Virus record (IMG/VR): IMGVR_UViG_3300025030_000016
Span: 1-62,233 of that record
DNA length: 62,233 nucleotides
Origin: a virus
Lineage: Duplodnaviria; Caudoviricetes
Strand: one strand, 5' to 3'
Shown: positions 1 to 62,233 of the stretch, piece by piece
How the letters are laid out: each line of letters starts with the position of its first letter
How positions within the stretch are numbered: position 1 is the stretch's first letter
Position numbers and translations under genes: made by a program
Notes under the pieces: model-generated
Database searches by the model: none
What the model saw: only the letters and a program-made list of their open reading frames with translations
What the model was told of the DNA's origin: nothing

Positions 1-127
1 CAGCGGTCCACGTTCGAGGAGCTGAGCGACTGCACCAGTCTGTCCGGATTCAGATACTGGTAGGTCGTCGCGCCGCTCGGGTATTTCGTGACGCTGCAGT
101 TGGCGCTAGACCCCGTCACGTTGAAGG
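1..127. repeat. Terminal direct repeat (copy 1), assembly circularisation overlap
   Basis: Identical to 62107-62233; 127 bp is a common assembler k-mer size; it falls inside a CDS that reads through the junction. Confidence 0.95.
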
Positions 128-1382
128 TGAGGGTGCCGCCCCGCTTCTTGGTCGCAGTCAGCTTGATCGGGAAATTCAGCCTCTCGGCATAGGGGACCAC
201 CACGGAGAGCGGGATGTCGATGGTGGGAGCTGCCAAGGTCGAGTAGCTCGACTGCGTCATCGAGCCTCCTACGCAGGCGCCGCCCTGCAGGTCGAGAGTC
301 GCCTTGGACATCATCCCGAAGCTGCCGCCGACGGCGATGCCGCCCTCCATGGCTACCGCGCCCTCCTGCGGCGGTGGGTAGGTCTCGCCCATCGCACTGC
401 CCAGAGTCAAGCCTCCGATCATGGGGGATTTCACGAGGGTGCGGATGCCGAAGCTGCCGCCCAGGCTACCGCCGCCGTCCAGGAAGGTCCTTCGTCCCTG
501 GTTGAGGGTGACGGTGGTGATCTCGCCGGAGAGGCACATGCCCCCCTCCATGACGAAACTTCTGGCGGTGCGGGGCGACAGGCTGCCACCTAAGACGGCT
601 CCCCCCTCCATGCTCAGATTCAGGCTGTTGCCCGTGAAGATGATCATCTCGCCGCCCACGCAGCCTCCCCCCTCAAAGAGTGCGGGAGACGAAGGCTCGA
701 CCCCCGGACCGTACTCGGGGAAGCTGAAGTCGCCGCCGAAGAGCGTAGGTGCTGCGGCGTAGATCCCCGCCCCTGCCTGATCCAGGTGGAAACTCGACTC
801 GCCCCACGCTTCCAGCGTCAAGGTGAACTTGTGGATCGGCATCTGCGGAGTCACGGTGACCCGCTCGCCGACCGCAGGGTCGTAGATGAAATTGGGGGAG
901 GACGAGATCAGGGTGCCGGGCCAGCCTGCGGCGAGCGCCGCCAGTTCGGCAATGGTGAGAACGGTCGAGGTTGCGGAGACGACCCAGTCGGTCGACGAGG
1001 CGAAGAGGACCGGCCGCCCCGACTCGCCTCCTGCGGCGATCACGGTCCCTGTAACCCCCAGATGCTTGGCTCGGACGGTGTGCGAGGGGGAAGCCTCGGG
1101 GCCGTAGAACGGGACGCTGCTTCCCACGAAATCGGCGGGGGTGTCCCACGAAGAGACCAGCAGCTGGATCTCCTGCGGAGCGCCCACCTTCAGGATCTGG
1201 AGTATGTCGGCCTCAGGCGTGGCGGCGAGGAGGAACCTGCACAGGAGCGTGTCCGAACCGCCCCGATACGGCACGGCGTGGACCGCAGGGCGCGAGCCTT
1301 TGGAGAGCGCGGCGTACCGCCCTTTGGCGAAGGCCAGAGCCTCCCCCAGATTGGGGGATGTGCAGAGCGGCTGAAGTATCAC
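1..1382 (-). CDS. 5' part of an ~848-aa tail/fibre-associated protein that crosses the origin (continues 62106->60942)
   Basis: GTG at 1382, just after the stop of 1386..1811; open frame VILQPLCTSPNLG...TLTFNVTGSSANC joins ORF 60942..62225 in frame; ~7 repeats like MEGGAVLGGSL; missing from the ORF track. Confidence 0.8.
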   Translation of the reverse strand, partial: MILQPLCTSPNLGEALAFAKGRYAALSKGSRPAVHAVPYRGGSDTLLCRFLLAATPEADILQILKVGAPQEIQLLVSSWDTPADFVGSSVPFYGPEASPSHTVRAKHLGVTGTVIAAGGESGRPVLFASSTDWVVSATSTVLTIAELAALAAGWPGTLISSSPNFIYDPAVGERVTVTPQMPIHKFTLTLEAWGESSFHLDQAGAGIYAAAPTLFGGDFSFPEYGPGVEPSSPALFEGGGCVGGEMIIFTGNSLNLSMEGGAVLGGSLSPRTARSFVMEGGMCLSGEITTVTLNQGRRTFLDGGGSLGGSFGIRTLVKSPMIGGLTLGSAMGETYPPPQEGAVAMEGGIAVGGSFGMMSKATLDLQGGACVGGSMTQSSYSTLAAPTIDIPLSVVVPYAERLNFPIKLTATKKRGGTLTFNVTGSSANCSVTKYPSGATTYQYLNPDRLVQSLSSSNVDR

Positions 1383-1385
1383 GGC

Positions 1386-1811
1386 TTAGGCCGGGTCGGC
1401 GACGTATCCCGGCACGTTCCCGAGCTTCATGAGCGGCGAGATGGTGAGCTCATCTCCGGCATTGGCTGGAGTGTAGGGTGCTGCCAGAAGCTGCTCCACA
1501 ATGATGGTGGCGCCGCGCAGGAGCATGACCCCCTTGATCGTCTTGTTGACCGCATTGGTCAGCGGGCCGGAGAAAGTGAAGGTCACGTCCTCCCACTCCA
1601 TGGTCGGTACGCCGCCCACGAGGCTCCCGGCGCTTGCGACCAGATCCAGATCGACCTCGGCGTAGCCTCCGCCCGTTGCCAGCTCGCGCACGGCCTGACC
1701 GTCTTGCAGAGCGCCTGAATCGGTGAAGCACTCAAGCGAGAAGCCGCCGGCGGCGACGTAGGTGTTCAGTATGTCCAGACCGCCGGCATCGGTGAGTCTC
1801 ATTTTTCCCAT
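1386..1811 (-). CDS. Small beta-rich tail-fibre-associated structural protein
   Basis: E-x-x-x-GGGY motif and VTFTF strands; located in the tail module. Confidence 0.6.
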   Translation of the reverse strand: MGKMRLTDAGGLDILNTYVAAGGFSLECFTDSGALQDGQAVRELATGGGYAEVDLDLVASAGSLVGGVPTMEWEDVTFTFSGPLTNAVNKTIKGVMLLRGATIIVEQLLAAPYTPANAGDELTISPLMKLGNVPGYVADPA

Positions 1812-1868
1812 GGTTTACTCCCCGCCATTTTATGGCTTCTTCTCTTGGTCATTTGTCACCTCGTGTTG

Positions 1869-4181
1869 TCACTCTATCGCAGCCCCCGCCCAATCCTTGA
1901 GCGTGCCGGTAACGCTGCCGTCAGTCTGCCCTCGCCAGTATTTGACATAGACTTGGCCGGTTGCGCCGCCTCCCTGTGCCTCGTTGTTGAGCAGCCGCAC
2001 AGTGTCATCGTCGCCGTCATGGCCGGAGCAGCCCCATAAGTACATCCCGTTGGCCGCCCCCGCTGCCAGATAGTTGTCATGCCAGAAGCAGCTCTTAAAG
2101 TTCCCGCCCGTTGACGGGCCAGCCGACACATTCCAGGCCACCGAAACGCAACCGTTGACATCCGCGATAGTTGCGCCATTGCCCCCGCCGTGAAGACAGT
2201 TCATCCGCTCGATATGGATGGAGTCATGACAGGTCGAGCTATTGCAGGACGTTCCGAGTGTAGGCTGTCCGGTGAAACTGTCGTATCCCGACATCCCTCC
2301 TTTGCAATTGTATTCGTAGACCGTCATGTACTCGCCCTTTGTGCCGGTGGTCTGGAACGAGTGATAGTTGAAGTTGTCCGAGCGGTTGTATCGAGCATCG
2401 CACCCGCTGAAGACGACAATCTTCGCGTCATACGTTTCAAACCCGTTGCCGCTGGAGCCATAAGCTAGGCAGTTCTTGGCTCCATACTTGCTATTGTTGG
2501 TCGCGGTCGTAATATGGCGATAACGACATGCGGCGTTTGACGATGCGCCGGAGTTGGCGTAAAAGTGCAAACCTTCATACAAAATTACGCCGGTGTCAGA
2601 GTTCTGGATCATCTGCCAGTTGTTAGCAGTACGACTGTAAATCCACTTGTCGGCCGGGTCGGGTTCGCGCCCATCCAGCAGATGCACCCATTTTTTACTG
2701 TTGGCTGCGTCATGATACTGACTGCCGGGGGTTGCGATGCACGCCGCCGATGACCCGACATCGGGGATAGGCATCGCCCCGCCTGCGCCATCGGTGTACT
2801 TGGCATCGAACATGGAGAAACCGAGATCCGCGAAAATTGTCGACGTGGTGGTTGCCGCAGAAGTTGACCAGACCCCGCCCCCCTCGTCGGTCCATGCGAA
2901 TGTGGTCTTGGTGTAGCTTTCACGCATGGCTACAATGCGCGTAACGCCGGAACTATGCCCGCTGACGAACTTGAACATCCCGCTATAGTTCATTGTGTTG
3001 TCGGCAAAGTTCTGGTAGCCAACCCATTCGTCCATGAGATGAATCACGGCAGGTGACACAGCCGCCGATTGCGCCTTGTTCAGCGTTTTCCATGCGTTGC
3101 CCGTTCCCGCAGACGTGCCAAGATTGGTGTCTGCGCCGTTCACGTAGTCAATATAGTAGTGGTTGAGTATGATGCCAGGGGTCAGCGTGAAGTCGATCAG
3201 GTCGTAAGGGTCGCGCAGGTATACCGCCCTGTCGCCGTCGTAATATCGCGGGAGTGCCAACTGGTCGTTGAATACCGCAGGGGGCGTGAGCGTGCCAATG
3301 GGCAGAGACTTGGCAAAGGCGCGGTCGAGGGAGGTTGTCACAGGTACCTTGGCGTCGACTGCGGCGATGTCTTCGACCAACGTCGTCCCTGTGTCTCCTG
3401 TCCAGATCCCGTATATTTTATCCACCATACCGCTAAAGGTGACGGGCCCGGTCCCTTCGAGCACCTGGGCCATCGGCCACCGCGACGTGGTCCCTGCATA
3501 GTCGACAGCGTAAGCGCCATACAGGATCTTTGCACCGTTTAACGGCATCAGCTCTAGGGTCTGCGGCACGGCCAGATTTTCCGAGAGCGTCTGGTCGGTA
3601 TAAAAGTTCAACGTCGCTTTGGTCGCGCCTATGGCTGCTACAGCGGCCTCCAAGCTCGTGTAGGCTTCCGCCGTATATATGCGGTCCAGCTTGGCTTTGT
3701 CAGCGAACGCCATAAGGCCGTTGACCGTGGTGGTTGCGACAGCTGTCGCAGTGTTCACGATCGAGATGATGTTCGCCAGGAGCGCGTCGAAAAGCGACAG
3801 GGTCTGAGGCTGCAGCGCCTCCATGGCGGTCTTCGCGGCGAGGAGGGTCAGGTCTCCCTCCCCCTCAGTGACTCGGATGTAGAAAGGTTTCGCGGGTCCT
3901 CCCGCGACCCCGTCGGGGAGGCGTACCTTGTAGAGGGTCGCCAGCTCGCCCCTGTTGTTGGGCCAGAGGTCCACCGCGAACTGGCCGTCCACGTCGGTGG
4001 TCGCCGTGACCAGGTCGCCCACGATCAGGTCTCCCCCTTCCGCTGCTGCGTCGAAGAGGACCACGGGCTGCCTTTTGGCGGCGTCGACCAGCTGGAAGGT
4101 GATGGTAGCCCCGACTTTCGGGGCGCCGTCCGCGCCGAGGATCGGGTCGCCGGTATTTGTTACGTGTCGGATGACAGCCAT
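1869..4181 (-). CDS. Tailspike with C-terminal right-handed beta-helix (putative depolymerase)
   Basis: N-terminal anchor domain (TTDVDGQFAVDLWPN); YYIDYVNGADTNLGT...AWKTLNKA pectin-lyase-like start; Asn/Cys-rich beta-helix repeats (DNFNYH). Confidence 0.75.
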   Translation of the reverse strand: MAVIRHVTNTGDPILGADGAPKVGATITFQLVDAAKRQPVVLFDAAAEGGDLIVGDLVTATTDVDGQFAVDLWPNNRGELATLYKVRLPDGVAGGPAKPFYIRVTEGEGDLTLLAAKTAMEALQPQTLSLFDALLANIISIVNTATAVATTTVNGLMAFADKAKLDRIYTAEAYTSLEAAVAAIGATKATLNFYTDQTLSENLAVPQTLELMPLNGAKILYGAYAVDYAGTTSRWPMAQVLEGTGPVTFSGMVDKIYGIWTGDTGTTLVEDIAAVDAKVPVTTSLDRAFAKSLPIGTLTPPAVFNDQLALPRYYDGDRAVYLRDPYDLIDFTLTPGIILNHYYIDYVNGADTNLGTSAGTGNAWKTLNKAQSAAVSPAVIHLMDEWVGYQNFADNTMNYSGMFKFVSGHSSGVTRIVAMRESYTKTTFAWTDEGGGVWSTSAATTTSTIFADLGFSMFDAKYTDGAGGAMPIPDVGSSAACIATPGSQYHDAANSKKWVHLLDGREPDPADKWIYSRTANNWQMIQNSDTGVILYEGLHFYANSGASSNAACRYRHITTATNNSKYGAKNCLAYGSSGNGFETYDAKIVVFSGCDARYNRSDNFNYHSFQTTGTKGEYMTVYEYNCKGGMSGYDSFTGQPTLGTSCNSSTCHDSIHIERMNCLHGGGNGATIADVNGCVSVAWNVSAGPSTGGNFKSCFWHDNYLAAGAANGMYLWGCSGHDGDDDTVRLLNNEAQGGGATGQVYVKYWRGQTDGSVTGTLKDWAGAAIE

Positions 4182-4191
4182 GGGCGCTCCT

Positions 4192-5637
4192 TTAAATGTA
4201 TCGTTTGGTCACTACCGGCACGACTTTCAGCGACAAGACGGTGAATCGGCAGCCGTCGACGTTGGAGATCTTGAACTGCCAGTTGGTCCCCTTGACTCCG
4301 ATCGGGAGCTTGGCCCGCAGACGCCTGAGGCCGTTACCGATCTGGTGCGGACCCGTGAAGGGGAGATCGGCTGAAACCTCCTCCTCGTCCACGAACAGGT
4401 CCAGGGTCATCTCCCCCTCGGTGCGGACGTGCAGGTAGGCGTGGGAGCAGATCTTTCGCTGCGGCTGACCGAAGTCGGCCACAGGGGTCACGGCGAAGGC
4501 TTCCACCAGAGTCCCGTCGTAGTCGGTCTCGCCTTCCAGGAGCATCACACCGTCGGCGTTGGCCCCGTAGCTCTGCGTCCCGATCTGGAAGAAGCCCTGG
4601 TAGTCGAAGCTGGTGTATCTGCTGTGTGCGCCGTTGCCCAGGTTCACCACGACCCCCTCGCCGGAGATGCTGGCGAGATACTGCTGGTCGTCGCCGTTCT
4701 TGCGGCAGAGCGCCGCGGCGCTCGTCCCGCTCGGGATGCTTACCTTCTCGGCACTGAGGTTCGTACAGCTCCCCTCTGAGGTGCCGACGAAGACGCCGTT
4801 GGGGGAGAGCCATGCGGCGCCGACTTCGCCCTTCTCGCCTACAGGGACCGCCACAGCCGAGCCGTAGATAACCTTGAAAGAGGTGAGGCGCTTCTGCTTG
4901 AAGCCTATGCCATCACTTCGCAGGAAGTAGGCGGCCTGCTCGGTGCCGACGAAGAGACCCTCGTTCACCGCCTTGACCATAGTGACCGGCGCGGAGAAAC
5001 CCGCGACCACGTTGTAGCGGATGTCCATGGCCTCTACATTGAAGGTCTTGGTGCGGAAGATGAAGTTGTCTACCGCCAGGTAGAGCGCGCCGTTGTAGAA
5101 CTCAAGGCAGCGCCCCGCGAAGGTGGCGAGCTTGAAGGCGTCGATCTCCATGTTGCTCTCGGCCTGATCGGCACCCGCAGGGTAGGTGAGCTTGACCCAG
5201 GTCTCCAGGTCCAGGATGTCGGTCTCCTCCCCCGGGGAGCTCACCACATAGGGGATGCCCTCGGAGAGGTAACCGATGGTGGCGTTGTCGCTGAACACCG
5301 TGATATCATTCACCTGGACGAACTCGGTGACGTCGGCCATGGTAGGGGAGTTACCCACCGGCAAGAGCGTGCCGTCGATCAGTCGGTTGATGACCTGATT
5401 GGCGATGCAGAAGGTGTCGGTGCCGTTACCCCATGCAGAGGTGACATCGGCGGGGGTGACCAGCGTGGAGCCTTCGCGGCGGGTCAGGTTGAAGTCGTCG
5501 TCCACGTCGCAGTTCACGATGTCGACGCAGCCGGTGTAGGCGCGGTCCTGGAGGTACTTGGAGGTGTCGGGAGTCCCCACGCTGGCCGGGTCACTGACGT
5601 TGTCCATGCCGCCGAAGGTGAAGTTCGATACCGCCAT
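4192..5637 (-). CDS. Tail nozzle/tube protein (P22 gp10 / T7 gp12-like position)
   Basis: 481 aa, beta-rich; N-terminal FGGMDN...NCDVD...RREG; follows the adaptor. Confidence 0.65.
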   Translation of the reverse strand: MAVSNFTFGGMDNVSDPASVGTPDTSKYLQDRAYTGCVDIVNCDVDDDFNLTRREGSTLVTPADVTSAWGNGTDTFCIANQVINRLIDGTLLPVGNSPTMADVTEFVQVNDITVFSDNATIGYLSEGIPYVVSSPGEETDILDLETWVKLTYPAGADQAESNMEIDAFKLATFAGRCLEFYNGALYLAVDNFIFRTKTFNVEAMDIRYNVVAGFSAPVTMVKAVNEGLFVGTEQAAYFLRSDGIGFKQKRLTSFKVIYGSAVAVPVGEKGEVGAAWLSPNGVFVGTSEGSCTNLSAEKVSIPSGTSAAALCRKNGDDQQYLASISGEGVVVNLGNGAHSRYTSFDYQGFFQIGTQSYGANADGVMLLEGETDYDGTLVEAFAVTPVADFGQPQRKICSHAYLHVRTEGEMTLDLFVDEEEVSADLPFTGPHQIGNGLRRLRAKLPIGVKGTNWQFKISNVDGCRFTVLSLKVVPVVTKRYI

Positions 5638-5646
5638 GAGGTGCTC

Positions 5647-6276
5647 CTAGACGAGGTAAAGCGGGTTGGGGGAGAAGAGGCCGGAACCGGCGCAGATCCT
5701 GCGGAAGGCTCGTTTCCCTTCGGGGACGTAGTGCCTGTCGAACTTGGCCTTGTGGTCGGCCGCCTTGACGGGGTCCTGCAGCTCGCGGTCGTGGTCGGAG
5801 AGGGCCAAATGCGCCGCCCACTCGACGGGCGCCAGATGGAAGTCTTCGGGGATCTCCAGATCGCCGGAGGTGCTGAAAGCGATCTTGCTCTTTCTCCAGA
5901 CCCTGAGGCTCGCCTGGTAGACGGCGTCAGGGGTAGGGTAGAAGGAGATCAGGCCGGTCTCGTCGTCGGTGCGCCATGCGAAAGGTGTCCCTTCCGAGGT
6001 GCCTGCCGGCGCGTCTCCGGCGAACTTCCGGAGCAGGTTGCCGTCGATGCGGACCTGCAGGATCTCGATCACGCGGCCGGGGATCGAGTATGCCTCGGTA
6101 CCGGCGACGGTGTTTATCTTGTAGGTCTGCGAGTCGCGGAAGAAGCCGGTGTCCTTGCAGAACTGGTCCTGCCCCAGCGAGAGGAAATTCAGGAGACGCA
6201 GGTCGGACCATGCGTAAGGAGCGACCTTGTCGCCCAGCACCTCTCTAAGTTCTGCAAGGACTTCGGCTCGATTCAT
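5647..6276 (-). CDS. Head-tail adaptor protein
   Basis: Start MNRAEVL overlaps the upstream stop (ATGA); WSDLRLLNFL, YPTPDAVY and IPEDFH are typical of podovirus adaptors. Confidence 0.7.
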   Translation of the reverse strand: MNRAEVLAELREVLGDKVAPYAWSDLRLLNFLSLGQDQFCKDTGFFRDSQTYKINTVAGTEAYSIPGRVIEILQVRIDGNLLRKFAGDAPAGTSEGTPFAWRTDDETGLISFYPTPDAVYQASLRVWRKSKIAFSTSGDLEIPEDFHLAPVEWAAHLALSDHDRELQDPVKAADHKAKFDRHYVPEGKRAFRRICAGSGLFSPNPLYLV

Positions 6277-6644
6277 TCGGGCTTCCTCTCCATGTAAGGC
6301 CCTTCGACCATGCTGAAGGGGATGGCGGCGACCGGGCGCCACTCGTGCTCCTCGGAGCCGTCGGGGTTCTTCTTGGTGAACATCTTGCTGGTTATGGCGT
6401 TTCTCAGGACGTTGATGAAAGCCTGCGGGATGTTCGGGACATCCACGCCGCGCGCTACCTGGATAACCTCGCCGTTCACCCCGATCACCTCGAACTCAGG
6501 CATGTGCTCCACATGCTGCACGTTGATGGTGTAGAAGGGCGGGGCGTACTCGATCTTGCCTTTGTGAAACTTCTGGGTGGCTGTTGCGGTCCGGACGGCT
6601 CCAAGCTGATCGAGGTTCAGGTCGAGATTCAGGGGCGCTTCCAT
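6273..6644 (-). CDS. Virion-module hypothetical protein
   Basis: RBS AAGGAGG; VIGVNG...RGVDVPNIP motif seen in genes following the MCP. Confidence 0.7.
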   Translation of the reverse strand: MEAPLNLDLNLDQLGAVRTATATQKFHKGKIEYAPPFYTINVQHVEHMPEFEVIGVNGEVIQVARGVDVPNIPQAFINVLRNAITSKMFTKKNPDGSEEHEWRPVAAIPFSMVEGPYMERKPE

Positions 6645-6661
6645 CGGTGTCCTCCTTTTGA

Positions 6662-6973
6662 TTAAACGAGATTGGCGTCCTTCAGGACGTTGTAGATTTG
6701 CTTCGATACCTTCTGCGAGCCTTTGGCGAGGTGCTGCAGGCTTCCGTTGATCTGGACCGGTACAGCGTCGAACAGGTTGACCTCGAAAAGTTCTTCAGGT
6801 TCGGGTTCGGGTTCGGGTTCGGGTTCGGGTTCGGGTTCGGGTTCGGGTTCGGGTTCGGGTTCGGGTTCGGGTTCGGGTTCGCCGCCCAGAAGACCGAGAT
6901 TCTTCAGGTGCTGCTCGACGGTGATCCCTGTCTCGACCTCAACCTTCGGCTCCGCTTTCTTTCTCTTCGCCAT
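6662..6973 (-). CDS. Hypothetical protein with (EP)14 linker
   Basis: Coupled to the upstream gene (TAATG); fits the operon. Confidence 0.7.
   Translation of the reverse strand: MAKRKKAEPKVEVETGITVEQHLKNLGLLGGEPEPEPEPEPEPEPEPEPEPEPEPEPEPEELFEVNLFDAVPVQINGSLQHLAKGSQKVSKQIYNVLKDANLV
6798..6881. repeat. Perfect hexamer tandem repeat (GGTTCG)x14
   Basis: Read directly; encodes Glu-Pro on the minus strand. Confidence 0.95.
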
Positions 6974-7260
6974 TATTTGTCTCCTTCCAGCCCCTTCGCC
7001 GCTGCGGCGAAGGCTTTGTCGAATTCGGACTCGTTCTTGTACTCGCCGTCGAGAAGCGGCATGAGGTCTGCGATCAGCTCGCCTACCTCCTTGGCGTCCT
7101 TGGCGATGTACTGCTTATCTGCGCCTGAAGGGCCGCAAGGCGAACAGCAGCAGGACTCGGTTTTGGTCGAAGGCTTCACGTCCTTCTTGAATGGGACTCG
7201 GCACTCGACGATGAATCCGTTGGTCGCTTTCCCGACTGTGAGCATAGATTCAAAATACAT
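6973..7260 (-). CDS. Hypothetical protein (CCCSPC motif)
   Basis: RBS GGGGAGG; V-x-KATNGFIVE start. Confidence 0.7.
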   Translation of the reverse strand: MYFESMLTVGKATNGFIVECRVPFKKDVKPSTKTESCCCSPCGPSGADKQYIAKDAKEVGELIADLMPLLDGEYKNESEFDKAFAAAAKGLEGDK

Positions 7261-7289
7261 GGTGCCTCCCCCAAGATCTCAGATACGAC

Positions 7290-7318
7290 AAAAGCCCCGC
7301 TCCTCGTGAGAGCGGGGC
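7290..7318 (-). terminator. Rho-independent terminator after the capsid genes
   Basis: 9-bp stem GCCCCGCTC/GAGCGGGGC followed by TTTT on the minus strand. Confidence 0.75.
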
Positions 7319-7340
7319 AACGTCCGGGAGCAGCGGACGG

Positions 7341-7784
7341 TTAAGCGAGGGCCGCCGAAGGGGCGCAGGAGAGGTTCACGTAGGTGGCCGTGACCTGGGC
7401 CGCATCAAGCAGCGTGGTTGCCGGGACGAAGGTGCCTGCGCCCGAGGTGACGATCTTCACGTAGCCCACCGGGCAGACTCCGTCAGGGACATCAGGGAGC
7501 CCGGTCGAGGTGCCGCTGATCACGGTGGCGGTGCCGGCTGCGTCCAGGCAGAGCAGGTAGTACTTGGTCGAGGAGATCGCCTGCACGGTGACGTCGGTGA
7601 AAACGAAGAGGTCGTCGGTGGCGGCCTTGACGTACATGATCCCGTCGATGCAGTAGTTGATCGCGGCGGCGGTCTTGATCTTCGACTTGGTGGTGCCGAT
7701 GGCAAGAGCGCCCGTGGTGAAGGCGCGGGTTCCCAGCAGGAAACGCTGGACCGCGGTGGTGATGCTTTTCAGAGAAGGAAACAT
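7341..7784 (-). CDS. Putative capsid decoration/cement protein
   Basis: Immediately after the MCP, before the terminator; Ala/Thr/Gly-rich; RBS GGAGG before ATG 7784. Confidence 0.6.
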   Translation of the reverse strand: MFPSLKSITTAVQRFLLGTRAFTTGALAIGTTKSKIKTAAAINYCIDGIMYVKAATDDLFVFTDVTVQAISSTKYYLLCLDAAGTATVISGTSTGLPDVPDGVCPVGYVKIVTSGAGTFVPATTLLDAAQVTATYVNLSCAPSAALA

Positions 7785-7840
7785 GGAGACCTCCAAGTTA
7801 TCGTTAAAATGTAGTGAAGGGGCCGCAGCCCCCGTCAGGT

Positions 7841-8833
7841 TTACAGGTCGGTCGCGCCTACTTCCAACCTTGCGCCGAAAAGCTGGTTCAGGATGATGGC
7901 CCCGAAGTACGCTTTCCAGCCGACGTGGCCGCGCTGACCCAGCTTGTCGGAGTCGGAGATGGTGCCCGGGTTGCGGACGATCGGGGCGGTGACCGCACCC
8001 TTGCCCTTCAGCGGGACCGAAGCGGCGAAGTGGGCGCCCAGGTAGATGATCGGGTAGACGTCCGCCTTGACGCCGGTGGTGGAGACCATGGTCCCCTTGT
8101 TGCCGCCCGCGTCCGGGAAGGACTCGAAGATGGTGGAGCGGATGTAGCGCACATCCTCCACCGAGCCGATCTCGAAGGAGTCGACCGGCACCTTGGAGCC
8201 GTAATCGACGGCGTCCTTGAACCCTGCCAGAGCGCGCACGTCGTTCTCGCAGTCGGGGTGGATCAGGCCGATGTAGCCCGCGCGCACCGCCACGGTGCCG
8301 TAGTTCGGGGTGGAGGCGGTCTGGTTGGTGATGTAACCCACGTTCTGGCGCTTGAAGGCGCGGGTCACCTTGCGCTGGCCTGCCAGCGTGATCGCCGTGT
8401 TCACGTCGGTACGGGCGGTGCCGTTGCCGTAGAAGACGTTGGTGCCTGCCTTCAGGACGTTGTAACGCAGGGTCTCAAGGGTCTGGGCGCACTGCTCGGC
8501 GGTGATGGTCACGTACTCCTGCAGGACCGGGTCGGTGTGCAGGTCGGCGATCTGGTCGGTGAGCTGGACGAAGTCGCCGTACTGCTGCAGGGTGACCTGG
8601 ATGTCGGTCTTCTGCATGGACTTGCCCTGCGGGGTGACCCCCTCGACCAGCGGCGTGAGCGCCTTGGCGAGTGCTTCGTAGCGCCGGAAGATCGCCACTT
8701 TGGTGTTGTTGGAGGGGAGCGGCTTCATGTCCAGGTACTTTTCCAGTACCAGATACGGGAGTGCTCTCATCAGGAACTGGGGATTTACATACCCCGCGAC
8801 CGCCGGCGAAATATCGCCATATACGTTTAGCAT
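7841..8833 (-). CDS. Major capsid protein, N4-gp56 family
   Basis: YGDISP, FRRY, LVEGVTP, LQQYG, HPD, DKLGQRGHVGWK motifs. Confidence 0.9.
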   Translation of the reverse strand: MLNVYGDISPAVAGYVNPQFLMRALPYLVLEKYLDMKPLPSNNTKVAIFRRYEALAKALTPLVEGVTPQGKSMQKTDIQVTLQQYGDFVQLTDQIADLHTDPVLQEYVTITAEQCAQTLETLRYNVLKAGTNVFYGNGTARTDVNTAITLAGQRKVTRAFKRQNVGYITNQTASTPNYGTVAVRAGYIGLIHPDCENDVRALAGFKDAVDYGSKVPVDSFEIGSVEDVRYIRSTIFESFPDAGGNKGTMVSTTGVKADVYPIIYLGAHFAASVPLKGKGAVTAPIVRNPGTISDSDKLGQRGHVGWKAYFGAIILNQLFGARLEVGATDL

Positions 8834-8906
8834 AGTGCTACCTCCTGGCGGGTGTTCTCCCGCAAAGGTCCTACTGAGATTCCCCGGCGGAGCGGGGTTT
8901 GGTTAT

Positions 8907-9797
8907 TTATGCTGCCACTTTCTTGGATGCCGCATCCCATGCGGACTCGAAATCCTGCGGGTCGGGTTCCGTGGTGACCGAGGTGCGCGAGCCGGTCGGG
9001 GGCTCCATCTTCTTCAGCTTGGCGAGGCGCTCGGCCTCGGCCTTCTCCGCTGCCGCTTTCACCGCAGGGTCCACCGTCTTGCCGGTGGCGGTCTTGAAGT
9101 CGGTCAGGAACTCTGCCACCTCCGCCGCACTGCCGTGGTCCAGAACATGGTTCATGGCGGGGCGCAGGTAGGCGGGCTGCTTCTCGATCCAGGCCTCCAC
9201 GGCCGGGATGATCTCGTAGGCATCGGGGTGCGCCGCCTTCAGCGCGGTCTCGAACTGGACCTGGGTCTGCGCGGCGGTGGCCGCCACTACCGGAGCTATC
9301 TGCGCCTGGAGCGGCTCCAGAATCTTGGCGAACTCAGCCTTCAGGCTCTTGGCCTGCTTCTCCAGCAGGGTGTTGATCGCCAGCGCGTGGCTGCCCCAGT
9401 TCTTCTCCAGATCAGCGAGGGCTTCCTTGACCTCGGGGGAGTCTTCCTCCTCGGCTGCGGGTGCCTCCGGTTTCTTCTCAGGCTCGGCGGGCTTCAGGGC
9501 TTCGGCGATCGCCTTGGCGATCTCGGCGGCGCTGGCCGCAGGAGGGGGGGCCGCTTTCGCCGCTTCTTCTGCGGCTTTTAATTCTTCTGCGGCTTTTGCT
9601 TCAGCGGCTTCGGCTTCCTCGCGCGCCTTTGCCTCGTCGGTGGCAGCGGCTTTCGCTTCGTCGGTCTCGTCGGCGTCGTCGGTGGCAGCCTCCGCAGAAC
9701 GGGTGGCGTCTCCCTCTTTCGGCTCGACGAACGAATCGAACGCCGCACTGAAAGCATCATCCCCCAGCAATTCCGTTACCGAAGTCTCCTCGTCCAC
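8907..9797 (-). CDS. Scaffolding protein
   Basis: Acidic Ala/Glu coiled coil between portal and MCP; AHPD and DFESAWD motifs. Confidence 0.75.
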   Translation of the reverse strand: MDEETSVTELLGDDAFSAAFDSFVEPKEGDATRSAEAATDDADETDEAKAAATDEAKAREEAEAAEAKAAEELKAAEEAAKAAPPPAASAAEIAKAIAEALKPAEPEKKPEAPAAEEEDSPEVKEALADLEKNWGSHALAINTLLEKQAKSLKAEFAKILEPLQAQIAPVVAATAAQTQVQFETALKAAHPDAYEIIPAVEAWIEKQPAYLRPAMNHVLDHGSAAEVAEFLTDFKTATGKTVDPAVKAAAEKAEAERLAKLKKMEPPTGSRTSVTTEPDPQDFESAWDAASKKVAA

Positions 9798-9851
9798 CTG
9801 GCCCTCCCTTAGAAAATGAGTATGTGTAACCTCTTAAATATATTGCGGGTG

Positions 9852-9881
9852 AGTGTATTCCATACTCAGCGTGTAAGTCAA
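9852..9881 (-). promoter_or_regulatory. sigma70-type promoter for the scaffold/capsid genes
   Basis: TTGACT-18-TACACT in an AT-rich gap. Confidence 0.55.
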
Positions 9882-9905
9882 GTGTAAAATTACATATTTC
9901 AGGTC

Positions 9906-10151
9906 TCAGTGCTTAAATAATTCAATGAGTTCCTTCAAGGCCCTCGCCTCCCCCTGCTCCTTGGCCCCGCTCCCCTCCTTGGCGAGGGATTCCTTGACCA
10001 CCTCGCGGCGCAGCACCAGCAGGTTGAAGAGCGCCTCGCCCACGTCGCTATTTGGCAGCCGCTCCTTTAGCAGCTTTACCAGCTCCTGCTCCTGTTTCTT
10101 TTGGTTCTGAAGCTCTGAGAAGTAGGTCGACCGATTGTAGGGCTGAAGCAT
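9906..10151 (-). CDS. Small head-module protein overlapping the portal 3' end
   Basis: RBS AAGGAG 7 nt before ATG 10151; QGEARALKELI motif typical of the small gene after podovirus portals. Confidence 0.65.
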   Translation of the reverse strand: MLQPYNRSTYFSELQNQKKQEQELVKLLKERLPNSDVGEALFNLLVLRREVVKESLAKEGSGAKEQGEARALKELIELFKH

Positions 10152-12129
10152 CTTTGACTCCTTTGGCTGCCGCCAGGTTGTGTACCGTCTTGGAGTGGAT
10201 CTCCGCCGCCTTGGCCTCTACCAGCGCCACGATCTCCTCGGCGGAGGCCTGCGCCTTCTGCGCGTCGGCACTCTGCTTGGCGGCCTTGCTCTGGTCCAGA
10301 CCCTGCTGGATCTGCGCCGCCTGCGCCTGCTGCTGGTCGAAAGCCGCCAGCGCCGCCTCGGCCTCCTTACCGGTCTTCACCAGGCGTCTAGGCAGGTCGC
10401 GGGACAGGAACTCCTCGATCAGGAACTCATCCTCGTTGATCAGCACCATCTGGCGCGGGGTCAGGGTGGTCTTCAGTTGAGCCAGCGCAGCGCCCCGGAC
10501 TTCCTTGGCGACCAGGGAGAGGTTCCCTTTGGGGAGCACGCTGAAGTCCCCCTTGATGTCCTGCTTCGGGTTGAGCTCCATGTTCCACGCCACCAGCGAA
10601 CCGATCAGGGATTTGACGAAGCGGTCGAAGGAGCGCACGTCGTCCTTGGTCACCATGTCGCCGCCGGAGGCCATCATGCTCATGTTGTTGGAGGTCCGGA
10701 ACGCCTCGCCCAGGGGCTGCGCGTTACCCATGCGCCAGGAGGGGAGGTTCGACTCGACATCGAAGACCTCCAGCACCGTCTTTCGCAGCTCCAGAAGCTC
10801 GGAGATGTGCGAGGGGATGTCCACGGAGCGCACCGCGGGGTAGTTCGCCTCGGCGCCTTCGCCGTGGCGGAACACGGTCATACCACCCGTTATCGGCTGC
10901 CCCTGGCTCTCCACTTCGAGGAGGTCGTTGTTCACCTCCACGATAGGCCTGCTGGCGGAAGCCATGTTGTCCATGGTGCAGCGGTCGATGGCGCAGAGCT
11001 TCATCTGCGAGTCCCTCAGGATCTCGACCTTGGCGGTGCCGGTGAGCGGGCCGTCCTCGTCCTCCTCGGGGATGAAGACGTGGAACATGTCGGAGACCTT
11101 CTCGCCGAAGGGTGCGGTGTCGGCCTTGATCACGGTGTTGTCCAGGAGCCACACGTCGGCCAGGATGTCCTTCTGGAGCGCCGACTCGGGGATCTCGACG
11201 CCGATCTCCTTCAGATCCTTGGCCGAGACGAAGCCGTAGTAGCGGATGATCTCGTACTGCCTGCTCATGTGGGGGGCGCTGGTGCTGATATGCTTGATCT
11301 CGTTCAACTCGCTCTCGAAGCTGCGCGCCTTGTAGTTCCCCCCCTGCGAGTTGGCAAGGTAGGTCTTGATCTCGGAACCTATGAAATTGTCGTCGGCGAT
11401 CAGGCTGGAGAGGCGGTGCTTGGGCAGCACCTTCCGGACGAAGAGACCTTCCTGATCCTCCCACCTCATGGCGGTCAGGTCGGGATAGACGTCCCACGCC
11501 TTCTGAGGCTCGTAGTAGGGGCGCTTCACCGGGGTGGAGACAGCGACGTAGTTGCCGCTTTGGTCCGGTTTCCACTCGCGGGAGGTGGTCGAGTAGACCA
11601 GAGGACCCTCGGCGACACCGAAACCGTAGATGCCGCCCCGGCGCACTACCTTCTTGCAGAGTTCCGGATAGTCCAGCTTGGAGTCGGCCAGCTGGTCCTC
11701 CATCTCAAGCTCCATGCGCGCTGCACGCTGCTTGGCGAAAGCCTTGACCGCCTCCTCGATCATCTCGGAGGTGACCGGCGTGCCGGCTTCGGCCTGCTGC
11801 TCGTTCAGCGTGGAGATGATCGTCTCCAGATCCTGAAGGGCGATGTTGGGGAAGGGGGTCGGCTCCAGCCCCCAGTTCTTCTCCTGGGCCGGGAACATCA
11901 TCTCCATCATCTTGGCGACCCAGCCCACGAGTTTTGTGTGGGTGTCCTTGGGGTAGACCCTGGAGCGCCCCTCGGGGATCTTGACCTCGGAGTCGTAGAC
12001 CGCCTTGTACTGGCGCAGGTTCTTCAGCCACTGGATCTCCAGCTCGCGGCGCTCGGATTCATAGGTATCGAAACGCTTGCGGAGGCTCAGCCCCAGCTGC
12101 TCCAGTTTCTCTTTGTTCTGGACGATCAT
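10048..12129 (-). CDS. Portal protein
   Basis: ~693 aa following terL; WLKNLRQYKAVY, RSRVYPK, IYGFGVAEGP, WDVYPD; RBS GGAGG before ATG 12129. Confidence 0.88.
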   Translation of the reverse strand: MIVQNKEKLEQLGLSLRKRFDTYESERRELEIQWLKNLRQYKAVYDSEVKIPEGRSRVYPKDTHTKLVGWVAKMMEMMFPAQEKNWGLEPTPFPNIALQDLETIISTLNEQQAEAGTPVTSEMIEEAVKAFAKQRAARMELEMEDQLADSKLDYPELCKKVVRRGGIYGFGVAEGPLVYSTTSREWKPDQSGNYVAVSTPVKRPYYEPQKAWDVYPDLTAMRWEDQEGLFVRKVLPKHRLSSLIADDNFIGSEIKTYLANSQGGNYKARSFESELNEIKHISTSAPHMSRQYEIIRYYGFVSAKDLKEIGVEIPESALQKDILADVWLLDNTVIKADTAPFGEKVSDMFHVFIPEEDEDGPLTGTAKVEILRDSQMKLCAIDRCTMDNMASASRPIVEVNNDLLEVESQGQPITGGMTVFRHGEGAEANYPAVRSVDIPSHISELLELRKTVLEVFDVESNLPSWRMGNAQPLGEAFRTSNNMSMMASGGDMVTKDDVRSFDRFVKSLIGSLVAWNMELNPKQDIKGDFSVLPKGNLSLVAKEVRGAALAQLKTTLTPRQMVLINEDEFLIEEFLSRDLPRRLVKTGKEAEAALAAFDQQQAQAAQIQQGLDQSKAAKQSADAQKAQASAEEIVALVEAKAAEIHSKTVHNLAAAKGVKDASALQSVDLLLRASEPKETGAGAGKAAKGAAAK

Positions 12130-12248
12130 TGAAACCACCTCCACACCGAAATAGCTGCCATGCCTGCCAGACCTAGTATGACCAGCGCAACCCCGCCGGT
12201 CATTTCGACACGTTTGTCGCCGTCTTTAGATGAGATGGTGATAACCAT
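12126..12248 (-). CDS. 40-aa single-TM protein between terL and portal
   Basis: RBS GGAGG; MVITISSKDGDKRVEMTGGVALVILGLAGMAAISVWRWFQ; stop overlaps the portal ATG. Confidence 0.55.
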   Translation of the reverse strand: MVITISSKDGDKRVEMTGGVALVILGLAGMAAISVWRWFQ

Positions 12249-12260
12249 TGAATCCTCCGT

Positions 12261-13718
12261 TTAGTATCCTGCATAGCCGTCGGCAGGGCGGGGGGCGCGA
12301 GCCCTGGCGGTGCTGCGCTCGTCGCGCCGGTAGTCCGAGGCGTTGTAATCCTTGCCTAGCGCGAAGCCGGTGCCGTACTGGTCCGCCTCCACAACATGCG
12401 ACCAGCGGTTCTTCTCCGGGGTGTCCTTGACCTGCCCTGCGGAGCCTTTCAGCCTCGCGTAGCGGTACTTGCTCCGGAGCCCCTCGACGCACATGCGGCA
12501 CTCGACGTCGTACTCGATCCCGGGCTCCCCGTCGGGCCACCAGTTCCTGAACGGCTCGTCCAGGTGGTTGATGCGGGAGATCGGGTCGTTGGTCTTGGCG
12601 GGGCGCACCTTGTTGCCGCTTCCCGGCTTCTTCGTCACGTACTGCAGCTTCAGTTCCTTGTAGGTCGAGTTGTCGTCCCCGTCACCCTGTCGGGTCCATG
12701 AGGGGTCGCCCACGAAGACCAGCGGGTTGGTGCGGAAGTAAGTGTTCACGATCGGGTTCAGCTTCTGCTCGATGAAGGTCCGCATCCCCATGTCGAAACC
12801 GACCGCCTCGCGCAGCTTTCTAAGCTTGCCGTCGTGACCTACCTGCATGAAGACCATGGCCGGGTTCCTCGCCCCGTCCACCCCTACGATGATCGGGAGG
12901 TGCGGGTCGATGCGCAGGTTCGCCCTGACCCTGCGGTCGTACTGGAAGGAGAGCTCGTAGACCGGCTTCCCTGACATGCTCTTCGCGTAGCGGCCGTGGA
13001 CGTAGACCTCGATCCAGTCGGACCGCTTGCCCTTGGAGAGTTCCTCGTAGTAGCCCGGCCGCAGGTTCTCTTTGTTCTCTGCCTCGGGGGAGAGTCCGGA
13101 GGGCTGCTTGAAAACGTCCACGTCGATGATCGAGTTGTCGTTCCCCTCCTCCTGCGGCAGATGCTCCAGGAGCTTGTAATGGTCGGAGTCGGTCTCCGGG
13201 GGGTTCGTGGTGTAGATGATCCCCGAGCGGTAACGGAACCCCGCCGCCTGCGACGGGTAGCGTCCGGTTCGCCCTTCAAGGTCGGAGAGGAGCTGCACGG
13301 GTACCTCACGTGCCTCCTCAACCCAGGTCCAGGACACCTGGAGGGAAAGAACCCTCTGCACGTCCTCGGGGGAGTCCAAGGCCCTGAAGAGCCAGTCGCT
13401 CTCGATGTCGTGGAACTTGAAGCGCATGATCTGGTCCTGCTCGCGCCACTTGTAGATTTCGACCGGGAGCAGCTCCAGCACCGAGGCGAGCGTGGTGTCC
13501 TTCAGCTGCTGCTTCGTGTTCCTGATGATCAGCATCTTGGAGCGCCGGATGCCGTCGGCGCCGGGAGTCATGAGGATGCTCTGCCGCAGAAGCTCCACGA
13601 TGGCTGCCGTGGTCTTGCCGCCGCCGACCGGCCCCATGAGGGCGCGCATCTTAGCCTCCGAGAGCATGAACTCCCTGCAGGTCTTGGACGGCGTATAGTT
13701 CAAACCCCCGACTGCCAT
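12261..13718 (-). CDS. terL: Terminase large subunit
   Basis: Walker A GPVGGGKT, Walker B WVEEARE, TTNPP coupling motif, nuclease GVDG...GDPS...SHVVEADQY. Confidence 0.92.
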   Translation of the reverse strand: MAVGGLNYTPSKTCREFMLSEAKMRALMGPVGGGKTTAAIVELLRQSILMTPGADGIRRSKMLIIRNTKQQLKDTTLASVLELLPVEIYKWREQDQIMRFKFHDIESDWLFRALDSPEDVQRVLSLQVSWTWVEEAREVPVQLLSDLEGRTGRYPSQAAGFRYRSGIIYTTNPPETDSDHYKLLEHLPQEEGNDNSIIDVDVFKQPSGLSPEAENKENLRPGYYEELSKGKRSDWIEVYVHGRYAKSMSGKPVYELSFQYDRRVRANLRIDPHLPIIVGVDGARNPAMVFMQVGHDGKLRKLREAVGFDMGMRTFIEQKLNPIVNTYFRTNPLVFVGDPSWTRQGDGDDNSTYKELKLQYVTKKPGSGNKVRPAKTNDPISRINHLDEPFRNWWPDGEPGIEYDVECRMCVEGLRSKYRYARLKGSAGQVKDTPEKNRWSHVVEADQYGTGFALGKDYNASDYRRDERSTARARAPRPADGYAGY

Positions 13719-13883
13719 TTACAGAATCCCTCCTATGGTCTCAAACACATCCTCGATCTTCATGGCGGGCTTGCGGAAGCTGTTCAGCTGCAGGTTCTCG
13801 CCGGTCCCCGGGCAGTCGTCGCAGTCGGCGCAGGCCTCGTCCATGGTCTCCCGCCGCTTCTTGCAGTAGAAGGGGGCGGTCAT
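13719..13883 (-). CDS. Small Cys-rich protein
   Basis: MTAPFYC...CADCDDC; ATGA coupling. Confidence 0.5.
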   Translation of the reverse strand: MTAPFYCKKRRETMDEACADCDDCPGTGENLQLNSFRKPAMKIEDVFETIGGIL

Positions 13884-14248
13884 GCGGGCCTCACCTTGAA
13901 CATCCCGTTCTCGCGGGCTTCGCCGCCCCCGAACATGAAGGTGGCCCAGAACCACCGCTTGCTCTGCCAGTAGCGCCCCTCCTCGACCATGATGTCCTGC
14001 AGCACCTGAGAGCACTGCCAGTTGCTGAGTTTCGTACCGTCGTCCCACATGCCGCGGTCGCACAGCATGTCGTGGACCCACCAGGCGCGGCTGGCTATGT
14101 CCATAGCTCCTGTGGCTCCGTCGCTTACGTAGCCGGCAGGTACGAAGATGGTCTTCTGGTAGCGGGGTGAGAAGTAGGCGATTGCCTCGTCCAGCTGGTA
14201 CTTCCCGTTGTCGAGGATGGAGAATCTTATGCTTGAAATGACTTTCAT
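13880..14248 (-). CDS. DUF1353-like protein
   Basis: VPAGYVSDGA...AWWVHDMLC motif; beside the lysis genes. Confidence 0.7.
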   Translation of the reverse strand: MKVISSIRFSILDNGKYQLDEAIAYFSPRYQKTIFVPAGYVSDGATGAMDIASRAWWVHDMLCDRGMWDDGTKLSNWQCSQVLQDIMVEEGRYWQSKRWFWATFMFGGGEARENGMFKVRPA

Positions 14249-14418
14249 CTCGCCGCCTCCTCGTTCTTCTGCCGGCAGTTCCGGCACTCGACAGGGTTAC
14301 GCTTGGCGCACTCCTGGACGTTGTTGCCGTGGACGCAGTGACCCATGGCGTAGGAGCAGTAGGCTCCGCCTCGGGTGCCATAACTTTCCAGCATCTTGAC
14401 ACGCTCGCTGTCTTCCAT
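14245..14418 (-). CDS. Small Cys/His-rich protein
   Basis: MEDSERV...CSYAMGHCVH...C...CRNC; coupled start and stop. Confidence 0.5.
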   Translation of the reverse strand: MEDSERVKMLESYGTRGGAYCSYAMGHCVHGNNVQECAKRNPVECRNCRQKNEEAAR

Positions 14419-14657
14419 TACCTGGCCGCCTCCTTTGCGATCTCGGCTGTCCTGCCGAGCGCCGCCACTCCTGCCGCCCAGACCTGGCCTACAGGTCCTC
14501 GGTTGTCCACGATCACATTCCCGTCCTGACACTTCCCGTCGCTCTGGCAGTAGACTACGACCTTCCGCCCGTCCGAATACTCGAAAGAGGATCTCCTCGC
14601 CCCCAATCCTACGCAGCTGGGGAGCAGGATTATGAAGGCGAGGAGGAGCCGTTTCAC
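14418..14657 (-). CDS. Lipoprotein, possible spanin component
   Basis: GTG start overlapping the amidase stop; KRLLLAFIILLPSC lipobox-like. Confidence 0.55.
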   Translation of the reverse strand: MKRLLLAFIILLPSCVGLGARRSSFEYSDGRKVVVYCQSDGKCQDGNVIVDNRGPVGQVWAAGVAALGRTAEIAKEAAR

Positions 14658-15142
14658 GCCCGTACCTTTTCCATGAACTTCGCCCACGGGAATAGTTTGC
14701 CCGGGCAGCTCTTGGCCGCGAAGTCGTGGTGCCGGTGTACTGTGTCGGCGGAGAGCTTGAACCTTTTCAGATAGTTCGCCGTGACGGTTGCCGCGAGCGA
14801 GAGCATCGCGTCGTCGGGCGGTGCCAGGTCGAAGTTCCCCACCAGGCAGATCCCGATATGGTCGTTCTTCCCGACGCAGTGCGCCCCGTACTTGGACAGG
14901 TCGCGGCCCGTCATGAGCGTGAGCACGCCGTTCACCCTCTCGATCCCTGCATGGTAGCCGATGTCGGACCAGGGCGACTCCAGCCCTCGGGCTCCCGCCG
15001 CCTGCAGCGTTATGAAGCGATCCTTGGTGACCACCTCGCCGTGGTGCCTGTAAGAGGTGTGGAATTTCCGGATGCCCTCCCAGTCGACGGTCTTGCCGTC
15101 CTTGGTGAGCGAGTGGTGGATGACGATCCCTTGTGGGGTCAT
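14654..15142 (-). CDS. Endolysin, N-acetylmuramoyl-L-alanine amidase (Amidase_2, T7 lysozyme-like)
   Basis: IVIHHS, WSDIGYH, GAHC, IGICLVGNF, H...KSCPG Zn-ligand pattern. Confidence 0.9.
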   Translation of the reverse strand: MTPQGIVIHHSLTKDGKTVDWEGIRKFHTSYRHHGEVVTKDRFITLQAAGARGLESPWSDIGYHAGIERVNGVLTLMTGRDLSKYGAHCVGKNDHIGICLVGNFDLAPPDDAMLSLAATVTANYLKRFKLSADTVHRHHDFAAKSCPGKLFPWAKFMEKVRA

Positions 15143-15270
15143 GGCTTAGCTCCTTGAGGCGCCTGCATGGTGGCGGACACCCCGATCAGGAAGACGTTGG
15201 CGTCCCGCCGCTTAGGTGCGGCGCAGGCGGCGAGGGCGAGACAGAGAGCCGCGATCACCGCCCGGGTCAT
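15139..15270 (-). CDS. 43-aa lipoprotein (possible o-spanin)
   Basis: MTRAVIAALCLALAAC with LAAC lipobox; TAATG coupling. Confidence 0.6.
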   Translation of the reverse strand: MTRAVIAALCLALAACAAPKRRDANVFLIGVSATMQAPQGAKP

Positions 15271-15758
15271 TACTGCACCCTCACGATGGCGTTGGTCGCG
15301 TCGGCGGTCGGGAAGGTGACGGTCAGGGTTCCGGCGCTGGGCTGCACGGCGGAGGCCAGGTTCCCCACGTAGATGGCCGGGTCGCCCACCACGGTGTCGT
15401 TGTAGATGATCACGCACTTGGCTGCGGAGGTGAAGGTGACGCCGGCCGCCACCTCGTCGGCGAAGTCGATCCAGGCGGTGGTGCCACTTGAGTTGCTGGC
15501 CCGGGTGTCCAGGGTGTAGCCTCCGGCGGTGTAGCCGGTGCCGCTCACCTCGTTGGTCGCCGAGTAGGCCGTGGTCGCCGCCCCGTAGGTCGCCGTGTCG
15601 GTGTAGAAGGCGATCTTGTAGGTGTTGGCGGCGAGATGCACGCCATCCAGGAACTCCTTCTTTGCCGAGGTCGGGAAGGCGGTGGTGCAGGCGGCGAAAC
15701 CATTGGCGCCGAATGCGAGGACGATGAGTACTGCGAGAAAGAGGTGCGCTTTTTTCAT
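15270..15758 (-). CDS. Fibre-associated structural-family protein with N-terminal signal peptide
   Basis: RBS AAGGAG; MKKAHLFLAVLIVLAFGANGFA then KKEFLDGVH...YKIAFYT...TTAYSATNEVSGTGYTAGG. Confidence 0.75.
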   Translation of the reverse strand: MKKAHLFLAVLIVLAFGANGFAACTTAFPTSAKKEFLDGVHLAANTYKIAFYTDTATYGAATTAYSATNEVSGTGYTAGGYTLDTRASNSSGTTAWIDFADEVAAGVTFTSAAKCVIIYNDTVVGDPAIYVGNLASAVQPSAGTLTVTFPTADATNAIVRVQ

Positions 15759-15771
15759 GGTGAGGCTCCTT

Positions 15772-17277
15772 TTAGATCTGATTTCCGCTGGCATCGTAAA
15801 ATGTAACTGCGGCGCCTCCGGCGCTCTTGAATGCCGCGGCGCTGCCTTGGCTGTCTTTCAGGGCGGAGATAGTGATGGTCACACTGTCGCTCACGGGGTC
15901 CGATACATTCCCCGCTGCGTCCTTGGCCCATGCGTAGAGGGTTTTGCTCCCCTCAGCGGTGAAGACGTACTCTGTCGGTGGCGTGGCACTCCACGCCAAC
16001 ATAGCGGATTTGGCTGTGCCTCCTGCACCGTCAGTAGTCACATTGCTAAAATCGGCAAGCGGGGCGACGTTGTTCTCGGTGAGGAGAAATCCATCTGCTG
16101 CTACATTGTCCGTTGCAGATACGGTGAGGGCTACGGTCAGGCTATTTGATGTTGCAGGCATACTGAAAGTAACTGTCGGCGCAGTGTTGTCAGTTGGTAC
16201 AGGTGCAACAATCCCCCCAGCATCATACTGGTAGATCACCCCTTCCGTGTATCCTGTGCGGCAACTCTCCGGGTATCCCGCCGTTGCTATGCCGGAGTAC
16301 CAGAGCCTCATGGTCATGGTGCCGCTTGCTGCAGTCAGTATGAAGCCTGACCTGTAAATACCGATGTCGTCCCAACTGCCAGCGACAGGAGCAAGTACCG
16401 CCGTGGGTGCCAGAGGGTAGCTGATTGCGGTCGGATCGGACAGGTTGACAGCGGCGTGTACCAATACCTGACCAACAAGCCAGTTTGCCGGTCTCGGCGT
16501 CACAATCGCGTTGACAAGTAAATCTATCTGTCCCGAAATCACCGGATTTGCAAATGCCGTGATGTGGTTGGGCTCAAATCCTGGATAGGCCGCTGTGAAT
16601 TCGGCCACCGTGCCTAGATATTGAGTCGTACCCCACGTAATGCCGTCCGTTGATGTGTGGTAGGTGATGCGTAAGTAGTTAGCACCCTTAACAGCGTTGG
16701 CGTCCTGCACCACTCCGAACATGTGCCAACTGTCGGCAGCAGTGCGTACCACGGCGGGGGAGTTGGCGTAAAGCACCTTGCTCACCCACGGCATGACGCA
16801 AGAGGGAGCGGATAACACCCCCGCGTTAGAATACGTCCGCCGCATGACGCCGGGGCCGGGGTTTACCGTGCCGCTATAGTCGGCAACTATCGTCTCATCC
16901 GTCCTGACCCAATAACATACGATTTGGTCGCCTACAGAGTCATAGAGGATTTCAGCATCCTCTGCCACCGGGCCTATGATTCCGTCAACGTCCTCGAACC
17001 ACGAAACGTCATCCATCCAGAACTGTAATGCCCAATCGACATTATCGTTCGACGCGTAAACAACAGGGTTTTCTGGCACGATGGTGGTCATGCCTAGCCA
17101 GTAGCGATATCCCCGCCACTGGTTGATTGGGTTGCCGGAAAGGTCGTTTACCAGCGTGAAGTCGATTACGGTGTGATGTACGCTCTGGATGTCCGATTGT
17201 GCGGAAGTGCCGTAATTGGGGTGATCCGGATTGATGGAAGCAATCCACGATACCGCGTTCTGGAGTATGGTTGTCAT
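15772..17277 (-). CDS. Glycoside-hydrolase-like beta-propeller protein with C-terminal Ig-like repeat
   Basis: ENPVVYASND, NSPAVV, Asp-box STDGITW, WDDIGIYRS, LWYSG; C-terminal SKTLYAWAKDAAGNVS. Confidence 0.7.
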   Translation of the reverse strand: MTTILQNAVSWIASINPDHPNYGTSAQSDIQSVHHTVIDFTLVNDLSGNPINQWRGYRYWLGMTTIVPENPVVYASNDNVDWALQFWMDDVSWFEDVDGIIGPVAEDAEILYDSVGDQIVCYWVRTDETIVADYSGTVNPGPGVMRRTYSNAGVLSAPSCVMPWVSKVLYANSPAVVRTAADSWHMFGVVQDANAVKGANYLRITYHTSTDGITWGTTQYLGTVAEFTAAYPGFEPNHITAFANPVISGQIDLLVNAIVTPRPANWLVGQVLVHAAVNLSDPTAISYPLAPTAVLAPVAGSWDDIGIYRSGFILTAASGTMTMRLWYSGIATAGYPESCRTGYTEGVIYQYDAGGIVAPVPTDNTAPTVTFSMPATSNSLTVALTVSATDNVAADGFLLTENNVAPLADFSNVTTDGAGGTAKSAMLAWSATPPTEYVFTAEGSKTLYAWAKDAAGNVSDPVSDSVTITISALKDSQGSAAAFKSAGGAAVTFYDASGNQI

Positions 17278-17286
17278 GTCAACTCC

Positions 17287-18693
17287 TTACGGTATCGGGA
17301 TGGAAATATCGTCAATCCAGCCGCCGCCGCCTATGCTCGATATTGAGATCATGATTGTCGTACCGGTCGCAGCAGTGACGGGTACAGTAAACTGGTACCA
17401 TGTCCCGTTGGAATATGTTCCCCCCAGTGGCTGAGTTAGCTTGTTAACTCCGCCCACATAGACATGCAACGTCCCAGCATCCAGTGATCCCGTATCGCAC
17501 TTGTACCAGAACGTCATATCCCCTGCGGCAATGTCCATAGTACGGGACATCGCGCCAGATCCAGACGTGTCGCCGTCACCGCCGCCGAGATTCCATGATG
17601 GGGCACTGGTCTTGCCTGTGATGGTAGCCACATGTGACGCACCGCCAGTTCCATCCGTGCTTGCCGTCCAATCATCGAACGTGGTAGCTCCGTTGGGTGC
17701 GCCGTCTAAGCCGGTAGTGTATGTGCTGCCGGATGCTGCTGCGGCTACGACAAGCGTGCCGACCGCACCAGCTCCGGAGATCCCTGCGAGGGGGACAGTC
17801 CCGTCCGTTGCGTCGGACGCAGTCAAGGTGCCGATGTCTCCGGTCGCAGCTGCGCCGGCCAAGGTGACCGCCCCGTCTCCGGCGACCGTCAGGGCTCCGA
17901 CCGCACCGTCTGCGGAGACGCCTGTCAGGAGGATGTCCCCCGCTCCGCTGGCCGAAGCGACCAGGTCTCCGACGGCGCCTGCGCCGTAGACTCCCGTAAG
18001 GGAGAGCGTCCCGCCTGCAGCCATGGTGAGCGTGCCGACCGCGCCCGTGCCGTTGACCCCGGTGAGCGATGCCGTGGCTGACCCCGCCTCGATCAGGCTG
18101 GCATCATAGCAGAAGATGTAGCTCGCGTTGATGCCGCGGCTGGTGTACTGCGACACCTCCGAGGCCATGGTGGTCTGCCAGCCCGCCCCGCAGCCGGTGG
18201 GGGAGGCGAGGAAAACGGCAGAGTGGGTCGTGATCGGGGGAACCGAGGTGAACCTGCTGTCGTTTCCCGCCGCGACCGTGCCGGCGGTCGTGCCGACACC
18301 CAAGGCTGCAGCTGCGCCCAAGGTGGGGAGGTTGTTCAGGGCGTTATAGTCGGTGGTGCCGGAAGCTCCAGCCGGTCCTTGAGGACCTTCGGGTCCGGTC
18401 GGCCCTGTTGCCCCCTGAATACCTTGAACCCCCTGCGGACCCTGTGGTCCGGTGGGTCCTTGAGGTCCTGCCGGTCCTTGAGGTCCTTCAATCAGGACCC
18501 CGCCGTCACCCGCGATGAAGGCGTGCTCGTAGACCCCTGCGGCGGAGTCGTAGACCAGAGCCTTGCCGTTGTCGCCGGAGGTGGGCGCCAGCACCCGCTT
18601 CCCGTTCAGCTTCCCTGCGTCGGTGAGAAGCGGCGCGGCCTGGGCGAGGCTTGCGGCCAGAAGGAGTGCAACTGTGAGGGCGAACTTTCTCAT
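17287..18693 (-). CDS. Collagen-like fibre protein with signal peptide and Gly-rich beta repeats
   Basis: ATG 18693 (ATGA overlap, RBS GGGAGA); MRKFALTVALLLAASLAQA; 15 GXY triplets; 5 LxGxxxxGxxGxL repeats; C-terminal lectin-like domain. Confidence 0.8.
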   Translation of the reverse strand: MRKFALTVALLLAASLAQAAPLLTDAGKLNGKRVLAPTSGDNGKALVYDSAAGVYEHAFIAGDGGVLIEGPQGPAGPQGPTGPQGPQGVQGIQGATGPTGPEGPQGPAGASGTTDYNALNNLPTLGAAAALGVGTTAGTVAAGNDSRFTSVPPITTHSAVFLASPTGCGAGWQTTMASEVSQYTSRGINASYIFCYDASLIEAGSATASLTGVNGTGAVGTLTMAAGGTLSLTGVYGAGAVGDLVASASGAGDILLTGVSADGAVGALTVAGDGAVTLAGAAATGDIGTLTASDATDGTVPLAGISGAGAVGTLVVAAAASGSTYTTGLDGAPNGATTFDDWTASTDGTGGASHVATITGKTSAPSWNLGGGDGDTSGSGAMSRTMDIAAGDMTFWYKCDTGSLDAGTLHVYVGGVNKLTQPLGGTYSNGTWYQFTVPVTAATGTTIMISISSIGGGGWIDDISIPIP

Positions 18694-19118
18694 ATGATCT
18701 CCCAGCCCAGAGTGAGCCCCTCCAGGGACTGCCCCTCGACCATCTCCACAGGGTTCCCGTCGGCGTCTGTCAGGGTCGGCACGATGTACCTGTTCCCGAT
18801 CTTGATACTCCCCACGGTGGGGCCTGCCAAGGTCGCGTTGTCGCCCAAGTAAGCGGCGAACTGTTTCTCGGCGTCGGCTGTGACCCGTATCGTCTTCAAC
18901 CCCCACTGCGCGATCTTGATATGGTAGACCACCCCCTGCAGAAGGGTGAGCGACCAGGCGCCGTTCTCGTCGGTCACGTCGGTGAGCGTCAAGGCCTGGG
19001 TGTCCACCGTCGCATCGTCGATGTGCTGCTCGGGGAGAGGCATCGCCTTCACGGCGCGGCCGGCAAGCGGCACTCCCGCTCCTGACAGGTGAATCCCGGT
19101 GAGGGTCTGCAGGTTCAT
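18690..19118 (-). CDS. Stand-alone fibre anchor-like domain protein
   Basis: TDENGAWSLTL resembles TDVDGQFAVDL of the tailspike N-terminus. Confidence 0.6.
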   Translation of the reverse strand: MNLQTLTGIHLSGAGVPLAGRAVKAMPLPEQHIDDATVDTQALTLTDVTDENGAWSLTLLQGVVYHIKIAQWGLKTIRVTADAEKQFAAYLGDNATLAGPTVGSIKIGNRYIVPTLTDADGNPVEMVEGQSLEGLTLGWEII

Positions 19119-20893
19119 GGATACCTCGCGGAAAGCCGCTCGATCTCGGTCTTTGGATCAGGGTGCTGAACTGTTGCGATAAAGGGGATATTGCCCGCAA
19201 AATGGTTAGCGTTGTTCATTGCCCCGATCTGGTAACTTGCCGGTATCACGGCATCCAACAGGCTCGTTGCGTCGGTCGTTTCCGCCCATGCCGACCATTC
19301 GCCGCCATCCTCCTTAACCCTGATACCCATGCCCGCAGCCGACTGGTACGCTTGAAACTCGAACGCGGTTCCCGACGCGTGAGTATATGTGGCAACCGGC
19401 CCTGCAAACGCTCCCGCCACCACCTTGTAAAACCGCACCTGGGTAGCGTTCATGTAAACTTCCAGAAGGTTGCTTGCGTCCGAACGGGCCGACCAGAGGT
19501 TAACGGTTGCCTGCCCCGTTGCGGAAGGGACGCAGCGACCCCACACGGCGAAATTGTTGGGCCGGAGAACGTTTGCAGTGGAGCGGGTGTAATTGGTGGA
19601 TGCTGCCGCGCTGTTCTTGTATCCAAGATACGCGGCTGCGTATTTGAAAATATTTCCTTTTCGCGTCCGAAGTGCCAGGGCATCCCATATAGGCACGGCA
19701 GTGGGCGCTAATGCCATTGCTGCTGCTTCTGCGATATAAATGTTCCCTAGCTGGTTGGGGTGTATCCCATCGCCGGAACTGTAGGCCGTCCTGAGGTTGA
19801 TGCCGTCCCGTAATGCATCGTAAATGTTGACCAGCGGTATGTTCTGGGACGCGCTATACGTTACAAGCCACTCGTTATATTCCTCAATCCATAACTGCCT
19901 TGTCGCCGTCCACGATGCGTGGTCACCTATCGGCGGAAGATTGAACAGAACCACAGCTATTCCGTTGGATTGGGCGGAATCCACCATTTCCTGCAGTTTC
20001 GTCTGCATGGTCGCAACCGGCGACGATGACGCGCCGAGAATGTCATTTATCCCTCCTTCGATGACTACCGATGATGGCGTATTGTCCAGTACATCGGCCT
20101 GCCATCTCAGCGCCATAGCGGATAGCGTGTTTCCGCCGACTCCCTTATCCAAGATGGAGACTCCCCATATACGGTCTAAGGCACTAGGTATCCAACTGTC
20201 ATCTCGCGCCCCGCCTGTAAGAGAGTCGCCTATTGCCACGCAATCCGTAAACACCCCGCCGTCAGCGTGAGGATATACGCTCATTGATGCGCTTGATGTT
20301 GTCCCTATTGACTCCATTAAAGCCCTGGTTGCGTTGGAGATGAGCACGGCGCGATGCACATTTACCGTTACGGGGTAAGCCCCGCCCCCATTACCGCCGA
20401 TGCGGACCCTTACGCTTGTGGTCCCAACTGGGGGGGTCCATGTCACGCTGTACCACGTAGGGTTCGCAGCAAGTGCAATATTGACCTTGCTGCTGGTGAA
20501 CCCTGGCAGTTCCATCATCGTAATGGCTGTGCGATCCCCTTCCGTGCCTGACATCTGGACAAAGAATATGTGCTGCGTGGTCGGCGCATCGCTCACTACT
20601 GTGTTTTGCATGAACGATGTGATGTCGCCTATGGTGAGCGATGCCCCCTCATTTTTGACAGCGGCACCGGAAAGCGTCCATGCTGCGTTGCTGATATCGT
20701 CCGAATAGGTCAATAGGTTCTTCACCATCCGCGAGCCCTGCACGGGTAGCACGTTGGCCGGAACGCTGCGGCTAGCCTCGATATAGTCATCCACGGCCTG
20801 CGCAGAACCGGAATAAGTGCCATCAGTGTTGAAACCGTTGAAGAGGTCGGTAACGGTGGCCCTGGCCCTCTGTCTCCCCCCGAAGCCCAGCAT
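19115..20893 (-). CDS. Tail-associated SGNH/GDSL hydrolase (putative deacetylase) flanked by CBM/LamG-like domains
   Basis: GDSLTG, GVGGN, GGIND, DGIHPN blocks; KNLLTYSDD...W CBM-type start. Confidence 0.85.
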   Translation of the reverse strand: MLGFGGRQRARATVTDLFNGFNTDGTYSGSAQAVDDYIEASRSVPANVLPVQGSRMVKNLLTYSDDISNAAWTLSGAAVKNEGASLTIGDITSFMQNTVVSDAPTTQHIFFVQMSGTEGDRTAITMMELPGFTSSKVNIALAANPTWYSVTWTPPVGTTSVRVRIGGNGGGAYPVTVNVHRAVLISNATRALMESIGTTSSASMSVYPHADGGVFTDCVAIGDSLTGGARDDSWIPSALDRIWGVSILDKGVGGNTLSAMALRWQADVLDNTPSSVVIEGGINDILGASSSPVATMQTKLQEMVDSAQSNGIAVVLFNLPPIGDHASWTATRQLWIEEYNEWLVTYSASQNIPLVNIYDALRDGINLRTAYSSGDGIHPNQLGNIYIAEAAAMALAPTAVPIWDALALRTRKGNIFKYAAAYLGYKNSAAASTNYTRSTANVLRPNNFAVWGRCVPSATGQATVNLWSARSDASNLLEVYMNATQVRFYKVVAGAFAGPVATYTHASGTAFEFQAYQSAAGMGIRVKEDGGEWSAWAETTDATSLLDAVIPASYQIGAMNNANHFAGNIPFIATVQHPDPKTEIERLSARYP

Positions 20894-21201
20894 TACACCA
20901 TCTCCACGATTCTAAGCGTGTCGGCCCCGGCCGCCAGGATGCCTGCGATCTTGCTCCCGGGCGGGACCGCGATGGTTCGCGGGATGCCTGCGTAGACCGG
21001 GATGCCTGCCGCCGTGGCAACGGGGTTGTCTCCGACCGCGACGAAACAGGTGGTCTCGCAGTAGAGTTCCACGAAAGTGGTGGAGGCCCCCAAGGCTGCG
21101 GACTGGGCCGAGACTGCGCTCACCGCGACCGCCTGGTGCGCCGCTGCTGGCTGGAGGAGTTGCAGGATTTGACCGTTCAGGTCTCGGACAAGATTTGACA
21201 T
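20893..21201 (-). CDS. Small structural protein
   Basis: Ala/Val-rich beta protein (VAVGDNPVAT); RBS AGGAG. Confidence 0.65.
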   Translation of the reverse strand: MSNLVRDLNGQILQLLQPAAAHQAVAVSAVSAQSAALGASTTFVELYCETTCFVAVGDNPVATAAGIPVYAGIPRTIAVPPGSKIAGILAAGADTLRIVEMV

Positions 21202-21223
21202 TTTACACTCTCCTATTTCGGGT

Positions 21224-21658
21224 TCAGCCTGCGAACTCTCTCCAGAGGCTCAGAAGGCGGGTCAGGAAGCCCATCTTGTCGATCAGCCAGAGCAGGAAGA
21301 AACTGCCGGCGAGCGCGGGGGTGACCAGCTGCAGCTTGACGTCGGTCCAGAATTTCTTCTTCTCCTCCACGACCGCCTCGGCCCCCTCTTCCTTCGCCAC
21401 CTTTTTCTCCAGCTCGGCCACTTTCAACTCGACCCGCTCCAGCCGGTCCTGATCGTTCACGCGATGAAACACCTCGCGCAGGTCCAGGTCATGCTTATCC
21501 AACCGTTTCTCATGCTGCGCCACGATCGCCCCCTGCTCTGCTATATGCTCCAGAGCCACTGCGGTCCTCTCGCCATGCGCGTCAAGACGGCGCAGGGTCT
21601 CTTTTATCTGCTCGAAGGTCTGGGTCTGCGAACATTCCGCAAGGGAGGTGTGGGTCAT
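21224..21658 (-). CDS. Coiled-coil protein with C-terminal TM helix, putative holin-like
   Basis: RBS GGAGG before ATG 21658; XhlA-like architecture. Confidence 0.5.
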   Translation of the reverse strand: MTHTSLAECSQTQTFEQIKETLRRLDAHGERTAVALEHIAEQGAIVAQHEKRLDKHDLDLREVFHRVNDQDRLERVELKVAELEKKVAKEEGAEAVVEEKKKFWTDVKLQLVTPALAGSFFLLWLIDKMGFLTRLLSLWREFAG

Positions 21659-21680
21659 GGGCGGAGCCTCCGGCATTGAA

Positions 21681-22142
21681 TTACAGATTGATTTGTGCAG
21701 GCGCTTTCTGGCGCATGAGATGTTGGCGGTTCGCCTCTGTGGAGCACGCTCTGTGGTGATGCACCGATGGTTTCTTCTTGTATATGTACATATTCTCAGG
21801 GGCATCCCACTTCCCGCAGTAAGGGCATTTAAGCCAATCCTCGTGTCCGCACGCTTTTAGCGCTCGCAGCCTTACATGTATCTGTTTGTGTTCGCTCTCG
21901 TTCTCGCAAACAAGTAAATTCTCAGGAGCGTTGTTCTGGCGGTTCTCATCTATGTGATGGACTACTGCTCCGGGCGGCAGGTATGCCCCTAGCTGTCGCT
22001 CCGCCACCAGAATGTGCTCCATCACTCGCCCGTTTTTGTTGGCTCGGGGGTGTTCAGGCGCTTTAATCATGATGTAGCCGTAAGAGGTTAGGTTGCGCCC
22101 TCCTGCCCACCTGGGATTTTTGTCGCCTGTCCACCGCCCCAT
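21681..22142 (-). CDS. HNH endonuclease
   Basis: VMEHILV...VVHHIDENRQNNAPENL...H. Confidence 0.85.
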   Translation of the reverse strand: MGRWTGDKNPRWAGGRNLTSYGYIMIKAPEHPRANKNGRVMEHILVAERQLGAYLPPGAVVHHIDENRQNNAPENLLVCENESEHKQIHVRLRALKACGHEDWLKCPYCGKWDAPENMYIYKKKPSVHHHRACSTEANRQHLMRQKAPAQINL

Positions 22143-22152
22143 TTAAAGTCTC

Positions 22153-22692
22153 CTATAGGTTGATATTTATCTGCACCGCGACAGCGGAGGATTGGGTTCC
22201 GGCCGCTGCGACCGTCGGCTCAAGGCCGCCCATCTTGGTCAGGTACTTGAAGACATCCACCTTGGTGTTCAGCCCCACCTGAGGGTTCTGCAACTCCAGA
22301 TAGAGATTGTCCAGGAAGTCCTCGGCGATCCCTTTGCACTTTAATTTAAAGGTATGGCCCTGCTCGCGCACGTCGCGCTGCGCCTCGGCCAGAGCTTTCC
22401 TGAAGGCCGGCAGCGGTTTCAGGAGCTCGAATCTTTCGGGGGTGATGTTGAAGCGGTCCAGGATGGAGGGTATGTCTTCCACCTCAAGGGCCAGCGCCAC
22501 AGGGAACTGGGCGGGCCACTCGGAGAGGTGCTTCTTGGTCAGGGGTTCGTCTTCGTCGTGATAGTCGCGGAAGGTGGCAGGGAGAAACACCTCCGAGCCG
22601 GGTGGGAGATCCTCCAGCAGAGGGTCCACGGGCGCAGGGGTAGGGTCGTCAAGTAGATCGCCCAAACCCCATGTCTCGACAGTAGTTTCCAT
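22153..22692 (-). CDS. terS: Putative terminase small subunit
   Basis: Helical 179 aa ending in VQININL; lies at the head of the late structural operon. Confidence 0.5.
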   Translation of the reverse strand: METTVETWGLGDLLDDPTPAPVDPLLEDLPPGSEVFLPATFRDYHDEDEPLTKKHLSEWPAQFPVALALEVEDIPSILDRFNITPERFELLKPLPAFRKALAEAQRDVREQGHTFKLKCKGIAEDFLDNLYLELQNPQVGLNTKVDVFKYLTKMGGLEPTVAAAGTQSSAVAVQININL

Positions 22693-22770
22693 GGTGCGGC
22701 ATTCTGAGGTACTGTTTTGGAAAAGTCAAGTGATTTTACTCAGATCTGAGTACTTTTCTTACTCAGTTCC

Positions 22771-23724
22771 TCAATTGAAAAACGGCACCCATTCGGACTT
22801 CAATCTCTCGATGCCTCCCTCAGGCGCAGGAAACACTTCGATGATCCAGAAACCGCAGTGGGCCGCCAGTTTCTTCCCCCTCATCCAGCCGGTCTGGCCG
22901 CAGAGCGTGCCGCACTCAAAGACCATGACGTTGCGGCACTCGTGCATGATCGCTTTGTGGGCGTGGCCCGAGAGCAGGATGTGCGGCTTCTCCCCGCCGG
23001 TCAGGCCCTCCACGAACTTCTGGGTCCGGTAGCTGGTCGCGTAACTGGACCCGTCGCCGCCGTGCCAGAGCTTGATGGTGACCCCGTTGATGGTGACATC
23101 CGCCTCGTCCTGCCCCAGGTGCTTGTAGTTGGGGAGTTTCGCCGCAAGCTCCGCCCCGACGTCCACCCCCACCGACTTGTAAGCCCAGCCGTCATGGTTC
23201 CCGGTGATCGCCTCCACCGGGCAGGGAAGCATAGAGAGCCTACGCACTGCGAGGTCGATCTGTGCCGTGACTCCCACGGCGTCCAGCTCGTAGACATGCC
23301 CGGGTCTCCCGCTCATCCCCTCGGTGATGTCGCCCGGGAGCAGCACCAGCTGGCACCCTTCGCGCCTGATCAGGTCGCACGCTCTCAGCCACCACTCCTC
23401 GTGTGACTTGACGTGTCCGAAATGGGTGTCGGAGATGGTGGCGAACTTGAAGCTCTGGCCGTTCCAGACATGCTGCGATTTTGGACGGGACTGCGGGGTG
23501 GATTTGACAGACTGCAGGATGACTGCCAGTTCTTTCTCGGTGATGCCGGCCGCTTTGATCTGGGCTTCCAGGGGAGAAACGGCGGGAGTCGGAGGAGATG
23601 TTTCGGGGTGCTTCATGCTCTGCAGGAAGGTCTGGGCCTTGTACTGAGTGCAGCCTGCCAGCCTCGCCAATGTGTGTCTGCCTCGGGTCGGGTCTTCCAG
23701 ATACAGCTCTTCCAGTGTCGGCAT
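22771..23724 (-). CDS. Calcineurin-like metallophosphoesterase
   Basis: DTH, GD, GNHD, HG, GHAH motifs. Confidence 0.9.
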   Translation of the reverse strand: MPTLEELYLEDPTRGRHTLARLAGCTQYKAQTFLQSMKHPETSPPTPAVSPLEAQIKAAGITEKELAVILQSVKSTPQSRPKSQHVWNGQSFKFATISDTHFGHVKSHEEWWLRACDLIRREGCQLVLLPGDITEGMSGRPGHVYELDAVGVTAQIDLAVRRLSMLPCPVEAITGNHDGWAYKSVGVDVGAELAAKLPNYKHLGQDEADVTINGVTIKLWHGGDGSSYATSYRTQKFVEGLTGGEKPHILLSGHAHKAIMHECRNVMVFECGTLCGQTGWMRGKKLAAHCGFWIIEVFPAPEGGIERLKSEWVPFFN

Positions 23725-23752
23725 GAGTTCCTCCGTGTTGAGGTTCTCATGA

Positions 23753-23789
23753 GCTTTAGCCTTTTAATTATTTATTGTCAAGAGATTTA
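23753..23789 (-). promoter_or_regulatory. Promoter (extended -35 family)
   Basis: TAAATCTCTTGACA-17-TAAAGC. Confidence 0.55.
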
Positions 23790-23790
23790 T

Positions 23791-23821
23791 ACAAATAAAG
23801 CCCCGCCGAAGCAGGGCTTTT
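23791..23821 (-). terminator. Intrinsic terminator, possibly bidirectional
   Basis: AAAGCCCTGC-TTCG-GCGGGGCTTTATTT. Confidence 0.8.
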
Positions 23822-23978
23822 GGGTGAAACCTTGAACGCGGAAGAGTCTGAAGGGGTGCGCAGGTTTCGGCCGACGATCCGGGTCAGGAGCCCGATGAAT
23901 GACAACCGCTTGTCCGAGGCGAGCTGAAGACCTAGACCACGCCACGTCAGGAGACCCTCGGGGCGGGACTTAGCTTCG
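23791..23978 (-). ncRNA. Candidate ~180-nt small RNA
   Basis: ORF-free, GC-rich and stem-forming; bracketed by its own promoter-like motif and a terminator. Confidence 0.45.
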
Positions 23979-23981
23979 GCT

Positions 23982-24018
23982 CATTTACCATTTCTAGTTT
24001 TGGGTGTCAAGAAGTTTA
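23982..24018 (-). promoter_or_regulatory. Promoter (extended -35 family) upstream of the ncRNA candidate
   Basis: TAAACTTCTTGACA-17-TAAATG with an extended TG; the -10 is weak. Confidence 0.5.
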
Positions 24019-24227
24019 TTCGAGACTTGGTCTGCCAAGTCTCGCAGTGCCTTCGCGAGTGCTTCGGACGCCCGAGGGTCTTTGTCTGCCCCCAAGTCCA
24101 CCTCCCTGATCTCCCAGGTGGTGAATCTGTGGGCGTTCTCGCACTCATGCCTGCGCCATTTGCGCTCGCCTTTGGTGCGGCTGTCGATGATTTTGGTGTT
24201 TCTGGATTTGCACTCGGGGCAGCGCAT
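23994..24227 (-). CDS. NrdR N-terminal zinc-ribbon-like protein lacking the ATP cone
   Basis: MRCPEC...TKIIDSR...RRHEC...RFTTWE. Confidence 0.75.
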   Translation of the reverse strand: MRCPECKSRNTKIIDSRTKGERKWRRHECENAHRFTTWEIREVDLGADKDPRASEALAKALRDLADQVSNKLLDTQN

Positions 24228-24228
24228 C

Positions 24229-24342
24229 TTATTTAACCGCACTCTGAATCAGCAGCACTGCCACGATGATCACTGCGGTGGTCCAGAGGCGGATGGTCGC
24301 TTGTCGGGCTTCGCGTTTCTGTCTTGAAGATTGCCAGGGCAT
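24229..24342 (-). CDS. 37-aa membrane peptide
   Basis: RBS AAGGAG; basic N-terminus plus one TM helix. Confidence 0.5.
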   Translation of the reverse strand: MPWQSSRQKREARQATIRLWTTAVIIVAVLLIQSAVK

Positions 24343-24362
24343 TTTATTCTCCTTAACCGCAC

Positions 24363-24554
24363 TCATTTTCTCCCACTTGGTAGGCTCACCCACGTGTAGA
24401 CTGCTCCCGCCAAAGCGGCGTAAACTATGGCTGCGACGAAAAGCAGGGCAATCCCCCACCACGGCATGTGGTCCATATAGAAAGATGCGCCGATTAACAA
24501 CATGCCGAGCAGGGCTGTAATCATGGCTGCGGCCAGCTTTAGAGATTCAATCAT
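24363..24554 (-). CDS. Two-TM small membrane protein
   Basis: RBS AAGGAG; two hydrophobic segments. Confidence 0.6.
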   Translation of the reverse strand: MIESLKLAAAMITALLGMLLIGASFYMDHMPWWGIALLFVAAIVYAALAGAVYTWVSLPSGRK

Positions 24555-24581
24555 TGTTGGCTCCTTATTTAGTTTCGAGGG

Positions 24582-24618
24582 AGTTTAGCGGTTACGGGGC
24601 GGGGTGTCAAGAACTTTA
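24582..24618 (-). promoter_or_regulatory. Promoter (extended -35 family)
   Basis: TAAAGTTCTTGACA-17-TAAACT. Confidence 0.7.
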
Positions 24619-24628
24619 TTTAGGAAGT

Positions 24629-25285
24629 TTACAAAGGGATCAGGTCGTCCTGCATGTATTCTCTCGCCGCTGCCAACCACTCCGCCTTACCTGCGGCTCG
24701 GTATGCTTGTCGCTCCGCCAGCGTCAACTTGGGTGGGCGAACTTTTTTTACATATTTAGGTTTGGGCGGTTTTTTAGTCCGTAATATTCGGAACCACGGG
24801 CGCGGGTCCAAGTGGCGGTTTACATGCGGTGCGTACTCCCCAAAATACATCAACTCGGCCCCACGTCGGACACTCGCGGCTTCGACCAGCGTCTTGAAAT
24901 CTCCCAAGTACAGCTGCTTCCCGTTTACAGATATTGAAGCTTTCCAGTACTTTCCGTTTCTGCTTACGCCAAGAACCCCTGACTTGTTAGTTGTGGGAAG
25001 CCTAGTTACATTCCTACTGTTCTGCTTGGCTGTACAAGGCCGCAGATTCGCGCGGGTATTATTGAGTCCGTCCCCGTCTTTGTGGTCTGTGACGCTCCAC
25101 GCTTCGTCGCCCAGTATGAACCTATGCATCTTCACGCGTACCCCTCGGACCGTACCTTCGGCGTAGTAAGCACCTGCGGCTCCGCCTGGGATGCGGCGCC
25201 AGCTGTATGCTTGCACCCTTTCAGCATCAGCTTCGTCTACCAGTGCGAAATATTTGCCCCTTGAGATCGGGATTTTTACAACCAT
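24629..25285 (-). CDS. HNH-AP2 homing endonuclease
   Basis: MHRFIL...DHKDGDGLNNTRANLR...N; AP2 GVLGVS...WKASI...YLGDF...YFGEYA. Confidence 0.9.
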   Translation of the reverse strand: MVVKIPISRGKYFALVDEADAERVQAYSWRRIPGGAAGAYYAEGTVRGVRVKMHRFILGDEAWSVTDHKDGDGLNNTRANLRPCTAKQNSRNVTRLPTTNKSGVLGVSRNGKYWKASISVNGKQLYLGDFKTLVEAASVRRGAELMYFGEYAPHVNRHLDPRPWFRILRTKKPPKPKYVKKVRPPKLTLAERQAYRAAGKAEWLAAAREYMQDDLIPL

Positions 25286-25312
25286 TTAAGATCCTCCTTT
25301 AAGGTTTTCCGC

Positions 25313-25349
25313 AGTTTACAAGCGCAGGCGGTCTATGTCAACAACTTTA
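25313..25349 (-). promoter_or_regulatory. Promoter (extended -35 family)
   Basis: TAAAGTTGTTGACA-17-TAAACT. Confidence 0.7.
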
Positions 25350-25559
25350 TATATTTTCAGGAAAATTTTAGCCGTATAATTCTAAGGTAATGTAGAGGGT
25401 CCGGGGGCCGTTGACTTTATCCCCCCAACGGGGGGTGAGCCTTTTCGCCGCGAAGCGGCTACTCATAAGCCTTCGGCGCGACAGCGCCTGTTACTTACGG
25501 CGAGCCGTTAACCGCGAAGCGGTCGCGGCAAAATCGTTTCGTGCGGTCTCCTGGAACCG

Positions 25560-25679
25560 CGAAGGGACGAAGGGACGAAGGGACGAAGGGACGAAGGGAC
25601 GAAGGGACGAAGGGACGAAGGGACGAAGGGACGAAGGGACGAAGGGACGAAGGGACGAAGGGACGAAGGGACGAAGGGA
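25560..25679. repeat. Perfect octamer tandem repeat (CGAAGGGA)x15
   Basis: Read directly; intergenic. Confidence 0.95.
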
Positions 25680-25688
25680 AGCGGACGC

Positions 25689-25717
25689 AAAAAAGCCCGG
25701 GCTGGTAGCTCCCGGGC
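25689..25717 (-). terminator. Terminator of the early minus-strand cluster
   Basis: GCCCGGG/CCCGGGC stem followed by T6 on the minus strand. Confidence 0.75.
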
Positions 25718-25743
25718 GGCTTTGTCGCTTCGCTTGTGGCGCG

Positions 25744-26091
25744 CTATGCGCCGTAAATCATGCCGTCATCGCCTATGTAAAGATTCACCTCTCCGAATTC
25801 CTTGCTCAAGGCCGTGAGCTGGGACGCCTCGGGCTCTTGCCAGTCACCATCCCAGAATCCGGCGCCGTGTCCGTTGCGCGTCAGCCAGAAATCATGAGCA
25901 GCGCGGCTCTCCTCGGCGATGGAGTAGAGGCCGTCCGCTTTGGCCTTGAACAGTTCGCAGTCGGTCCGCATGGCGTCAAGCGTCTCCGGCGCTATGTCCT
26001 CAAAGCTGTAGTTGTCATCCAGCGGCCGGCCTTCATCGTCGGTGCTGCTCCACAATGCGCAAATGATGTAATGCTGCAGGAAGTTGTCCAT
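25744..26091 (-). CDS. Acidic early hypothetical protein
   Basis: RBS AAGGAG; HDFWLTRNGHGAGFWD motif. Confidence 0.8.
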   Translation of the reverse strand: MDNFLQHYIICALWSSTDDEGRPLDDNYSFEDIAPETLDAMRTDCELFKAKADGLYSIAEESRAAHDFWLTRNGHGAGFWDGDWQEPEASQLTALSKEFGEVNLYIGDDGMIYGA

Positions 26092-26103
26092 TTCAATCTC
26101 CTT

Positions 26104-26454
26104 TTACTGGTAATCGTTCATGTGCCGCTCTACGATGTCTCCCCAGCTGGTAATTGCTATCGTGCCGCGGCTGTGGTTGTAGCAGATAGTAGGCGCGTAG
26201 GCGTCGCCGGTGTTCAGGTAGCTGGTACGTACATTCTGCCTGCTCACAATACTTTCAACTCCGTAACAGCATAGCAGCGCGTTAAGTCTCTCCAGCGTGC
26301 GCAGTACGTCAATCTCTTTCGGGTGCCAGTAATTTGAGATACGCCTCAAATCTTCGAGCTCTTCCCGGACCTGCTTGGCTAGTATCTTCGGGTCTCCTGC
26401 CCGGCTTAACCAGGTGAGGCGGGTCTCAATGGTTTTGGCTGTCGGGATATTCAT
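26104..26454 (-). CDS. Early hypothetical protein
   Basis: RBS AAGGAG; GVE...YLNTGDAYAPTI...SWGDIVE. Confidence 0.75.
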   Translation of the reverse strand: MNIPTAKTIETRLTWLSRAGDPKILAKQVREELEDLRRISNYWHPKEIDVLRTLERLNALLCCYGVESIVSRQNVRTSYLNTGDAYAPTICYNHSRGTIAITSWGDIVERHMNDYQ

Positions 26455-26520
26455 TTCAATCTCCTTATATCACATGCCTCTGAATATAGATGCCTACGAT
26501 GATGAGGGAAAATAGTATAA

Positions 26521-26718
26521 TCATGGGGTGAGCTCCCTCGCTGCCGCTCGGACCCTGTTCGCGGTCCTGGTGAGGCGCGCGGCCTTCGCTTCGAGCTCCT
26601 CGGCGTAATATGCGAGCTCTGCAGGTTCGCCCCGCTCCGTCCTGATTGACATGCTGCCGTGCTCGTCCTGAATCTCGATGTAATGGCCGGCGGCCGATAC
26701 TTGGCTTGTCACTTTCAT
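26521..26718 (-). CDS. Early hypothetical protein
   Basis: RBS GGAGGGGAG. Confidence 0.6.
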   Translation of the reverse strand: MKVTSQVSAAGHYIEIQDEHGSMSIRTERGEPAELAYYAEELEAKAARLTRTANRVRAAARELTP

Positions 26719-26797
26719 CTCTCCCCTCCCCTTTTAAATACGTTGTTCAACCTGGTGACGATCCTGTGCAGCTCCTGGGAGTGCCGGTTTTCAGGTT

Positions 26798-27202
26798 TCA
26801 TGTCGTGGGCTCCTTCGGAATCAGCCGGCGCAAACAAAAAATGTTACTGCTTGGATAGTACGTCGTGTCTTTGAACCAACCATTATAGCTGTTCATGCTG
26901 TTAATTATGTTGGCGTGGTCCTTAGGCCATTTCTCGGCCTGTTCAAGCTCCTGTTCTCTGCTGCTGTCGATGTAGCTGAAAAACCCGTCCGGCATCTCTT
27001 TAATCGCTTCGATCACGTCGGCGGTCTCTATGGTGGCGAAGTCAACACAGTAATCCGGTTTTGATTCGCCGTAGTTGCTGCATAATACGGTTTTCCCGGT
27101 TTCGGGGTTCCGGATGATGCCGTACTCAAAAAGCGATATATCCAAGCTGTAATCAACTCGATCTGTGAAGTGCTTGTTTAGGTAGGCTCTTAGTTTTCCC
27201 AT
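26798..27202 (-). CDS. Early hypothetical protein
   Basis: RBS AGGGAG; fits the operon. Confidence 0.65.
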   Translation of the reverse strand: MGKLRAYLNKHFTDRVDYSLDISLFEYGIIRNPETGKTVLCSNYGESKPDYCVDFATIETADVIEAIKEMPDGFFSYIDSSREQELEQAEKWPKDHANIINSMNSYNGWFKDTTYYPSSNIFCLRRLIPKEPTT

Positions 27203-27297
27203 CTTATTTCTCCCTTATGATCCCGGTCAGTTTGATCTTGACGGTCTCTCCGTTAATCCGCTTGTGAATGGCGATGAGGCGCGGTTTTTTCATGTGG

Positions 27298-28002
27298 TTA
27301 GCCTCCGAAATAGAAACATCTGCAGTACTCCAGCACGGCGTCCGCGTCCTCGCGGTCCAAGATCAGCTCCTCCCAGCTGGTAAACCAGTCCTGGAAATAG
27401 ATCAAAGCGCGGTCGGGCTCGTTGTACTGGTTCAGCTCGCCCCATATCTTGACGGCCGGGCCGCCGGTGCAGAGCAGTATCTCGAATTCGCTGTCTTCGG
27501 CCTCCTCGCCGGGGCTGTGCCAGTCACTGCGGACCTGCACGCTTAGCGCGTCCTCTTCGATCCTGCGGCGCGCCTCCTCCGGGTCTTCGCAGTCGCCGGC
27601 GGCTTCGATCAATTCGGCGAGCTCGTCGGCGTACTCCTCTTTCCACTCGTCAATGTCGGTTTGCGCTGCCGTGCGATCTTCCTCATCATCTGCATCTACG
27701 ATGCGCGCCTGCAGTGAGTCAAGATCCCCCTCCAACTCCTCCAGCCGGTCGTAATCGCATAGGTACGCGGCTACCATCTCCTTGATGCTCGAAAGCTGCG
27801 CTTTTGCCTGCTCTCTTGCAGCTGCATTCTTGTCTTCTTTTTTCGGTTCCGGCTGGTCGAGCAGCGCGCGGACGCCGGTTGCGGCCTGGTTGACGGCGGT
27901 CAATGCCTCCTGCGGTATCCATGCGCCGGGGCGGGTTGCGTCTGCTATCAGGTTCAGCAGGTCGTTTATTGCGACAGTGGTTTTAGGGTCACGGTAAGTC
28001 AT
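27298..28002 (-). CDS. Highly acidic early protein
   Basis: RBS AGGAGG; Asp/Glu-rich; ILLCTGGPAV...FQDWF. Confidence 0.8.
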   Translation of the reverse strand: MTYRDPKTTVAINDLLNLIADATRPGAWIPQEALTAVNQAATGVRALLDQPEPKKEDKNAAAREQAKAQLSSIKEMVAAYLCDYDRLEELEGDLDSLQARIVDADDEEDRTAAQTDIDEWKEEYADELAELIEAAGDCEDPEEARRRIEEDALSVQVRSDWHSPGEEAEDSEFEILLCTGGPAVKIWGELNQYNEPDRALIYFQDWFTSWEELILDREDADAVLEYCRCFYFGG

Positions 28003-28035
28003 TTTTGTTTCCTCCTGGCGCCGTGGCGCGGTTGG

Positions 28036-28692
28036 TTAGGTCCTGCTGCCGTCCACGTAAAACTCGTACTCATTGGCTCTGATTGCCTCGTCGACGTTTT
28101 CGTCAGAATAGATCCAATCGTTTTCCTGCTCCAGCTGCGAATAGATCCAGTCCGCGAAGTCGCGCATCAGCTGCGCCAAGGTCTCCTCCTGGTCCTCGGT
28201 CACCTCGCGCTCGTCGCTTCTCTCCACGTCGACGGACATAGTCCCGGAATGACTGTAGTAATTGGAGTTATGGCCGCGGCCCATGCGCGCGGTCAAGGTG
28301 TAGAAAGCGGGGCGCTGCAGATCCTGGAGCTGTCGAGCGATTCTCAAAAGCTCGCGGTCTCCCTTACTGGCATCCTCGCGGCCGGCGCCGGTCTCGGCAA
28401 GAATCGCTTTAACCGTGCCTTTCTTGTACTCATAGCGACCCTCGAAGCTGGCGCCGTCTCCCTGCGAGCAGAAACCGGACCAATAGATCAAGGGCTCCGA
28501 GCCCTCGTACCCGTAGCTGTTTTTCCAGGACCTGGTTTCGATCTCGATCCCCAGCAATTCAGCCATGCGGGCGGCGTCCTCAATCACGGCGCTGTAATCG
28601 TCAACGCATCCGCGCCACCATTCGCGCGCCTTCTCTTTGGCGTCGTCACTCAGCTCGTCGAACATGTAAACCATCTTGGTCTCCTGTCTCAT
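28036..28692 (-). CDS. Acidic early protein resembling a plasmid/ICE family often annotated as antitoxin of a stability system
   Basis: VYMFDELSDDAKEKAREWW...IYWSGFCSQGDGASFEG...ANEYEF. Confidence 0.7.
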   Translation of the reverse strand: MRQETKMVYMFDELSDDAKEKAREWWRGCVDDYSAVIEDAARMAELLGIEIETRSWKNSYGYEGSEPLIYWSGFCSQGDGASFEGRYEYKKGTVKAILAETGAGREDASKGDRELLRIARQLQDLQRPAFYTLTARMGRGHNSNYYSHSGTMSVDVERSDEREVTEDQEETLAQLMRDFADWIYSQLEQENDWIYSDENVDEAIRANEYEFYVDGSRT

Positions 28693-28727
28693 TTTCGGGC
28701 CCTCCCTGGTAATTTCGATCTGAGAAA

Positions 28728-28755
28728 ACTATAGCACATTACTGTAATTATGCAA
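28728..28755 (-). promoter_or_regulatory. Early promoter
   Basis: TTGCAT-16-TATAGT with extended TG and an A-rich UP-like tract. Confidence 0.6.
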
Positions 28756-28759
28756 TTTA

Positions 28760-29355
28760 TTTATTCTTGCCGGTCCTGGAGGACCAGGCCTGCTCGACCC
28801 CGGCCTGGAGGTCGGTCGACCACTAAGCCTAAGTTTTGTAAAGTAGTTGATTACTAAGATAAAGAGTTGTGTAAAGTTTTGGTCGCTTTTTCGAGGCCCA
28901 AACGGAGGGGTTATTCAAAGCATAGTGCGCTTGAACATTAGAGGTCAAATTATATAGTTTGATCTATTTTGAATAATGGTAAAATATATGCGTAATTTTT
29001 TAAGTTGGAATGCACTGAAAATATGTAGAATTAGCTGGAGTTCGCTAGCTCTGCGTTCAAGGAATCCACAGGCGCAGATGCCCACGGTAAGCGGGTCCAC
29101 GTTTTGATGTATTATTATTATAGGTTGTAGAGACTAATATCCTAAAAAAAAACTAGACCTAAAATCGACTTGAGATTTTACATATTTTCAAACTACACAT
29201 TAGAAGGCTGTTTGAATAACGTGTAAAATCCAAAAACGATTGGGGTCTCTGTCAGAAAATCGCGTGCTTTTATACTACTTAACTTTGATTTAAATTCAAA
29301 ACGCACCTAAACCCGCACCCCCGCACAACTTTATTTCTCAAACGCAATAGTAAAA
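28760..29355. other. AT-rich divergent non-coding region, candidate replication origin or control region
   Basis: Longest and most AT-rich intergenic stretch; transcription diverges here; inverted repeats. Confidence 0.5.
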
Positions 29356-29359
29356 TTAC

Positions 29360-29388
29360 TTGCCCTAGATTGGTTTTTATGCTATCTA
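29360..29388 (+). promoter_or_regulatory. Promoter for the 29419 gene
   Basis: TTGCCC-17-TATCTA with extended TG. Confidence 0.45.
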
Positions 29389-29418
29389 ACTTAAAACGAC
29401 CGAAAAGGAGGCAAAATC

Positions 29419-30474
29419 ATGGCTCGACCTGCCAAATCCGAACTCCGCAGTTCCATAAGATTCCGCCGCGTGGAACTCATCCTCGAACACCCGTTGGCCG
29501 CAGCCACCAAGATCAACCAGATGCTCGCCGAAGAGTTCAACGTCTCGGTCCAGACCATCTGGTATCATCTGCGTGTGGACAGCTCCGACGACAAGCGCAC
29601 CAAGTACACCCAGCAGGAGCGCGACAAGTTCTGCTCCATGACGCGCAAACAGCTGCTCCTCTACGCCACGCAGAACGACCTGAACTTCAACACGCTCTAC
29701 GCTATGGTGTGGCGCGAGAAGTCGAAAGGGTTCAGCAACAAGATGCGCACCGAGGATTATGTGGAGGTATGCGAGAGGCGCAACTTCATGGACTTTGGGC
29801 GGCTCGCCGACCTGAAAGCGTTCCACCACCCTCGGGACGCCTACAAAGAGGCTAAAAAGGCTGTCCAGAGCGTCCAGAGCATGGATCTTCTGGCCCCTAA
29901 CTTCCTGGTCCACCCGCCCTCTCGAAAATATTACATCCTAAGCCTAAGCGAGCAACGCTTCCTCCTGACGAATCCCCGCAGGTTCCTGCGTGAGAACGCC
30001 CAGCGTATCTCGGAGAACTGGAAGAGCTACGACGACCGCGACAGCTATTTCGTCCTTCTGGATGCCCGCTTTGCGGACTCGCACCATGAGGGCAAGACCT
30101 TGAGCGTTCACAGCACCTTCGAGAACGCGGCCCATGCGGCATCGGCCAAGGCTCACTCGGAGAACCCCGTCCCCACCAAGATCATCCGCAGGTATGGCTC
30201 GGCGAAAGGCGCCGCCTGTGTCCGGTACGAGGTGGGAGAGTACGTGCCTAAGCGTGGCCTGGACGCCGCACCTTTGAGCCCGTCCCAAACCATCGAGTTC
30301 ATCCCGGACACCAAGGCGGTGACTCCCGGGACTCAACCGGCTATCTCATCCGCCGCGATAGATCATGCTCTGGACTCCCTCCTCGTGGACGAAGACGCAC
30401 CCAGCGAGAACCTGGCCGAACTCACTCCCGAGGAGTGGGAGGAAGAGGATCGCATGGCAAAAATAAATTTGTAA
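29419..30474 (+). CDS. Hypothetical protein with possible N-terminal HTH and acidic tail
   Basis: RBS AAGGAGG; LAEEFNVSVQTIWYHL is HTH-like. Confidence 0.7.
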   Translation: MARPAKSELRSSIRFRRVELILEHPLAAATKINQMLAEEFNVSVQTIWYHLRVDSSDDKRTKYTQQERDKFCSMTRKQLLLYATQNDLNFNTLYAMVWREKSKGFSNKMRTEDYVEVCERRNFMDFGRLADLKAFHHPRDAYKEAKKAVQSVQSMDLLAPNFLVHPPSRKYYILSLSEQRFLLTNPRRFLRENAQRISENWKSYDDRDSYFVLLDARFADSHHEGKTLSVHSTFENAAHAASAKAHSENPVPTKIIRRYGSAKGAACVRYEVGEYVPKRGLDAAPLSPSQTIEFIPDTKAVTPGTQPAISSAAIDHALDSLLVDEDAPSENLAELTPEEWEEEDRMAKINL

Positions 30475-30508
30475 AGTTGTTGACAAGCACAGAGGTGCAT
30501 GGTAAAGT
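30472..30508 (+). promoter_or_regulatory. Promoter (extended -35 family)
   Basis: TAAAGTTGTTGACA-17-TAAAGT. Confidence 0.7.
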
Positions 30509-30538
30509 TCTTAAAACGATGAACTACAGGAGGCACCG

Positions 30539-30685
30539 ATGAAAGACCCTAAAGAACCCAAACCCGCACCCCACGTCATGCCCTCCCGCTTCACCGCCGC
30601 CTACGATCAGAACCGCGACAGGTTCTACGGGTTGGAGCGTAACCCTTACACCGGGAAGGTCGAGGACTGCAGGGATCGGGATTAA
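30539..30685 (+). CDS. 48-aa hypothetical protein
   Basis: RBS AGGAGG; MKDPKEPKPAPH... Confidence 0.5.
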   Translation: MKDPKEPKPAPHVMPSRFTAAYDQNRDRFYGLERNPYTGKVEDCRDRD

Positions 30686-30703
30686 CCCAAAGGAGACCCC
30701 CAA

Positions 30704-31003
30704 ATGAAAAAGATCCTCGCCTTGATCGCAGCCCTGCTCCTCACAGGCTGCGGCGCCGGAGTCGACTGGTTCCCCGACGCACAGAAGACTGAGACCGAAC
30801 CCGCCGGCACTTTCGTCCGCAGCGAGAGAAACCAGGGCACGCACGACTGGTTCACCACCACGACCGTGGGTGTCTTCCGCATGTACACCTCGACCAGGAT
30901 GGCCGACTCCGAGCCGGTCACGCTGGAGACCGTGAGAGACTCCCAGCAGATCCTGAGACGGAGCCTGAACGCGAGTTCAGGGCGGTGGGAGGTGAGGCTG
31001 TGA
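30704..31003 (+). CDS. Lipoprotein, possible superinfection exclusion
   Basis: MKKILALIAALLLTGC lipobox; RBS AAGGAG. Confidence 0.75.
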   Translation: MKKILALIAALLLTGCGAGVDWFPDAQKTETEPAGTFVRSERNQGTHDWFTTTTVGVFRMYTSTRMADSEPVTLETVRDSQQILRRSLNASSGRWEVRL

Positions 31004-31263
31004 AACGTCTTAAACCAGGCGAGTCTAAGAAGCACAAAGACAGCTGGAACTCATGGCTGCTCACGTTTGAAGTAGGCGAGTGCCGGTATGTGGAGACCAC
31101 CTACGAGGGTTACCCTGCCGCAATGCGGACCATCAACACACCGAAATCTCGACGTGGCAGCGTGCTTGAAGGGTGGAAGTTTTCGGTCAGTCTGTTTACG
31201 GCGGTGAGTGCCAGCGCCGCAAGTGATGTCAGGTATCTGATCTGCATTACGAGGGAGGCTTGA
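31000..31263 (+). CDS. Hypothetical protein
   Basis: GTGA overlap with the upstream stop. Confidence 0.55.
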   Translation: MKRLKPGESKKHKDSWNSWLLTFEVGECRYVETTYEGYPAAMRTINTPKSRRGSVLEGWKFSVSLFTAVSASAASDVRYLICITREA

Positions 31264-31265
31264 GA

Positions 31266-31400
31266 ATGCGTAGAATCCTGTGTTTTATCGGCTGGCATAC
31301 TTGGAAGTGGCGGCTCTACGGCCCCGACAAGAAGCCGCGCTTCGACATCCCTGCGGACGCGACATGTGAGCATTGCGGCGCGAGGTACGAAGAGAACTGA
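31266..31400 (+). CDS. 44-aa Zn-finger-like protein
   Basis: MRRILCFIGWHTW...CEHCG; RBS GGAGG. Confidence 0.5.
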   Translation: MRRILCFIGWHTWKWRLYGPDKKPRFDIPADATCEHCGARYEEN

Positions 31401-31423
31401 AACGATTCAGAGGAGATGCTGAA

Positions 31424-31573
31424 ATGGTCACCGAGAAGAACTTCCAAGCCTTCAAGAAGGCTTACGAGCAGGCGGTTAAGGACGGGGCCAAAGTCTTCAC
31501 ATTCGAGAGGCAGGACGTGTTGACGGACTATGCGAAATATCTGATTGAGTATTTGGAGAAGAACCGGACATAG
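31424..31573 (+). CDS. Small phage protein
   Basis: FTFERQDVLTDYAKYLIEYL; RBS AGGAG. Confidence 0.6.
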   Translation: MVTEKNFQAFKKAYEQAVKDGAKVFTFERQDVLTDYAKYLIEYLEKNRT

Positions 31574-31710
31574 AGCACGCAGGCTAAGCGATCGGCGGGT
31601 CGCGGCAGAAGGAAAAAACCTCGCTGTCGTCCTGCGGCTCCACACGAACCGCGGCCATCCGTAATAGTGCGGCTCTGGCTGCGGGACCATAAACCTAAAA
31701 GGAGCGAGGG

Positions 31711-31950
31711 ATGAGGGATGCTGTAGTCACGCTGAAGGTAGTACCTAAAGGCTATAACAGCCAAGTGATAGAACACTTAGAGCGGTTGTTGGCGCAGGCA
31801 AGATCTGGAGAGGTTTTTGAACTCACAGCGATAACCAAACTCAAGAGCGGAGAGTACGAGAGCAGTTGGACAGGCTGTGAGAACTTGGTGGAGCTCGCAG
31901 GACATCTTGAGCGATTGAAGCTGCAGATGCTTAGAAGGATGGACACCTAA
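31711..31950 (+). CDS. Hypothetical protein
   Basis: RBS AAGGAG; LERLLAQARSGE. Confidence 0.6.
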   Translation: MRDAVVTLKVVPKGYNSQVIEHLERLLAQARSGEVFELTAITKLKSGEYESSWTGCENLVELAGHLERLKLQMLRRMDT

Positions 31951-31975
31951 AATTCCACAACTAAAGGAGCCACGA

Positions 31976-32173
31976 ATGGATGAGACAATCAGGCCTGACA
32001 GCAGCATGATCGAGGAGTACAGCTACGACGATGAAACCCAGACCCTCACCGTCACCTTCTGCAAAGGCGGCACTTACTCCTACTCGGGAGTCCAGGAGGA
32101 GGTCTTCGAGTCGATGAAATCGGCGGACTCCGTGGGCAGGTTCTTCCTGCAGAACATCAAGGGGCAGTATTAG
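31976..32173 (+). CDS. KTSC domain protein
   Basis: SSMIEEYSYD...LTVTF..GGTYSY.GV...ADSVGRFF..NIKG.Y. Confidence 0.9.
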   Translation: MDETIRPDSSMIEEYSYDDETQTLTVTFCKGGTYSYSGVQEEVFESMKSADSVGRFFLQNIKGQY

Positions 32174-32178
32174 GAGGA

Positions 32179-32215
32179 TAAAGTTCTTGACACCGCCTCA
32201 AGACTCCCGTATAAA
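32179..32215 (+). promoter_or_regulatory. Promoter of the DNA polymerase gene
   Basis: TAAAGTTCTTGACA-17-TATAAA. Confidence 0.75.
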
Positions 32216-32249
32216 GAACTGAACAATAAGTTAGAAAGAGGTAAGGACC

Positions 32250-34235
32250 TTGGAGCTAGACTTTGACACACAGGTTTTGGGTTTCGACGTAGAGACACAG
32301 GGGCGGCTCCCAGAGTACGCCCTGCAGCCTTTCCGCTACCTTACAGGCGAAGCCTGGATCTCCGCCGCAGCGTGGACCAGAGGCGAAACCACTACAGGTA
32401 AGCTGTTCCCCAAGACTCCAGTCTTACGGCAGTCTTTCGAGATGGCTGTAGCCAAGGACCTTTACGTCTGCGGGTGGAACGTTGCTTTCGACGCCGCCTG
32501 GCTGATCGCCGCAGGGCTTGAGGATTTGGTGTTCAGAGTCAGATGGTTGGATGCCATGCTCATGTGGAAGCATTGGGTCGTGGCGCCTGAGCCTGACGAC
32601 GTGCCGGCGACCAAGCGGAAGTCCTACAAGCTGGAAGCCGCCATGCATGAGTTCTTTCCTGCGGAGGCAGGGTTCAAGGAGTTTACCAACTTCCAGACTC
32701 AGGATCCTGAGGAGTTGAAACGGCTGCTCTTCCGATGCCAGGAGGACACCCGCTTCGCGGTGCGGCTGGGCCAGATGTTCTGGGGGATGCTCACCTCGAA
32801 CCAGCGGCGTGCGGCCCTCATCGAGGCGCAGTGCATTCCGCAGGTAGCGAAGACCTTGGTACTAGGGATCAAGTCATCGCAGGAGCACGCCGAGGCATTG
32901 AAGGTGAAGCTGATCAAGGAAGGGGAGGCGGCCAAAGAGGCGCTGCGCGCAGCCAATCCGGGGATCGAGTTCGTGGAGAGCGGCCTCACGCCCAAGCAGT
33001 TGAAGACGATGAAAGCCGAGCACCCTGAGACTGATTTCGTAAACCTGGGAAGCCCTAAGCAGCTGGCGACTCTACTGTACCAGACGTGGGGCCTGCCGAT
33101 ACAGGGAGTCTCCAAGAAGACGCAGGAACCCAGCACCGACAAGTACGCCCTCTACGAGCTTGCCTTCATCGACCCGCGAGCGAAGCTCCTGAAGGACGTG
33201 CGCGAGGCCAAGGGTAACTGCACCAAGTACGCCGAAGGGACGTTGAAGAGTTTGGCCTACAACGGCGACGGTTTTGTGCGCCCTGGTGCGAGGATCTTCT
33301 CTACCTACTCGTCACGCATGACCTACAGCTCCAGCCAGAAACGTAAAGGCGACAAGGAGCAAGGCACCAAGAACGAGGAGTACCCGACAGGGATAGCTCT
33401 ACATCAGTGGAAGCGAGGTAAGGACTTCCGCAGACTGGTCAGACCTCCGGAAGGCTACTCTCTGGTGGAGCTCGACTTTGCCGGTCAGGAATTCGGCTGG
33501 ATGGCTGTAGCCTCCGGCGATGAGACCATGCTGAGCCTGCGCGAGCCTGGAGAGGATGCCCACAGCTACATGGGAGCGCAGATCGCCCAGATCGACTACC
33601 GCACTCTGATTCAGAGGGTGGCGGAGGACGATGCCGAGGCGAACCTGCAGAGAAAGTTGGGCAAGTTCAGTAACCTGTCCTTCCAGTACAGGATCGGCTC
33701 AAAAAGTGCGACGAAGAAAGCCCGGGTCGACTATGAGTTGGACATCGAGGAGGCTGCGGTCAAACAGTTCCTCGCCACCTACAAGGCGACCTTCATAAAA
33801 GTGTCAGGCGGCCCTGCAGGTATGGGGGGTTACTGGCAGACTCAGATTTACAAGTGCAAGCAGCTAGGCTATGCTGAGACCTTCGCCGGCCGCAGGGTGC
33901 AGCTCACGGGAAACTGGTCCGGGCGGGATGCCTGGCAAATGGAGAGTTCCGCTATCAACTACCCGATTCAAGGTACAGGCGGAGACCAGAAATACTTGGC
34001 CCTAGCCGTGGCTCGGAACCTGCTGCCGAAGTTCAACGGCTACTTCTACTTCGAGCTCCATGACGGTCTGTTCTTCATCTTCCCGCACGCTGTGGCTCGC
34101 AAAGCCGCTGAAACTTTCAAGTACGTGCTGTCGAACCTGCCGTACAAAAAGGCTTGGGGTGTGGACCTACCTATTACGTTCCCTGTGGACGCCAAAATCA
34201 GCACGGAGTCCTGGGGCGATTTGAAGAATCTTTAG
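32250..34235 (+). CDS. Family A DNA polymerase with 3'-5' exonuclease domain
   Basis: ExoI DVET, ExoII NVAFD, NLGSPKQL, motif A LDFAGQE, motif B RKLGKFSNLSFQY, NYPIQG, motif C LHDG. Confidence 0.92.
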   Translation: MELDFDTQVLGFDVETQGRLPEYALQPFRYLTGEAWISAAAWTRGETTTGKLFPKTPVLRQSFEMAVAKDLYVCGWNVAFDAAWLIAAGLEDLVFRVRWLDAMLMWKHWVVAPEPDDVPATKRKSYKLEAAMHEFFPAEAGFKEFTNFQTQDPEELKRLLFRCQEDTRFAVRLGQMFWGMLTSNQRRAALIEAQCIPQVAKTLVLGIKSSQEHAEALKVKLIKEGEAAKEALRAANPGIEFVESGLTPKQLKTMKAEHPETDFVNLGSPKQLATLLYQTWGLPIQGVSKKTQEPSTDKYALYELAFIDPRAKLLKDVREAKGNCTKYAEGTLKSLAYNGDGFVRPGARIFSTYSSRMTYSSSQKRKGDKEQGTKNEEYPTGIALHQWKRGKDFRRLVRPPEGYSLVELDFAGQEFGWMAVASGDETMLSLREPGEDAHSYMGAQIAQIDYRTLIQRVAEDDAEANLQRKLGKFSNLSFQYRIGSKSATKKARVDYELDIEEAAVKQFLATYKATFIKVSGGPAGMGGYWQTQIYKCKQLGYAETFAGRRVQLTGNWSGRDAWQMESSAINYPIQGTGGDQKYLALAVARNLLPKFNGYFYFELHDGLFFIFPHAVARKAAETFKYVLSNLPYKKAWGVDLPITFPVDAKISTESWGDLKNL

Positions 34236-34245
34236 GAGGGGCAGA

Positions 34246-34542
34246 ATGGACTCGTACTACAAAATCCTCAAAGATCTGCATCGCGCAAGGTATGCAGCTG
34301 CGTTAGAGGGCCGTCCCAGAGCGGAGTTCGCAGTCTACGTAGGCACTGAGGTGCATCGCAAACTGATGGCAGAGTCGCACGCAGTGCAGCTCTATCTTGG
34401 AGGCCTGCTGTCACTCGACCCAACTCTCGGTGGAGCGAAGCTGTACATCGTGGACAACCTGGAGGGCTACAAGATCCACGAGGACAGGCAGGTCTTGGAA
34501 TTGGTACGTCCTTCAGGGCGGTCGGAATTTAGGTTTGAATAA
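34246..34542 (+). CDS. Hypothetical protein
   Basis: RBS AGGAGG. Confidence 0.65.
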   Translation: MDSYYKILKDLHRARYAAALEGRPRAEFAVYVGTEVHRKLMAESHAVQLYLGGLLSLDPTLGGAKLYIVDNLEGYKIHEDRQVLELVRPSGRSEFRFE

Positions 34543-34554
34543 AGGAGGAATGAA

Positions 34555-35628
34555 ATGGTCACGATGTACCGCAAACACGTAAACGGCATCGGCACCTGGT
34601 CCATCGACCACAAAGGCGCCGTGATCACCATCTCCCACGCCACCGTGGAGGGAGGCCAGGAGGTAAGCCACCGGGAGACGGTGACCATGAACGCTTCCGG
34701 CCGCTCCCTGGAGGAGCAGGTTGCCCTGAGAATCCGGTCCCGCATTTCCCGCCAGCGGGACAGAGGCTACACCGACAGCCGCGAGGAGGCGCTCCAGGGG
34801 AAGACGAACCAGCTGGGGCTGCCGCTCCCCATGCTGGCGCAGCCCCTGAAGAAAGTGAAGAAGATCAACTATGAGGACGCCGTCCTCCAGCTGAAACTGG
34901 ACGGGCACCGCTGCCTCGCCACCAAGCAGGACGGCGAGATCCTGCTCTACAGCCGGCAAGGTAAGGCGATCACACTGCCTCACATCTCCGACTACCTCAA
35001 GCCGCGGCTCCCCGAGGGAACCTTCGTCGACGGCGAACTCTATCACCACGGCACGAAACTTCAGACCATCGGGAGCTGGATCAAGAAACAGCAGCCGGAG
35101 TCTCAGAAGCTCCGGTACTATGTCTACGACCTGATCTCGCAGGACACCTTTCGGGACCGGTACCAAGAGCTTTCGGACTTACTCCCCGACTGGCAGGACG
35201 CCGTTGACACCGACTGCCCTGCGAGGCTCCTGCCGTGCATCCCTTTCGATGCGTGGGATCAGTCCCGCCTCTTCTCCCACGCCCGCTCCCAAGGCTTCGA
35301 GGGGCTCATGCTGCGCACCAACGACACCTCCTACGAGGACGGTGTCCGGAGTAACTCGCTGATCAAGATCAAGGAGTTCCAGGACTGCGAGGTCACGGTG
35401 GAGGACATCGTCAAGGCGGAGAAGAGCGGGACGGTGATCTGCATCTGCCGCACCGACAGCGGCAAGGAGGTGAGACCGGTGGCACCAGGAAACCAGTGGG
35501 AAAAGTCGATGACCTACGAGCATCGAGAGAAATTCAAGGGGCGCAGGCTCACCATCGAGTACAGCATGTTGACCGACGACGGCGTACCTTTCCAGCCGGT
35601 GGCGAGGGAGTGGAGGGAGGATATATGA
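34555..35628 (+). CDS. ATP-dependent DNA ligase
   Basis: KLDGHR, SRQG, DGELY, YVYD, EGLMLR, KIK motifs; OB domain. Confidence 0.93.
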   Translation: MVTMYRKHVNGIGTWSIDHKGAVITISHATVEGGQEVSHRETVTMNASGRSLEEQVALRIRSRISRQRDRGYTDSREEALQGKTNQLGLPLPMLAQPLKKVKKINYEDAVLQLKLDGHRCLATKQDGEILLYSRQGKAITLPHISDYLKPRLPEGTFVDGELYHHGTKLQTIGSWIKKQQPESQKLRYYVYDLISQDTFRDRYQELSDLLPDWQDAVDTDCPARLLPCIPFDAWDQSRLFSHARSQGFEGLMLRTNDTSYEDGVRSNSLIKIKEFQDCEVTVEDIVKAEKSGTVICICRTDSGKEVRPVAPGNQWEKSMTYEHREKFKGRRLTIEYSMLTDDGVPFQPVAREWREDI

Positions 35629-35801
35629 TGGAGATAATGTGGGTGGCTGACACCCTCCACTCAACCTATCGCGTCCCATGCAACATATCAGGCGAGCCTG
35701 AGTTCGCGTTCAAGTTTAGAGAAGGTGCAGGAGTCAAGTTTAGGTACGAAGTCCGATCGCACGGCGAATTGAAGGCGTGCACATGGGAGGCGAAGCCGTG
35801 A
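35625..35801 (+). CDS. Small hypothetical protein
   Basis: ATGA and GTGA coupling on both sides. Confidence 0.5.
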   Translation: MMEIMWVADTLHSTYRVPCNISGEPEFAFKFREGAGVKFRYEVRSHGELKACTWEAKP

Positions 35802-36958
35802 CCATCGAAGTCATCCCCCCCGAGCGCACCGCGCCGAACACTGCGATCCTCTTGCACACCCTGACCTTCCCCGACGTCCTGGAGGCCAAGAAGCCGGTCT
35901 CCGACCGCTGCGGCTACCTGGTCGCAGGCCCGGACAGGCGCGGGGCCAACGCCCTGAACCCGATCACCCTCTGGCGCACCTGGCAGCGCGACGTGCAGAC
36001 CGCGACCCTGCGCCCCGGCGCCTGGCCTGTCCCGGCCAAGGTGCAGGAGTATTTCCAGAGGACCAAGCACATGCAGGCGCCGCCCAAGGACATGCATCAC
36101 CCCGAGATATTTGGGGTCAACCCGTCAATAATGGAAGAAGAACTTGTTTTTAATGATCTTGCACCCCAGGAGGATACTTTGGATCTCGACTTAGGACTGA
36201 ACCTCGACGCGCTTGCTCCGCAAGCTCCTGCGCCCAAGAAGCGTATCGTTGACCCACAACCGCACTTCGCTACCTCGTACACAGGTATGGCGGAGTTTAT
36301 GCTTTGCGCGCGCAAGTGGGCCGCATCCAAGTATTTCAAAACGGTGAAGTACGTTGAGTCCCCTGCGATGGCGGACGGGAACTGCGGGCACAAAACCGCT
36401 GAGAATTACTTACTAAACGCGCAAGGGCAGAATCTGCCGGTAGACCCGGCGTACCTCCCCAAAGTAAAACGTTACTGCGACTTCCTTATCCGCTCCGAGG
36501 CAACTATCCACGTCGAGAAGGAGCTTTGCTGCACGAAGGACAAAAAGCCTTGCGGATGGTGGGACAACAAGACCGTCCACATCCGAGGCAGGGGAGACGT
36601 ACTAGCGATAAAAGACCGCAAACTCAACTACATAGACTGGAAGTTCGGGAAAGTCAAAGACGACCCGTTCCAGGTAGAGGTCATGGTAGCTCTTGCTGAT
36701 TTGCATCTAGGGGACCAGTTCGACACCGCTGACGGCAAGCTTATCTTTGTCAAAGAGTCAGACCCTGCGAAAGCCTTGGTAGGGCTCCCGAAACCGATCA
36801 CAAAAGCCGACATCCCAGGGATCTGGGATCGGATTGACTGCATCACGGACCGCATGGAGATCGCGTGTCGGGATGAGGTCTTCCCTTGCACTCCTAATTT
36901 TCTGTGCAAGAACTATTGTGATGACCTCACCTGTCACCATAACGGACGAAAGGCGTGA
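35798..36958 (+). CDS. Cas4/RecB-like PD-(D/E)XK exonuclease with N-terminal extension
   Basis: C...G..GH, VEKE, RGRGD, IDWKFG; C-terminal Cys cluster. Confidence 0.8.
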   Translation: MTIEVIPPERTAPNTAILLHTLTFPDVLEAKKPVSDRCGYLVAGPDRRGANALNPITLWRTWQRDVQTATLRPGAWPVPAKVQEYFQRTKHMQAPPKDMHHPEIFGVNPSIMEEELVFNDLAPQEDTLDLDLGLNLDALAPQAPAPKKRIVDPQPHFATSYTGMAEFMLCARKWAASKYFKTVKYVESPAMADGNCGHKTAENYLLNAQGQNLPVDPAYLPKVKRYCDFLIRSEATIHVEKELCCTKDKKPCGWWDNKTVHIRGRGDVLAIKDRKLNYIDWKFGKVKDDPFQVEVMVALADLHLGDQFDTADGKLIFVKESDPAKALVGLPKPITKADIPGIWDRIDCITDRMEIACRDEVFPCTPNFLCKNYCDDLTCHHNGRKA

Positions 36959-37465
36959 AAGCGGTCCCGTTGACGCACGGCAAAGTTGCACTGGTTGACG
37001 CTGCGGACTACGAAAGAGTCTCCCGACATACATGGCACTATGTTGGCGACGAGAGAAACAGTTACGCGCGGACCACCATAGTGGATGCGCAAGGGTCGCA
37101 CAAGGTGTGGATGCATAGATTTATTTTAGGGGATCAGCCCGATCTGCTGGGTCGACCACCGGGATGGGGATGGGCTGAACAATCGCAGACACAACCTTCG
37201 ATGGGCAACCCGAAGCCAGAACAAGATGAACGGGCGCCGGAGTCCAAGCAAGTTGAAAGGCGTGCGGCAAAGGCCCAGCGGAGCGTGGGAAGCCCGTATC
37301 ACAAACGACCACAAGCCTATCTATTTGGGGCAGTTCCCTACAGACCTAGAGGCGGCGTTCGCCTACGATCAGAAGGCGAGAGAACTTTTCGGCGAGTTTG
37401 CCTGCCCCAATTTCCACCCTGACTACGAGGGAGCTTACTACGAGAGGAGAAGCATGAATGACTAA
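36955..37465 (+). pseudogene. HNH-AP2 endonuclease interrupted by a +1 frameshift
   Basis: MHRFILGDQPDLL continues as VDHRDGDGLNNRRHNLRWAT...AP2 only if one G of GGG at 37149-37151 is removed. Confidence 0.8.
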
Positions 37466-37661
37466 CTCCAACCAGGACAAATACCTGGCCCTGCACGAGG
37501 CGATGATGGCCGAGTTCGACTCTGAACCCGACGAAGCGGAGGTGACCGCCGAGCTCCGCTCCCTGGGGCCGCTCCTTGAGAACGTCTCGCCGGAGCAGAG
37601 GAGCCAGTTGGACCGAATCGCGGCGATGCAGCCGGTGAAGAGGAAGAAGCGCAGGAAGTAA
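37458..37661 (+). CDS. Hypothetical protein with basic tail
   Basis: Fits the operon. Confidence 0.55.
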   Translation: MTNSNQDKYLALHEAMMAEFDSEPDEAEVTAELRSLGPLLENVSPEQRSQLDRIAAMQPVKRKKRRK

Positions 37662-37688
37662 TCCACAGAAGTTATCAACTTATCCACA
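37659..37688 (+). promoter_or_regulatory. Tandem DnaA-box-like cluster
   Basis: TAATCCACA, TTATCAACT and a perfect TTATCCACA. Confidence 0.45.
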
Positions 37689-37701
37689 GGAGGAGGGGCA
37701 G

Positions 37702-38040
37702 ATGGAGAAGCAGTTAAGTAAGCGAGGTCAAGACTGGCAGGAGTTCGCGGCGAAGGTCCTGGACCACATCGAGAACTACACCGTGCCGCAGTACGGAGAT
37801 AAGGGCGAGGACCAGGCGAGTGACTTCAAGAGCCACGACCACGTGGTGCAGGCTAAGAAATACCTGAACCGCTACGGCAAGAACTCCCGCCCCGGCCAGG
37901 AGGTCCTCGACCTTGTGAAGACGGCGCACTACAGTCAGATGGCGGCGATGGAGCTGACGAAGGAGCTGCGGGAGGCGAGGGAACGTATCCCGGTCGAAGA
38001 CTGGGCGTGCCCTGCAAAGGAGCTCTCCCATGCCTCTTAA
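37702..38040 (+). CDS. DUF3310-like protein (T7 gp1.7 nucleotide-kinase-related)
   Basis: KYLNRYGK...DLVKTAHY motif; adjacent to thyX. Confidence 0.5.
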   Translation: MEKQLSKRGQDWQEFAAKVLDHIENYTVPQYGDKGEDQASDFKSHDHVVQAKKYLNRYGKNSRPGQEVLDLVKTAHYSQMAAMELTKELREARERIPVEDWACPAKELSHAS

Positions 38041-38701
38041 AGTCTCCCTGCTGGCAGCCACCCCGGACGCCGTCAAGGTCGTCGCCACCGCGGCGCACCG
38101 CTGCGTCTCGCTGGACGACCCGGCCTCTTTCCTCCTGCGGCTTGACCGCGCAAGGGCTGAGAGGATCATCGACAAGGCCCTCGGCATGGGGCACGACTCC
38201 ATCCTGGAGCACGCCTCGTTCACCTTCAGCATCGACGGTGTCTCCAGATCCCTCAGCCACCAGCTGGTCAGGTTCCGCATAGCATCCTTTGCTCAAGCCT
38301 CGCAGCGCTACATCGAGTTCAAGAACGGTTTCAAATACGGCACCCCGCCCAGCATCGCGGCGAACCCGACTCAGCTGGCCCGGTACAAGGCTCTGATGGC
38401 TGAGATCTCGGCCTTCTACGAGCTGGCCGTAGAGGCAGGCATCCCTGCGGAAGACGCCCGTTTCGCGATTCCCAACGCCTGCGAGACCGGTCTTCTTATG
38501 ACGATGAACGCCCGCGAGCTGCACCACATGTTCCACCTGCGCTGCTGCACTCACGCCCAGTGGGAGATCAGGGAGATGGCGAACCAGATCCTGGAGATCG
38601 TGCAGACTTGGACTCCGGCGCTTTTCAAGAATGCCGGCCCTTCCTGCGTCTCGACGGGGCGCTGCCCTGAAGGGGCGAGGGGATGTGGGAGGCTCCCATG
38701 A
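38030..38701 (+). CDS. thyX: Flavin-dependent thymidylate synthase
   Basis: GHDSILEH, SRSLSHQLVR, SQRY, EDARF, MNAREL, AQWEIR. Confidence 0.93.
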   Translation: MPLKVSLLAATPDAVKVVATAAHRCVSLDDPASFLLRLDRARAERIIDKALGMGHDSILEHASFTFSIDGVSRSLSHQLVRFRIASFAQASQRYIEFKNGFKYGTPPSIAANPTQLARYKALMAEISAFYELAVEAGIPAEDARFAIPNACETGLLMTMNARELHHMFHLRCCTHAQWEIREMANQILEIVQTWTPALFKNAGPSCVSTGRCPEGARGCGRLP

Positions 38702-39066
38702 GACTCTCAGGAAAGACCTACAGGGCAGTCTTACGAGCCTTGGCCGACGCAAGCGAGGGGAAGTTCGTCGTTTTCGTTTCAGGGTACAGCCACGACGATC
38801 GCGCGCTTCGGTTCGCCCACGACCTGACGCACTGCCTCCACGACTGTGCATATTTCAACGCACAGCGGCGGGAGGTGACCTTCCGGAAAGACGACGGGGT
38901 GGAAGTTATCGGCACGCTCAACGTTACACACATCGAAGCTTTCGAGCAGGATGTGCGGGGAGGCAGGTACAGAGGCACTGAGCGGACGAAGTTCAAGGTG
39001 GTTTTTGACGACTGCGGACCGAGCGAGCGCCTGAGGGACTTCCTGAAGGAGTGCGCCTGTGGCTAA
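38698..39066 (+). CDS. Hypothetical protein
   Basis: ATGA coupling to thyX. Confidence 0.55.
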   Translation: MRLSGKTYRAVLRALADASEGKFVVFVSGYSHDDRALRFAHDLTHCLHDCAYFNAQRREVTFRKDDGVEVIGTLNVTHIEAFEQDVRGGRYRGTERTKFKVVFDDCGPSERLRDFLKECACG

Positions 39067-39397
39067 AACTCCCGAAGGCGAGATCAAAAAAATGATTACC
39101 CGCCGGCTGGTCGCCCGCGGCCTGCTTCAGGCCAAAGACGCAGCCTTGGCGACGAGCAACCACACCGGCAAGTTCATCATGCCGGTCCCCAATTTCAGGG
39201 GCGTGATGGGCATCCCCGACTACTACGGGCATTACAAAGGGCGGTTCTTCGAGATCGAGGCGAAGCGCCCGGGAGAGGAGCCTACCGCACTCCAGGGGCA
39301 CCAGTTGAACGCGACCAGCATCACAGGTGCCGCCTCTTTCGCCGTGGATTCCGAGGAGTCAATGGACGCAGTTGAAGCATGGATGGATCAAGTTTGA
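39059..39397 (+). CDS. VRR-NUC nuclease
   Basis: TPEGEIK, GIPD, EIEAKRPG, TALQ. Confidence 0.88.
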   Translation: MAKTPEGEIKKMITRRLVARGLLQAKDAALATSNHTGKFIMPVPNFRGVMGIPDYYGHYKGRFFEIEAKRPGEEPTALQGHQLNATSITGAASFAVDSEESMDAVEAWMDQV

Positions 39398-39417
39398 AAG
39401 AAATAAGATAATCCTCG

Positions 39418-39454
39418 TAAAGTTCTTGACAATGATTTCAGGGTACGGTATCTT
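39418..39454 (+). promoter_or_regulatory. Promoter (extended -35 family)
   Basis: TAAAGTTCTTGACA-17-TATCTT. Confidence 0.7.
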
Positions 39455-39493
39455 CGCCGTACCCTGTTTCACATTCAAGCCAAAGGAGGATCT

Positions 39494-39841
39494 ATGCACG
39501 CATTTGTCGAGGAAGACGGGCCGTTCAACGTCGTGGTCGTTTACGAGTACCCTGTTCCCGGCGGGATGAATTACCGCTCGGCCGTCGAGAACAAGGAGCC
39601 TCTGACTCTGGAGGAGGCGAAGCGGTGGAACCACAGGATCAAGGAGCTGGTGGACCTCGGCAAGGGCATGGGCGCGATCGGGTCCTACACCGAGATGTCC
39701 GTCTGCCCCAGGCCCTTCACCCGCGAGATCCTGAGGAAGCTCTGCAGGGTGCAGGTGCTGGACAAGCTTGAGGAGCAGGAGAAGCAGGCATTACCACTCC
39801 CCAGCGAGAACTTCTGGGTCGGCCGCGTGGCGCCGATATGA
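39494..39841 (+). CDS. Hypothetical protein
   Basis: RBS AAGGAGG. Confidence 0.65.
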   Translation: MHAFVEEDGPFNVVVVYEYPVPGGMNYRSAVENKEPLTLEEAKRWNHRIKELVDLGKGMGAIGSYTEMSVCPRPFTREILRKLCRVQVLDKLEEQEKQALPLPSENFWVGRVAPI

Positions 39842-39850
39842 GGGAAGGGG

Positions 39851-40264
39851 ATGATCGAGGCAGTAAAATTAGTAACCATCCTCTGCCCTGTGCGGCTGGG
39901 GATATTTGAGGAGGGGAAGATGAAGACTAGGGAATTCCAATCGTACTCTGGCGACACCTACGAAAGCTGGACAGACGAACGAGAAAGAGTCAGATACCGC
40001 CGCATTAAAAAGGCAGCAGCGCCGGAATGGGCACCAGCTCCGAGAATTGTGACATCGGCCGAAATAATCGCTGACCTCCGCGCCGAACTCTCCCGCCTCA
40101 CCCTCTCCGCAGCCGAATCGCAGCGGGAGGAATGGAGGGACGGGGCGGCTGACTTTGCTTGCCACCTCAGCAACAACTGTGAATTGGAGACGATCACTGA
40201 AGAGTTTATCCGTCAAGCGCTGGTGGACTTCGCAAAAGCGGCAGAGGCGGTGCGCCATGAGTAA
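39851..40264 (+). CDS. Hypothetical protein (alternative start 39920)
   Basis: Fits the operon. Confidence 0.55.
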   Translation: MIEAVKLVTILCPVRLGIFEEGKMKTREFQSYSGDTYESWTDERERVRYRRIKKAAAPEWAPAPRIVTSAEIIADLRAELSRLTLSAAESQREEWRDGAADFACHLSNNCELETITEEFIRQALVDFAKAAEAVRHE

Positions 40265-40404
40265 GCCGGGGTTCCTCCTCAAATTCATAGCTGAGTGTGT
40301 AGCTTTTGCCGTCACCGGTTCCGCTTGCAGCACTCCCAAGAGGAAGAAAAAGAAGGAGGGGAAGAAGTGACGAACTCCCCAGGCGCAGTTAACAAAGGAC
40401 CACA

Positions 40405-41985
40405 ATGAACCCTAGAATCATCTCCAACTCCATAGTCTTCAAGCCCTCCGACCTCGCGCAGGCGAAACAGGTGCGAACCTGCATCCCTGCCGCGAGGTTC
40501 AAGGAGTCCCCTGTCGGGGTGCTCTGCGCCGTGCCTCTGACTTTGGAGGCGGCGAGGATTTTAAGGAACCTGGGGGTCGAGGCGCCGAGTCCCATTGAGG
40601 CCGTTTACAACTGGCCCATAATCCCGGGACGAAAGCCTCGACCGCACCAGATCAAAACCAGCGCCTACCTCACGCTGAACCCGCGGGGACACTGCCACAA
40701 CAGCCCGAGGACCGGCAAGACCATCTCCACGCTCTGGTCCATCGACTACCTGCAGCAGATAGGAGCGATGGGCAAGGCTCTCGTCGTGGCCCCACTCTCC
40801 ACACTGGAGCGCGCCTGGGGTGACGAGATCTTCCTGAATTTCCCAGGGAAGAAGTTCGCCGTCTTGCACGGCTCGGCCGAGAAGAGACGCAAGCTCCTCG
40901 CCACGGACCAGGACATCTACGTAATCAACCATGACGGGGTCGAGATCCTCCAGAAGGAACTTATGGCTCGGGGCGACATCGACCTGATCGTGATCGACGA
41001 GGTGGCGGTTTTCCGCAACGCCAAGACCAAGAGGTGGAAGGCGATGAACGCCGTGGTGAACAACCGCGGAGTCTACACCTGGTGCTGGGGGCTCACCGGC
41101 ACTCCGACCAGCAACGAGCCGACCGATGCCTATGGTCAGGCCAAGCTGGTACGCCCTGAGAGCGTCAAGGGTCAGAGCTTCACCGCCTTCAAGGACCTCA
41201 CCATGCAGCAGTTCGGGCCGTTCAAGTGGGTGCCGCGGAAAGGAAGCGAGCAGACCGTGGCGAGGGTCCTCTCGCCGTCCATAAGGTTCGACCGCTCCAC
41301 AGTCACCGACATGGAGCCCTGCCTGATCGAGCGCCACGCCGAGCTCTCCCCCGAGCAGAAGCACCACATCAACAAGCTCCTCAGGGAGGCGGTCACCGAG
41401 ATCAACGGGTCGACGGTGTCGGCGGTGAATGCGGCGGTGCTGATAAGTAAGGTCGTGCAGGCTGCCTGCGGGGTGGTTTACGGCGCCAACGGCGAGTTCC
41501 TGCGCCTGGACTTCGGCCCCCGCATGAAGGTGCTGGAGGAGGCCATCGAGGAGAACGACACCGGCAAGGTGATCGTGTTCCTCCCCTTCACAGGTGCCCT
41601 GAATGCCGTGGCTACCGAGCTGCGTAAGAAGTGGAGCGTCGAGGTGGTGGACGGCGGCGTCTCCGCCGGCAAGCGGAACCAGATCTACTCGGATTTCCAA
41701 ACAAAGAAGCACCCCCACGTCCTGGTGGCGCACCCTCAGTGCATGGCGCACGGCCTTGAATTGACCGCCGCGGACCTGATCATCTTCGGGGCACCGATCA
41801 CCTCCAACGAGATTTACACCCAGGCCTGCTGCCGCATCGACGGCGGCGGCCAGAAATCCAAGATCGACATCATGCACATCTCGGCGACCCCCACGGAGCG
41901 CAGGATCTACTCGGTGGTGCGGGAGAAGGGGAAACTTCAGGACGTGGTTCTGGAACTTTTGAAAGAAGGCAAATTAAGTTCTTGA
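40405..41985 (+). CDS. SNF2-family helicase
   Basis: RTGKT, LVVAPLS, IDE, LTGTP, HGLELT, QACCRI. Confidence 0.92.
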   Translation: MNPRIISNSIVFKPSDLAQAKQVRTCIPAARFKESPVGVLCAVPLTLEAARILRNLGVEAPSPIEAVYNWPIIPGRKPRPHQIKTSAYLTLNPRGHCHNSPRTGKTISTLWSIDYLQQIGAMGKALVVAPLSTLERAWGDEIFLNFPGKKFAVLHGSAEKRRKLLATDQDIYVINHDGVEILQKELMARGDIDLIVIDEVAVFRNAKTKRWKAMNAVVNNRGVYTWCWGLTGTPTSNEPTDAYGQAKLVRPESVKGQSFTAFKDLTMQQFGPFKWVPRKGSEQTVARVLSPSIRFDRSTVTDMEPCLIERHAELSPEQKHHINKLLREAVTEINGSTVSAVNAAVLISKVVQAACGVVYGANGEFLRLDFGPRMKVLEEAIEENDTGKVIVFLPFTGALNAVATELRKKWSVEVVDGGVSAGKRNQIYSDFQTKKHPHVLVAHPQCMAHGLELTAADLIIFGAPITSNEIYTQACCRIDGGGQKSKIDIMHISATPTERRIYSVVREKGKLQDVVLELLKEGKLSS

Positions 41986-42010
41986 CACCACTTCCAGACC
42001 CTGCTATAAA
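41974..42010 (+). promoter_or_regulatory. Promoter (extended -35 family)
   Basis: TTAAGTTCTTGACA-17-TATAAA. Confidence 0.7.
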
Positions 42011-42050
42011 GTTGTTAACAATTGAATTACGAACTTCAAAGGAGGAACAG

Positions 42051-42695
42051 ATGTCAGCCCCCACCAACCAGCAGATCATCGACCAGTATCTTCTCGACCG
42101 CGAGAAGATCAAGCGCATCAAGGCGAAGGCCGCCGAGGCGATCGCATCCCTTGAGGCTTTCCAGTCCAATCGCGAGGCGTACCTTCTGAAGCAGGAAGAC
42201 CCGACCCTCGTCGAGTTCCTCACCGACCTCTACATCAACGGGCGGGACGGCAAGGCGGCGGCCGAGGCCAAGAAGAAAGACATCGGCCTGAAGCAGAACG
42301 AGATCGAGGCCTGGCTCCTGAAGATGCTGGACAAGCTGAAGTCCAAAGGGATCAAGACCGAGTTCGGCACCGTCTACCCGACGAGAAAAGAGGGCGTGTC
42401 CGTGGAGGACTGGGACGCCTTCCTTGAGGCGGAGATCCTGCGGCCTGCGGCCGAGGAAATCATTGAAGCTATCGGGAAACTTAACCACCCCGGAGAGGAC
42501 ATTTTTGATGTAGAGGATGTGGTAGCCATCCTCCGCTCCGCCGCCCACCTCGAATTCATCAACAAGGGGGTGAACAAGACGGCTGTGCTGGAGCGTATGG
42601 GCGAGAAAGATGAGAAGAACGACTCCCGCCCGAAGCCGCCGCCGGCAGGGGTGAAGTACAGTGCTATTCGCACTGTAGGGGTCCGTAAATCTTAA
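42051..42695 (+). CDS. Replication-module hypothetical protein
   Basis: RBS AAGGAGG before ATG 42051; IKTEFGTVY...DWDAF...PPAGV; duplicated N-terminal helix. Confidence 0.75.
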   Translation: MSAPTNQQIIDQYLLDREKIKRIKAKAAEAIASLEAFQSNREAYLLKQEDPTLVEFLTDLYINGRDGKAAAEAKKKDIGLKQNEIEAWLLKMLDKLKSKGIKTEFGTVYPTRKEGVSVEDWDAFLEAEILRPAAEEIIEAIGKLNHPGEDIFDVEDVVAILRSAAHLEFINKGVNKTAVLERMGEKDEKNDSRPKPPPAGVKYSAIRTVGVRKS

Positions 42696-42704
42696 ACCTG
42701 ATTT

Positions 42705-42790
42705 GAGGCAGCTTGGCATAGCCTGCGCTGTGCGTGAACCGGAAAACGCAACGTGCGGTCAGTGGTTCGAGTTCCACTACTGCCTTTCCA
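42705..42790 (+). ncRNA. tRNA-like RNA or degenerate tRNA
   Basis: Acceptor GAGGCAG/CTGCCTT followed by T-CCA; T arm AGTGG-TTCGAGTT-CCACT; no canonical anticodon stem. Confidence 0.5.
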
Positions 42791-42816
42791 CAAAATTCCC
42801 AAAAAAGGAGGGGACA

Positions 42817-43083
42817 ATGGATCGCCCAATGTATAAGGCAGCACTTCAAAACGGCACACTTGAGGTAACTGAAGTGACTCCAGAGATTTGGCGGCGGATA
42901 GGTACGCAAGGCTTAGGCCACAGCAAGATGGGAGCAGTGGAGATCCTTAAACGGCGAGTCATGAATCAGTTCGCCAAAGACATGCAGGCAATCGACTGGC
43001 AATCACTTCAGTACGTGAAGGACTACCACGACGAGAGTAACCCGCTCACCGAGGAGCTTCACAGGGAAGCGAGGAAGTCATGA
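42817..43083 (+). CDS. Hypothetical protein
   Basis: RBS AAGGAGG before ATG 42817. Confidence 0.6.
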   Translation: MDRPMYKAALQNGTLEVTEVTPEIWRRIGTQGLGHSKMGAVEILKRRVMNQFAKDMQAIDWQSLQYVKDYHDESNPLTEELHREARKS

Positions 43084-43274
43084 AAGTCATCATCGAAGGG
43101 TACAAAATAGTGGATGAAAACTCACTCTCACCTTGGAGGCACACTCAGGAAGAACTGATCATTACAGAGGAGAGATTCGCCCACGCCGACATGGTGACCT
43201 TGGAACTGCACGCAGAACGCATAACCGTCTCCCGGCGAGAACTTTTGAATGCGGTGGAGATGCTCAAGCCGTAG
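43080..43274 (+). CDS. Hypothetical protein
   Basis: ATGA coupling. Confidence 0.55.
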   Translation: MKVIIEGYKIVDENSLSPWRHTQEELIITEERFAHADMVTLELHAERITVSRRELLNAVEMLKP

Positions 43275-43338
43275 ATCCTTAAAATCAAACCCCAACCCTC
43301 CCTCGAACGGGGAGGCATCAAACCAAGCGAGGTAACAA

Positions 43339-44394
43339 ATGAGCAACGAAGTCATGATCCCCGGAATGTCCGCACTCCCCGCCTACCTCCAGGCCGCTCT
43401 GGCAGCCAACCCGGCGCTGCTTCAGGCCAACATGGACGCCGCCAACGGCATCGGCGGTGGGGCGGTTCCGACCATCACCGCGAACCAGGGCATGTTCAAG
43501 ACCAAGGTGGACGGGGTTGAGGACATCATCCAGATGGATGTCCCCGGCATGGGCAAGATCAACGCCCCGAAAATCGCCGCCGTCATCCTGGCAGGCAAGC
43601 CTGCGCTGGATCGCGCTTTCTTCCTCACCGCCTACACCGCAGGCCCCGAGCCCGCCTCCCCCGACTGCTCCAGCGAGGACGGCATCAAGCCCAAGGCGGA
43701 CTCCCCCAACAAGCAGTGCGAGAGCTGCGCGGGTTGCCCGCAGAACATGTGGGGCAGCGCCAAGCTGCAGGACGGCACCCCCGGCAAGGGGAAGGCGTGC
43801 GGCGAAAAGAAGCGCCTCGCCATCTACGCCAACCAGGGCGTCTACCGTTTCAGCGTACCGCCCGCATCCCTTGGCGACTTCGCGGCCTACGCCCGCCAGC
43901 TGGCCGGTCACGGCCTGGCACTCTCCACGGTGATCACCACCATCTCCTTCGACCCTGCGACCCCGACCAAGCTGGTCTTCGCTTTCCAGGGCGTACTCCC
44001 CGAGGCGGCTCTGAACAAGCTCCTCCCGCTGGTGAACGGCGAAGAGGTCAGGGCGATCATGCAGAACTTCACCCCGGCGGTGCAGCAGCTCGCCGCCCCG
44101 GCTGCGACCCCCCAGCAGTCCGGACCCTCGGAGGCCGACAAGGCCGCAGCTGCGGCGAAAGTCGAGGCGGATAAGAAGGCAGCCGCAGACAAGGCCGCAG
44201 CTGACAAGAAGGCGAAGGCGGACAAGGCCGCTGCTGATAAGAAGGCGAAAGAGGAAGCTGCCACAGCCGCTGCGAAGCCCGCAGACGTCGGGCTGGGTCT
44301 GAATCTCGACCTCGGCATGGGCGGGGTCGCCGAGACGGCTGCCGACGACCCGAACCTCTCCGACGAGGCGCTCTCCGCCCTGTTCGCCCTGTAA
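43339..44394 (+). CDS. Putative Zn-binding ssDNA-binding/annealing protein
   Basis: CSSEDG.KP...CESCAGCPQN..GS...GKGKAC; Ala/Lys linker; acidic C-terminal tail. Confidence 0.6.
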   Translation: MSNEVMIPGMSALPAYLQAALAANPALLQANMDAANGIGGGAVPTITANQGMFKTKVDGVEDIIQMDVPGMGKINAPKIAAVILAGKPALDRAFFLTAYTAGPEPASPDCSSEDGIKPKADSPNKQCESCAGCPQNMWGSAKLQDGTPGKGKACGEKKRLAIYANQGVYRFSVPPASLGDFAAYARQLAGHGLALSTVITTISFDPATPTKLVFAFQGVLPEAALNKLLPLVNGEEVRAIMQNFTPAVQQLAAPAATPQQSGPSEADKAAAAAKVEADKKAAADKAAADKKAKADKAAADKKAKEEAATAAAKPADVGLGLNLDLGMGGVAETAADDPNLSDEALSALFAL

Positions 44395-44404
44395 CATTTC
44401 ACCG

Positions 44405-44424
44405 GCCCTCCCCTTCGGGGGAGG
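44405..44424 (+). terminator. Strong hairpin after the SSB-like gene
   Basis: CCCTCCCC-TTCG-GGGGAGGG; weak U-tract. Confidence 0.4.
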
Positions 44425-44439
44425 GTTCAGGAGGATCAA

Positions 44440-45363
44440 GTGAAAATAGCTGTACTTCATCATGCAGATGCCGACGGCTTCGGGGCAGCATTCGCTGCCC
44501 ACCACGCCCTCTCCGAGTCCCACGAGATGCTCTTCGAAGCCGTGCAGTACGGCGAGGAGCCTCCCTACCAGGACCTGAACGCCTTCGACCCCGACCAGAT
44601 CTACATCCTGGACTTCAGCTACAAGGCGCCGGTCCTGCGCGAACTTATGTACCAGTTCCCCGCCACCGTGGTGATCGACCACCACAAGAGCGCGGCGGAG
44701 GATCTGGTGGAATTCCCCGAAATCCAGGTCGCCGACTTCCACGAAGTGGAGGGCGGTCAAACGCCCATCTTCTCCGGAGTCAGGGTCTTCCAGGAGAACT
44801 CCGGCTGCGTCCTGGCCTGGCTCTTCTTCAACCCGAACGAGCCGATCCCCGAGATCCTGCATTACGTTCAGGACAGGGACCTCTGGAAGTTCGAACTGGA
44901 ACACTCCAAGGAGATCAACGCCTTCATCGCCACGATGCCGTGGACGTTCGAGGCGTGGCAGGATTTCTACATGCCACTGGCCTACGACGCAGGGAAGGCG
45001 ATCATCGCGTTCCGCGACAAGCAGATCGAGAAGCGGGTAGAGGCGGCTGAGTTGATCTCCTTCGACGAATCCGAAGTCTTCGTGGGCGGCGACATTTTTG
45101 GGCGGAAAGATGCACTGGGGGTACTCACCCGCATTCCCGTCGTCAACGCCTCCGAGAACATCTCGGAACTGGGCGAGGCGCTCTGCCACGCCTATCCCGA
45201 CGCCCCCTTCTCCATGTCCTACTGCGACTGCCCGGGCGGGCTGAGAAGCTACTCGCTCAGGTCCCGCAACGGCTTCGATGTTTCGGAGGTCGCCAAGGCA
45301 TTCGGGGGCGGAGGCCACAAGGCCAGCAGCGGGTTTACACTGAAAGCCCCGAGGGTCATCTGA
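44440..45363 (+). CDS. DHH/DHHA1 phosphoesterase
   Basis: DADG, LDF, IDHH, DRDLW, SLRS, GGGGH. Confidence 0.9.
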   Translation: MKIAVLHHADADGFGAAFAAHHALSESHEMLFEAVQYGEEPPYQDLNAFDPDQIYILDFSYKAPVLRELMYQFPATVVIDHHKSAAEDLVEFPEIQVADFHEVEGGQTPIFSGVRVFQENSGCVLAWLFFNPNEPIPEILHYVQDRDLWKFELEHSKEINAFIATMPWTFEAWQDFYMPLAYDAGKAIIAFRDKQIEKRVEAAELISFDESEVFVGGDIFGRKDALGVLTRIPVVNASENISELGEALCHAYPDAPFSMSYCDCPGGLRSYSLRSRNGFDVSEVAKAFGGGGHKASSGFTLKAPRVI

Positions 45364-45926
45364 TGCCTAAAGGTGAGTATCTAGCAGAAATAAACAGGCT
45401 GAGGGGTGAAGAGTTGCGCACTGCGCAGCTAATTAACTACAAGGTACTCGCCAATGGTTGCTGGGAGTGGCAAGGTGGCTCAGGTCAAGACGGGTATGGT
45501 AAGTTAAAACGCCACAAGAAAACACTCCGAGCTCATCGAGTGTTTTATGAGCACCACAAGGGCGAGGTACCTGAAGGTATGTGGGTGCTGCATGAGTGCG
45601 ACAACCCGCTATGCGTCAACCCAGCGCACCTATGGCTTGGAACGCAACTAGATAACGAACAGGACAAGGATAAGAAGAAGCGAAGACCGCCACCGGCACT
45701 GACAAAGTACATAGATCACTGCGGGCAGACTTTGACTGTTCGAGAGTGGGCTAAGTTTGCCGGAGTCAAGTACGAAGTGCTCCGGGATAGAGTCAGGCGC
45801 GGGTGGACGATGGAGAGGGCTCTGGCGCATCCGGCTGATAGGTCTGCGTCACAGCGCGCCAGCCAGATTGAACGGATCGCCGCAGGTACATTAGCAAAGA
45901 ACCACAAAGGCCGATATCAAAGTTAA
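45363..45926 (+). CDS. HNH endonuclease
   Basis: CWEW, AHRV, VLHECDNPLCVNPAHL..GT..DN. Confidence 0.9.
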   Translation: MPKGEYLAEINRLRGEELRTAQLINYKVLANGCWEWQGGSGQDGYGKLKRHKKTLRAHRVFYEHHKGEVPEGMWVLHECDNPLCVNPAHLWLGTQLDNEQDKDKKKRRPPPALTKYIDHCGQTLTVREWAKFAGVKYEVLRDRVRRGWTMERALAHPADRSASQRASQIERIAAGTLAKNHKGRYQS

Positions 45927-45937
45927 AGGAGAACCCA

Positions 45938-46273
45938 ATGTCCATACACGCAAGAACGCCACCCCAAGACGAAGAAAAATTCACCGGCCTGAAGGCGCTC
46001 CTTGAGCGCGCAGGCCTCTCCGTGGACGAGGTGGTGGGCCTCTTCGAGGTCTCCCGCGTCTCCATCTACGCCTGGATGAAAGACCACGGCCCGCAGCAGC
46101 CCCTGATCAGGTCCCGCGCCCTGCGCGTCATAGCCCTCCTTGAGAAAGTCGTCGCCTCCGGCGATCTCCCTCTGGTGGAGGTGGAGAAAAAGGACCGTCC
46201 GCAGGTCTTGAAGGCGGTCTTCAAGAAGCACCTGATGCAGCCCCCGAAACCCGCCCCGAGGGCGGAAGACTAG
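45938..46273 (+). CDS. HTH DNA-binding protein
   Basis: SVDEVVGLFEVSRVSIYAW; sits upstream of the primase. Confidence 0.7.
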   Translation: MSIHARTPPQDEEKFTGLKALLERAGLSVDEVVGLFEVSRVSIYAWMKDHGPQQPLIRSRALRVIALLEKVVASGDLPLVEVEKKDRPQVLKAVFKKHLMQPPKPAPRAED

Positions 46274-46291
46274 GAAAGGAGGATTCAAAAT

Positions 46292-46657
46292 GTGGATCAT
46301 TTAACGGTAGTAGCAATCGCAGCAGTCTGCCACGAGGCAAACCGCGCCCTTTGCGCTGGTCTCGGCGACTACAGCCAGCCTACATGGCCTGAGGCTCCGG
46401 AGTGGCAGGCGCAGAGCGCCGTCACAGGTGTAAAGTTCAACCTTGCCAACCCTGACGCTCCGGCCAGTGCTTCGCATGATTCGTGGCTCGCCGAGAAGGC
46501 GCGCGATGGCTGGAAATACGGCGAAGTGAAAGACCCTGAGAAGAAGGAGCACCCCTGCTTCGTCCCCTACGAGGCGCTGCCTAAAGCCCAACAGGCCAAG
46601 GACCACCTGTTCAAGGCAGTCGTGGCGGCGCTGGCCCCGCTCGTCGCGGAGGATTAA
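46292..46657 (+). CDS. Stand-alone RyR-domain protein
   Basis: HDSW..EK..DGWKYG..KD..KKEHPCFVPYEALP..QQAKD. Confidence 0.85.
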   Translation: MDHLTVVAIAAVCHEANRALCAGLGDYSQPTWPEAPEWQAQSAVTGVKFNLANPDAPASASHDSWLAEKARDGWKYGEVKDPEKKEHPCFVPYEALPKAQQAKDHLFKAVVAALAPLVAED

Positions 46658-46663
46658 AAGAAG

Positions 46664-46693
46664 TTGACACGGCTGCACCGCAGGGGGTAGCAT
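46664..46693 (+). promoter_or_regulatory. Promoter of the primase gene
   Basis: TTGACA-18-TAGCAT. Confidence 0.45.
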
Positions 46694-46741
46694 AATGCCC
46701 CCTGCCTTTTAATGTTTGTCTTTTCCGGAGGATTACCCCAC

Positions 46742-49597
46742 ATGGATTTTCTATCAAGGCTCCTCCCGACCGCGGGGCTTTATTGCACGGCCCGCCTCTT
46801 TCCCGGGGGCGGTTTCATCCACACCTTCCACTCATCCATCGCCGAAGCCGAGACGCACCTGAAGACCATGGACTCCCAGGGGCACACCATGTACCTGGCG
46901 CAGGCATCCTACTCCATGGAAGCCTACCAGAACTGGAGCGCCAACAAGGGGCTGGACCGCGGCGCCAAGCGCGCCGGCGAGCGCACCCAGCAAAACGCAG
47001 CATACCTCAGGAACTTCTTCATAGACATCGACTGCGGCGAGGAGAAGTTCGCCAAGGACCCGCACAAGGCGTACCCGAACCAGGTAGAGGCGACCAAGGA
47101 CCTGCGCCGCTTCGTGTCCGAGACAGGTTTCCCCTTCCCTGCTCTGGTCTCCTCAGGCCACGGCCTCTACGCCCACTGGACCATCTCGGAAGACATCCCC
47201 GCCCTGCAGTGGAAGGCTCTGGCCGACATCTTCAAGCAGGTGCTGGTCAAGCACAAGTTCCGGCAGGACCCCTCCAGAACCTCCGACTCCGCTTCGGTGC
47301 TGCGCCCTGTAGGGACGCACAACCGGAAGACCAGCGAGGTGAAGGACGTGAAGGTCCTGGTCGAGGGGACGGACATCTCGCTCGCCACCTGGATAAAGAT
47401 TCTGGAGGCAGCAGCTGCCGGTGCCAAGGTGATGGCCCCCGCCCTCGCCATCCCGTCGCAGTTTCGAGGCATCAACGACGAGTTCACGGCAGGGCTCGAA
47501 GGGCCTCCCGCCTCGGCCCTGAAGGTCGCCGCCAAGTGCGCCCAGATCGGCTGGATCAAGAGCACCAAGGGGGACGTCTCGGAGCCGTTGTGGTACGCGG
47601 CCATCGGCCTCCTGCGCTACTGCGTCGAGGGTCCGGAGCTGATCCACGAGTGGAGTACCGGCCACCCCGACTACTCGGTGGAGGTGACCGACAACAAGAT
47701 CCAGCACCACATCGACTCCGGCGTCGGCCCCACGACCTGCGCCAAGTTCGCCTCGGAGAACCGGCAGCTCTGCGTGGGCTGCCCCTCCGCCAACAAGGTC
47801 AAGAGTCCCATCGTCTTGGGCCGCCCCGAGATGGAGAACTCCGCCGTCGTCACTGAAGAGGAGGACTCGTTCCAGCCCTACGGCTACCGGCGCGCTCCGG
47901 ACGGGGTCTACTTCGACGCCGACGACGCAGCACCCCTCAGGATTTACCCCTACGACATCTACCCTACGCGCATCGCCATGGACCAGAGCTTAGGCTACGA
48001 GACCGTGACCATCCGGCACCAGTTGCCGGTCTCCGGCGACTATCGAGAGTTCACCCTGCGCAGTGCGCTTCTGCACGACCAAAAGACTATGCTCATGCAC
48101 CTGGCCGACAACCACGTCCAGGTGAGCGGAAAGGAGGAACGAATCCGGATGAACAGCTATCTGGACCAATACATGGCGAGACTCAGGAGCATGAAGAACA
48201 TGTCGACTCTGCACTCCCAGATGGGGTGGCGGGCCGACGGCCTGGATCAGGCCTTCGTTTTGGGCGAGAACACCTACAAAATTGACGGAACCACGGAGGT
48301 AACTGGATTTGCCAAGAACATACCTGAAGTCGCCAAAGCATTCCACCCCCAAGGGGACCTCGCAGAGTGGTCGGAAGCGACTGCGGCCCTGGGTCTCGCC
48401 GGCATGGAGCCGTTCGCGTTCGCGTTTCTCGCCGGCGCTTTCGGCGCACCGCTCATGCGGTTTACTGGCTATGCGGGTGCGGTCGTTGCACTTGTCGGCC
48501 ATACAGGCATCGGCAAGACTCTGGCGGGCGAGTGGATCTTGTCCACCTACGGCGACCCCCGCCAGCTCTCACTCCTCAAAAACGACACCGTCAACGCCCT
48601 GGTCTCCCGCCTGGGCCTCTATGGCTCTCTCCCTCTTTACCTCGATGAGGTGAGTAACATCGAGGGGCAGGAGCTCTCGGACCTTCTGTACCGCATCACC
48701 CAGGGAAGGGACAAGGCGCGCCTGGGGCGCGACTCCCGGGAGAAGGCGGTCCTTAACTCGTGGAACACCGTCGCAGTGGCGAGCTCCAACCACTCGCTGG
48801 TGGACAAGCTCTCCACGCTGAAGGCCGACTCCTCGGCCGAGATCAACAGGATCATGGAGGTCTGCTGCCGCCCGGTGTTGACCTTCGGCCGGAACGAGGC
48901 CACCGCCGTCTACCGCACCTTTCACCAGAACTACGGCACCGCGGGGCCGCTCTATGCGGCGTACCTTGCCGAGCACCAGGCCGAGCACCGGGACAAGCTG
49001 GACGCCATCACCAAGAAGATCGACGCCATGAGTAACGCCAGCGCCGACGAGAGGTTCTGGTCCGCCATGAGCGGGGTCGCCATCTACGGCGGCATGATCG
49101 CCAAGAGCCTGGGGTTGATCAAGTTCGAGGTGACACCTATCTTGGTGTGGCTGGTGGATCGCATCAAGGAGATGCAGGGCGAGAAGGCAGAGCTGGTATC
49201 CTCGCAGGTGGACGTCCTGGGCCAGTTCCTGGACGAGGCCGCAGCAGGCATCATGGTCACCTCCGGCGACGACACCAAGCTCTGCTCGGTGCTGCGCGAG
49301 CCCAGAGGTCCTCTGGTGGGCCGCATCATGGTGGAGAAGAACATACTCCTGATCTCCCGCCAGGCACTGAAGAAATACCTGGACAAGCACTACGGGAGCT
49401 ACACCGACCTGAAGAACGAGTTGCAGGATTTAGGCGCCCTGAAGAGCTCCGACACCCGCAGGGTCTTGGGTTCCGGCACTTACATCGCCGGGTCGCAGCA
49501 GCCGGTCTGGGTGGTCGATCTGAACTGCCCTGCTCTCGGGCGCAAGGTCCTGACGCTGGTGTCGGACATCAACGAGGGGAGAAGGAGAGCAGAATAA
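46742..49597 (+). CDS. Primase-helicase (AEP/RepB'-like primase, DUF927, P-loop)
   Basis: FIDID, SSGHGLYAHW, VLRPVGT, SEPLWY, Cys cluster, GHTGIGKT, LDE. Confidence 0.88.
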   Translation: MDFLSRLLPTAGLYCTARLFPGGGFIHTFHSSIAEAETHLKTMDSQGHTMYLAQASYSMEAYQNWSANKGLDRGAKRAGERTQQNAAYLRNFFIDIDCGEEKFAKDPHKAYPNQVEATKDLRRFVSETGFPFPALVSSGHGLYAHWTISEDIPALQWKALADIFKQVLVKHKFRQDPSRTSDSASVLRPVGTHNRKTSEVKDVKVLVEGTDISLATWIKILEAAAAGAKVMAPALAIPSQFRGINDEFTAGLEGPPASALKVAAKCAQIGWIKSTKGDVSEPLWYAAIGLLRYCVEGPELIHEWSTGHPDYSVEVTDNKIQHHIDSGVGPTTCAKFASENRQLCVGCPSANKVKSPIVLGRPEMENSAVVTEEEDSFQPYGYRRAPDGVYFDADDAAPLRIYPYDIYPTRIAMDQSLGYETVTIRHQLPVSGDYREFTLRSALLHDQKTMLMHLADNHVQVSGKEERIRMNSYLDQYMARLRSMKNMSTLHSQMGWRADGLDQAFVLGENTYKIDGTTEVTGFAKNIPEVAKAFHPQGDLAEWSEATAALGLAGMEPFAFAFLAGAFGAPLMRFTGYAGAVVALVGHTGIGKTLAGEWILSTYGDPRQLSLLKNDTVNALVSRLGLYGSLPLYLDEVSNIEGQELSDLLYRITQGRDKARLGRDSREKAVLNSWNTVAVASSNHSLVDKLSTLKADSSAEINRIMEVCCRPVLTFGRNEATAVYRTFHQNYGTAGPLYAAYLAEHQAEHRDKLDAITKKIDAMSNASADERFWSAMSGVAIYGGMIAKSLGLIKFEVTPILVWLVDRIKEMQGEKAELVSSQVDVLGQFLDEAAAGIMVTSGDDTKLCSVLREPRGPLVGRIMVEKNILLISRQALKKYLDKHYGSYTDLKNELQDLGALKSSDTRRVLGSGTYIAGSQQPVWVVDLNCPALGRKVLTLVSDINEGRRRAE

Positions 49598-49629
49598 GGT
49601 TGACAGCGTGTCAACCTTTGAGCTAGGAT
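49596..49629 (+). promoter_or_regulatory. Promoter whose -35 lies in a perfect 10-bp inverted repeat
   Basis: AAGGTTGACA-GCG-TGTCAACCTT; TTGACA-18-TAGGAT. Confidence 0.55.
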
Positions 49630-49634
49630 GCCGT

Positions 49635-50057
49635 ATGTCATTTAAACGCGATCCAAAATTTGATGAGGCTGCACGGATGTACGATGCCGGTATGTCCGTG
49701 CAGAACGTAGCTGATTTCTACGGTGTTACCAGACAGTCTATGTGGAAGAGCCTCAAGCGCAGGACGACGCTCCGCCCCCAACTACGGTTTGGCGCTGATA
49801 ATCACTTCACCCGAGAAGGCGTGACCCCTAAAGATAGAGCGCACAACCTCTGCGAGCAAGCGATGAAGAGGCGGGTAATCGTTGCCCAGCCCTGCGAGGT
49901 TTGCGGGTTCGCAGGTAAGGCTAAAGACGGGCGTAATCTTGTTCAGGCTCACCACGACGACTACAACAAACCCCTTGAAGTGCGCTGGCTCTGCCAGAAG
50001 CACCACCATGAGTGGCACAAGCACAATTTACCAATTCCATTTAGTGAGGGAGATTGA
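49635..50057 (+). CDS. HTH plus HNH-like Zn-finger protein
   Basis: GMSVQNVADFYGVTRQSMWKSL; CEVCG...AHHDDY.KPLEVRWLC..HH. Confidence 0.75.
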   Translation: MSFKRDPKFDEAARMYDAGMSVQNVADFYGVTRQSMWKSLKRRTTLRPQLRFGADNHFTREGVTPKDRAHNLCEQAMKRRVIVAQPCEVCGFAGKAKDGRNLVQAHHDDYNKPLEVRWLCQKHHHEWHKHNLPIPFSEGD

Positions 50058-51245
50058 ATGTGGATATTACCAAACCGACTCTTGTCTCAATATGCACAGG
50101 CTACGGGGGGCTGGAACTCGGCATCGAAAGAGCAATTGGCCGAAAGTGCCTCACACTCGCTGCATCAGAGATCGAAGCATGGGCCATCGAAAACCTGGTT
50201 GCGAAAATGGAAGCAGGGCTTCTGCCCCCGGCTCCAATCTGGAGCGATCTGCGAACCTTTCCGGCAAGACCATTTCACGGCTTGGTGGACATCCTGTGCG
50301 GCGGCTATCCTTGTCAGGATTTTTCGGCAGCAGGTAAGCGCGCCGGATTCGACGGGGAGAAGGGTAAGATCTGGGGGTATGTGCGTACTCTCGTTCGAGA
50401 CATGCAACCGCGATTCTGCTTTTTCGAAAATGTCTCCGGGCACATCTCGCTTGGACTCTCCACAGTCCTCAGCGACCTGGAAGAAGATGGTTACCGCACA
50501 GAGTGGGGAGTATTCTCAGCGGCTGAAGTCGGCGCGCCTCACCAGCGCAAACGGGTGTTCATCCTTGCGGCAAGAGCCGGGGTCGTACCCGACTCCGGCT
50601 GCCAGGGACTACAAGAACACTTCAGAGAACCCGGAACACAACGAGGCGAGGTGGGAACACTCCAGGGGCAAGACGCTGCCGGAGTTTGTGAAACATGGCC
50701 CTCACGCCCTGGAGAGCCGCAGCACTGGTGGGAGCCTCCAAGAACAGTGGCCCACAGCCACAAGCAACATGATGACGGGAGCGGGGACTGCGGGGCGGGA
50801 AGGCGGGATGAATTTGCAGACGAAAGTCTCGGGGAAGCTCAACCCCCGTTGGGTCGAGACTCTCATGGGACTTCCCGTAGGCTGGACCATGCCGAGCTGT
50901 TCAGCACCTGTGACAATCGAGTCGATGAACTGCGCCTGCTTGGAAACGGCGTCGTGCCTGCCACCGCTGAGAAGGCTTGGCGAGTTCTCTACGGGAGACT
51001 CGTGGGGAACTCGCCGAGTCACCACTAACGGCGGCAACGGGAACCCTGAGAGGTTCGACGACAAGAAGAGTCGGTTGGAGGATCAGGTTTACTGGCCCAC
51101 CATCCGCGCCTCGGATGCCGACCCTGGCATCACCGTAGGGCGGCTTGAAGGCGAACTTGGAGGCCGTCTCTACGACAAAGAGACTGGCAGGAACTGCCAG
51201 TACGGTCTGACTCAGCAGGTCCAGCTGGCAGGAGGCCTCGCATGA
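50058..51245 (+). CDS. Overlapping-frame beta chain of the C5-MTase (motif IX plus repeated PT modules)
   Basis: 395 codons open in the alternative frame; LNPRWVETLMGLPVGW; stop overlaps the NUDIX ATG. Confidence 0.75.
   Translation: MWILPNRLLSQYAQATGGWNSASKEQLAESASHSLHQRSKHGPSKTWLRKWKQGFCPRLQSGAICEPFRQDHFTAWWTSCAAAILVRIFRQQVSAPDSTGRRVRSGGMCVLSFETCNRDSAFSKMSPGTSRLDSPQSSATWKKMVTAQSGEYSQRLKSARLTSANGCSSLRQEPGSYPTPAARDYKNTSENPEHNEARWEHSRGKTLPEFVKHGPHALESRSTGGSLQEQWPTATSNMMTGAGTAGREGGMNLQTKVSGKLNPRWVETLMGLPVGWTMPSCSAPVTIESMNCACLETASCLPPLRRLGEFSTGDSWGTRRVTTNGGNGNPERFDDKKSRLEDQVYWPTIRASDADPGITVGRLEGELGGRLYDKETGRNCQYGLTQQVQLAGGLA
50060..51028 (+). CDS. C5-cytosine DNA methyltransferase, alpha chain (motifs I-VIII and X)
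   Basis: CTGYGG, GYPCQDFS, ENV, HQRKRVF, LGNGVV; motif IX absent; start GTG 50060 or TTG 50054. Confidence 0.88.
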   Translation: MDITKPTLVSICTGYGGLELGIERAIGRKCLTLAASEIEAWAIENLVAKMEAGLLPPAPIWSDLRTFPARPFHGLVDILCGGYPCQDFSAAGKRAGFDGEKGKIWGYVRTLVRDMQPRFCFFENVSGHISLGLSTVLSDLEEDGYRTEWGVFSAAEVGAPHQRKRVFILAARAGVVPDSGCQGLQEHFREPGTQRGEVGTLQGQDAAGVCETWPSRPGEPQHWWEPPRTVAHSHKQHDDGSGDCGAGRRDEFADESLGEAQPPLGRDSHGTSRRLDHAELFSTCDNRVDELRLLGNGVVPATAEKAWRVLYGRLVGNSPSHH

Positions 51246-51649
51246 TCCACTACGTCCTAGGCTTCGCCTTCACTGAAGACCGGCAGAAGGTGGTCCTGAT
51301 CAGGAAGAACAGAGGGCCGGTCGAACTGCACGACCTCCTGAACGGCGTCGGAGGCAAGATCGAGCCGCATGAAACGACTTACGACGCCATGAGCCGAGAG
51401 TTCGCCGAGGAGACGGGAGTTCAGGCGCTGGATTGGCGCTACCGCGGCTGCTTCTCAGGCCCGGGCTACAGCGTCAAGGTCTTCTCCGCCTTCAGCGACG
51501 AGATCCTGAAGGCCAGAACCGTGGAGGACGAGGAGGTGGAGATCGTCGATCTGCCTCAAGGGGTGCCGCAGCCCTGCCCCAACGTCCCGCTCCTGGTGGG
51601 ACTCTGCCTTAACCCGAGGGTTAAGCGATTCAGTTTTGAGGAGGAGTAG
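51242..51649 (+). CDS. NUDIX hydrolase
   Basis: GGKIEPHET...AMSREFAEETG Nudix box. Confidence 0.92.
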   Translation: MIHYVLGFAFTEDRQKVVLIRKNRGPVELHDLLNGVGGKIEPHETTYDAMSREFAEETGVQALDWRYRGCFSGPGYSVKVFSAFSDEILKARTVEDEEVEIVDLPQGVPQPCPNVPLLVGLCLNPRVKRFSFEEE

Positions 51650-51656
51650 GTTCGGC

Positions 51657-54600
51657 CTACTCCCCCCTCACCTTCTCCTGAATCAGTTTCTCCCGCTCCG
51701 TGAGTATGCCGGAGCGGGCTCTGATCCCCCGCTTCACCGCCTCCAGCAACTCCGACTGCGCGATCTTCATCTCGGGCTGCTTCTCCCCCCAGGCGTTGAT
51801 CGCCTCCAGAGCCTCCTCCCTCGCCTCGAAATCCCCCTCCATGGTTGCCTCGGTCATCCGGCGCACCAGAAGTGAGCGTCTCTGCCTGAGCTCCACGGTG
51901 AGCCCTGACATGGCGCGCCGCTCGTCCTGCGCCAGCGACACCTCAGTCGGGTTGATCCCCAGAAGCTGCAGGGCGATGCTGACCGGCGAGACGTCCTCCG
52001 GCTGGATCAGGGTGTTTCCTCCCGCACCCACGGCGCCCCGCTCCGTGAGGTTGTACGCCTTGGCGAAATCCTTGACGACCTTGGGGGAGGAGGCGGTGAC
52101 CGCCAGCCCCAGATCCCCGTCGCTCAGAGCATCTATGGCGCGCATGGAGTCGGAGGCGATGCCGAAAGCAGGACCCAGAACCCTCCCCGCATACCACTGA
52201 GCCTTCTGCGTGCCGGAGAGTCCCGGGGGCGGCTCTCCCGAGATCACGTTCGCCATGCCGCCCAGACCCACCCTCTTGGAGATGTCCGCGCCCAGCATGG
52301 CCGGGAGGCCCTTCAGGAAGGCGTTGCCGGCGGTGTCGCCGACCGCTTCCCGCACCATGTTCTCGAACTCCCGCTTGGGCTCCCATGGGTCGTCGGGGTC
52401 GCCGAAGGCTGCGGCAAGCCCCGCCCAGATCGCGCTGGTCACGGTGTTGGAGGCGAGGAGCGCCACGGGAGTCCCTGCGGCGCCTGCAAGCCCCATGCTC
52501 ATGCCGGTCATGTAGGCCAGCTCCTTGCGGGCCTCACCCCACCCCTTCTCGCCGTAGGCATCCTTGGCGAGCTGCACCATCTTGCCCAGCATGTGCAGCC
52601 TGAAGAACTGGAACTGCCCCAGGATGCGCCCCGTGTTGCCCCGCAGAAGCCCCGGCCGGTTCTGGCTGGAGAAGTCGGCCAGGGTGTCGTCGATGATGTT
52701 GGAGGCATAGTCGTTCGCCTCCATGAAGTCCTTGCCGTGGGAGAGCGCCAGCTGGAAGGAGGAGACCGCCGCCGCGCGCCGGGAACCTGTCTCCGACTTC
52801 TGCATGAAGAAGGCTCCCTTGTTCACTACGTCGTCCAGCATCTTCTGCCCGTCCGAGGCCCCGGTGATCAGGTCCTGCAAGGCGTGCGAGGAGGAGAGGT
52901 CCAGCATCCCCTGGAGTCCCAGGGTCTTCAGGATCAGGAGGCGCTTACCCTTGTCGTCGAAGCCGTTGTAGAGCGCCTGCATCGCCTTGCGAAGCCCTGC
53001 CTTCTCGGCGGGGAGGGCCTTGCGCTCCTGCTGGATCAGGTCGTAGAGCCGCTCGCCTGCATTCTCGTGCGCCACGTTGAACGCCTCGATCTTCTCGTCG
53101 GAGAATTCGCCGGCCAGATACCTCTTGGCCTCTTTCACATAGGCGCCGAACGCCTTGGTGACCCCGTAGCGCGCCGCCATCTTGGGGATGGTGGTCATGA
53201 AGGGCTGCGACCACTGCACCGCCCAGACCGAGGGGCTGGAGAGGTACCAGAGGAAGGTCGCCTTCCCCACAGCCTTGGTGAACTCGTTGACCTTCTCGGC
53301 GTTATGCTGCATCTCCAGACGGTACAGGTTGTCCTTCAGGCTGGACATCCTCTCCACGGCATGGGGTGACCAGTCGGCCGAGGGGTCCTGGTAGGCCTTG
53401 ATGCTGTTGTTCATGTCGCGGAAGCTCTGGTCGATCGCGGTGCCGTACTTCAGATTCGCAATCGCCCTAGCTGACTTGGCGACGTAGGTGGCGTAGGAGC
53501 GCAGCGCGTCGGTGGAGTAGCCCTCGACCCCCTCACGCTTCAGGGAGTGACCGGCCACCGAGTAGCGGGGCATGGTCTGAAGCCTGGCCGCCTTGAAGTC
53601 GTCCATGAGCGCGTCCAGTGCCTCTCCGGAGAGACCCCTCGCCTCGGCCGCCATCTTCATCTTCTCCAAGAAGGCCAGCGGGATGTTGGTGACGTTACGG
53701 TCCCCCTCGGTCTGAAGATCGTAGACCGGGAACACTCCGGCCTCGCCGCGGATGCGAGCCACGGCATCCATCGCCTGCTGCTTGGTCTCGAAGAACTCGG
53801 TCTTGACCCGCTTCTCGGAGTCGGCCTCAAGGGTGCGCACCACATGGTCGCCGAAGCGCATGAGGGGCGCGTAGTCCCCCTTCAGTTGCCCGCGGTCGGA
53901 GTTGATCATGGCGATCTGCTCCGCGAGGCTCATGGCGTCGGCGCCGTGCTTCTCGTACATCTTGCCGATGCCGTCGGCGTCCAGTTTCCATAACTGCTCG
54001 GAAAGCTGCTCCGCCAGGTCGAAAGCCTCGTCGCCGAAGGAGGCGCGCAGGGGTTCCAGCTGCGCCGCGCGGAACTGCTCGGAGAGGACTTTCATGTGGT
54101 CGATGATCTTCTGCTGCACCCGGCGCTGTTCAGGGTTGAGCTTCTTCCAGAGGGCTGCGATCTCGGCCCGGGCCTCGCCCAAGGTCTTGCCGGTCTGCTC
54201 CAGCTTCCCTGACTCTTTCCACGACGCCTCGGTCCAGCCAGCGTTCCTGCCGTCGGCGTGCTGCTCGTAGAGGGTCGCCTTCAGGGTCAGGTCGTCGAAC
54301 GCCTTATGCTCAGCGTCGGTCTTGAAGGCCTTCTCGAACTCCAGCCGGATGGTCTGCGCTCTTGTGGGGGGCTCGTCACCCGCCGCAGCCTTGGCCCGTT
54401 TCTGCCTGAGATAAGTCTCCAGGTGCGCCTTGATGGGGGCGTAGAGCGGCATGGACTGAGCCATGCGGATGGTCCGGTCCACTGGCATGACAGCGCGCCA
54501 GATGTTCCCCGAGAGGTCGGAGAGGACCCTCTTGGCGACCTGCCCGTCCAACTTTTTGGTGAAGGCGGTGAGCGCCTTGGGGTCAGAGAGAGTGCGAGCG

Positions 54601-57600
54601 AAGCGAGTCTCAGGGTTCGCCTTCTCATAGTCAGAAATCAGTTTCGCTGTCACGGTGCGGATCTTGTTGAAGTCTTTGTAGATGACCGCTGTAGCCTGCG
54701 CCGGGAACCTGCCGCCGTTCTTCTCGAAGACACGGCTGATCAGGTCGGAGACGTAGGCCAGCACTTTCTGAAACAGCGTCGGGTTCTCCTTGCTCATCTC
54801 GACCCAAAAGTCCTTCTCAGCGAGCAGAGCACCTACAGTGTCGGCCACGACTTCTTTTCCCGCCCGAGGTTTCGGAAAAGCCTTCAGATACTTCTTAGCC
54901 CCTTCCGCAGTGATCTGAGACCGGACGAACGCCTCGAAGGGGGCGTACAGTTCAGGTGCGCTCAGCTCAATGGTGTGCAGCAGTTCGTGTCCGAACACAG
55001 CCAGATGCGGCTCACTGGCGTTGGCGTTGATGTAGATGGTCGAAGGGTCGGTGTTTCGTATGAATCCGTCAGGAACTTCCAGCCCGTTCAAACTCTCAAA
55101 CACCACAACCTTCTTCCTGAAGGCTGCGCCAATTCCGCTGAGATGTCTTCCCACTTCCGTCTCTCGGCTAATTCGGACACCTCCTGGTATGACAGGTTTT
55201 CCAAGTGCTTCGGCAACGGCAGCCCTAACTCGTTCGAGTTCTCCGCCTGCGCCACCATCATCTTCAGTGACAGAAGTCCCGGGTGCATTTTCTTCTCCTT
55301 TCCTCTGCATCACCTCTCCGGCGCGGGCCACCAGCGAGCGGAGTTCGGTGTCCGTGTACTTCAGGTCGAACCCGAGTTTCCTCAGCGCCGCCTTGAAAAT
55401 CTCCACGAAGCGGTCCCACAGGGGATGCTTGGCATCGGTCTTCGCCAGCTCGACGATGTACTCCTCGGTCGCCTCCAGCTTCCCTTCCTTGTCCTTGGTG
55501 TCGATCCCCTTGGACTTGGCGAACTCCCTGACCCCCGAACCCAGATCGCCCCACGCCTTGGCGAGCAGTTTCTCCAGACCGTCGCGGCCAAGAAGCGAGC
55601 GCAGGCCGGCGTGCTGCAGTTCGTGGCGCAGGAGGACATCCTCCGCCTCTTTCAGCGAGGTGATGTGCTCGGCGTTCAGGTAGATGGTGCCGTTGTGGAA
55701 GACGCCGTTGAAGGCCGGAGCGTCCGGGCGAAGTCCCGGGATCTCGGAACCGGTGGCGACCACCTTGACGGGGATCTTCAGCTTGGCGACGATGGGGGCG
55801 AGATGCGCGCGCAGCGCCTCCGCCTCGACGGGTGCCTGCAGGTCGGCATACGTCGCCCTCCCTGCGAGGATCTGGTTGTACTGGTCCAGCTGCACCTCAA
55901 GGCGCGAGGTCAGGTCGTCCGCCGTGATGCCTTGCTGCGAGGCCGCAGCGGCGATCCCTTTGGCATCAGCCAGTCGGCGCACCGTCTCCTGCTTGGCCTC
56001 CTGGATGTCCGCCTTCGAGGGGGTGCGGGAGAATGCTGTCGCGTCCTGCTTCAGCTTCTCAGAGATATAAAAGGCGAGAGCGTTCCGGCGTATCGCGTTC
56101 AAATGCTTTTCAAGCTGCGACTGTTTCGCGTCCTCTGAACGGTTCACCCACGCTGGGTTGTTCTTCCAAGTATGCTCGCGCAGTCGGGTGGTCTCTTTGT
56201 CGAGAGACTCCTGGACTCCGATGGATTCCCATGCGGCGTGGGAGACTTTGCTCAGTTCTGCGTCGGTAATCGACTCGGACATCTTTAGCTTGCTCTGAAC
56301 TCCTTGCGCGATGAGGCTTCGGATTGACCCCACCACCGACTTCGGAATCCCCGCATCTGCGAAGGATGCGACTCGGGCGAATCTCGCCCCTTCAGGACTC
56401 AAAAGCCCCGCCTGCCTCAAAGCGCCAACCATGCGCTGCGCCGCCTCAGGGCTCTCAGCCGTTCCGGCATCTACCTCGAACTCACCCTTGGCGTTCTTCT
56501 CCGCCTGCGCCACCTTGGCGCGTTTCCCCCGCGGGTCGGTCATGACCAGGATGACCTTGTCGTCCTTACGCATCAGGGTCTCCGTGGGGGAGAGCTCCAT
56601 CTGCTGGCCGCTTAGGAGGGTCTTAGGCTCCTGTGGAGCCAGGGCCGCTGCCTGCTCTACAGCGGCCTCCGCCTTCTTCTCAATCCTCCACTCCCGCCGC
56701 TTGGCCGAGCCGCCTGCGGTCCGGTCCAGACGCTCCCCCTTGACCAGCGTGAAGCCCAGATCGTCCAGATGCGCCGCGACCTCCGCATCAGGGAGGAGCC
56801 CCTCTTTCAGTACGGTCCTGCCTGCCTTGGCCCAGGTCTGCGCGCGCAGGAGCGAAGGGTCGGCCACAGGCTCTGCCGGGATGGCGCGACCCTTCGTGCT
56901 CCCTTCCTGCACTACGACAGGCTCCTCCGGAGTAAAGAGATCCTGCTGAACCGGCTTCAACGCCTCCACGACCTTTGCCTCTTCCTTGGCCTGCAGGATC
57001 TCCAGAGGGTTCTCCTCCACGGAGAGCGACTCGGCTACCGCCTCAAGGAGTGCGGCCCTCGTCTCCTCCGGCTTCGCCTCTCCTGCCAGCTCCTCGACGA
57101 CCTTCTGCGTCTCGGCATCAAGCGGATGGTCCCCCGCATCAAGCCGGTCCAGAGCCTCGGCCTGGAAAGCTACTGAGTCTTCCGGGTTCAGCCGGGCGGC
57201 CAGAGCCTCGACTGCCGGTTTCTGCTCCTCAGGGAAGAGGTCCTGCAACTCGTCCAGCTCCTCCTTGATCTTCGTGGCTTCGCCGCCCACCCCCGCCGCC
57301 TTGGCGGCCAGGTTGAAAGCAGCCGAAGTCCCGCCGCCCATGACCCCGCCGGCCAGAGCGCCTGAGGCCGCCGCTGCACCCACCCCTTGAGTCAAGGGTT
57401 TCCCTGTCGCAAGGTTCTGTGCCGCCTGCTCCTGCGCGGACTGCGGCATCTCTTCAAGGAGACCCTCGGAGGCTACACCGCCTGCCAGAGCCTTGACCGT
57501 TCCAGTCTTGGCCGCCTGCGCCCCTCCGGCCAGAGCCGTGTCCACGTCGGCGATACCGAAACGGCGGGCGAGTCTGCCTCCCGCCACACCGAGAGCTCCT

Positions 57601-58175
57601 GTGGCTGCCCCGCTCCCTGCCGCAATCGCCGCCTGCTTGCCGGTGATGAGGCCCGTGGGACTCTCCTGCCTGATCTGCTCCGCCGTGGAGCCTGCGCTCA
57701 TGACCCCCTCGCCCGCGGCCGCAGCAGCGACCACCGGCACTCCTGCTTTCATAAGCCCTCGGGCTACACCCGCGCCGCCCAGCATGGAGGGCGCCGACTC
57801 GATGACCGTGTGAGCGATCGTGGACGGGTTCCTGAAAGAAGCCTTCAGTCTCGGCACGAAGCCGTCGGCCTGAGAGACCTCGGCGTTCGCCGCCTGCTGC
57901 TCCAGAGAGTAGAGGGTGTCCAGGGTCGCCTTGGCTTCCTTGGGCCTGAAGCCTACGGCCTCCGCCGCTTTCCCCGCAAGCCCTCCGGTGGCAATGTCCG
58001 CCACACCTACCACCGCCTCGGGGAGGCCGATGGCTCCCTTGGTCGCGGAGATTAGAGGGTCTGCCACGAACCGGCGCAGGCGGGAAGGAGGTGCCGCAGG
58101 TCCGACTTCCGGACCCTCGTAGGGGGTGAGCTTGGGCGCGTCTACTTCTTCGCCGTCATAGGGGGTCAGGGCCAC
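51657..58175 (-). CDS. Large polyvalent ejected virion protein (PLxRFG domain, two zincin HExxH domains), ~2172 aa
   Basis: GTG 58175 after RBS AAGGAGAGG; YAPLMRFG; RHELQH and GHELLH; Ala/Gly-rich N-terminus (EEMPQSAQEQ). Confidence 0.85.
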   Translation of the reverse strand: MALTPYDGEEVDAPKLTPYEGPEVGPAAPPSRLRRFVADPLISATKGAIGLPEAVVGVADIATGGLAGKAAEAVGFRPKEAKATLDTLYSLEQQAANAEVSQADGFVPRLKASFRNPSTIAHTVIESAPSMLGGAGVARGLMKAGVPVVAAAAAGEGVMSAGSTAEQIRQESPTGLITGKQAAIAAGSGAATGALGVAGGRLARRFGIADVDTALAGGAQAAKTGTVKALAGGVASEGLLEEMPQSAQEQAAQNLATGKPLTQGVGAAAASGALAGGVMGGGTSAAFNLAAKAAGVGGEATKIKEELDELQDLFPEEQKPAVEALAARLNPEDSVAFQAEALDRLDAGDHPLDAETQKVVEELAGEAKPEETRAALLEAVAESLSVEENPLEILQAKEEAKVVEALKPVQQDLFTPEEPVVVQEGSTKGRAIPAEPVADPSLLRAQTWAKAGRTVLKEGLLPDAEVAAHLDDLGFTLVKGERLDRTAGGSAKRREWRIEKKAEAAVEQAAALAPQEPKTLLSGQQMELSPTETLMRKDDKVILVMTDPRGKRAKVAQAEKNAKGEFEVDAGTAESPEAAQRMVGALRQAGLLSPEGARFARVASFADAGIPKSVVGSIRSLIAQGVQSKLKMSESITDAELSKVSHAAWESIGVQESLDKETTRLREHTWKNNPAWVNRSEDAKQSQLEKHLNAIRRNALAFYISEKLKQDATAFSRTPSKADIQEAKQETVRRLADAKGIAAAASQQGITADDLTSRLEVQLDQYNQILAGRATYADLQAPVEAEALRAHLAPIVAKLKIPVKVVATGSEIPGLRPDAPAFNGVFHNGTIYLNAEHITSLKEAEDVLLRHELQHAGLRSLLGRDGLEKLLAKAWGDLGSGVREFAKSKGIDTKDKEGKLEATEEYIVELAKTDAKHPLWDRFVEIFKAALRKLGFDLKYTDTELRSLVARAGEVMQRKGEENAPGTSVTEDDGGAGGELERVRAAVAEALGKPVIPGGVRISRETEVGRHLSGIGAAFRKKVVVFESLNGLEVPDGFIRNTDPSTIYINANASEPHLAVFGHELLHTIELSAPELYAPFEAFVRSQITAEGAKKYLKAFPKPRAGKEVVADTVGALLAEKDFWVEMSKENPTLFQKVLAYVSDLISRVFEKNGGRFPAQATAVIYKDFNKIRTVTAKLISDYEKANPETRFARTLSDPKALTAFTKKLDGQVAKRVLSDLSGNIWRAVMPVDRTIRMAQSMPLYAPIKAHLETYLRQKRAKAAAGDEPPTRAQTIRLEFEKAFKTDAEHKAFDDLTLKATLYEQHADGRNAGWTEASWKESGKLEQTGKTLGEARAEIAALWKKLNPEQRRVQQKIIDHMKVLSEQFRAAQLEPLRASFGDEAFDLAEQLSEQLWKLDADGIGKMYEKHGADAMSLAEQIAMINSDRGQLKGDYAPLMRFGDHVVRTLEADSEKRVKTEFFETKQQAMDAVARIRGEAGVFPVYDLQTEGDRNVTNIPLAFLEKMKMAAEARGLSGEALDALMDDFKAARLQTMPRYSVAGHSLKREGVEGYSTDALRSYATYVAKSARAIANLKYGTAIDQSFRDMNNSIKAYQDPSADWSPHAVERMSSLKDNLYRLEMQHNAEKVNEFTKAVGKATFLWYLSSPSVWAVQWSQPFMTTIPKMAARYGVTKAFGAYVKEAKRYLAGEFSDEKIEAFNVAHENAGERLYDLIQQERKALPAEKAGLRKAMQALYNGFDDKGKRLLILKTLGLQGMLDLSSSHALQDLITGASDGQKMLDDVVNKGAFFMQKSETGSRRAAAVSSFQLALSHGKDFMEANDYASNIIDDTLADFSSQNRPGLLRGNTGRILGQFQFFRLHMLGKMVQLAKDAYGEKGWGEARKELAYMTGMSMGLAGAAGTPVALLASNTVTSAIWAGLAAAFGDPDDPWEPKREFENMVREAVGDTAGNAFLKGLPAMLGADISKRVGLGGMANVISGEPPPGLSGTQKAQWYAGRVLGPAFGIASDSMRAIDALSDGDLGLAVTASSPKVVKDFAKAYNLTERGAVGAGGNTLIQPEDVSPVSIALQLLGINPTEVSLAQDERRAMSGLTVELRQRRSLLVRRMTEATMEGDFEAREEALEAINAWGEKQPEMKIAQSELLEAVKRGIRARSGILTEREKLIQEKVRGE

Positions 58176-58185
58176 AGGCCTCTCC

Positions 58186-59562
58186 TTACTGAACGAATTT
58201 TTTACCCTGCGCGTCGACCAGGATGGCCTTGCCTTCAGGGGTGAACTTGCCGGATGCTTTGAAGCCTGCAGGGATCGCCGCCGCGGCAGGGTCGAACAGC
58301 TGCCCCGCATCGTTGACCAGCCCCGCCTGCTGATCAGGGCCGAACCATTTGTTCTTCGCCTTCTGGACTTTCCGGTAACCGCCACGAACGGCGAGGGCGG
58401 CCTCGGAGGGGAGGAGCCCTGCGCTGGTGGCGAGGGACTCGGCGTAGGCTGCGTCGGCCTTGACCATGGGGGAGTTGTTCCTCGCCTCCAGAGCCTTCAG
58501 CTTCCCTTCCTCGATCATGCGCTGCTTCTCTAGCGTGAGGTCTGCGTCCGACTTGCTCCGGACTCCCTCGCCCAAAGCATTCTTGTAGGCGATGTCGGCG
58601 CGGGTCGCCTCGGGGTAGAACTGAGCCTCCAGATCGGTCTTGGTGGCGGCTGCCCTCAGGCTGTTCCGGTAGGACGCTGCGGTCTGGAGGTCGGAACCCT
58701 GGTCCAGCACCTTCCCCGGGAGGAGCGTATCCCTCTCCGCGATCTGCGAGACCGTACCCGCCTCGGTCGTGTCCGCGTTCTGCTGGCTCACCCTGTAGGT
58801 GCGCAGGTTGTTCGCCTCGGTCTCGGCCTGCTTCTGCTGCTCCAGAGCCAAAGCCCTGCGCTTGAAGAAGAACGGCTCTCCGTCGGGGGTGGACGCCTGT
58901 GCATCCTCCCACGCCTCCTGACTCCCCGTGTAGCCTACGTCTCCGGCCCGTTTCCGATAGGTGGGAGCGGAGTCGAACTGAGCCTCTCCTGTGGAGCCGA
59001 GCCCGTCGTAGGCCTTGCTCCCCGCGATGTACATCCTGACCCCGTCCTGCTCGATGTAGCCTCTGCCTGCGGACTCCGCCACAGGCTCCTCTGCGGAGTA
59101 GGAGACGGTCGGCGTGGGGATCGGCACGGGGCGCTGCGGGACCGCTGCAGCCTGAGGCCTGCGGTAAGAGGGGGCTGAGGTCGATGCCGCAGAAGCGGCG
59201 GGGGAGATCAAACGCTCCCCGGGAGTGTGCGCGGCGATCGTGGAAGGTCGCAACCCCAAGGCCGGAGCCGTAGCCGCCTGTGCAGGGGTGGTCCCCCGGG
59301 CCTCGTAGCGTCTGAGGTTCGCCGCAGGGAAAGCCGCCTGCCGCTCCTCGAAGGTCGTGGTCGGCGTGCCGGTGGCTGCGACGGCGTTGTAGGTTCGCAC
59401 CCCCGCGTTGACCAGACCGTTCACCCCTGCCTTGGCGAGTCCGCCCAAAGCTCCCCCAAGGGTTTTGACGTCACCCAGCTTGGCGGGGTCGGTCTCGTAG
59501 TCGTTCAGTTTTGCCGGCAAGCCGAAATAGGATCGAGCGTTGAACCTCGCGGTTTCCGCCAT
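58186..59562 (-). CDS. Internal virion (ejection) protein
   Basis: Low-complexity Ala-rich helical protein preceding the giant protein. Confidence 0.65.
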   Translation of the reverse strand: MAETARFNARSYFGLPAKLNDYETDPAKLGDVKTLGGALGGLAKAGVNGLVNAGVRTYNAVAATGTPTTTFEERQAAFPAANLRRYEARGTTPAQAATAPALGLRPSTIAAHTPGERLISPAASAASTSAPSYRRPQAAAVPQRPVPIPTPTVSYSAEEPVAESAGRGYIEQDGVRMYIAGSKAYDGLGSTGEAQFDSAPTYRKRAGDVGYTGSQEAWEDAQASTPDGEPFFFKRRALALEQQKQAETEANNLRTYRVSQQNADTTEAGTVSQIAERDTLLPGKVLDQGSDLQTAASYRNSLRAAATKTDLEAQFYPEATRADIAYKNALGEGVRSKSDADLTLEKQRMIEEGKLKALEARNNSPMVKADAAYAESLATSAGLLPSEAALAVRGGYRKVQKAKNKWFGPDQQAGLVNDAGQLFDPAAAAIPAGFKASGKFTPEGKAILVDAQGKKFVQ

Positions 59563-59586
59563 TATGCACCTCCGATATGCGGGGCG

Positions 59587-60696
59587 TTAAGCCCCGCCGG
59601 TATTTAACGTAATCGTGCTGGCTCCTGCCGCCAGTGCCAGTGCAGCCTGCGCCGCCGCCGTCGAGGCTGCGATCTGGTTCCTGACATTGGCATCGCGGTC
59701 TTCCAGGTTCAGCTTCGCGGTGTCCAGGAAACTCTTGACTCTCGCCTGGAAGTCCTGGATCTCCAGCTTCATCGACTCGGCCGTGATGTCCGCGTTCAGT
59801 TTCGCCACGTCGGCATCAAAGGCCGCCTCTTTCAGCTGGATCTCTTTCAGCGTCTTGTGCTTCTCCAGCTCGTTGTTGAACTGCGCCAGGAACTCCTTGA
59901 CCTTCAATTCCGCCTGGCTCACCGCCGCGACGACATCGGCCTGGTACTTCTCCACCTGGGCTGAGACCGTGGCGCTGTAGACCTTGACGGTGGTGTCCAG
60001 GTAGCGCACGTTGAACTCCACGTCGGCGCCATGGGCGGCGATCCCCTGCTGCAGCGAGAACTGGTAGTTGGTCTTGGCCCAGTCGAAGATTCCCGCGATC
60101 AGGGTGCGCGAGGCCTCGGAGAGGTCGAACTGGTATTTCTGCTGCGCGTCCAGCTTCAGCGCGGTGGTCATGGAGTTGGGGTGGCTGAACCCTGCGGCGC
60201 CTGTCGTGGCGTCCGCCATGGAGTAGAGGTCTCGCAGCGTCTGGGTCTTGCGCTCGTACTCCTTGGCATAGAGCGCCGACTGCAGCCTGGTCGTGTCCGA
60301 GGAGAGCTTGTCGATCGCACTGTCGATGTCGTCGGCGCCGGTGATGGAGTCGGTGAAGAGTGCGAGTTTCGACTTCAGGTTGGTCCAGAAGGTCTCGCTC
60401 CACATCGCCGTGACCCCTCCCGCAAGCGACGGGGCGGCGGGGAGCGCGGGGGCTGCCAGTGCCGTGAAGTCTGCGGCGACGAAAGCGGGGAGCGAGAGGG
60501 CCGTGAGCGCGGGCTTCGCCCCGGAGGCTGCGGCGAGCGGGTCCAGTGTCAGGTTCGACACGGCACTTAAAGCCGTGTAGGTCCAGGAGGTGGCCTGCGC
60601 CGTGAGCCTGGCGATGGCCGCATCGGCCTGGGTCTGCATGTGGTCGACGAAGGCTCTGGTTGCAGTGGCCTCCGCCGAAGCATCGAAAGTAGCCAT
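59587..60696 (-). CDS. Internal virion (ejection) protein
   Basis: Ala-rich coiled coil; RBS GGAGG before ATG 60696. Confidence 0.65.
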   Translation of the reverse strand: MATFDASAEATATRAFVDHMQTQADAAIARLTAQATSWTYTALSAVSNLTLDPLAAASGAKPALTALSLPAFVAADFTALAAPALPAAPSLAGGVTAMWSETFWTNLKSKLALFTDSITGADDIDSAIDKLSSDTTRLQSALYAKEYERKTQTLRDLYSMADATTGAAGFSHPNSMTTALKLDAQQKYQFDLSEASRTLIAGIFDWAKTNYQFSLQQGIAAHGADVEFNVRYLDTTVKVYSATVSAQVEKYQADVVAAVSQAELKVKEFLAQFNNELEKHKTLKEIQLKEAAFDADVAKLNADITAESMKLEIQDFQARVKSFLDTAKLNLEDRDANVRNQIAASTAAAQAALALAAGASTITLNTGGA

Positions 60697-60726
60697 CGAC
60701 ACACCTCCGGAAATATTAGCGCGATA

Positions 60727-60942
60727 CTATCTTAACCGGCGCAGAACTGCAAGGTTTTCCTTGACTTTTTCGCCGAACTGGTTCAGCGCCTCTTGCCTCT
60801 TGCCGCAGCCGCAGTCCCGCCCCGTCAAAGAGGTGTAGGCGTGGGCGAGTTTATCCAGCCCTGAGGCGTGGATCGCGGCTGCGACCTGGTCGCCCAAGCC
60901 TGTGAGCGTCCCCGTTATGTGCCTGCCGTTTTCGTCCAGCAT
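60727..60942 (-). CDS. 71-aa protein with GLGD...CGC..RQEALN motif
   Basis: TGATG coupling to the upstream fibre gene. Confidence 0.6.
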   Translation of the reverse strand: MLDENGRHITGTLTGLGDQVAAAIHASGLDKLAHAYTSLTGRDCGCGKRQEALNQFGEKVKENLAVLRRLR

Positions 60943-62233
60943 CAGTAGTACTCCTCGAAACTCCGAATGTCGAAGATGTAACCAAACATGGTTGGGAAGG
61001 AAACCCCCTGAACGAAGTTGTAACCTGTTGCGGCATTCAGGTGTGAGAAGAAGCAACCATACCCGCAATTTTCCGTACATACGCCGTTGACGTAAAGCGG
61101 AGTGAACCGGCTCTGAATGTCGTAGTTGCCTGTAATGCGATACCGCCCGTCGCTGGACACATAGGTCAGCACTGGAGCAGTTGTAGGCGAGACGTAATTG
61201 CCTGCGGCGTCAATGGTCAGCCAACTGCTCCATTGTGGATGTGTGCGGATAGACGTCCGTGAACAAAACGGAATAAGATGCCACGTCGGGGTAGGCGGAG
61301 TCGACCCGCAGTTAGGTATGTACAGGCTGGACATACTTATGTCGATCGAAGCCCCTGCGGAGTCCGTGATGCGTACGTAACCGCTCGTGGTGCAGCCTCC
61401 CGAACCCACGATCAATCTCAGGGTCTTTCCGGCCACCACCCAGGTCGACGTGATGCCGGCGTAGCTCCCGAGCAGCGTGAAAGAGTAAGTCCCGCTGGCT
61501 GAAGGTGTCCCGCCTGTCGCGGTTATGTCCAGTCCGTTCCGCGTGTAGCCCAGCGGCAGCTTCGGCGCCTGCACCTGAACGTTCCCCAAGGCGGGGGCGC
61601 TCGTGGCGGGAACCCCTCCTGCGGTCTCGGTCGCGGTGTAGGTGAACCATGCGGTGTGCGGGTAGCTGCCGGTCGGGTGCGCGGCGGTGAGATCTACGAA
61701 TTTCACATGGTCCTCGGGCGACACGGACACCAGGCCGACGGAGAACCAGCACTCGTGGATGGAGACAGGGTAGGCTGCATTCCAACCGTTGAAGCACCAG
61801 AGCGAAATGGTGTCGAACTCCTCCCACGAGTTGCAGGAGATGGATGGCATCCACGCCTCCACTTGGTTGGCGATCTTGGCGAAACTGATTGCCGAAGCCA
61901 CCGCGCCGCCTTTACGCACCTCCGCCCGTGCAGGGGTTCCTCCGGCGTAGACCGATGTACTGTACACCACGACACCCTGCACGCTGATAGGTCTGTACTG
62001 CAGCTTGAAGGCCGCATCTATGTTGCGCCTGGCGACAGCGAAGTAATTGAAACTGGGGTAGTTGCCGGGGTTGATCGTCGCTGCGGTCGACACGTTCCCA
62101 TCGTAGCAGCGGTCCACGTTCGAGGAGCTGAGCGACTGCACCAGTCTGTCCGGATTCAGATACTGGTAGGTCGTCGCGCCGCTCGGGTATTTCGTGACGC
62201 TGCAGTTGGCGCTAGACCCCGTCACGTTGAAGG
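60942..62233 (-). CDS. 3' part of the ~848-aa origin-spanning tail protein
   Basis: In frame with 1..1382; discoidin-like (DGNVST) and Ig-like beta domains. Confidence 0.8.
   Translation of the reverse strand, partial: FNVTGSSANCSVTKYPSGATTYQYLNPDRLVQSLSSSNVDRCYDGNVSTAATINPGNYPSFNYFAVARRNIDAAFKLQYRPISVQGVVVYSTSVYAGGTPARAEVRKGGAVASAISFAKIANQVEAWMPSISCNSWEEFDTISLWCFNGWNAAYPVSIHECWFSVGLVSVSPEDHVKFVDLTAAHPTGSYPHTAWFTYTATETAGGVPATSAPALGNVQVQAPKLPLGYTRNGLDITATGGTPSASGTYSFTLLGSYAGITSTWVVAGKTLRLIVGSGGCTTSGYVRITDSAGASIDISMSSLYIPNCGSTPPTPTWHLIPFCSRTSIRTHPQWSSWLTIDAAGNYVSPTTAPVLTYVSSDGRYRITGNYDIQSRFTPLYVNGVCTENCGYGCFFSHLNAATGYNFVQGVSFPTMFGYIFDIRSFEEYY
62107..62233. repeat. Terminal direct repeat (copy 2)
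   Basis: Identical to 1-127. Confidence 0.95.

Follow-up and report, generated by a model that had tools for sequence, protein, structure and literature searches.

A phage gene module for a candidate chain-like fiber with predicted Sec signal peptides on both the rope protein and the small subunit

Genes and leaders of the module

In the window, which is the whole 62,233-nucleotide stretch of viral DNA that was analyzed, positions 15270-18693 are filled by three minus-strand genes encoding P0001 (468 aa; 17287..18693), P0003 (501 aa; 15772..17277) and P0002 (162 aa; 15270..15758). P0001, a candidate "rope" protein defined by its open reading frame (ORF), domain search and repeats, is built in the order of a leader, a short N-terminal part, a collagen-like stretch, a middle domain with a cysteine pair (C168 and C195), five repeats and a C-terminal domain. 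The collagen-like G-X-Y stretch (residues ~70-114; 18352..18486) matches PF01391 over residues 70-113 (E = 1.5e-7; 31.5 bits, above the 27.2-bit cutoff). The Gly-rich repeats, each of ~22 to 24 aa (residues ~203-325; 17719..18087), are of the L-T-G-V-x-G-x-G-A-V-G type with units that begin near residues 208, 230, 254, 276 and 300, and they are also visible in the DNA as repeat family D5 with a 138-nt spacing. The C-terminal domain (residues ~330-468; 17290..17706) was delimited by homology to P0126 and to proteins of loci L262-L269 and L271, with 36-40% identity to the latter over residues 302-468 (316-468 in L268), and we read it as a putative beta-rich receptor-binding tip. In other viral contigs, leaderless proteins with this domain are encoded immediately upstream of P0003 homologues; a P0003-type gene is the conserved downstream neighbor of the domain. 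As judged from its sequence, P0001 is a mosaic of a putative leader, a collagen-like stretch, repeats and a C-terminal domain common to leaderless fiber-like proteins. P0003, a leaderless protein, carries an S-T-D-G-I-T-W-G motif that looks Asp-box-like by eye and a C-terminal part that looks Ig-like by eye, and it had no family match in domain and PHROG profile searches.

The flanking genes lie on the same strand. Downstream of P0002 are a predicted 43-aa lipoprotein with an L-A-A-C lipobox recognized by eye (15139..15270), an N-acetylmuramoyl-L-alanine amidase (endolysin; 14654..15142; PF01510, E = 1.6e-12) and a predicted 79-aa lipoprotein with an L-P-S-C lipobox and a GTG start, called by sequence reading (14418..14657). 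Upstream of P0001 are a leaderless 142-aa protein (18690..19118) with a weak CarboxypepD_reg-like match (24.2 bits, under the Pfam cutoff of 32.2) and a leaderless 592-aa fiber-like protein with an SGNH/GDSL hydrolase found in domain searches (19115..20893). The stop codon of the 142-aa gene and the ATG of P0001 overlap (ATGA), the 43-aa lipoprotein gene shares bases with both of its neighbors, at its start with the stop of P0002 (TAATG) and at its stop with the start of the amidase gene (ATGA), and the GTG start of the 79-aa lipoprotein overlaps the amidase end. With these overlapping stops and starts, and with no internal promoter or terminator match above chance in the operon, we propose that the module and the lysis genes form one tightly packed operon.

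The initial annotation had called Sec-type leaders on both P0001 and P0002, and our analysis agrees. Each N terminus has a basic n-region (MRK in P0001, MKK in P0002), an uncharged hydrophobic core (Kyte-Doolittle 9-residue window means of 2.79 and 3.63, respectively) and a small-x-Ala site (A-Q-A before A-P in P0001, G-F-A before A-C-T in P0002), which places the predicted signal peptides at residues 1-19 (18637..18693) and 1-22 (15693..15758). These leader calls come from a home-made heuristic and from conservation. Both ATGs have a good ribosome-binding site, with GGGAG 6 nt upstream in P0001 and AAGGAG 7 nt upstream in P0002, and the next in-frame start codons are codons 34 and 40, respectively. 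Codon 40 of P0002 lies within the conserved domain, which initiation there would truncate, and true starts beyond the leaders are unlikely. In a greedy call of 69 ORFs over the whole window, strong leader-like N termini on real-looking genes were found only on P0002 and the 14418-14657 lipoprotein; P0001 and the 15139-15270 lipoprotein were missed by the script for technical reasons (start offset, overlap) and their leaders were read by eye. All four leader or lipoprotein genes cluster within 14.4-18.7 kb.

A leader-bearing clade of small fiber monomers

P0002 matches phrog_644 (E = 6e-13), with residue 22 aligned to profile position 2, and in alignment A1 the start of its mature part (residues 23-162), A-C-T-T-A, falls on the (M)A-I-T-T-A of leaderless members without any shift. 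The family that the initial annotation had proposed for P0002 is therefore real; its members normally lack a leader, and their sequences start precisely where cleavage is predicted. Among 50,697 phage records, eight matched P0002; all eight alignments begin at query residues 21-30 and all eight proteins are leaderless, so that no leader-bearing homologue was found among cultured phages in this set. Leaderless homologues also account for 253 of 256 classified loci (from 259 matches). TGV-repeat neighbors, likewise expected at the outset, were seen downstream in 46 of the 193 leaderless loci having such a neighbor ORF, at a threshold of at least three TGV-like repeats. Proteins of pelagiphage- and roseophage-type podoviruses (for example, CRP-345 gp56 and DSL-LC04) share 33-46% identity with P0002 by tblastn and have the length of its mature form, but they lack leaders, contain 0-1 Cys and lie in a head-tail/fiber gene order; podovirus proteins of the phrog_644 type are annotated only as hypothetical.

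The clade survey covered the best 120 cluster representatives; of 8000 scored candidates, 7889 were hits at E <= 0.001, and the fragment P0009 was dropped. A leader was present in 45 of the 120, and on a quick maximum-likelihood tree of mature domains the leader label required one change, on one branch (SH-aLRT 98); 0 of 500 shuffles of the label needed so few changes. A small-x-Ala motif precedes A or T, then C, then T or S, in 44 of the 45 leader proteins (in the 45th, the regex matched wrongly within the hydrophobic core), and A22, C24 and C115 are invariant in a 39-sequence clade alignment. The mature Cys count is 2, 4 or 6 in all 45 leader proteins and 0-1 in 71 of 75 leaderless ones, and a 4-Cys insert occurs in 24/45 and 0/75, respectively. 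On the profile match, the alignment and the structural model, P0002 appears to be a small fiber monomer that belongs to a leader-bearing clade of phrog_644.

These patterns bear on two other readings of the N termini. The first, that the leaders are artifacts of wrong starts or chance hydrophobic N termini and that the proteins are ordinary cytoplasmic fiber parts, is favored only by the general expectation that tailed phages build their virions in the cytoplasm. It is very hard to credit against the strong ribosome-binding sites at both ATGs, the truncation of conserved sequence at the next in-frame starts, the retention of the leader in 45 diverse proteins on one side of one branch and the clade-specific Cys pattern. 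The second is that the N termini are uncleaved by signal peptidase I, being lipoprotein signals or inner-membrane signal anchors. The P0002 sequence G-F-A-A-C is compatible with the loose PROSITE lipobox rule, and two predicted lipobox proteins adjoin the gene. However, at the third position ahead of the Cys the clade shows F, Y, D, Q, H, N, E, W, S or T where L, V or I would be usual, and in one member the Cys is immediately preceded by T (S-F-A-T-C). P0001 lacks a Cys around its site, and the invariant Ala at the predicted -1 position with a small residue at -3 in 44 of 45 proteins fits signal peptidase I, so we regard this second reading as improbable.

Predicted docking of P0002 on the rope

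The AF2 model of P0002 had a pLDDT of 86.0. In a VIA comparison with this model, the top seven rows were all phage tail, neck or fiber chains, including 9f4a_AY (Z 11.1, rmsd 2.7, 126 aligned), 9d93_Ra (Z 8.3), 8jou_a (Z 7.8, rmsd 3.5, 116 aligned) and 9c39_K (Z 7.2), Z values of 7-11 being "middling" on the tool's own scale; a Foldseek search of the model against the PDB gave no match at E <= 0.001. The suggestion that the P0001 repeats are docking strands held up when two copies of P0002(23-162) were co-folded with P0001(203-253). The dimer was placed on one repeat, both copies contacting P0001 residues 203-228, at an ipSAE of 0.85 compared to 0.00 for the best of three controls. Of 80 solved complexes 58 attained this mark, as did 2 of 110 mismatched pairs. 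In three runs, at least 81% of contacts were common and partner pLDDT was at least 58; the input was our own alignment, with the rope piece entered without one. P0002 residues 26-28 and 113-116 both contact rope residues 210-213, and the co-fold suggests that C24 and C115 are close together. P0001 and P0002 are thus predicted partners, with a repeat as the docking strand for a P0002 dimer, and by extension the repeats are predicted docking sites for one dimer each. The tool's own warning is that a pass of this kind may reflect likeness to solved chain fibers.

A rope with small dimers is not new in itself, as this "chain-like fiber" has been solved for podophages GP4, VP1 and A1002 (PMC13730344, PMC12609058). 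What differs from the solved chain fibers is the presence of predicted cleavable Sec-type signal peptides on both rope and small subunit. In Ralstonia podophage GP4, Fiber I (gp80, PDB 8JOU) has a ~140-aa monomer in the same fold group as P0002; chain 8jou_a is 140 aa and present in 10 copies, and the A1002 paper gives gp80 as 140 aa forming five dimers (PMC13730344). On that account, GP4 likewise encodes its rope separately and places one dimer at each site, as the co-fold predicts here, its five dimers corresponding to the five docking sites of P0001. Unlike in GP4, Sec leaders are predicted on both window proteins together with a Cys pair specific to the clade, the rope continues into a C-terminal domain and includes a collagen-like stretch, and P0002 had no match to Pfam PF23140 (Gp80) even at E <= 10. 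For the window set, no GP4-type collar/adaptor partner was identified.

Pseudomonas podophage A1002 has a nozzle-rope, gp39, with 11 dimers of gp40/gp41, the tandem dimers docking on the rope by beta-sheet augmentation (PMC13730344). In contrast to the window, its rope is described there as part of the nozzle and everything as cytoplasmic; the leader-bearing set of the window lies outside the tail module. The window phage resembles Pseudomonas phage Rollin in head and packaging genes (TerL 33%, portal 36%, MCP 45% identity), and we judged Rollin gene sizes and order to be A1002-like. The Rollin 171-aa protein has no hydrophobic N terminus, so if the two are counterparts, the ~30 residues missing from A1002 gp41 do not point to a signal peptide. 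Myophages Bas63 and Sf14 have a collar-whisker complex whose whisker dimers are attached to an extension resembling a rope (PMC12609058; PDB 9C39 and 9MT4); P0002 shares its fold group, but that complex is described as neck-mounted and cytoplasmic, with no leader and no five-repeat array.

The tail module of the window phage encodes a leaderless 141-aa small fiber-monomer-like protein (1386..1811, minus strand) that aligns with the P0002 family by hhalign (probability 79%, E = 1.5e-5, 60 columns) and falls in the same fold group as P0002 and the Bas63/Sf14 complex (9c39_K at VIA Z 9.3). Next to it, the 5' part of a minus-strand tail gene (1..1382), which runs across a 127-nt terminal repeat and continues at 60942-62106, has seven Gly-rich repeats of ~22 aa (family D4; residues 237-390 of the 1..1382 ORF) and is a candidate second rope. 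The phage may therefore have a second, leaderless chain-fiber set, although as a candidate only.

Leader-positive loci and possible fates of the fiber

Five leader-positive small-subunit loci had context: the window, L164, L085, L279 (with L280, whose protein is identical) and L281. A sixth, L084, has its N terminus cut by a contig end, and L084 and L085 are under 2 kb. L281 encodes a rope homologue (33% over 352 aa to P0001, E = 3e-20, BLASTP) with repeats in register with those of P0001, a P0003 homologue (26% over 380 aa, E = 1e-18, BLASTP) and a small subunit, in the window's order and with a leader on each. In its P0003 homologue, the leader is joined exactly at P0003 residue 2, the alignment starting directly after the leader. 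The module closes a tail operon, following a 1155-aa ORF that we take by eye to be a J-like tail-tip gene, and is followed by a terminator with a 13-bp stem. At L279, a leader-bearing small subunit precedes a 1281-aa repeat protein with a leader, and at L164 the P0002 homologue belongs to a series of five leader-like genes next to an endolysin, where an SGNH protein has a leader, unlike that of the window. By a strict heuristic, 6 of 24 genes neighboring the small subunit were leader-like in three leader-positive loci compared to 11 of 2185 in 253 leaderless loci. Co-variation of the leaders was thus found in the few loci with context (L281, L279 and L164). The module also contains a third gene, between those of the two partners: P0003 is leaderless in the window, though its L281 homologue has a leader.

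Because both fiber proteins carry export signals, a normally intracellular part is probably built outside the cytoplasm, and our preferred explanation, which we consider probable, is that P0001 and P0002 form a chain-like fiber that is Sec-exported, disulfide-bonded and assembled in the periplasm. From export to the post-lysis steps, we infer the following course. The genes would be expressed late, in one operon with the lysis genes; Sec would export both proteins, and signal peptidase I would cut after A19 of P0001 and A22 of P0002. Oxidative folding outside the cytoplasm would join C24 to C115 in P0002, and probably C168 to C195 in P0001, by disulfide bonds. The collagen-like stretch would trimerize P0001, P0002 dimers would load onto the repeats, each ~22-aa docking strand binding a dimer of the ~140-aa beta-sandwich protein by strand augmentation, and the C-terminal domain would form the receptor-binding tip. 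If the host is diderm, the assembled fiber would wait in the periplasm until lysis by the amidase and lipoproteins lets it reach the outside and the virions built in the cytoplasm. P0003 and the SGNH protein, being leaderless in the window, would be in a different compartment from the fiber until lysis.

Two fates would follow from such a fiber. In one, which we hold tentatively, the exported fiber is a virion part, added when holin lesions or lysis mix the compartments. Every domain is of the virion-fiber type, the C-terminal domain is common to leaderless proteins directly upstream of P0003 homologues, the module is predicted to be co-transcribed with late and lysis genes and closes the L281 tail operon, and the leaderless P0003 would be harmless if the parts meet only after lysis. 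Against this, no virion-anchoring domain was recognized past the P0001 leader, and the eight matching phage records are all leaderless. The candidate second set in the tail module and the differing position of the cassette between phage backbones also count against a virion part and point to the other fate, to which we give nearly even weight: a fiber independent of the virion, which stays in the envelope or is freed at lysis and binds host envelope or debris. By binding the phage's own receptor on dying cells, on debris or on neighboring cells, it may mask that receptor, serve as a decoy or aid release, or it may have another role at the host surface. Leaders on both partners and a Cys pattern typical of extracytoplasmic proteins favor this fate, as do, by eye, exported neighbors without a virion counterpart in other leader-positive loci (a 136-aa protein ending in Phe that resembles a small outer-membrane barrel, lipoproteins, an exported SGNH esterase and a LamG-like protein). 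However, export by Sec alone would not bring a protein across an outer membrane, and no secretion system is encoded close by; expression late with the lysis genes would leave little time for an exclusion role, and a free receptor-binding fiber could compete with progeny for receptors. Any fate after lysis other than these two seems unlikely.

Filamentous phage pIII and pVIII are Sec-routed virion proteins, and T5 Llp and Cor are exported phage lipoproteins that mask receptors. All carry signal peptides and function in the envelope or outside it, and they can serve as conceptual analogues of the two fates, though unrelated to the window set in sequence, fold and virion type.

Predicted leaders on the rope protein and the small fibre monomer

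The initial annotation had placed Sec-type signal peptides on two partner proteins of one fibre module, the 468-aa rope protein P0001 (17287 to 18693, minus strand) and the 162-aa small fibre monomer P0002 (15270 to 15758, minus strand). Our analysis, in which the signal-peptide call rests on a home-made heuristic and on comparative evidence, agrees with this assignment: both N-termini are leader-like, with two basic residues, an uncharged hydrophobic core, and a small-x-Ala site, and a good Shine-Dalgarno sequence is found at both ATGs. The basic n-region, the uncharged core, and the small residues at -3 and -1 predict cleavage by a signal peptidase I-type enzyme, after A19 in P0001 and after A22 in P0002. 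Misplaced starts do not readily explain the leaders, as no further in-frame start occurs before codon 34 of P0001 or codon 40 of P0002, and use of the latter would remove part of the conserved sequence. The lipobox of lipoproteins has the consensus [LVI][ASTVI][GAS]C. P0001 has no Cys at its site; in the leader-bearing clade of P0002 the -3 residue is F, Y, D, Q, H, N, E, W, S, or T, and one member has a Thr immediately before the Cys (-1). The frequent D, Q, H, N, or E at -3, together with this one Thr at -1, argue against a lipobox in the P0002 clade. Across the whole window, convincing leader-like N-termini are found only on P0001, P0002, and two lipoproteins, all within 14.4 to 18.7 kb.

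We found a leader in 45, and none in 75, of the 120 best cluster representatives of P0002 (fragment P0009 omitted). In a quick maximum-likelihood tree of the mature domains, a single branch separates leader-bearing from leaderless proteins (SH-aLRT 98; the leader label needs 1 change, and 0 of 500 label shuffles needed as few), and end branches on the leader side reach 1.0 change per column. The A-A-C-T of the leader proteins is aligned over the M-A-I-T of the leaderless ones, and therefore cleavage after the invariant Ala would restore the N-terminus of the family. Small-x-Ala precedes [A/T]-C-[T/S] in 44 of the 45 leader proteins by script, the remaining one being a regex mis-hit. The mature leader-clade proteins all contain 2, 4, or 6 cysteines (45/45); C24 and C115 are invariant, and a four-Cys insert is present in 24 of the 45. 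The insert is absent from all 75 leaderless proteins, 71 of which contain at most one cysteine. That paired cysteines are restricted to the leader clade is as expected if its members fold in an oxidising compartment. One branch of this family of bead subunits has retained a predicted Sec leader through deep divergence and gained paired cysteines.

Fold of the small monomer and its predicted docking on the rope protein

The initial annotation had also named a widespread phage structural family that starts at about the cleavage point of P0002. We found that residues 22 to 156 of P0002 match positions 2 to 141 of the 174-position profile of phrog_644 (E value of 6e-13, 50 bits), and all eight matching phage records align to P0002 only from residue 21 to 30 onward; their proteins are 145-aa "hypothetical proteins" encoded among head-tail and fibre genes. 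The phrog_644-type family is very large, with 7889 proteins at an E value of ≤0.001 among 8000 scored candidates. Although a Foldseek search of the AF2 model of P0002 (pLDDT 86.0) against the PDB gave no match at an E value of ≤0.001, an exhaustive VIA search placed phage tail, neck, or fibre chains in the top seven positions (9f4a_AY, Z 11.1; 9d93_Ra, Z 8.3; 8jou_a, Z 7.8; 9c39_K, Z 7.2; 9h4p_BD, Z 6.8; 9euf_b, Z 5.5; 9rkv_A, Z 5.2). The match to 8jou_a, a 140-aa chain present in ten copies in its PDB entry, covers 116 of 136 residues at an rmsd of 3.5, with a Z value of a size that VIA rates as middling. A profile of alignment A1 (a protein alignment of the P0002 family) against PDB sequences returned a chance nanobody match alone (E value of 0.55).

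In chain-like fibres of podophages, dimers of a small monomer are docked on a rope protein. In the published descriptions, gp80 of GP4 is a 140-aa fibre monomer of which five dimers sit on a separately encoded "rope" protein, and A1002 carries 11 dimers on a nozzle-rope protein through beta-sheet augmentation (PMC13730344, PMC12609058). P0002 resembles the small monomers of the GP4, VP1, and A1002 type in its modelled gp80-type fold, and P0001 resembles their ropes in its predicted tandem docking sites; the number of P0001 repeats, five, equals the number of dimers reported for the GP4 rope. Pfam family PF23140 (Gp80) has no match in P0002 or in a 141-aa paralogue of the window even at an E value of ≤10, while a 126-aa protein of Pseudomonas phage Rollin matches in the same scan (E value of 3.4e-20), and the ESM Atlas lists a PF23140 cluster at a score of 0.82 only, which we treat as a lead only. 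So P0002 is predicted to work like gp80 and belongs to the same fold group, yet it lies outside family PF23140. Bead subunit of chain-like fibres is thus a likely function for phrog_644, whose more than 7,800 cluster representatives are annotated as "hypothetical."

P0001 is a mosaic: behind the leader and about 45 residues lies a collagen-like stretch, and a middle domain containing two cysteines separates this from the five repeats and the C-terminal domain. The collagen stretch that had been noted by eye passes the Pfam threshold (PF01391 at residues 70 to 113; E value of 1.5e-7; 31.5 bits versus a gathering score of 27.2), and the five repeats of about 22 to 24 aa are seen in both the protein and the DNA. 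We found no match to P0001 in phage records by tblastn, and a search of viral contigs with P0001 gave no relative. The P0001 C-terminal domain (approximately residues 302 to 468) has counterparts of 36 to 40% identity at the C-terminal ends of leaderless 459- to 873-aa proteins in nine other viral contigs (L262 to L269 and L271), upstream of genes that match P0003, the 501-aa protein encoded between P0001 and P0002 (15772 to 17277, minus strand); in L262 to L269 the two genes are directly adjacent. The domain is also present in homologue P0126. Many leaderless proteins contain similar repeats (L-T-G-V-S-G-T-G-A-V-G-T-L). The TGV-repeat neighbour initially proposed for the small-protein family is real, but it holds for part of the family only: by a crude pattern, of 193 leaderless loci with a neighbouring ORF downstream, 46 encode between 3 and 11 such repeats in the gene that immediately follows the phrog_644 gene. 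In contig L269 (75.9 kb), the P0003 homologue P0220 (3947 to 5449) ends with a single TGV-type motif, L-L-T-G-V-S-T-V-T-S-V-G; the amidase encoded next shares 69% identity with that of the window.

The proposal that the repeats are docking strands for the small subunit gains from a co-fold of two mature P0002 copies (alignment A1) with P0001 residues 203 to 253, which reached an ipSAE of 0.85, while the best of three controls reached 0.00; of 80 solved complexes, 58 reach the mark used in this test, as do 2 of 110 mismatched pairs. The runs have at least 81% of their contacts in common, with a partner pLDDT of at least 58. Both P0002 copies contact P0001 residues 203 to 228, which form one repeat, so that the model predicts a dimer on a single repeat and the five repeats would take five P0002 dimers per rope chain. 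This modelled geometry is that described for solved chain fibres, and because of this match the pass may in part be the model's memory; the co-fold shows likeness to solved complexes, not binding. P0002 residues 26 to 28 and 113 to 116 contact the same rope residues, and therefore C24 and C115 are probably close to each other in the model.

The window also encodes a candidate second set. The 141-aa paralogue (1386 to 1811, minus strand) is leaderless, lies in the tail module, and belongs to the same fold group as P0002: its model (pLDDT 91.2) has the same seven PDB entries on top (9c39_K, Z 9.3; 8jou_a, Z 6.8). In alignment A3 its family is remotely akin to phrog_644 (hhalign probability 79%, E value of 1.5e-5, 60 columns); comparison of A1 with the 141-aa sequence alone, with no alignment on that side, gave an hhalign probability of 0.2. 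The adjoining tail gene (1 to 1382 joined with 60942 to 62106, minus strand) wraps over the record ends and encodes seven Gly-rich repeats of about 22 aa of the (E/D)-G-G-x-x-x-G-G-S type. These two proteins may form a leaderless chain-like fibre, as judged from their repeats and modelled fold.

The structural part of the module is thus of a known kind, the chain-like fibre. What is new is that a whole branch of this fibre type, partners included, is predicted to have moved to the Sec pathway. Unlike the leaderless, cytoplasmic GP4, VP1, and A1002 type, P0001 and P0002 both have Sec-type leaders. We recognised neither a collar-binding nor a nozzle domain in P0001. We considered and set aside a leader on A1002 gp41, in which about 30 N-terminal residues are unseen; a size-matched 171-aa Rollin protein has no hydrophobic N-terminus. 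At the level of titles and abstracts, the literature searched yielded no description of signal peptides on tailed-phage fibre or virion proteins, and one may exist in print.

Gene neighbourhood and leader-bearing cassettes in other loci

The window covers a complete virus record (62,233 bases) with the same 127 bases at both ends; the genome is therefore either circular or permuted. Distant kin of its packaging and head genes are found in proteobacterial podophages: TerL is at most 36% identical to its matches in 27 phage records, and identities to Rollin are 33% for TerL, 36% for the portal, and 45% for the major capsid protein. No DNA relatives emerged among phage records when 20 kb of the window was compared by Megablast. 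By our gene calls, a long block on the minus strand extends from about 28.7 kb to position 1 and resumes at the other end, reaching down to 51.6 kb. In transcription order it encodes a 592-aa SGNH-hydrolase protein, a 142-aa protein, P0001, P0003, P0002, a 43-aa lipoprotein, an amidase, a 79-aa lipoprotein, and a DUF1353-like protein, followed by terminase, portal, scaffold, and capsid. Consecutive stops and starts from the SGNH gene to the capsid gene overlap or almost touch, and a promoter and terminator scan of this run gave no match above chance. Only the lipoproteins beside the amidase and the hosts of the distant relatives suggest a diderm host.

Other features of the record include an 8-nt unit (CGAAGGGA) perfectly repeated in tandem about 16 times or more at 25536 to 25711, where the sequence looks intergenic, and a hexanucleotide repeat (6782 to 6895) that encodes about 15 Glu-Pro pairs in a 103-aa protein whose gene (6662 to 6973, minus strand) lies between the capsid and adaptor genes. 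Two 50-nt copies on the plus strand (32178 to 32227 and 41973 to 42022; 76% identical), with TTGACA and TATAAA boxes, precede the plus-strand gene block and are probably repeated early or middle promoters. A 2242-aa protein (51657 to 58385, minus strand) matches giant virion protein PHROGs, among them phrog_30335 (E value of 4.7e-80), a DarB-like antirestriction family, and, weakly, virion RNA polymerase. With a 2184-aa Rollin protein it shares 25% identity over 827 aa. Just upstream of the fibre genes, a 153-aa ORF (21681 to 22142, minus strand), HNH endonuclease-like by eye only, overlaps a 193-aa ORF (21224 to 21805).

The suggestion that leaders co-vary among partner genes is borne out in a clear direction, though within a small sample of independent loci and by a crude heuristic. 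Contigs of six leader-bearing representatives were reached. By the strict heuristic, three leader-positive loci (the window, L164, and L085) have 6 leader-like genes among 24 same-strand neighbours, versus 11 among 2185 in 253 leaderless loci. In viral contig L281 (6806 to 10588), rope, P0003-type, and small-subunit genes follow the order of the window and all three products have a leader. Its 579-aa rope homologue is 33% identical to P0001 over 352 aa (E value of 3e-20), with five repeats in register, and its 480-aa P0003 homologue is 26% identical over 380 aa (E value of 1e-18) in an alignment that begins at its residue 20, right behind the leader, and at P0003 residue 2; the small subunit has 195 aa. 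A terminator with a 13-bp stem after this module was the sole strong match of our promoter and terminator scans. By eye, L281 also encodes a 1155-aa J-like tail-tip protein and a 353-aa tyrosine integrase-like protein.

In L279 (10001 to 15238), a leader-bearing small subunit, identical to that of L280, is followed by a 1281-aa leader protein with repeat arrays at both ends and then by a 240-aa protein with a leader; in high-GC loci, of which this is one, greedy gene calling breaks down, and these were read strand by strand. The homologue in L164 (9565 to 13563), a Nitrospiraceae MAG contig, lies within a five-gene run of leader-like N-termini beside an endolysin-like gene, and by eye this run includes an exported SGNH hydrolase and a LamG-like protein. 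L164 also encodes a 136-aa protein with a terminal Phe that has the look of a small outer-membrane barrel. L085 and L084, both below 2 kb, have one and three more leader-like genes downstream, respectively, and the small-subunit gene of L084 is truncated at its 5' end. These cassettes of consecutive leader-bearing, fibre- or enzyme-like genes (L281, L279, L164, L084, and L085) sit in other backbones and at differing genome positions. Leader-bearing bead subunits appear to travel with leader-bearing partners in at least three phage backbones. Viral and metagenome scans with P0002, alignment A2, and the homologues P0030 and P0012 gave almost only leaderless loci among the matches listed. Apparent full-length matches in L014, L031, L035, L052, L151, L153, L155, and others were leaderless genes with a spurious upstream extension, and L224 and L225 were false positives of the scan script.

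Possible fates of an exported fibre

Assembly of tailed-phage virions is regarded as entirely cytoplasmic. The solved chain-like fibres obey this rule, and the leader branch would depart from it. P0001 and P0002 would be exported and then assembled outside the cytoplasm, where disulfides would stabilise the fibre. Taken from end to end, this chain of steps is the most likely mechanism, and we consider it rather probable; export alone, as predicted from the leader sequences, deserves more confidence. Some results cut against an exported fibre: P0003 and the SGNH protein of the window both lack a leader, a word-index search for the P0003 family found 6 proteins only, all leaderless, and the second candidate set is leaderless as well.

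Two fates fit an exported fibre. No cultured phage in our collection has a leader-bearing homologue. The fibre could attach to particles after lysis, once the compartments mix, which agrees with a module that is co-transcribed with late and lysis genes, is made of virion-fibre domains, and ends the tail operon in L281; against this stands the separate leaderless candidate set already in the tail module. That same set, along with the varying position of the cassette, the lack of a recognised anchor in P0001, and the exported neighbours of non-virion type in other loci, fits a fibre that acts independently of the virion, for example, in receptor masking, as a decoy, or in debris binding. Given the predicted leaders, the phage would either add this fibre to its particles no earlier than lysis or use it apart from the virion, and either fate, if true, would be a new piece of phage biology. 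A more far-reaching form of the first reading is that in some tailed phages a whole receptor-binding fibre (rope, beads, and, in L281, the enzyme-like protein) is exported by Sec, disulfide bonded, assembled in the periplasm, and joined to cytoplasm-made particles only just after holin triggering; we regard this joint claim as speculative and on the unlikely side. If true, the virion of such a tailed phage would be assembled along a two-compartment pathway.

P0002 and the four proteins closest to it have no C-terminal extension. Many other leader-bearing small subunits (e.g., those of L281 [10001 to 10588], L279 [10001 to 10657], L084, and L085, and homologues P0012 and P0027) have one of 35 to 60 aa, made up of a W-x-W-L-x-P-x-A-W/Y-A motif and then a V-x-L-x-G-V-like stretch that resembles the docking repeat of the rope. 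By analogy with pilus subunits, small subunits with this docking-like motif might polymerise head to tail without a rope.

Follow-up and report, generated by a model that had tools for sequence, protein, structure and literature searches.

A phage locus with two fully overlapping same-strand frames that probably encodes a two-chain C5 cytosine methyltransferase

Two overlapping frames behind one ribosome-binding site

The window analyzed here, 62,233 nucleotides long, is a complete phage genome in which positions 50058-51245 form one gene-sized stretch with two frames on the same strand. Both open within the word ATGTG, with ATG 50058 starting frame B (beta) and GTG 50060 starting frame A (alpha), one G being common to both codons, and the dual-coded DNA amounts to 969 nt. 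The features of the locus, all on the plus strand, are as follows.

49608..50057, plus strand: upstream HTH gene, 149 aa (HTH_7, E 4.4e-5), terminating on the beta start
50046..50052, plus strand: GAGGGAG, Shine-Dalgarno-like by sequence, 5 nt upstream of the ATG
50055..50057, plus strand: TGA of the upstream 149-aa gene, in frame B, directly adjoining the beta ATG
50058..51245, plus strand: frame B ORF (beta), 395 aa, with start peptide, leader, two modules, motif IX and two tail modules
50058..50081, plus strand: beta start peptide MWILPNRL, frame B selected (93 distinct starts)
50060..51028, plus strand: frame A ORF (alpha), 322 aa from GTG, with motifs I-VIII, linker with island, and motif X
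50081..50587, plus strand: alpha large-domain core, motifs I-VIII (PF00145), frame A master, AF2 pLDDT about 90
50586..50690, plus strand: beta module 1 (YPTPAARD...LPEFV), frame B better conserved than frame A
50696..50743, plus strand: alpha island WPSRPGEPQHWWEPPR, 16 residues, frame A master inside the module region
50748..50828, plus strand: beta module 2 (WPTATSN...LQTKV), frame B selected
50835..50888, plus strand: beta motif-IX-like block KLNPRWVETLMGLPVGWT (LNPRWVETLMGLP), frame B master, wobble at frame-B position 3
50912..50989, plus strand: alpha motif X helix DNRVDELRLLGNGVVPATAEKAWRVL, including LLGNGVVP, frame A master
51003..51089, plus strand: beta tail module 3 (WGTRRVTT...LEDQV), after motif IX
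51093..51221, plus strand: beta tail module 4 (WPTIRASD...LTQQV), in single-coding DNA past the alpha stop
51242..51649, plus strand: NUDIX gene (PF00293, E 2.6e-10), its ATG overlapping the beta TGA (ATGA)

The sequence statements of the original prediction all hold: GAGGGAG ahead of ATGTG, two fully overlapping frames 2 nt apart and about 970 bp of dual-coding DNA. Its four modules, two of them after motif IX, lie at the coordinates that we found, and its description of a catalytic chain devoid of motif IX, with a motif-IX-like block in the other frame, agrees with both the position and the frame-B conservation of that block.

The start geometry is conserved. In 96 distinct loci, GTG for frame A with ATG for frame B at an offset of 2 was found 55 times and ATG with ATG at an offset of 5 was found 27 times, while the first codon of alpha among 93 distinct relatives was GTG (58) or ATG (35). 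Of 90 related starts, 50 had a Shine-Dalgarno-like word between -20 and -4; an upstream in-frame stop directly adjoined the start in 6 of 90 related loci and lay within 27 nt in about half of them. It had been proposed that the shared start sets subunit stoichiometry, which they might do. The coupling to NUDIX that had also been proposed is real in the window, as the ATGA overlap at 51242 confirms, but across 169 related loci a NUDIX neighbour occurred once (L008), as did the upstream HTH gene and a primase-helicase; therefore, the NUDIX coupling is local and no feature of the system.

Alpha carries motifs I-VIII and a motif X helix

PF00145 covers residues 8-176 of frame A only (profile positions 3-166 of 324; E 1.3e-33, and E 3.8e-35 in a second search). 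The motifs ICTGYGG, GGYPCQ (P-C, IV), FENV (E-N-V, VI) and HQRKR can be read in this part, which is thus the N-terminal half of a C5 cytosine methyltransferase with motifs I, IV, VI and VIII. A profile of the alpha N-half (A3) matches M.HhaI at E 1.7e-15. The Dcm N-half was found in frame B+2 in 80/80 viral loci, with an identity of 54-71% versus 31-46% for the frame-B translation.

The original prediction had called for dN/dS in both frames. For frame A the OLGenie-like count gave a clear answer in the core, with a dNN/dSN of 0.056. The slave-frame ratios, in contrast, are confounded by codon-position effects (3.0 for the control frame versus 0.275 for frame B), and we set them aside as evidence on selection in the shadow; the master frames are still clear.

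Behind the core, a linker of about 110 residues, mostly disordered by prediction, carries the conserved island and joins the core to motif X. Residues 189-294 have an AF2 pLDDT below 50-60 and are hypervariable except for the island, whose W, P, Q, E and R are invariant in 96 distinct DNAs, with wobble at frame-A position 3. Confidence is high again at residues 295-316, the motif X helix (pLDDT 95/82). The AF2 model of alpha fits M.HhaI (2uyc_A) end to end, with Z 17.4, an rmsd of 3.5 Å and 193 aligned residues (model 4..320 against chain 10..327), so that the C-terminal helix of alpha sits like motif X; this assignment is made on structure alone, since Pfam leaves that part unscored. Alpha is like M.HhaI and other one-chain PF00145 enzymes (PDB 2uyc, 1dct) in the profile match of its N-half and in the fit of the whole model. 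In contrast to this locus, M.HhaI is one chain in one frame, with the target recognition domain (TRD) and motif IX in the same polypeptide. Here no motif IX was found in the catalytic chain and the motif-IX-like block sits in frame B, so neither chain alone is a complete member of the PF00145 family.

Beta carries a selected start peptide, repeated modules and a motif-IX-like block

Pfam gave no match to frame B. When modeled alone by AF2, beta reached a mean pLDDT of 48.6 and a pTM of 0.23, exceeding 70 only at residues 135-164 and in the motif IX region, a model of insufficient quality for a fold search. A search of the ESM Atlas returned only unnamed viral clusters with TM < 0.33. Relatives of beta are numerous: 1503 were found at E<=1e-3, and a 42-member profile of frame-B products collected 27,677 cluster representatives at the same threshold. 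A tblastn search of the beta C-half against 50,697 phage records found nothing at 1e-5, one relative (P0089) matched 30 phage records at 1e-2, and a search of genome contigs gave only 10 loci, mostly on MAG contigs, too few to outline a host range.

The start peptide follows the pattern W-I-[LIV]-P-x-x-L: among 93 starts, W was kept in 93, I in 92, L/I/V in 92, P in 93 and L8 in 88. Entropy was close to 0 at the first two frame-B codon positions and reached 0.9-1.6 at the third, and this frame-B wobble indicates that the shared start is used to read beta. The leader that follows mostly shadows the catalytic core of alpha. In the alpha N-half, 10/46 conserved four-fold sites were frozen, for example GGT in 51/51 and GCG in 52/52, and in these two examples every alternative codon would avoid a stop; in the motif-X stretch, 15/15 such sites were free (H3 at least 1.1). 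Judged from these codon patterns, residues 1-8 of beta and several leader residues are under selection.

The modules, which begin with W-x-T-P, occupy the TRD position before motif IX, with two extra ones after motif IX in this phage. Each protein carries 1-8 of them and module types are shuffled between relatives: the type of tail module 3 precedes motif IX in P0005 and P0029, and tail module 4 is common to P0002, P0004 and L008. The original prediction took them for separate TRDs that give multispecific methylation, which they may be. They form one homologous repeat family, with 318 of 472 merging into one cluster by single-linkage BLAST, so that discrete TRD types cannot be defined by this method. 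They fold with low confidence in AF2, and a profile (A2) searched against solved chains by sequence gave 0 PDB matches at E<=10. The start W-x-T-P-x-A-x-D may resemble the conserved T-L core of Dcm-type TRDs, a lead only.

No other part of the locus is as well conserved as the motif-IX-like block, with values of 0.98/0.92 in frame B versus 0.68/0.63 in frame A. Neither Pfam nor PDB sequence searches detected motifs IX and X, including in the natural in-frame variants L091, L027 and L092; Pfam gave no C-terminal PF00145 match in these three or in P0015, and a PDB sequence search with the C-end of L091 returned chance matches only. The putative identity of both motifs rests on the motif consensus together with position, the fit of the alpha C-terminal helix and the predicted interface described below.

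Both frames are kept open across relatives and selection alternates between them

We collected relatives using the C-part of beta alone, which gave 69 distinct loci, 6 cut by contig ends and 63 complete. Both frames were open from the common start through motifs IX and X in 56 of the 63 complete distinct loci, although these loci are mutually related and their counts are not independent events. The expectation of the original prediction that the second frame be conserved is therefore borne out. Among the seven departures, 2 loci are fused and 3 use three frames, while in the other 2 frame A falls short of motif X. Relatives with the two-frame layout have a G+C content of 52-61%, and their overlap reaches up to about 1.2 kb.

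Permutation of synonymous codons gave a measure of how far this openness departs from expectation. The N-half of frame B was stop-free in 68/68 distinct loci, while permutations had a mean of 2.7 stops (P(none) 0.04); the middle of frame A was stop-free in 67/68, versus 4.3 stops (P(none) 0.018). In the third frame, used as a control, 6.3 and 7.1 stops were observed versus 6.2 and 6.8 simulated. On these codon statistics the openness of both frames is selected, beyond chance or sequencing error.

Wobble patterns read per segment showed that the master frame alternates along the same DNA in the order B (codons 1-10), A (11-170), B (module 1), A (island), B (module 2 and motif IX) and A (motif X). 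As the island is selected in A between two B-selected stretches, ribosomes would have to read both frames across the middle. The island in the middle of alpha, the selection on the start and leader of beta and the family-wide layout had not been part of the original prediction.

Some variants place the pieces differently. In L091, alpha ends 2 codons past the island, and it is frame B that continues from motif IX into motif X; in L027 and L040, motif X has likewise moved onto beta, a shift that one would predict for pieces of a single complex. In L092, one ORF holds motifs I-VIII and another holds the modules followed by motifs IX and X. P0015 and L158 are fused, with motifs I-VIII in frame with modules and motif IX.

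A predicted complex joins motif IX of beta to alpha

The check by complex prediction that had been suggested gave a positive outcome: alpha with beta residues 168-300 reached an ipSAE of 0.88 in three runs, while the best of 3 controls reached 0.00. The mark used for this score was reached by 58/80 solved complexes and 2/110 mismatched pairs, counts that apply only roughly here because the prediction used our own alignments. The runs share at least 67% of contacts, with a partner pLDDT of at least 54. In the predicted interface, alpha residues 154-164, 210-231 and 277-301 face beta residues 228-239 and 256-292, and motif IX of beta packs on alpha residues 224-231 and 290-301, which places it against the island and motif X. 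The score may nonetheless reflect a likeness to solved single-chain C5 methyltransferases, as the halves of one fold, instead of real binding.

Taken together, we consider it probable that the locus encodes a methylase of two chains comparable to M.EcoHK31I, except that the frames overlap completely and share their start, and that beta bears the modules at the TRD position. Both frames would be translated from starts 2 nt apart behind one ribosome-binding site. Alpha would be the large AdoMet-binding, catalytic domain of the C5 cytosine methyltransferase, and beta would supply the start octapeptide, the leader, the modules at the place of the TRD and then motif IX. By docking on motif X and the island of alpha, motif IX of beta would rebuild the small domain and the hinge, and the assembled enzyme would methylate cytosines, presumably in the phage's own DNA. 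We infer that both chains are produced, that they bind each other and that both are needed, and the same holds for the methylated sequence and the biological role; the anti-restriction role put forward in the original prediction might apply, given the phage setting alone.

Alternative explanations

Alpha could be self-sufficient and beta a separate overprinted protein, for example a DNA-binding protein, a counter-defence protein or a regulator of alpha, and no obligatory subunit. In GenBank, frame A alone is annotated as a methylase in Phage C75C1, Rhodobacter phage RcCWillis and Leptospira plasmid p2, the island and the segment before motif X might replace motif IX, and the modules and leader of beta have no known fold. 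Yet alpha 189-294 is predicted to be disordered and is hypervariable apart from the island, and alpha is therefore without a small domain of its own; moreover, the motif-IX-like block, the most conserved stretch of the locus, is selected in frame B, motif X lies on beta in some variants, and the predicted alpha-beta interface matches that expected of a C5 methyltransferase. We regard this explanation as unlikely. Less probable still is a single chain made by programmed frameshifting from A (I-VIII) by +1 to B (modules, IX) and by -1 back to A (X), the shadows being by-products. The order of motifs on the DNA would fit a one-chain enzyme with two frame switches and the fused variants P0015 and L158 exist, but the shadows are open far beyond expectation, the A-selected island between B-selected stretches would require four shifts, and the start peptide of beta is selected in frame B. 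Neither a conserved slippery site nor dispensable shadows were found: an X_XXY_YYZ heptamer occurred in 0/93 distinct IX-to-X junctions and the VIII-to-module junction is hypervariable.

The idea that only one gene is real, the other frame being an accidental G+C-rich ORF or the product of sequencing or assembly indels, is very improbable. The window has about 60% G+C, which favours long spurious ORFs, and the frame B leader resembles out-of-frame sequence with no Pfam match. This idea is contradicted by the permutation test, by the recurrence of the two-frame layout in 56/63 complete distinct relatives and by wobble patterns, each frame showing its own wobble signature in parts of the DNA, while the third frame carries 6-7 stops, as simulated.

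Comparison with known systems

The two-chain methylase that we favour over these alternatives had been likened to M.EcoHK31I, and the analogy holds by the published description of that enzyme. There, the chain with motif IX, beta, is read wholly from a different frame within the alpha gene; alpha keeps the TRD, and the small, nested beta has an internal start (PMC2836561). By this description, both systems are two-chain C5 methyltransferases with the motif IX chain in an alternative frame and alpha bearing I-VIII and X. Unlike in M.EcoHK31I as there described, beta here exceeds alpha in length and covers it entirely, begins 2 nt upstream of it behind the same ribosome-binding site and carries the modules at the TRD position, and the frames alternate as the selected one. 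A second chain in an alternative frame is thus found in the window, but a TRD on alpha with a small nested beta is not, the middle of alpha being disordered by prediction apart from the island, the modules B-selected and beta spanning all of alpha.

Other families share single traits with the locus. Enzymes of the M.AquI type consist of two polypeptides split after motif VIII and encoded by adjacent genes. The locus resembles them in being split after motif VIII, and variant L092 also divides its motifs between two ORFs; unlike in this type, the overlap in the window is full and motif X stays on the catalytic chain. The multispecific C5 methyltransferases of Bacillus phages are single chains with tandem TRDs, comparable in having several modules in a row, variable in number, between VIII and IX, whereas the modules here form one homologous repeat family and some follow motif IX. 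In classical phage overlaps of the phiX174 type, two proteins are encoded by one DNA stretch in different frames of the same strand; in contrast, the overlap of about 970 nt described here covers a whole enzyme, and the two proteins seem to make up a single one. Our literature search, which covered freely accessible text, retrieved the M.EcoHK31I work and no phage enzyme encoded in complete overlap; an earlier description may exist in subscription journals or supplements.

Implications for the family

Tentatively, and with more doubt than confidence, the reading may be extended to a whole superfamily. Two-frame encoding would then be the normal, ancient build of a very large phage C5 methyltransferase superfamily of tens of thousands of 50%-identity clusters, with distant versions in cultured Rhodobacter phages and a Leptospira plasmid; beta modules would be swappable recognition units setting one or several targets, and the alpha:beta ratio would follow from competition between starts separated by 2-5 nt. 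Annotation would have missed this encoding because gene callers keep one of two fully overlapping ORFs, and database entries would therefore read either "hypothetical protein" or "DNA methylase", the latter with a puzzling middle of low complexity.

If true, this overlap of about 1 kb would rank with the longest and the best supported of those known on one strand in viruses of prokaryotes. As functional segments of two proteins are interleaved on one DNA, it would be a natural test case for the evolution of two proteins. Considering the 27,677 cluster representatives, the interpretation of many phage methylomes may overlook half of the enzyme. Moreover, a natural split in which a second chain, with a varying number of modules, bears the recognition side would offer a route to study, and perhaps to exchange, target recognition.

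Two frames from one start

The original prediction had placed one ribosome-binding site before an ATGTG opening two frames, with about 970 bp of dual coding, motif IX outside the catalytic frame and four modules in the other frame. All of its factual statements were correct, as the following features, read from the sequence, indicate:

50046-50052, + strand: GAGGGAG, ribosome-binding-site-like, before ATGTG
50055-50057, + strand: TGA of the upstream 149-aa HTH gene
50058, + strand: ATG start of frame B (beta), 395 codons
50060, + strand: GTG start of frame A (alpha), 322 codons

The dual-coding span is 969 nt. Alpha matches the Pfam C5 cytosine methyltransferase family in residues 8-176 only (profile 3-166 of 324, E 1.3e-33) and its C-terminal end reads ...LRLLGNGVVP.... 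Beta, for which a Pfam search of frame B found no match, carries the motif-IX-like block KLNPRWVETLMGLPVGWT and four W/Y-x-T-x modules. These modules belong to a single repeat family, of which a protein carries 1-8 copies, and some module types precede motif IX in one protein but follow it in another. Two features, their location between motifs VIII and IX and what we take to be a likeness to TRD cores, suggest that they may be recognition units. The proposed coupling of frame B to a NUDIX gene holds in the window, where beta's TGA overlaps the NUDIX ATG, but among the related loci compared it is confined to this phage and L008.

The record has direct terminal repeats and represents a complete virus of 62,233 bp, whose genes include DNA polymerase, helicases, primase-helicase and tail fibres. 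A 961-aa primase/helicase (46712-49597; phrog_8841, E 1.3e-36) lies just 5' of the locus, and the methylase is therefore in the replication module. The upstream 149-aa protein (49608-50057) has an HTH_7 match at its N-terminus (E 4.4e-5) and a C-terminal end rich in Cys/His; as its stop abuts beta's ATG, termination-reinitiation could feed both the alpha and beta starts. Directly downstream, on the minus strand, a 2242-aa ORF (51657-58385) matches PHROGs of DarB-like antirestriction (E 2.3e-40) and large virion proteins of unknown function and, weakly, virion RNA polymerase; it may be a giant injected anti-defence protein beside the methylase.

The two-frame layout across the family

Beta residues 174-395 found 1503 relatives at E<=1e-3, most of them without a Pfam domain, and an M(T)W-I-L-P start was common to 69 of the 120 relatives listed. 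A 42-member full-length beta profile retrieved 27,677 cluster representatives at E<=1e-3, 11,838 at 1e-10 and 2,428 at 1e-30. In all 80 viral loci fetched with this profile, the Dcm N-half (alpha motifs I-VIII) lay two bases ahead of beta's frame, with an identity of 54-71% against only 31-46% for the same DNA read in the beta frame. Alpha's frame contained the motif-X piece in 77 loci and beta's frame in two (L027, L040); in the remaining one it was absent at a contig end.

The full-length beta query used to rank this sample favours open B frames, so a second sample was drawn with a profile of beta's modules and motif IX only, giving 69 distinct loci (6 cut by contig ends); many contigs are common to both samples, and the loci are related. 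In 56 of the 63 complete loci, neither frame was closed between the shared start and motifs IX and X. In two, B was open and A fell short of motif X, in two more motifs I-VIII were joined in frame to the modules, and in three the pieces were spread across three frames. Judged from these sequences, the two-frame layout is a family trait and no accident. A spurious ORF or sequencing error was ruled out by the family data.

The start itself varies in spacing: among 96 distinct loci, 55 have ATGTG (offset 2), 27 ATGnnATG (offset 5) and 14 other offsets, up to 11 nt. In 93 distinct starts, alpha's first codon was GTG (58) or ATG (35), and the beta start peptide was conserved (W 93, I 92, L/I/V 92, P 93, L8 88) with wobble at frame-B third positions and variable alpha residues 3-8. 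An in-frame stop lies <=27 nt upstream of beta's start in about half of 90 long-B-frame loci.

Selection alternates between the frames

We shuffled synonymous codons within each locus, keeping the master protein (that of the frame under main selection) and codon usage. Across the N-half, shuffles predicted 2.7 stops in frame B (P(none) 0.04) and none was observed in 68/68 distinct loci; across the middle, they predicted 4.3 stops in frame A (P(none) 0.018) and 67/68 loci had none. The third frame, as a control, showed 6.3 stops where 6.2 were simulated and 7.1 where 6.8 were. The openness of both frames is thus under selection. The dN/dS comparison proposed as a check showed the master frame of each region: dNN/dSN was 0.056 for frame A over the N-half (27 independent close pairs) and 0.051 for frame B over the middle (12 independent close pairs).

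Master frame along alpha (conservation and codon-position entropy, 52 loci)
Codons 1-10: B, start peptide
Codons 11-170: A, motifs I-VIII
Codons 171-210: B, weakly, module 1
Codons 211-230: A, island
Codons 231-280: B, module 2 and motif IX (conservation 0.98)
Codons 281-310: A, motif X

The island WPSRPGEPQHWWEPPR, a stretch in alpha's linker, keeps its W, P, Q, E and R unchanged throughout 96 distinct DNAs, and the wobble falls on the third positions of frame A. Ten of the 46 four-fold sites conserved in alpha's N-half are frozen, including some (GGT 51/51, GCG 52/52) where no alternative would make a stop, which argues that beta's leader is mostly a shadow, an open frame outside the main selection, but with specific selected residues; in the motif-X stretch all 15 conserved four-fold sites are free. 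Beta's leader helix (residues 135-164, window 50460-50550) coincides with frozen alpha sites G144 and A154. Taken together, the selection pattern would require that ribosomes translate this one piece of DNA in both frames.

One could instead imagine a single chain made by frameshifting. This is contradicted by several observations: the open shadows and the beta start peptide are selected, the frame-A island sits between frame-B stretches, the junction between motif VIII and the modules is hypervariable, and no slippery heptamer was found in 93 IX-to-X junctions. Alternatively, alpha may work alone, with beta having another job.

Natural variants arrange the pieces differently. In L091, alpha ends two codons past the island, and motif X is found in beta, behind motif IX; L027 and L040 have frame A closed just ahead of motif X, which is in beta's ORF. 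L158 and P0015 have motifs I-VIII in frame with modules and motif IX, with island and motif X open in another frame. In L092, one ORF holds motifs I-VIII and island and a second, in the same frame, modules, motif IX and motif X; they are parted, at the point where the frames rejoin, by two stops with an (ER)n-coding GA-rich repeat after them (L092:2640-2700), and this tract could be a slippage-prone site or an assembly artefact. Three distinct viral loci (L105, L128, L136), perhaps functional, divide the enzyme among three frames: one has motifs I-VIII, another the leader, one module, the island and motif X, and another the modules and motif IX. The pieces are reshuffled between chains and almost never lost, which fits an enzyme assembled from parts.

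Two beta relatives (P0026, P0053) have a C-terminal PD-(D/E)XK nuclease domain (PF12705, precomputed); fusions of beta with other domains that act on DNA are therefore possible.

Predicted structures

Alpha alone (AF2, 52-row alignment) had a mean pLDDT of 69.4, confident at residues 1-178 and 295-316, below 50-60 at 189-294 and 56-59 in the island. Over residues 10 to 327 of M.HhaI (2uyc_A), the model gave Z 17.4 and rmsd 3.5 A with 193 aligned, and thus represents the large domain plus motif-X helix without the small domain. Beta alone averaged 48.6, exceeding 70 only in the leader helix (71-91) and the motif IX block.

The multimer prediction proposed as a check was favourable: alpha with beta 168-300, a span that lies past the leader helix, gave a score of 0.88 over three runs, and the best of three controls gave 0.00. 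Among solved complexes 58 of 80 attain the mark for this score, as do 2 of 110 mismatched pairs; these are rough counts, since our own alignments were used. Runs shared at least 67% of contacts, with partner pLDDT of at least 54, and beta 256-292 (motif IX) contacted alpha 224-231 (island), 277-301 (motif X) and 154-164 (motif VIII). The score may reflect likeness to a one-chain fold solved many times, because alpha and beta are in effect two parts of that fold; the model shows a fit of parts, not binding.

Known systems and meaning

The precedent cited in the original prediction, M.EcoHK31I, is apt: according to PMC2836561, its beta is encoded entirely inside alpha in another frame and bears motif IX, and alpha has motifs I-VIII, X and the TRD. 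By this analogy, and from sequence and model, the window system would work likewise. Four features set it apart from M.EcoHK31I: a total overlap, shared starts, modules at the TRD position that are on beta instead of alpha, and an interleaving of the two proteins as mosaics of constraint. We found no description of a fully overlapping phage enzyme of such kind in the literature outside most subscription journals and supplementary files.

Distant cultured versions occur in Phage C75C1, 23 Rhodobacter capsulatus phages and Leptospira interrogans plasmid p2. In C75C1, phage RcCWillis (the one of the 23 translated) and p2, frame A alone is annotated and W-x-T-P modules with a motif-IX-like block lie in the +1 frame; the other 22 are tblastn matches under a "DNA methylase" annotation. 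In RcCWillis (L082) and p2 (L173), frame A is annotated "DNA methylase" or "DNA cytosine methyltransferase" and the unannotated +1 frame is open over most of the gene; therefore, the layout extends well beyond the close family.

In conclusion, the finding stands, and more strongly than first reported. The system is a predicted heterodimeric C5 methyltransferase with an alternative-frame subunit, of a kind already known but apparently a new variant, and its two-frame layout is widespread in uncultured phages and largely unannotated.
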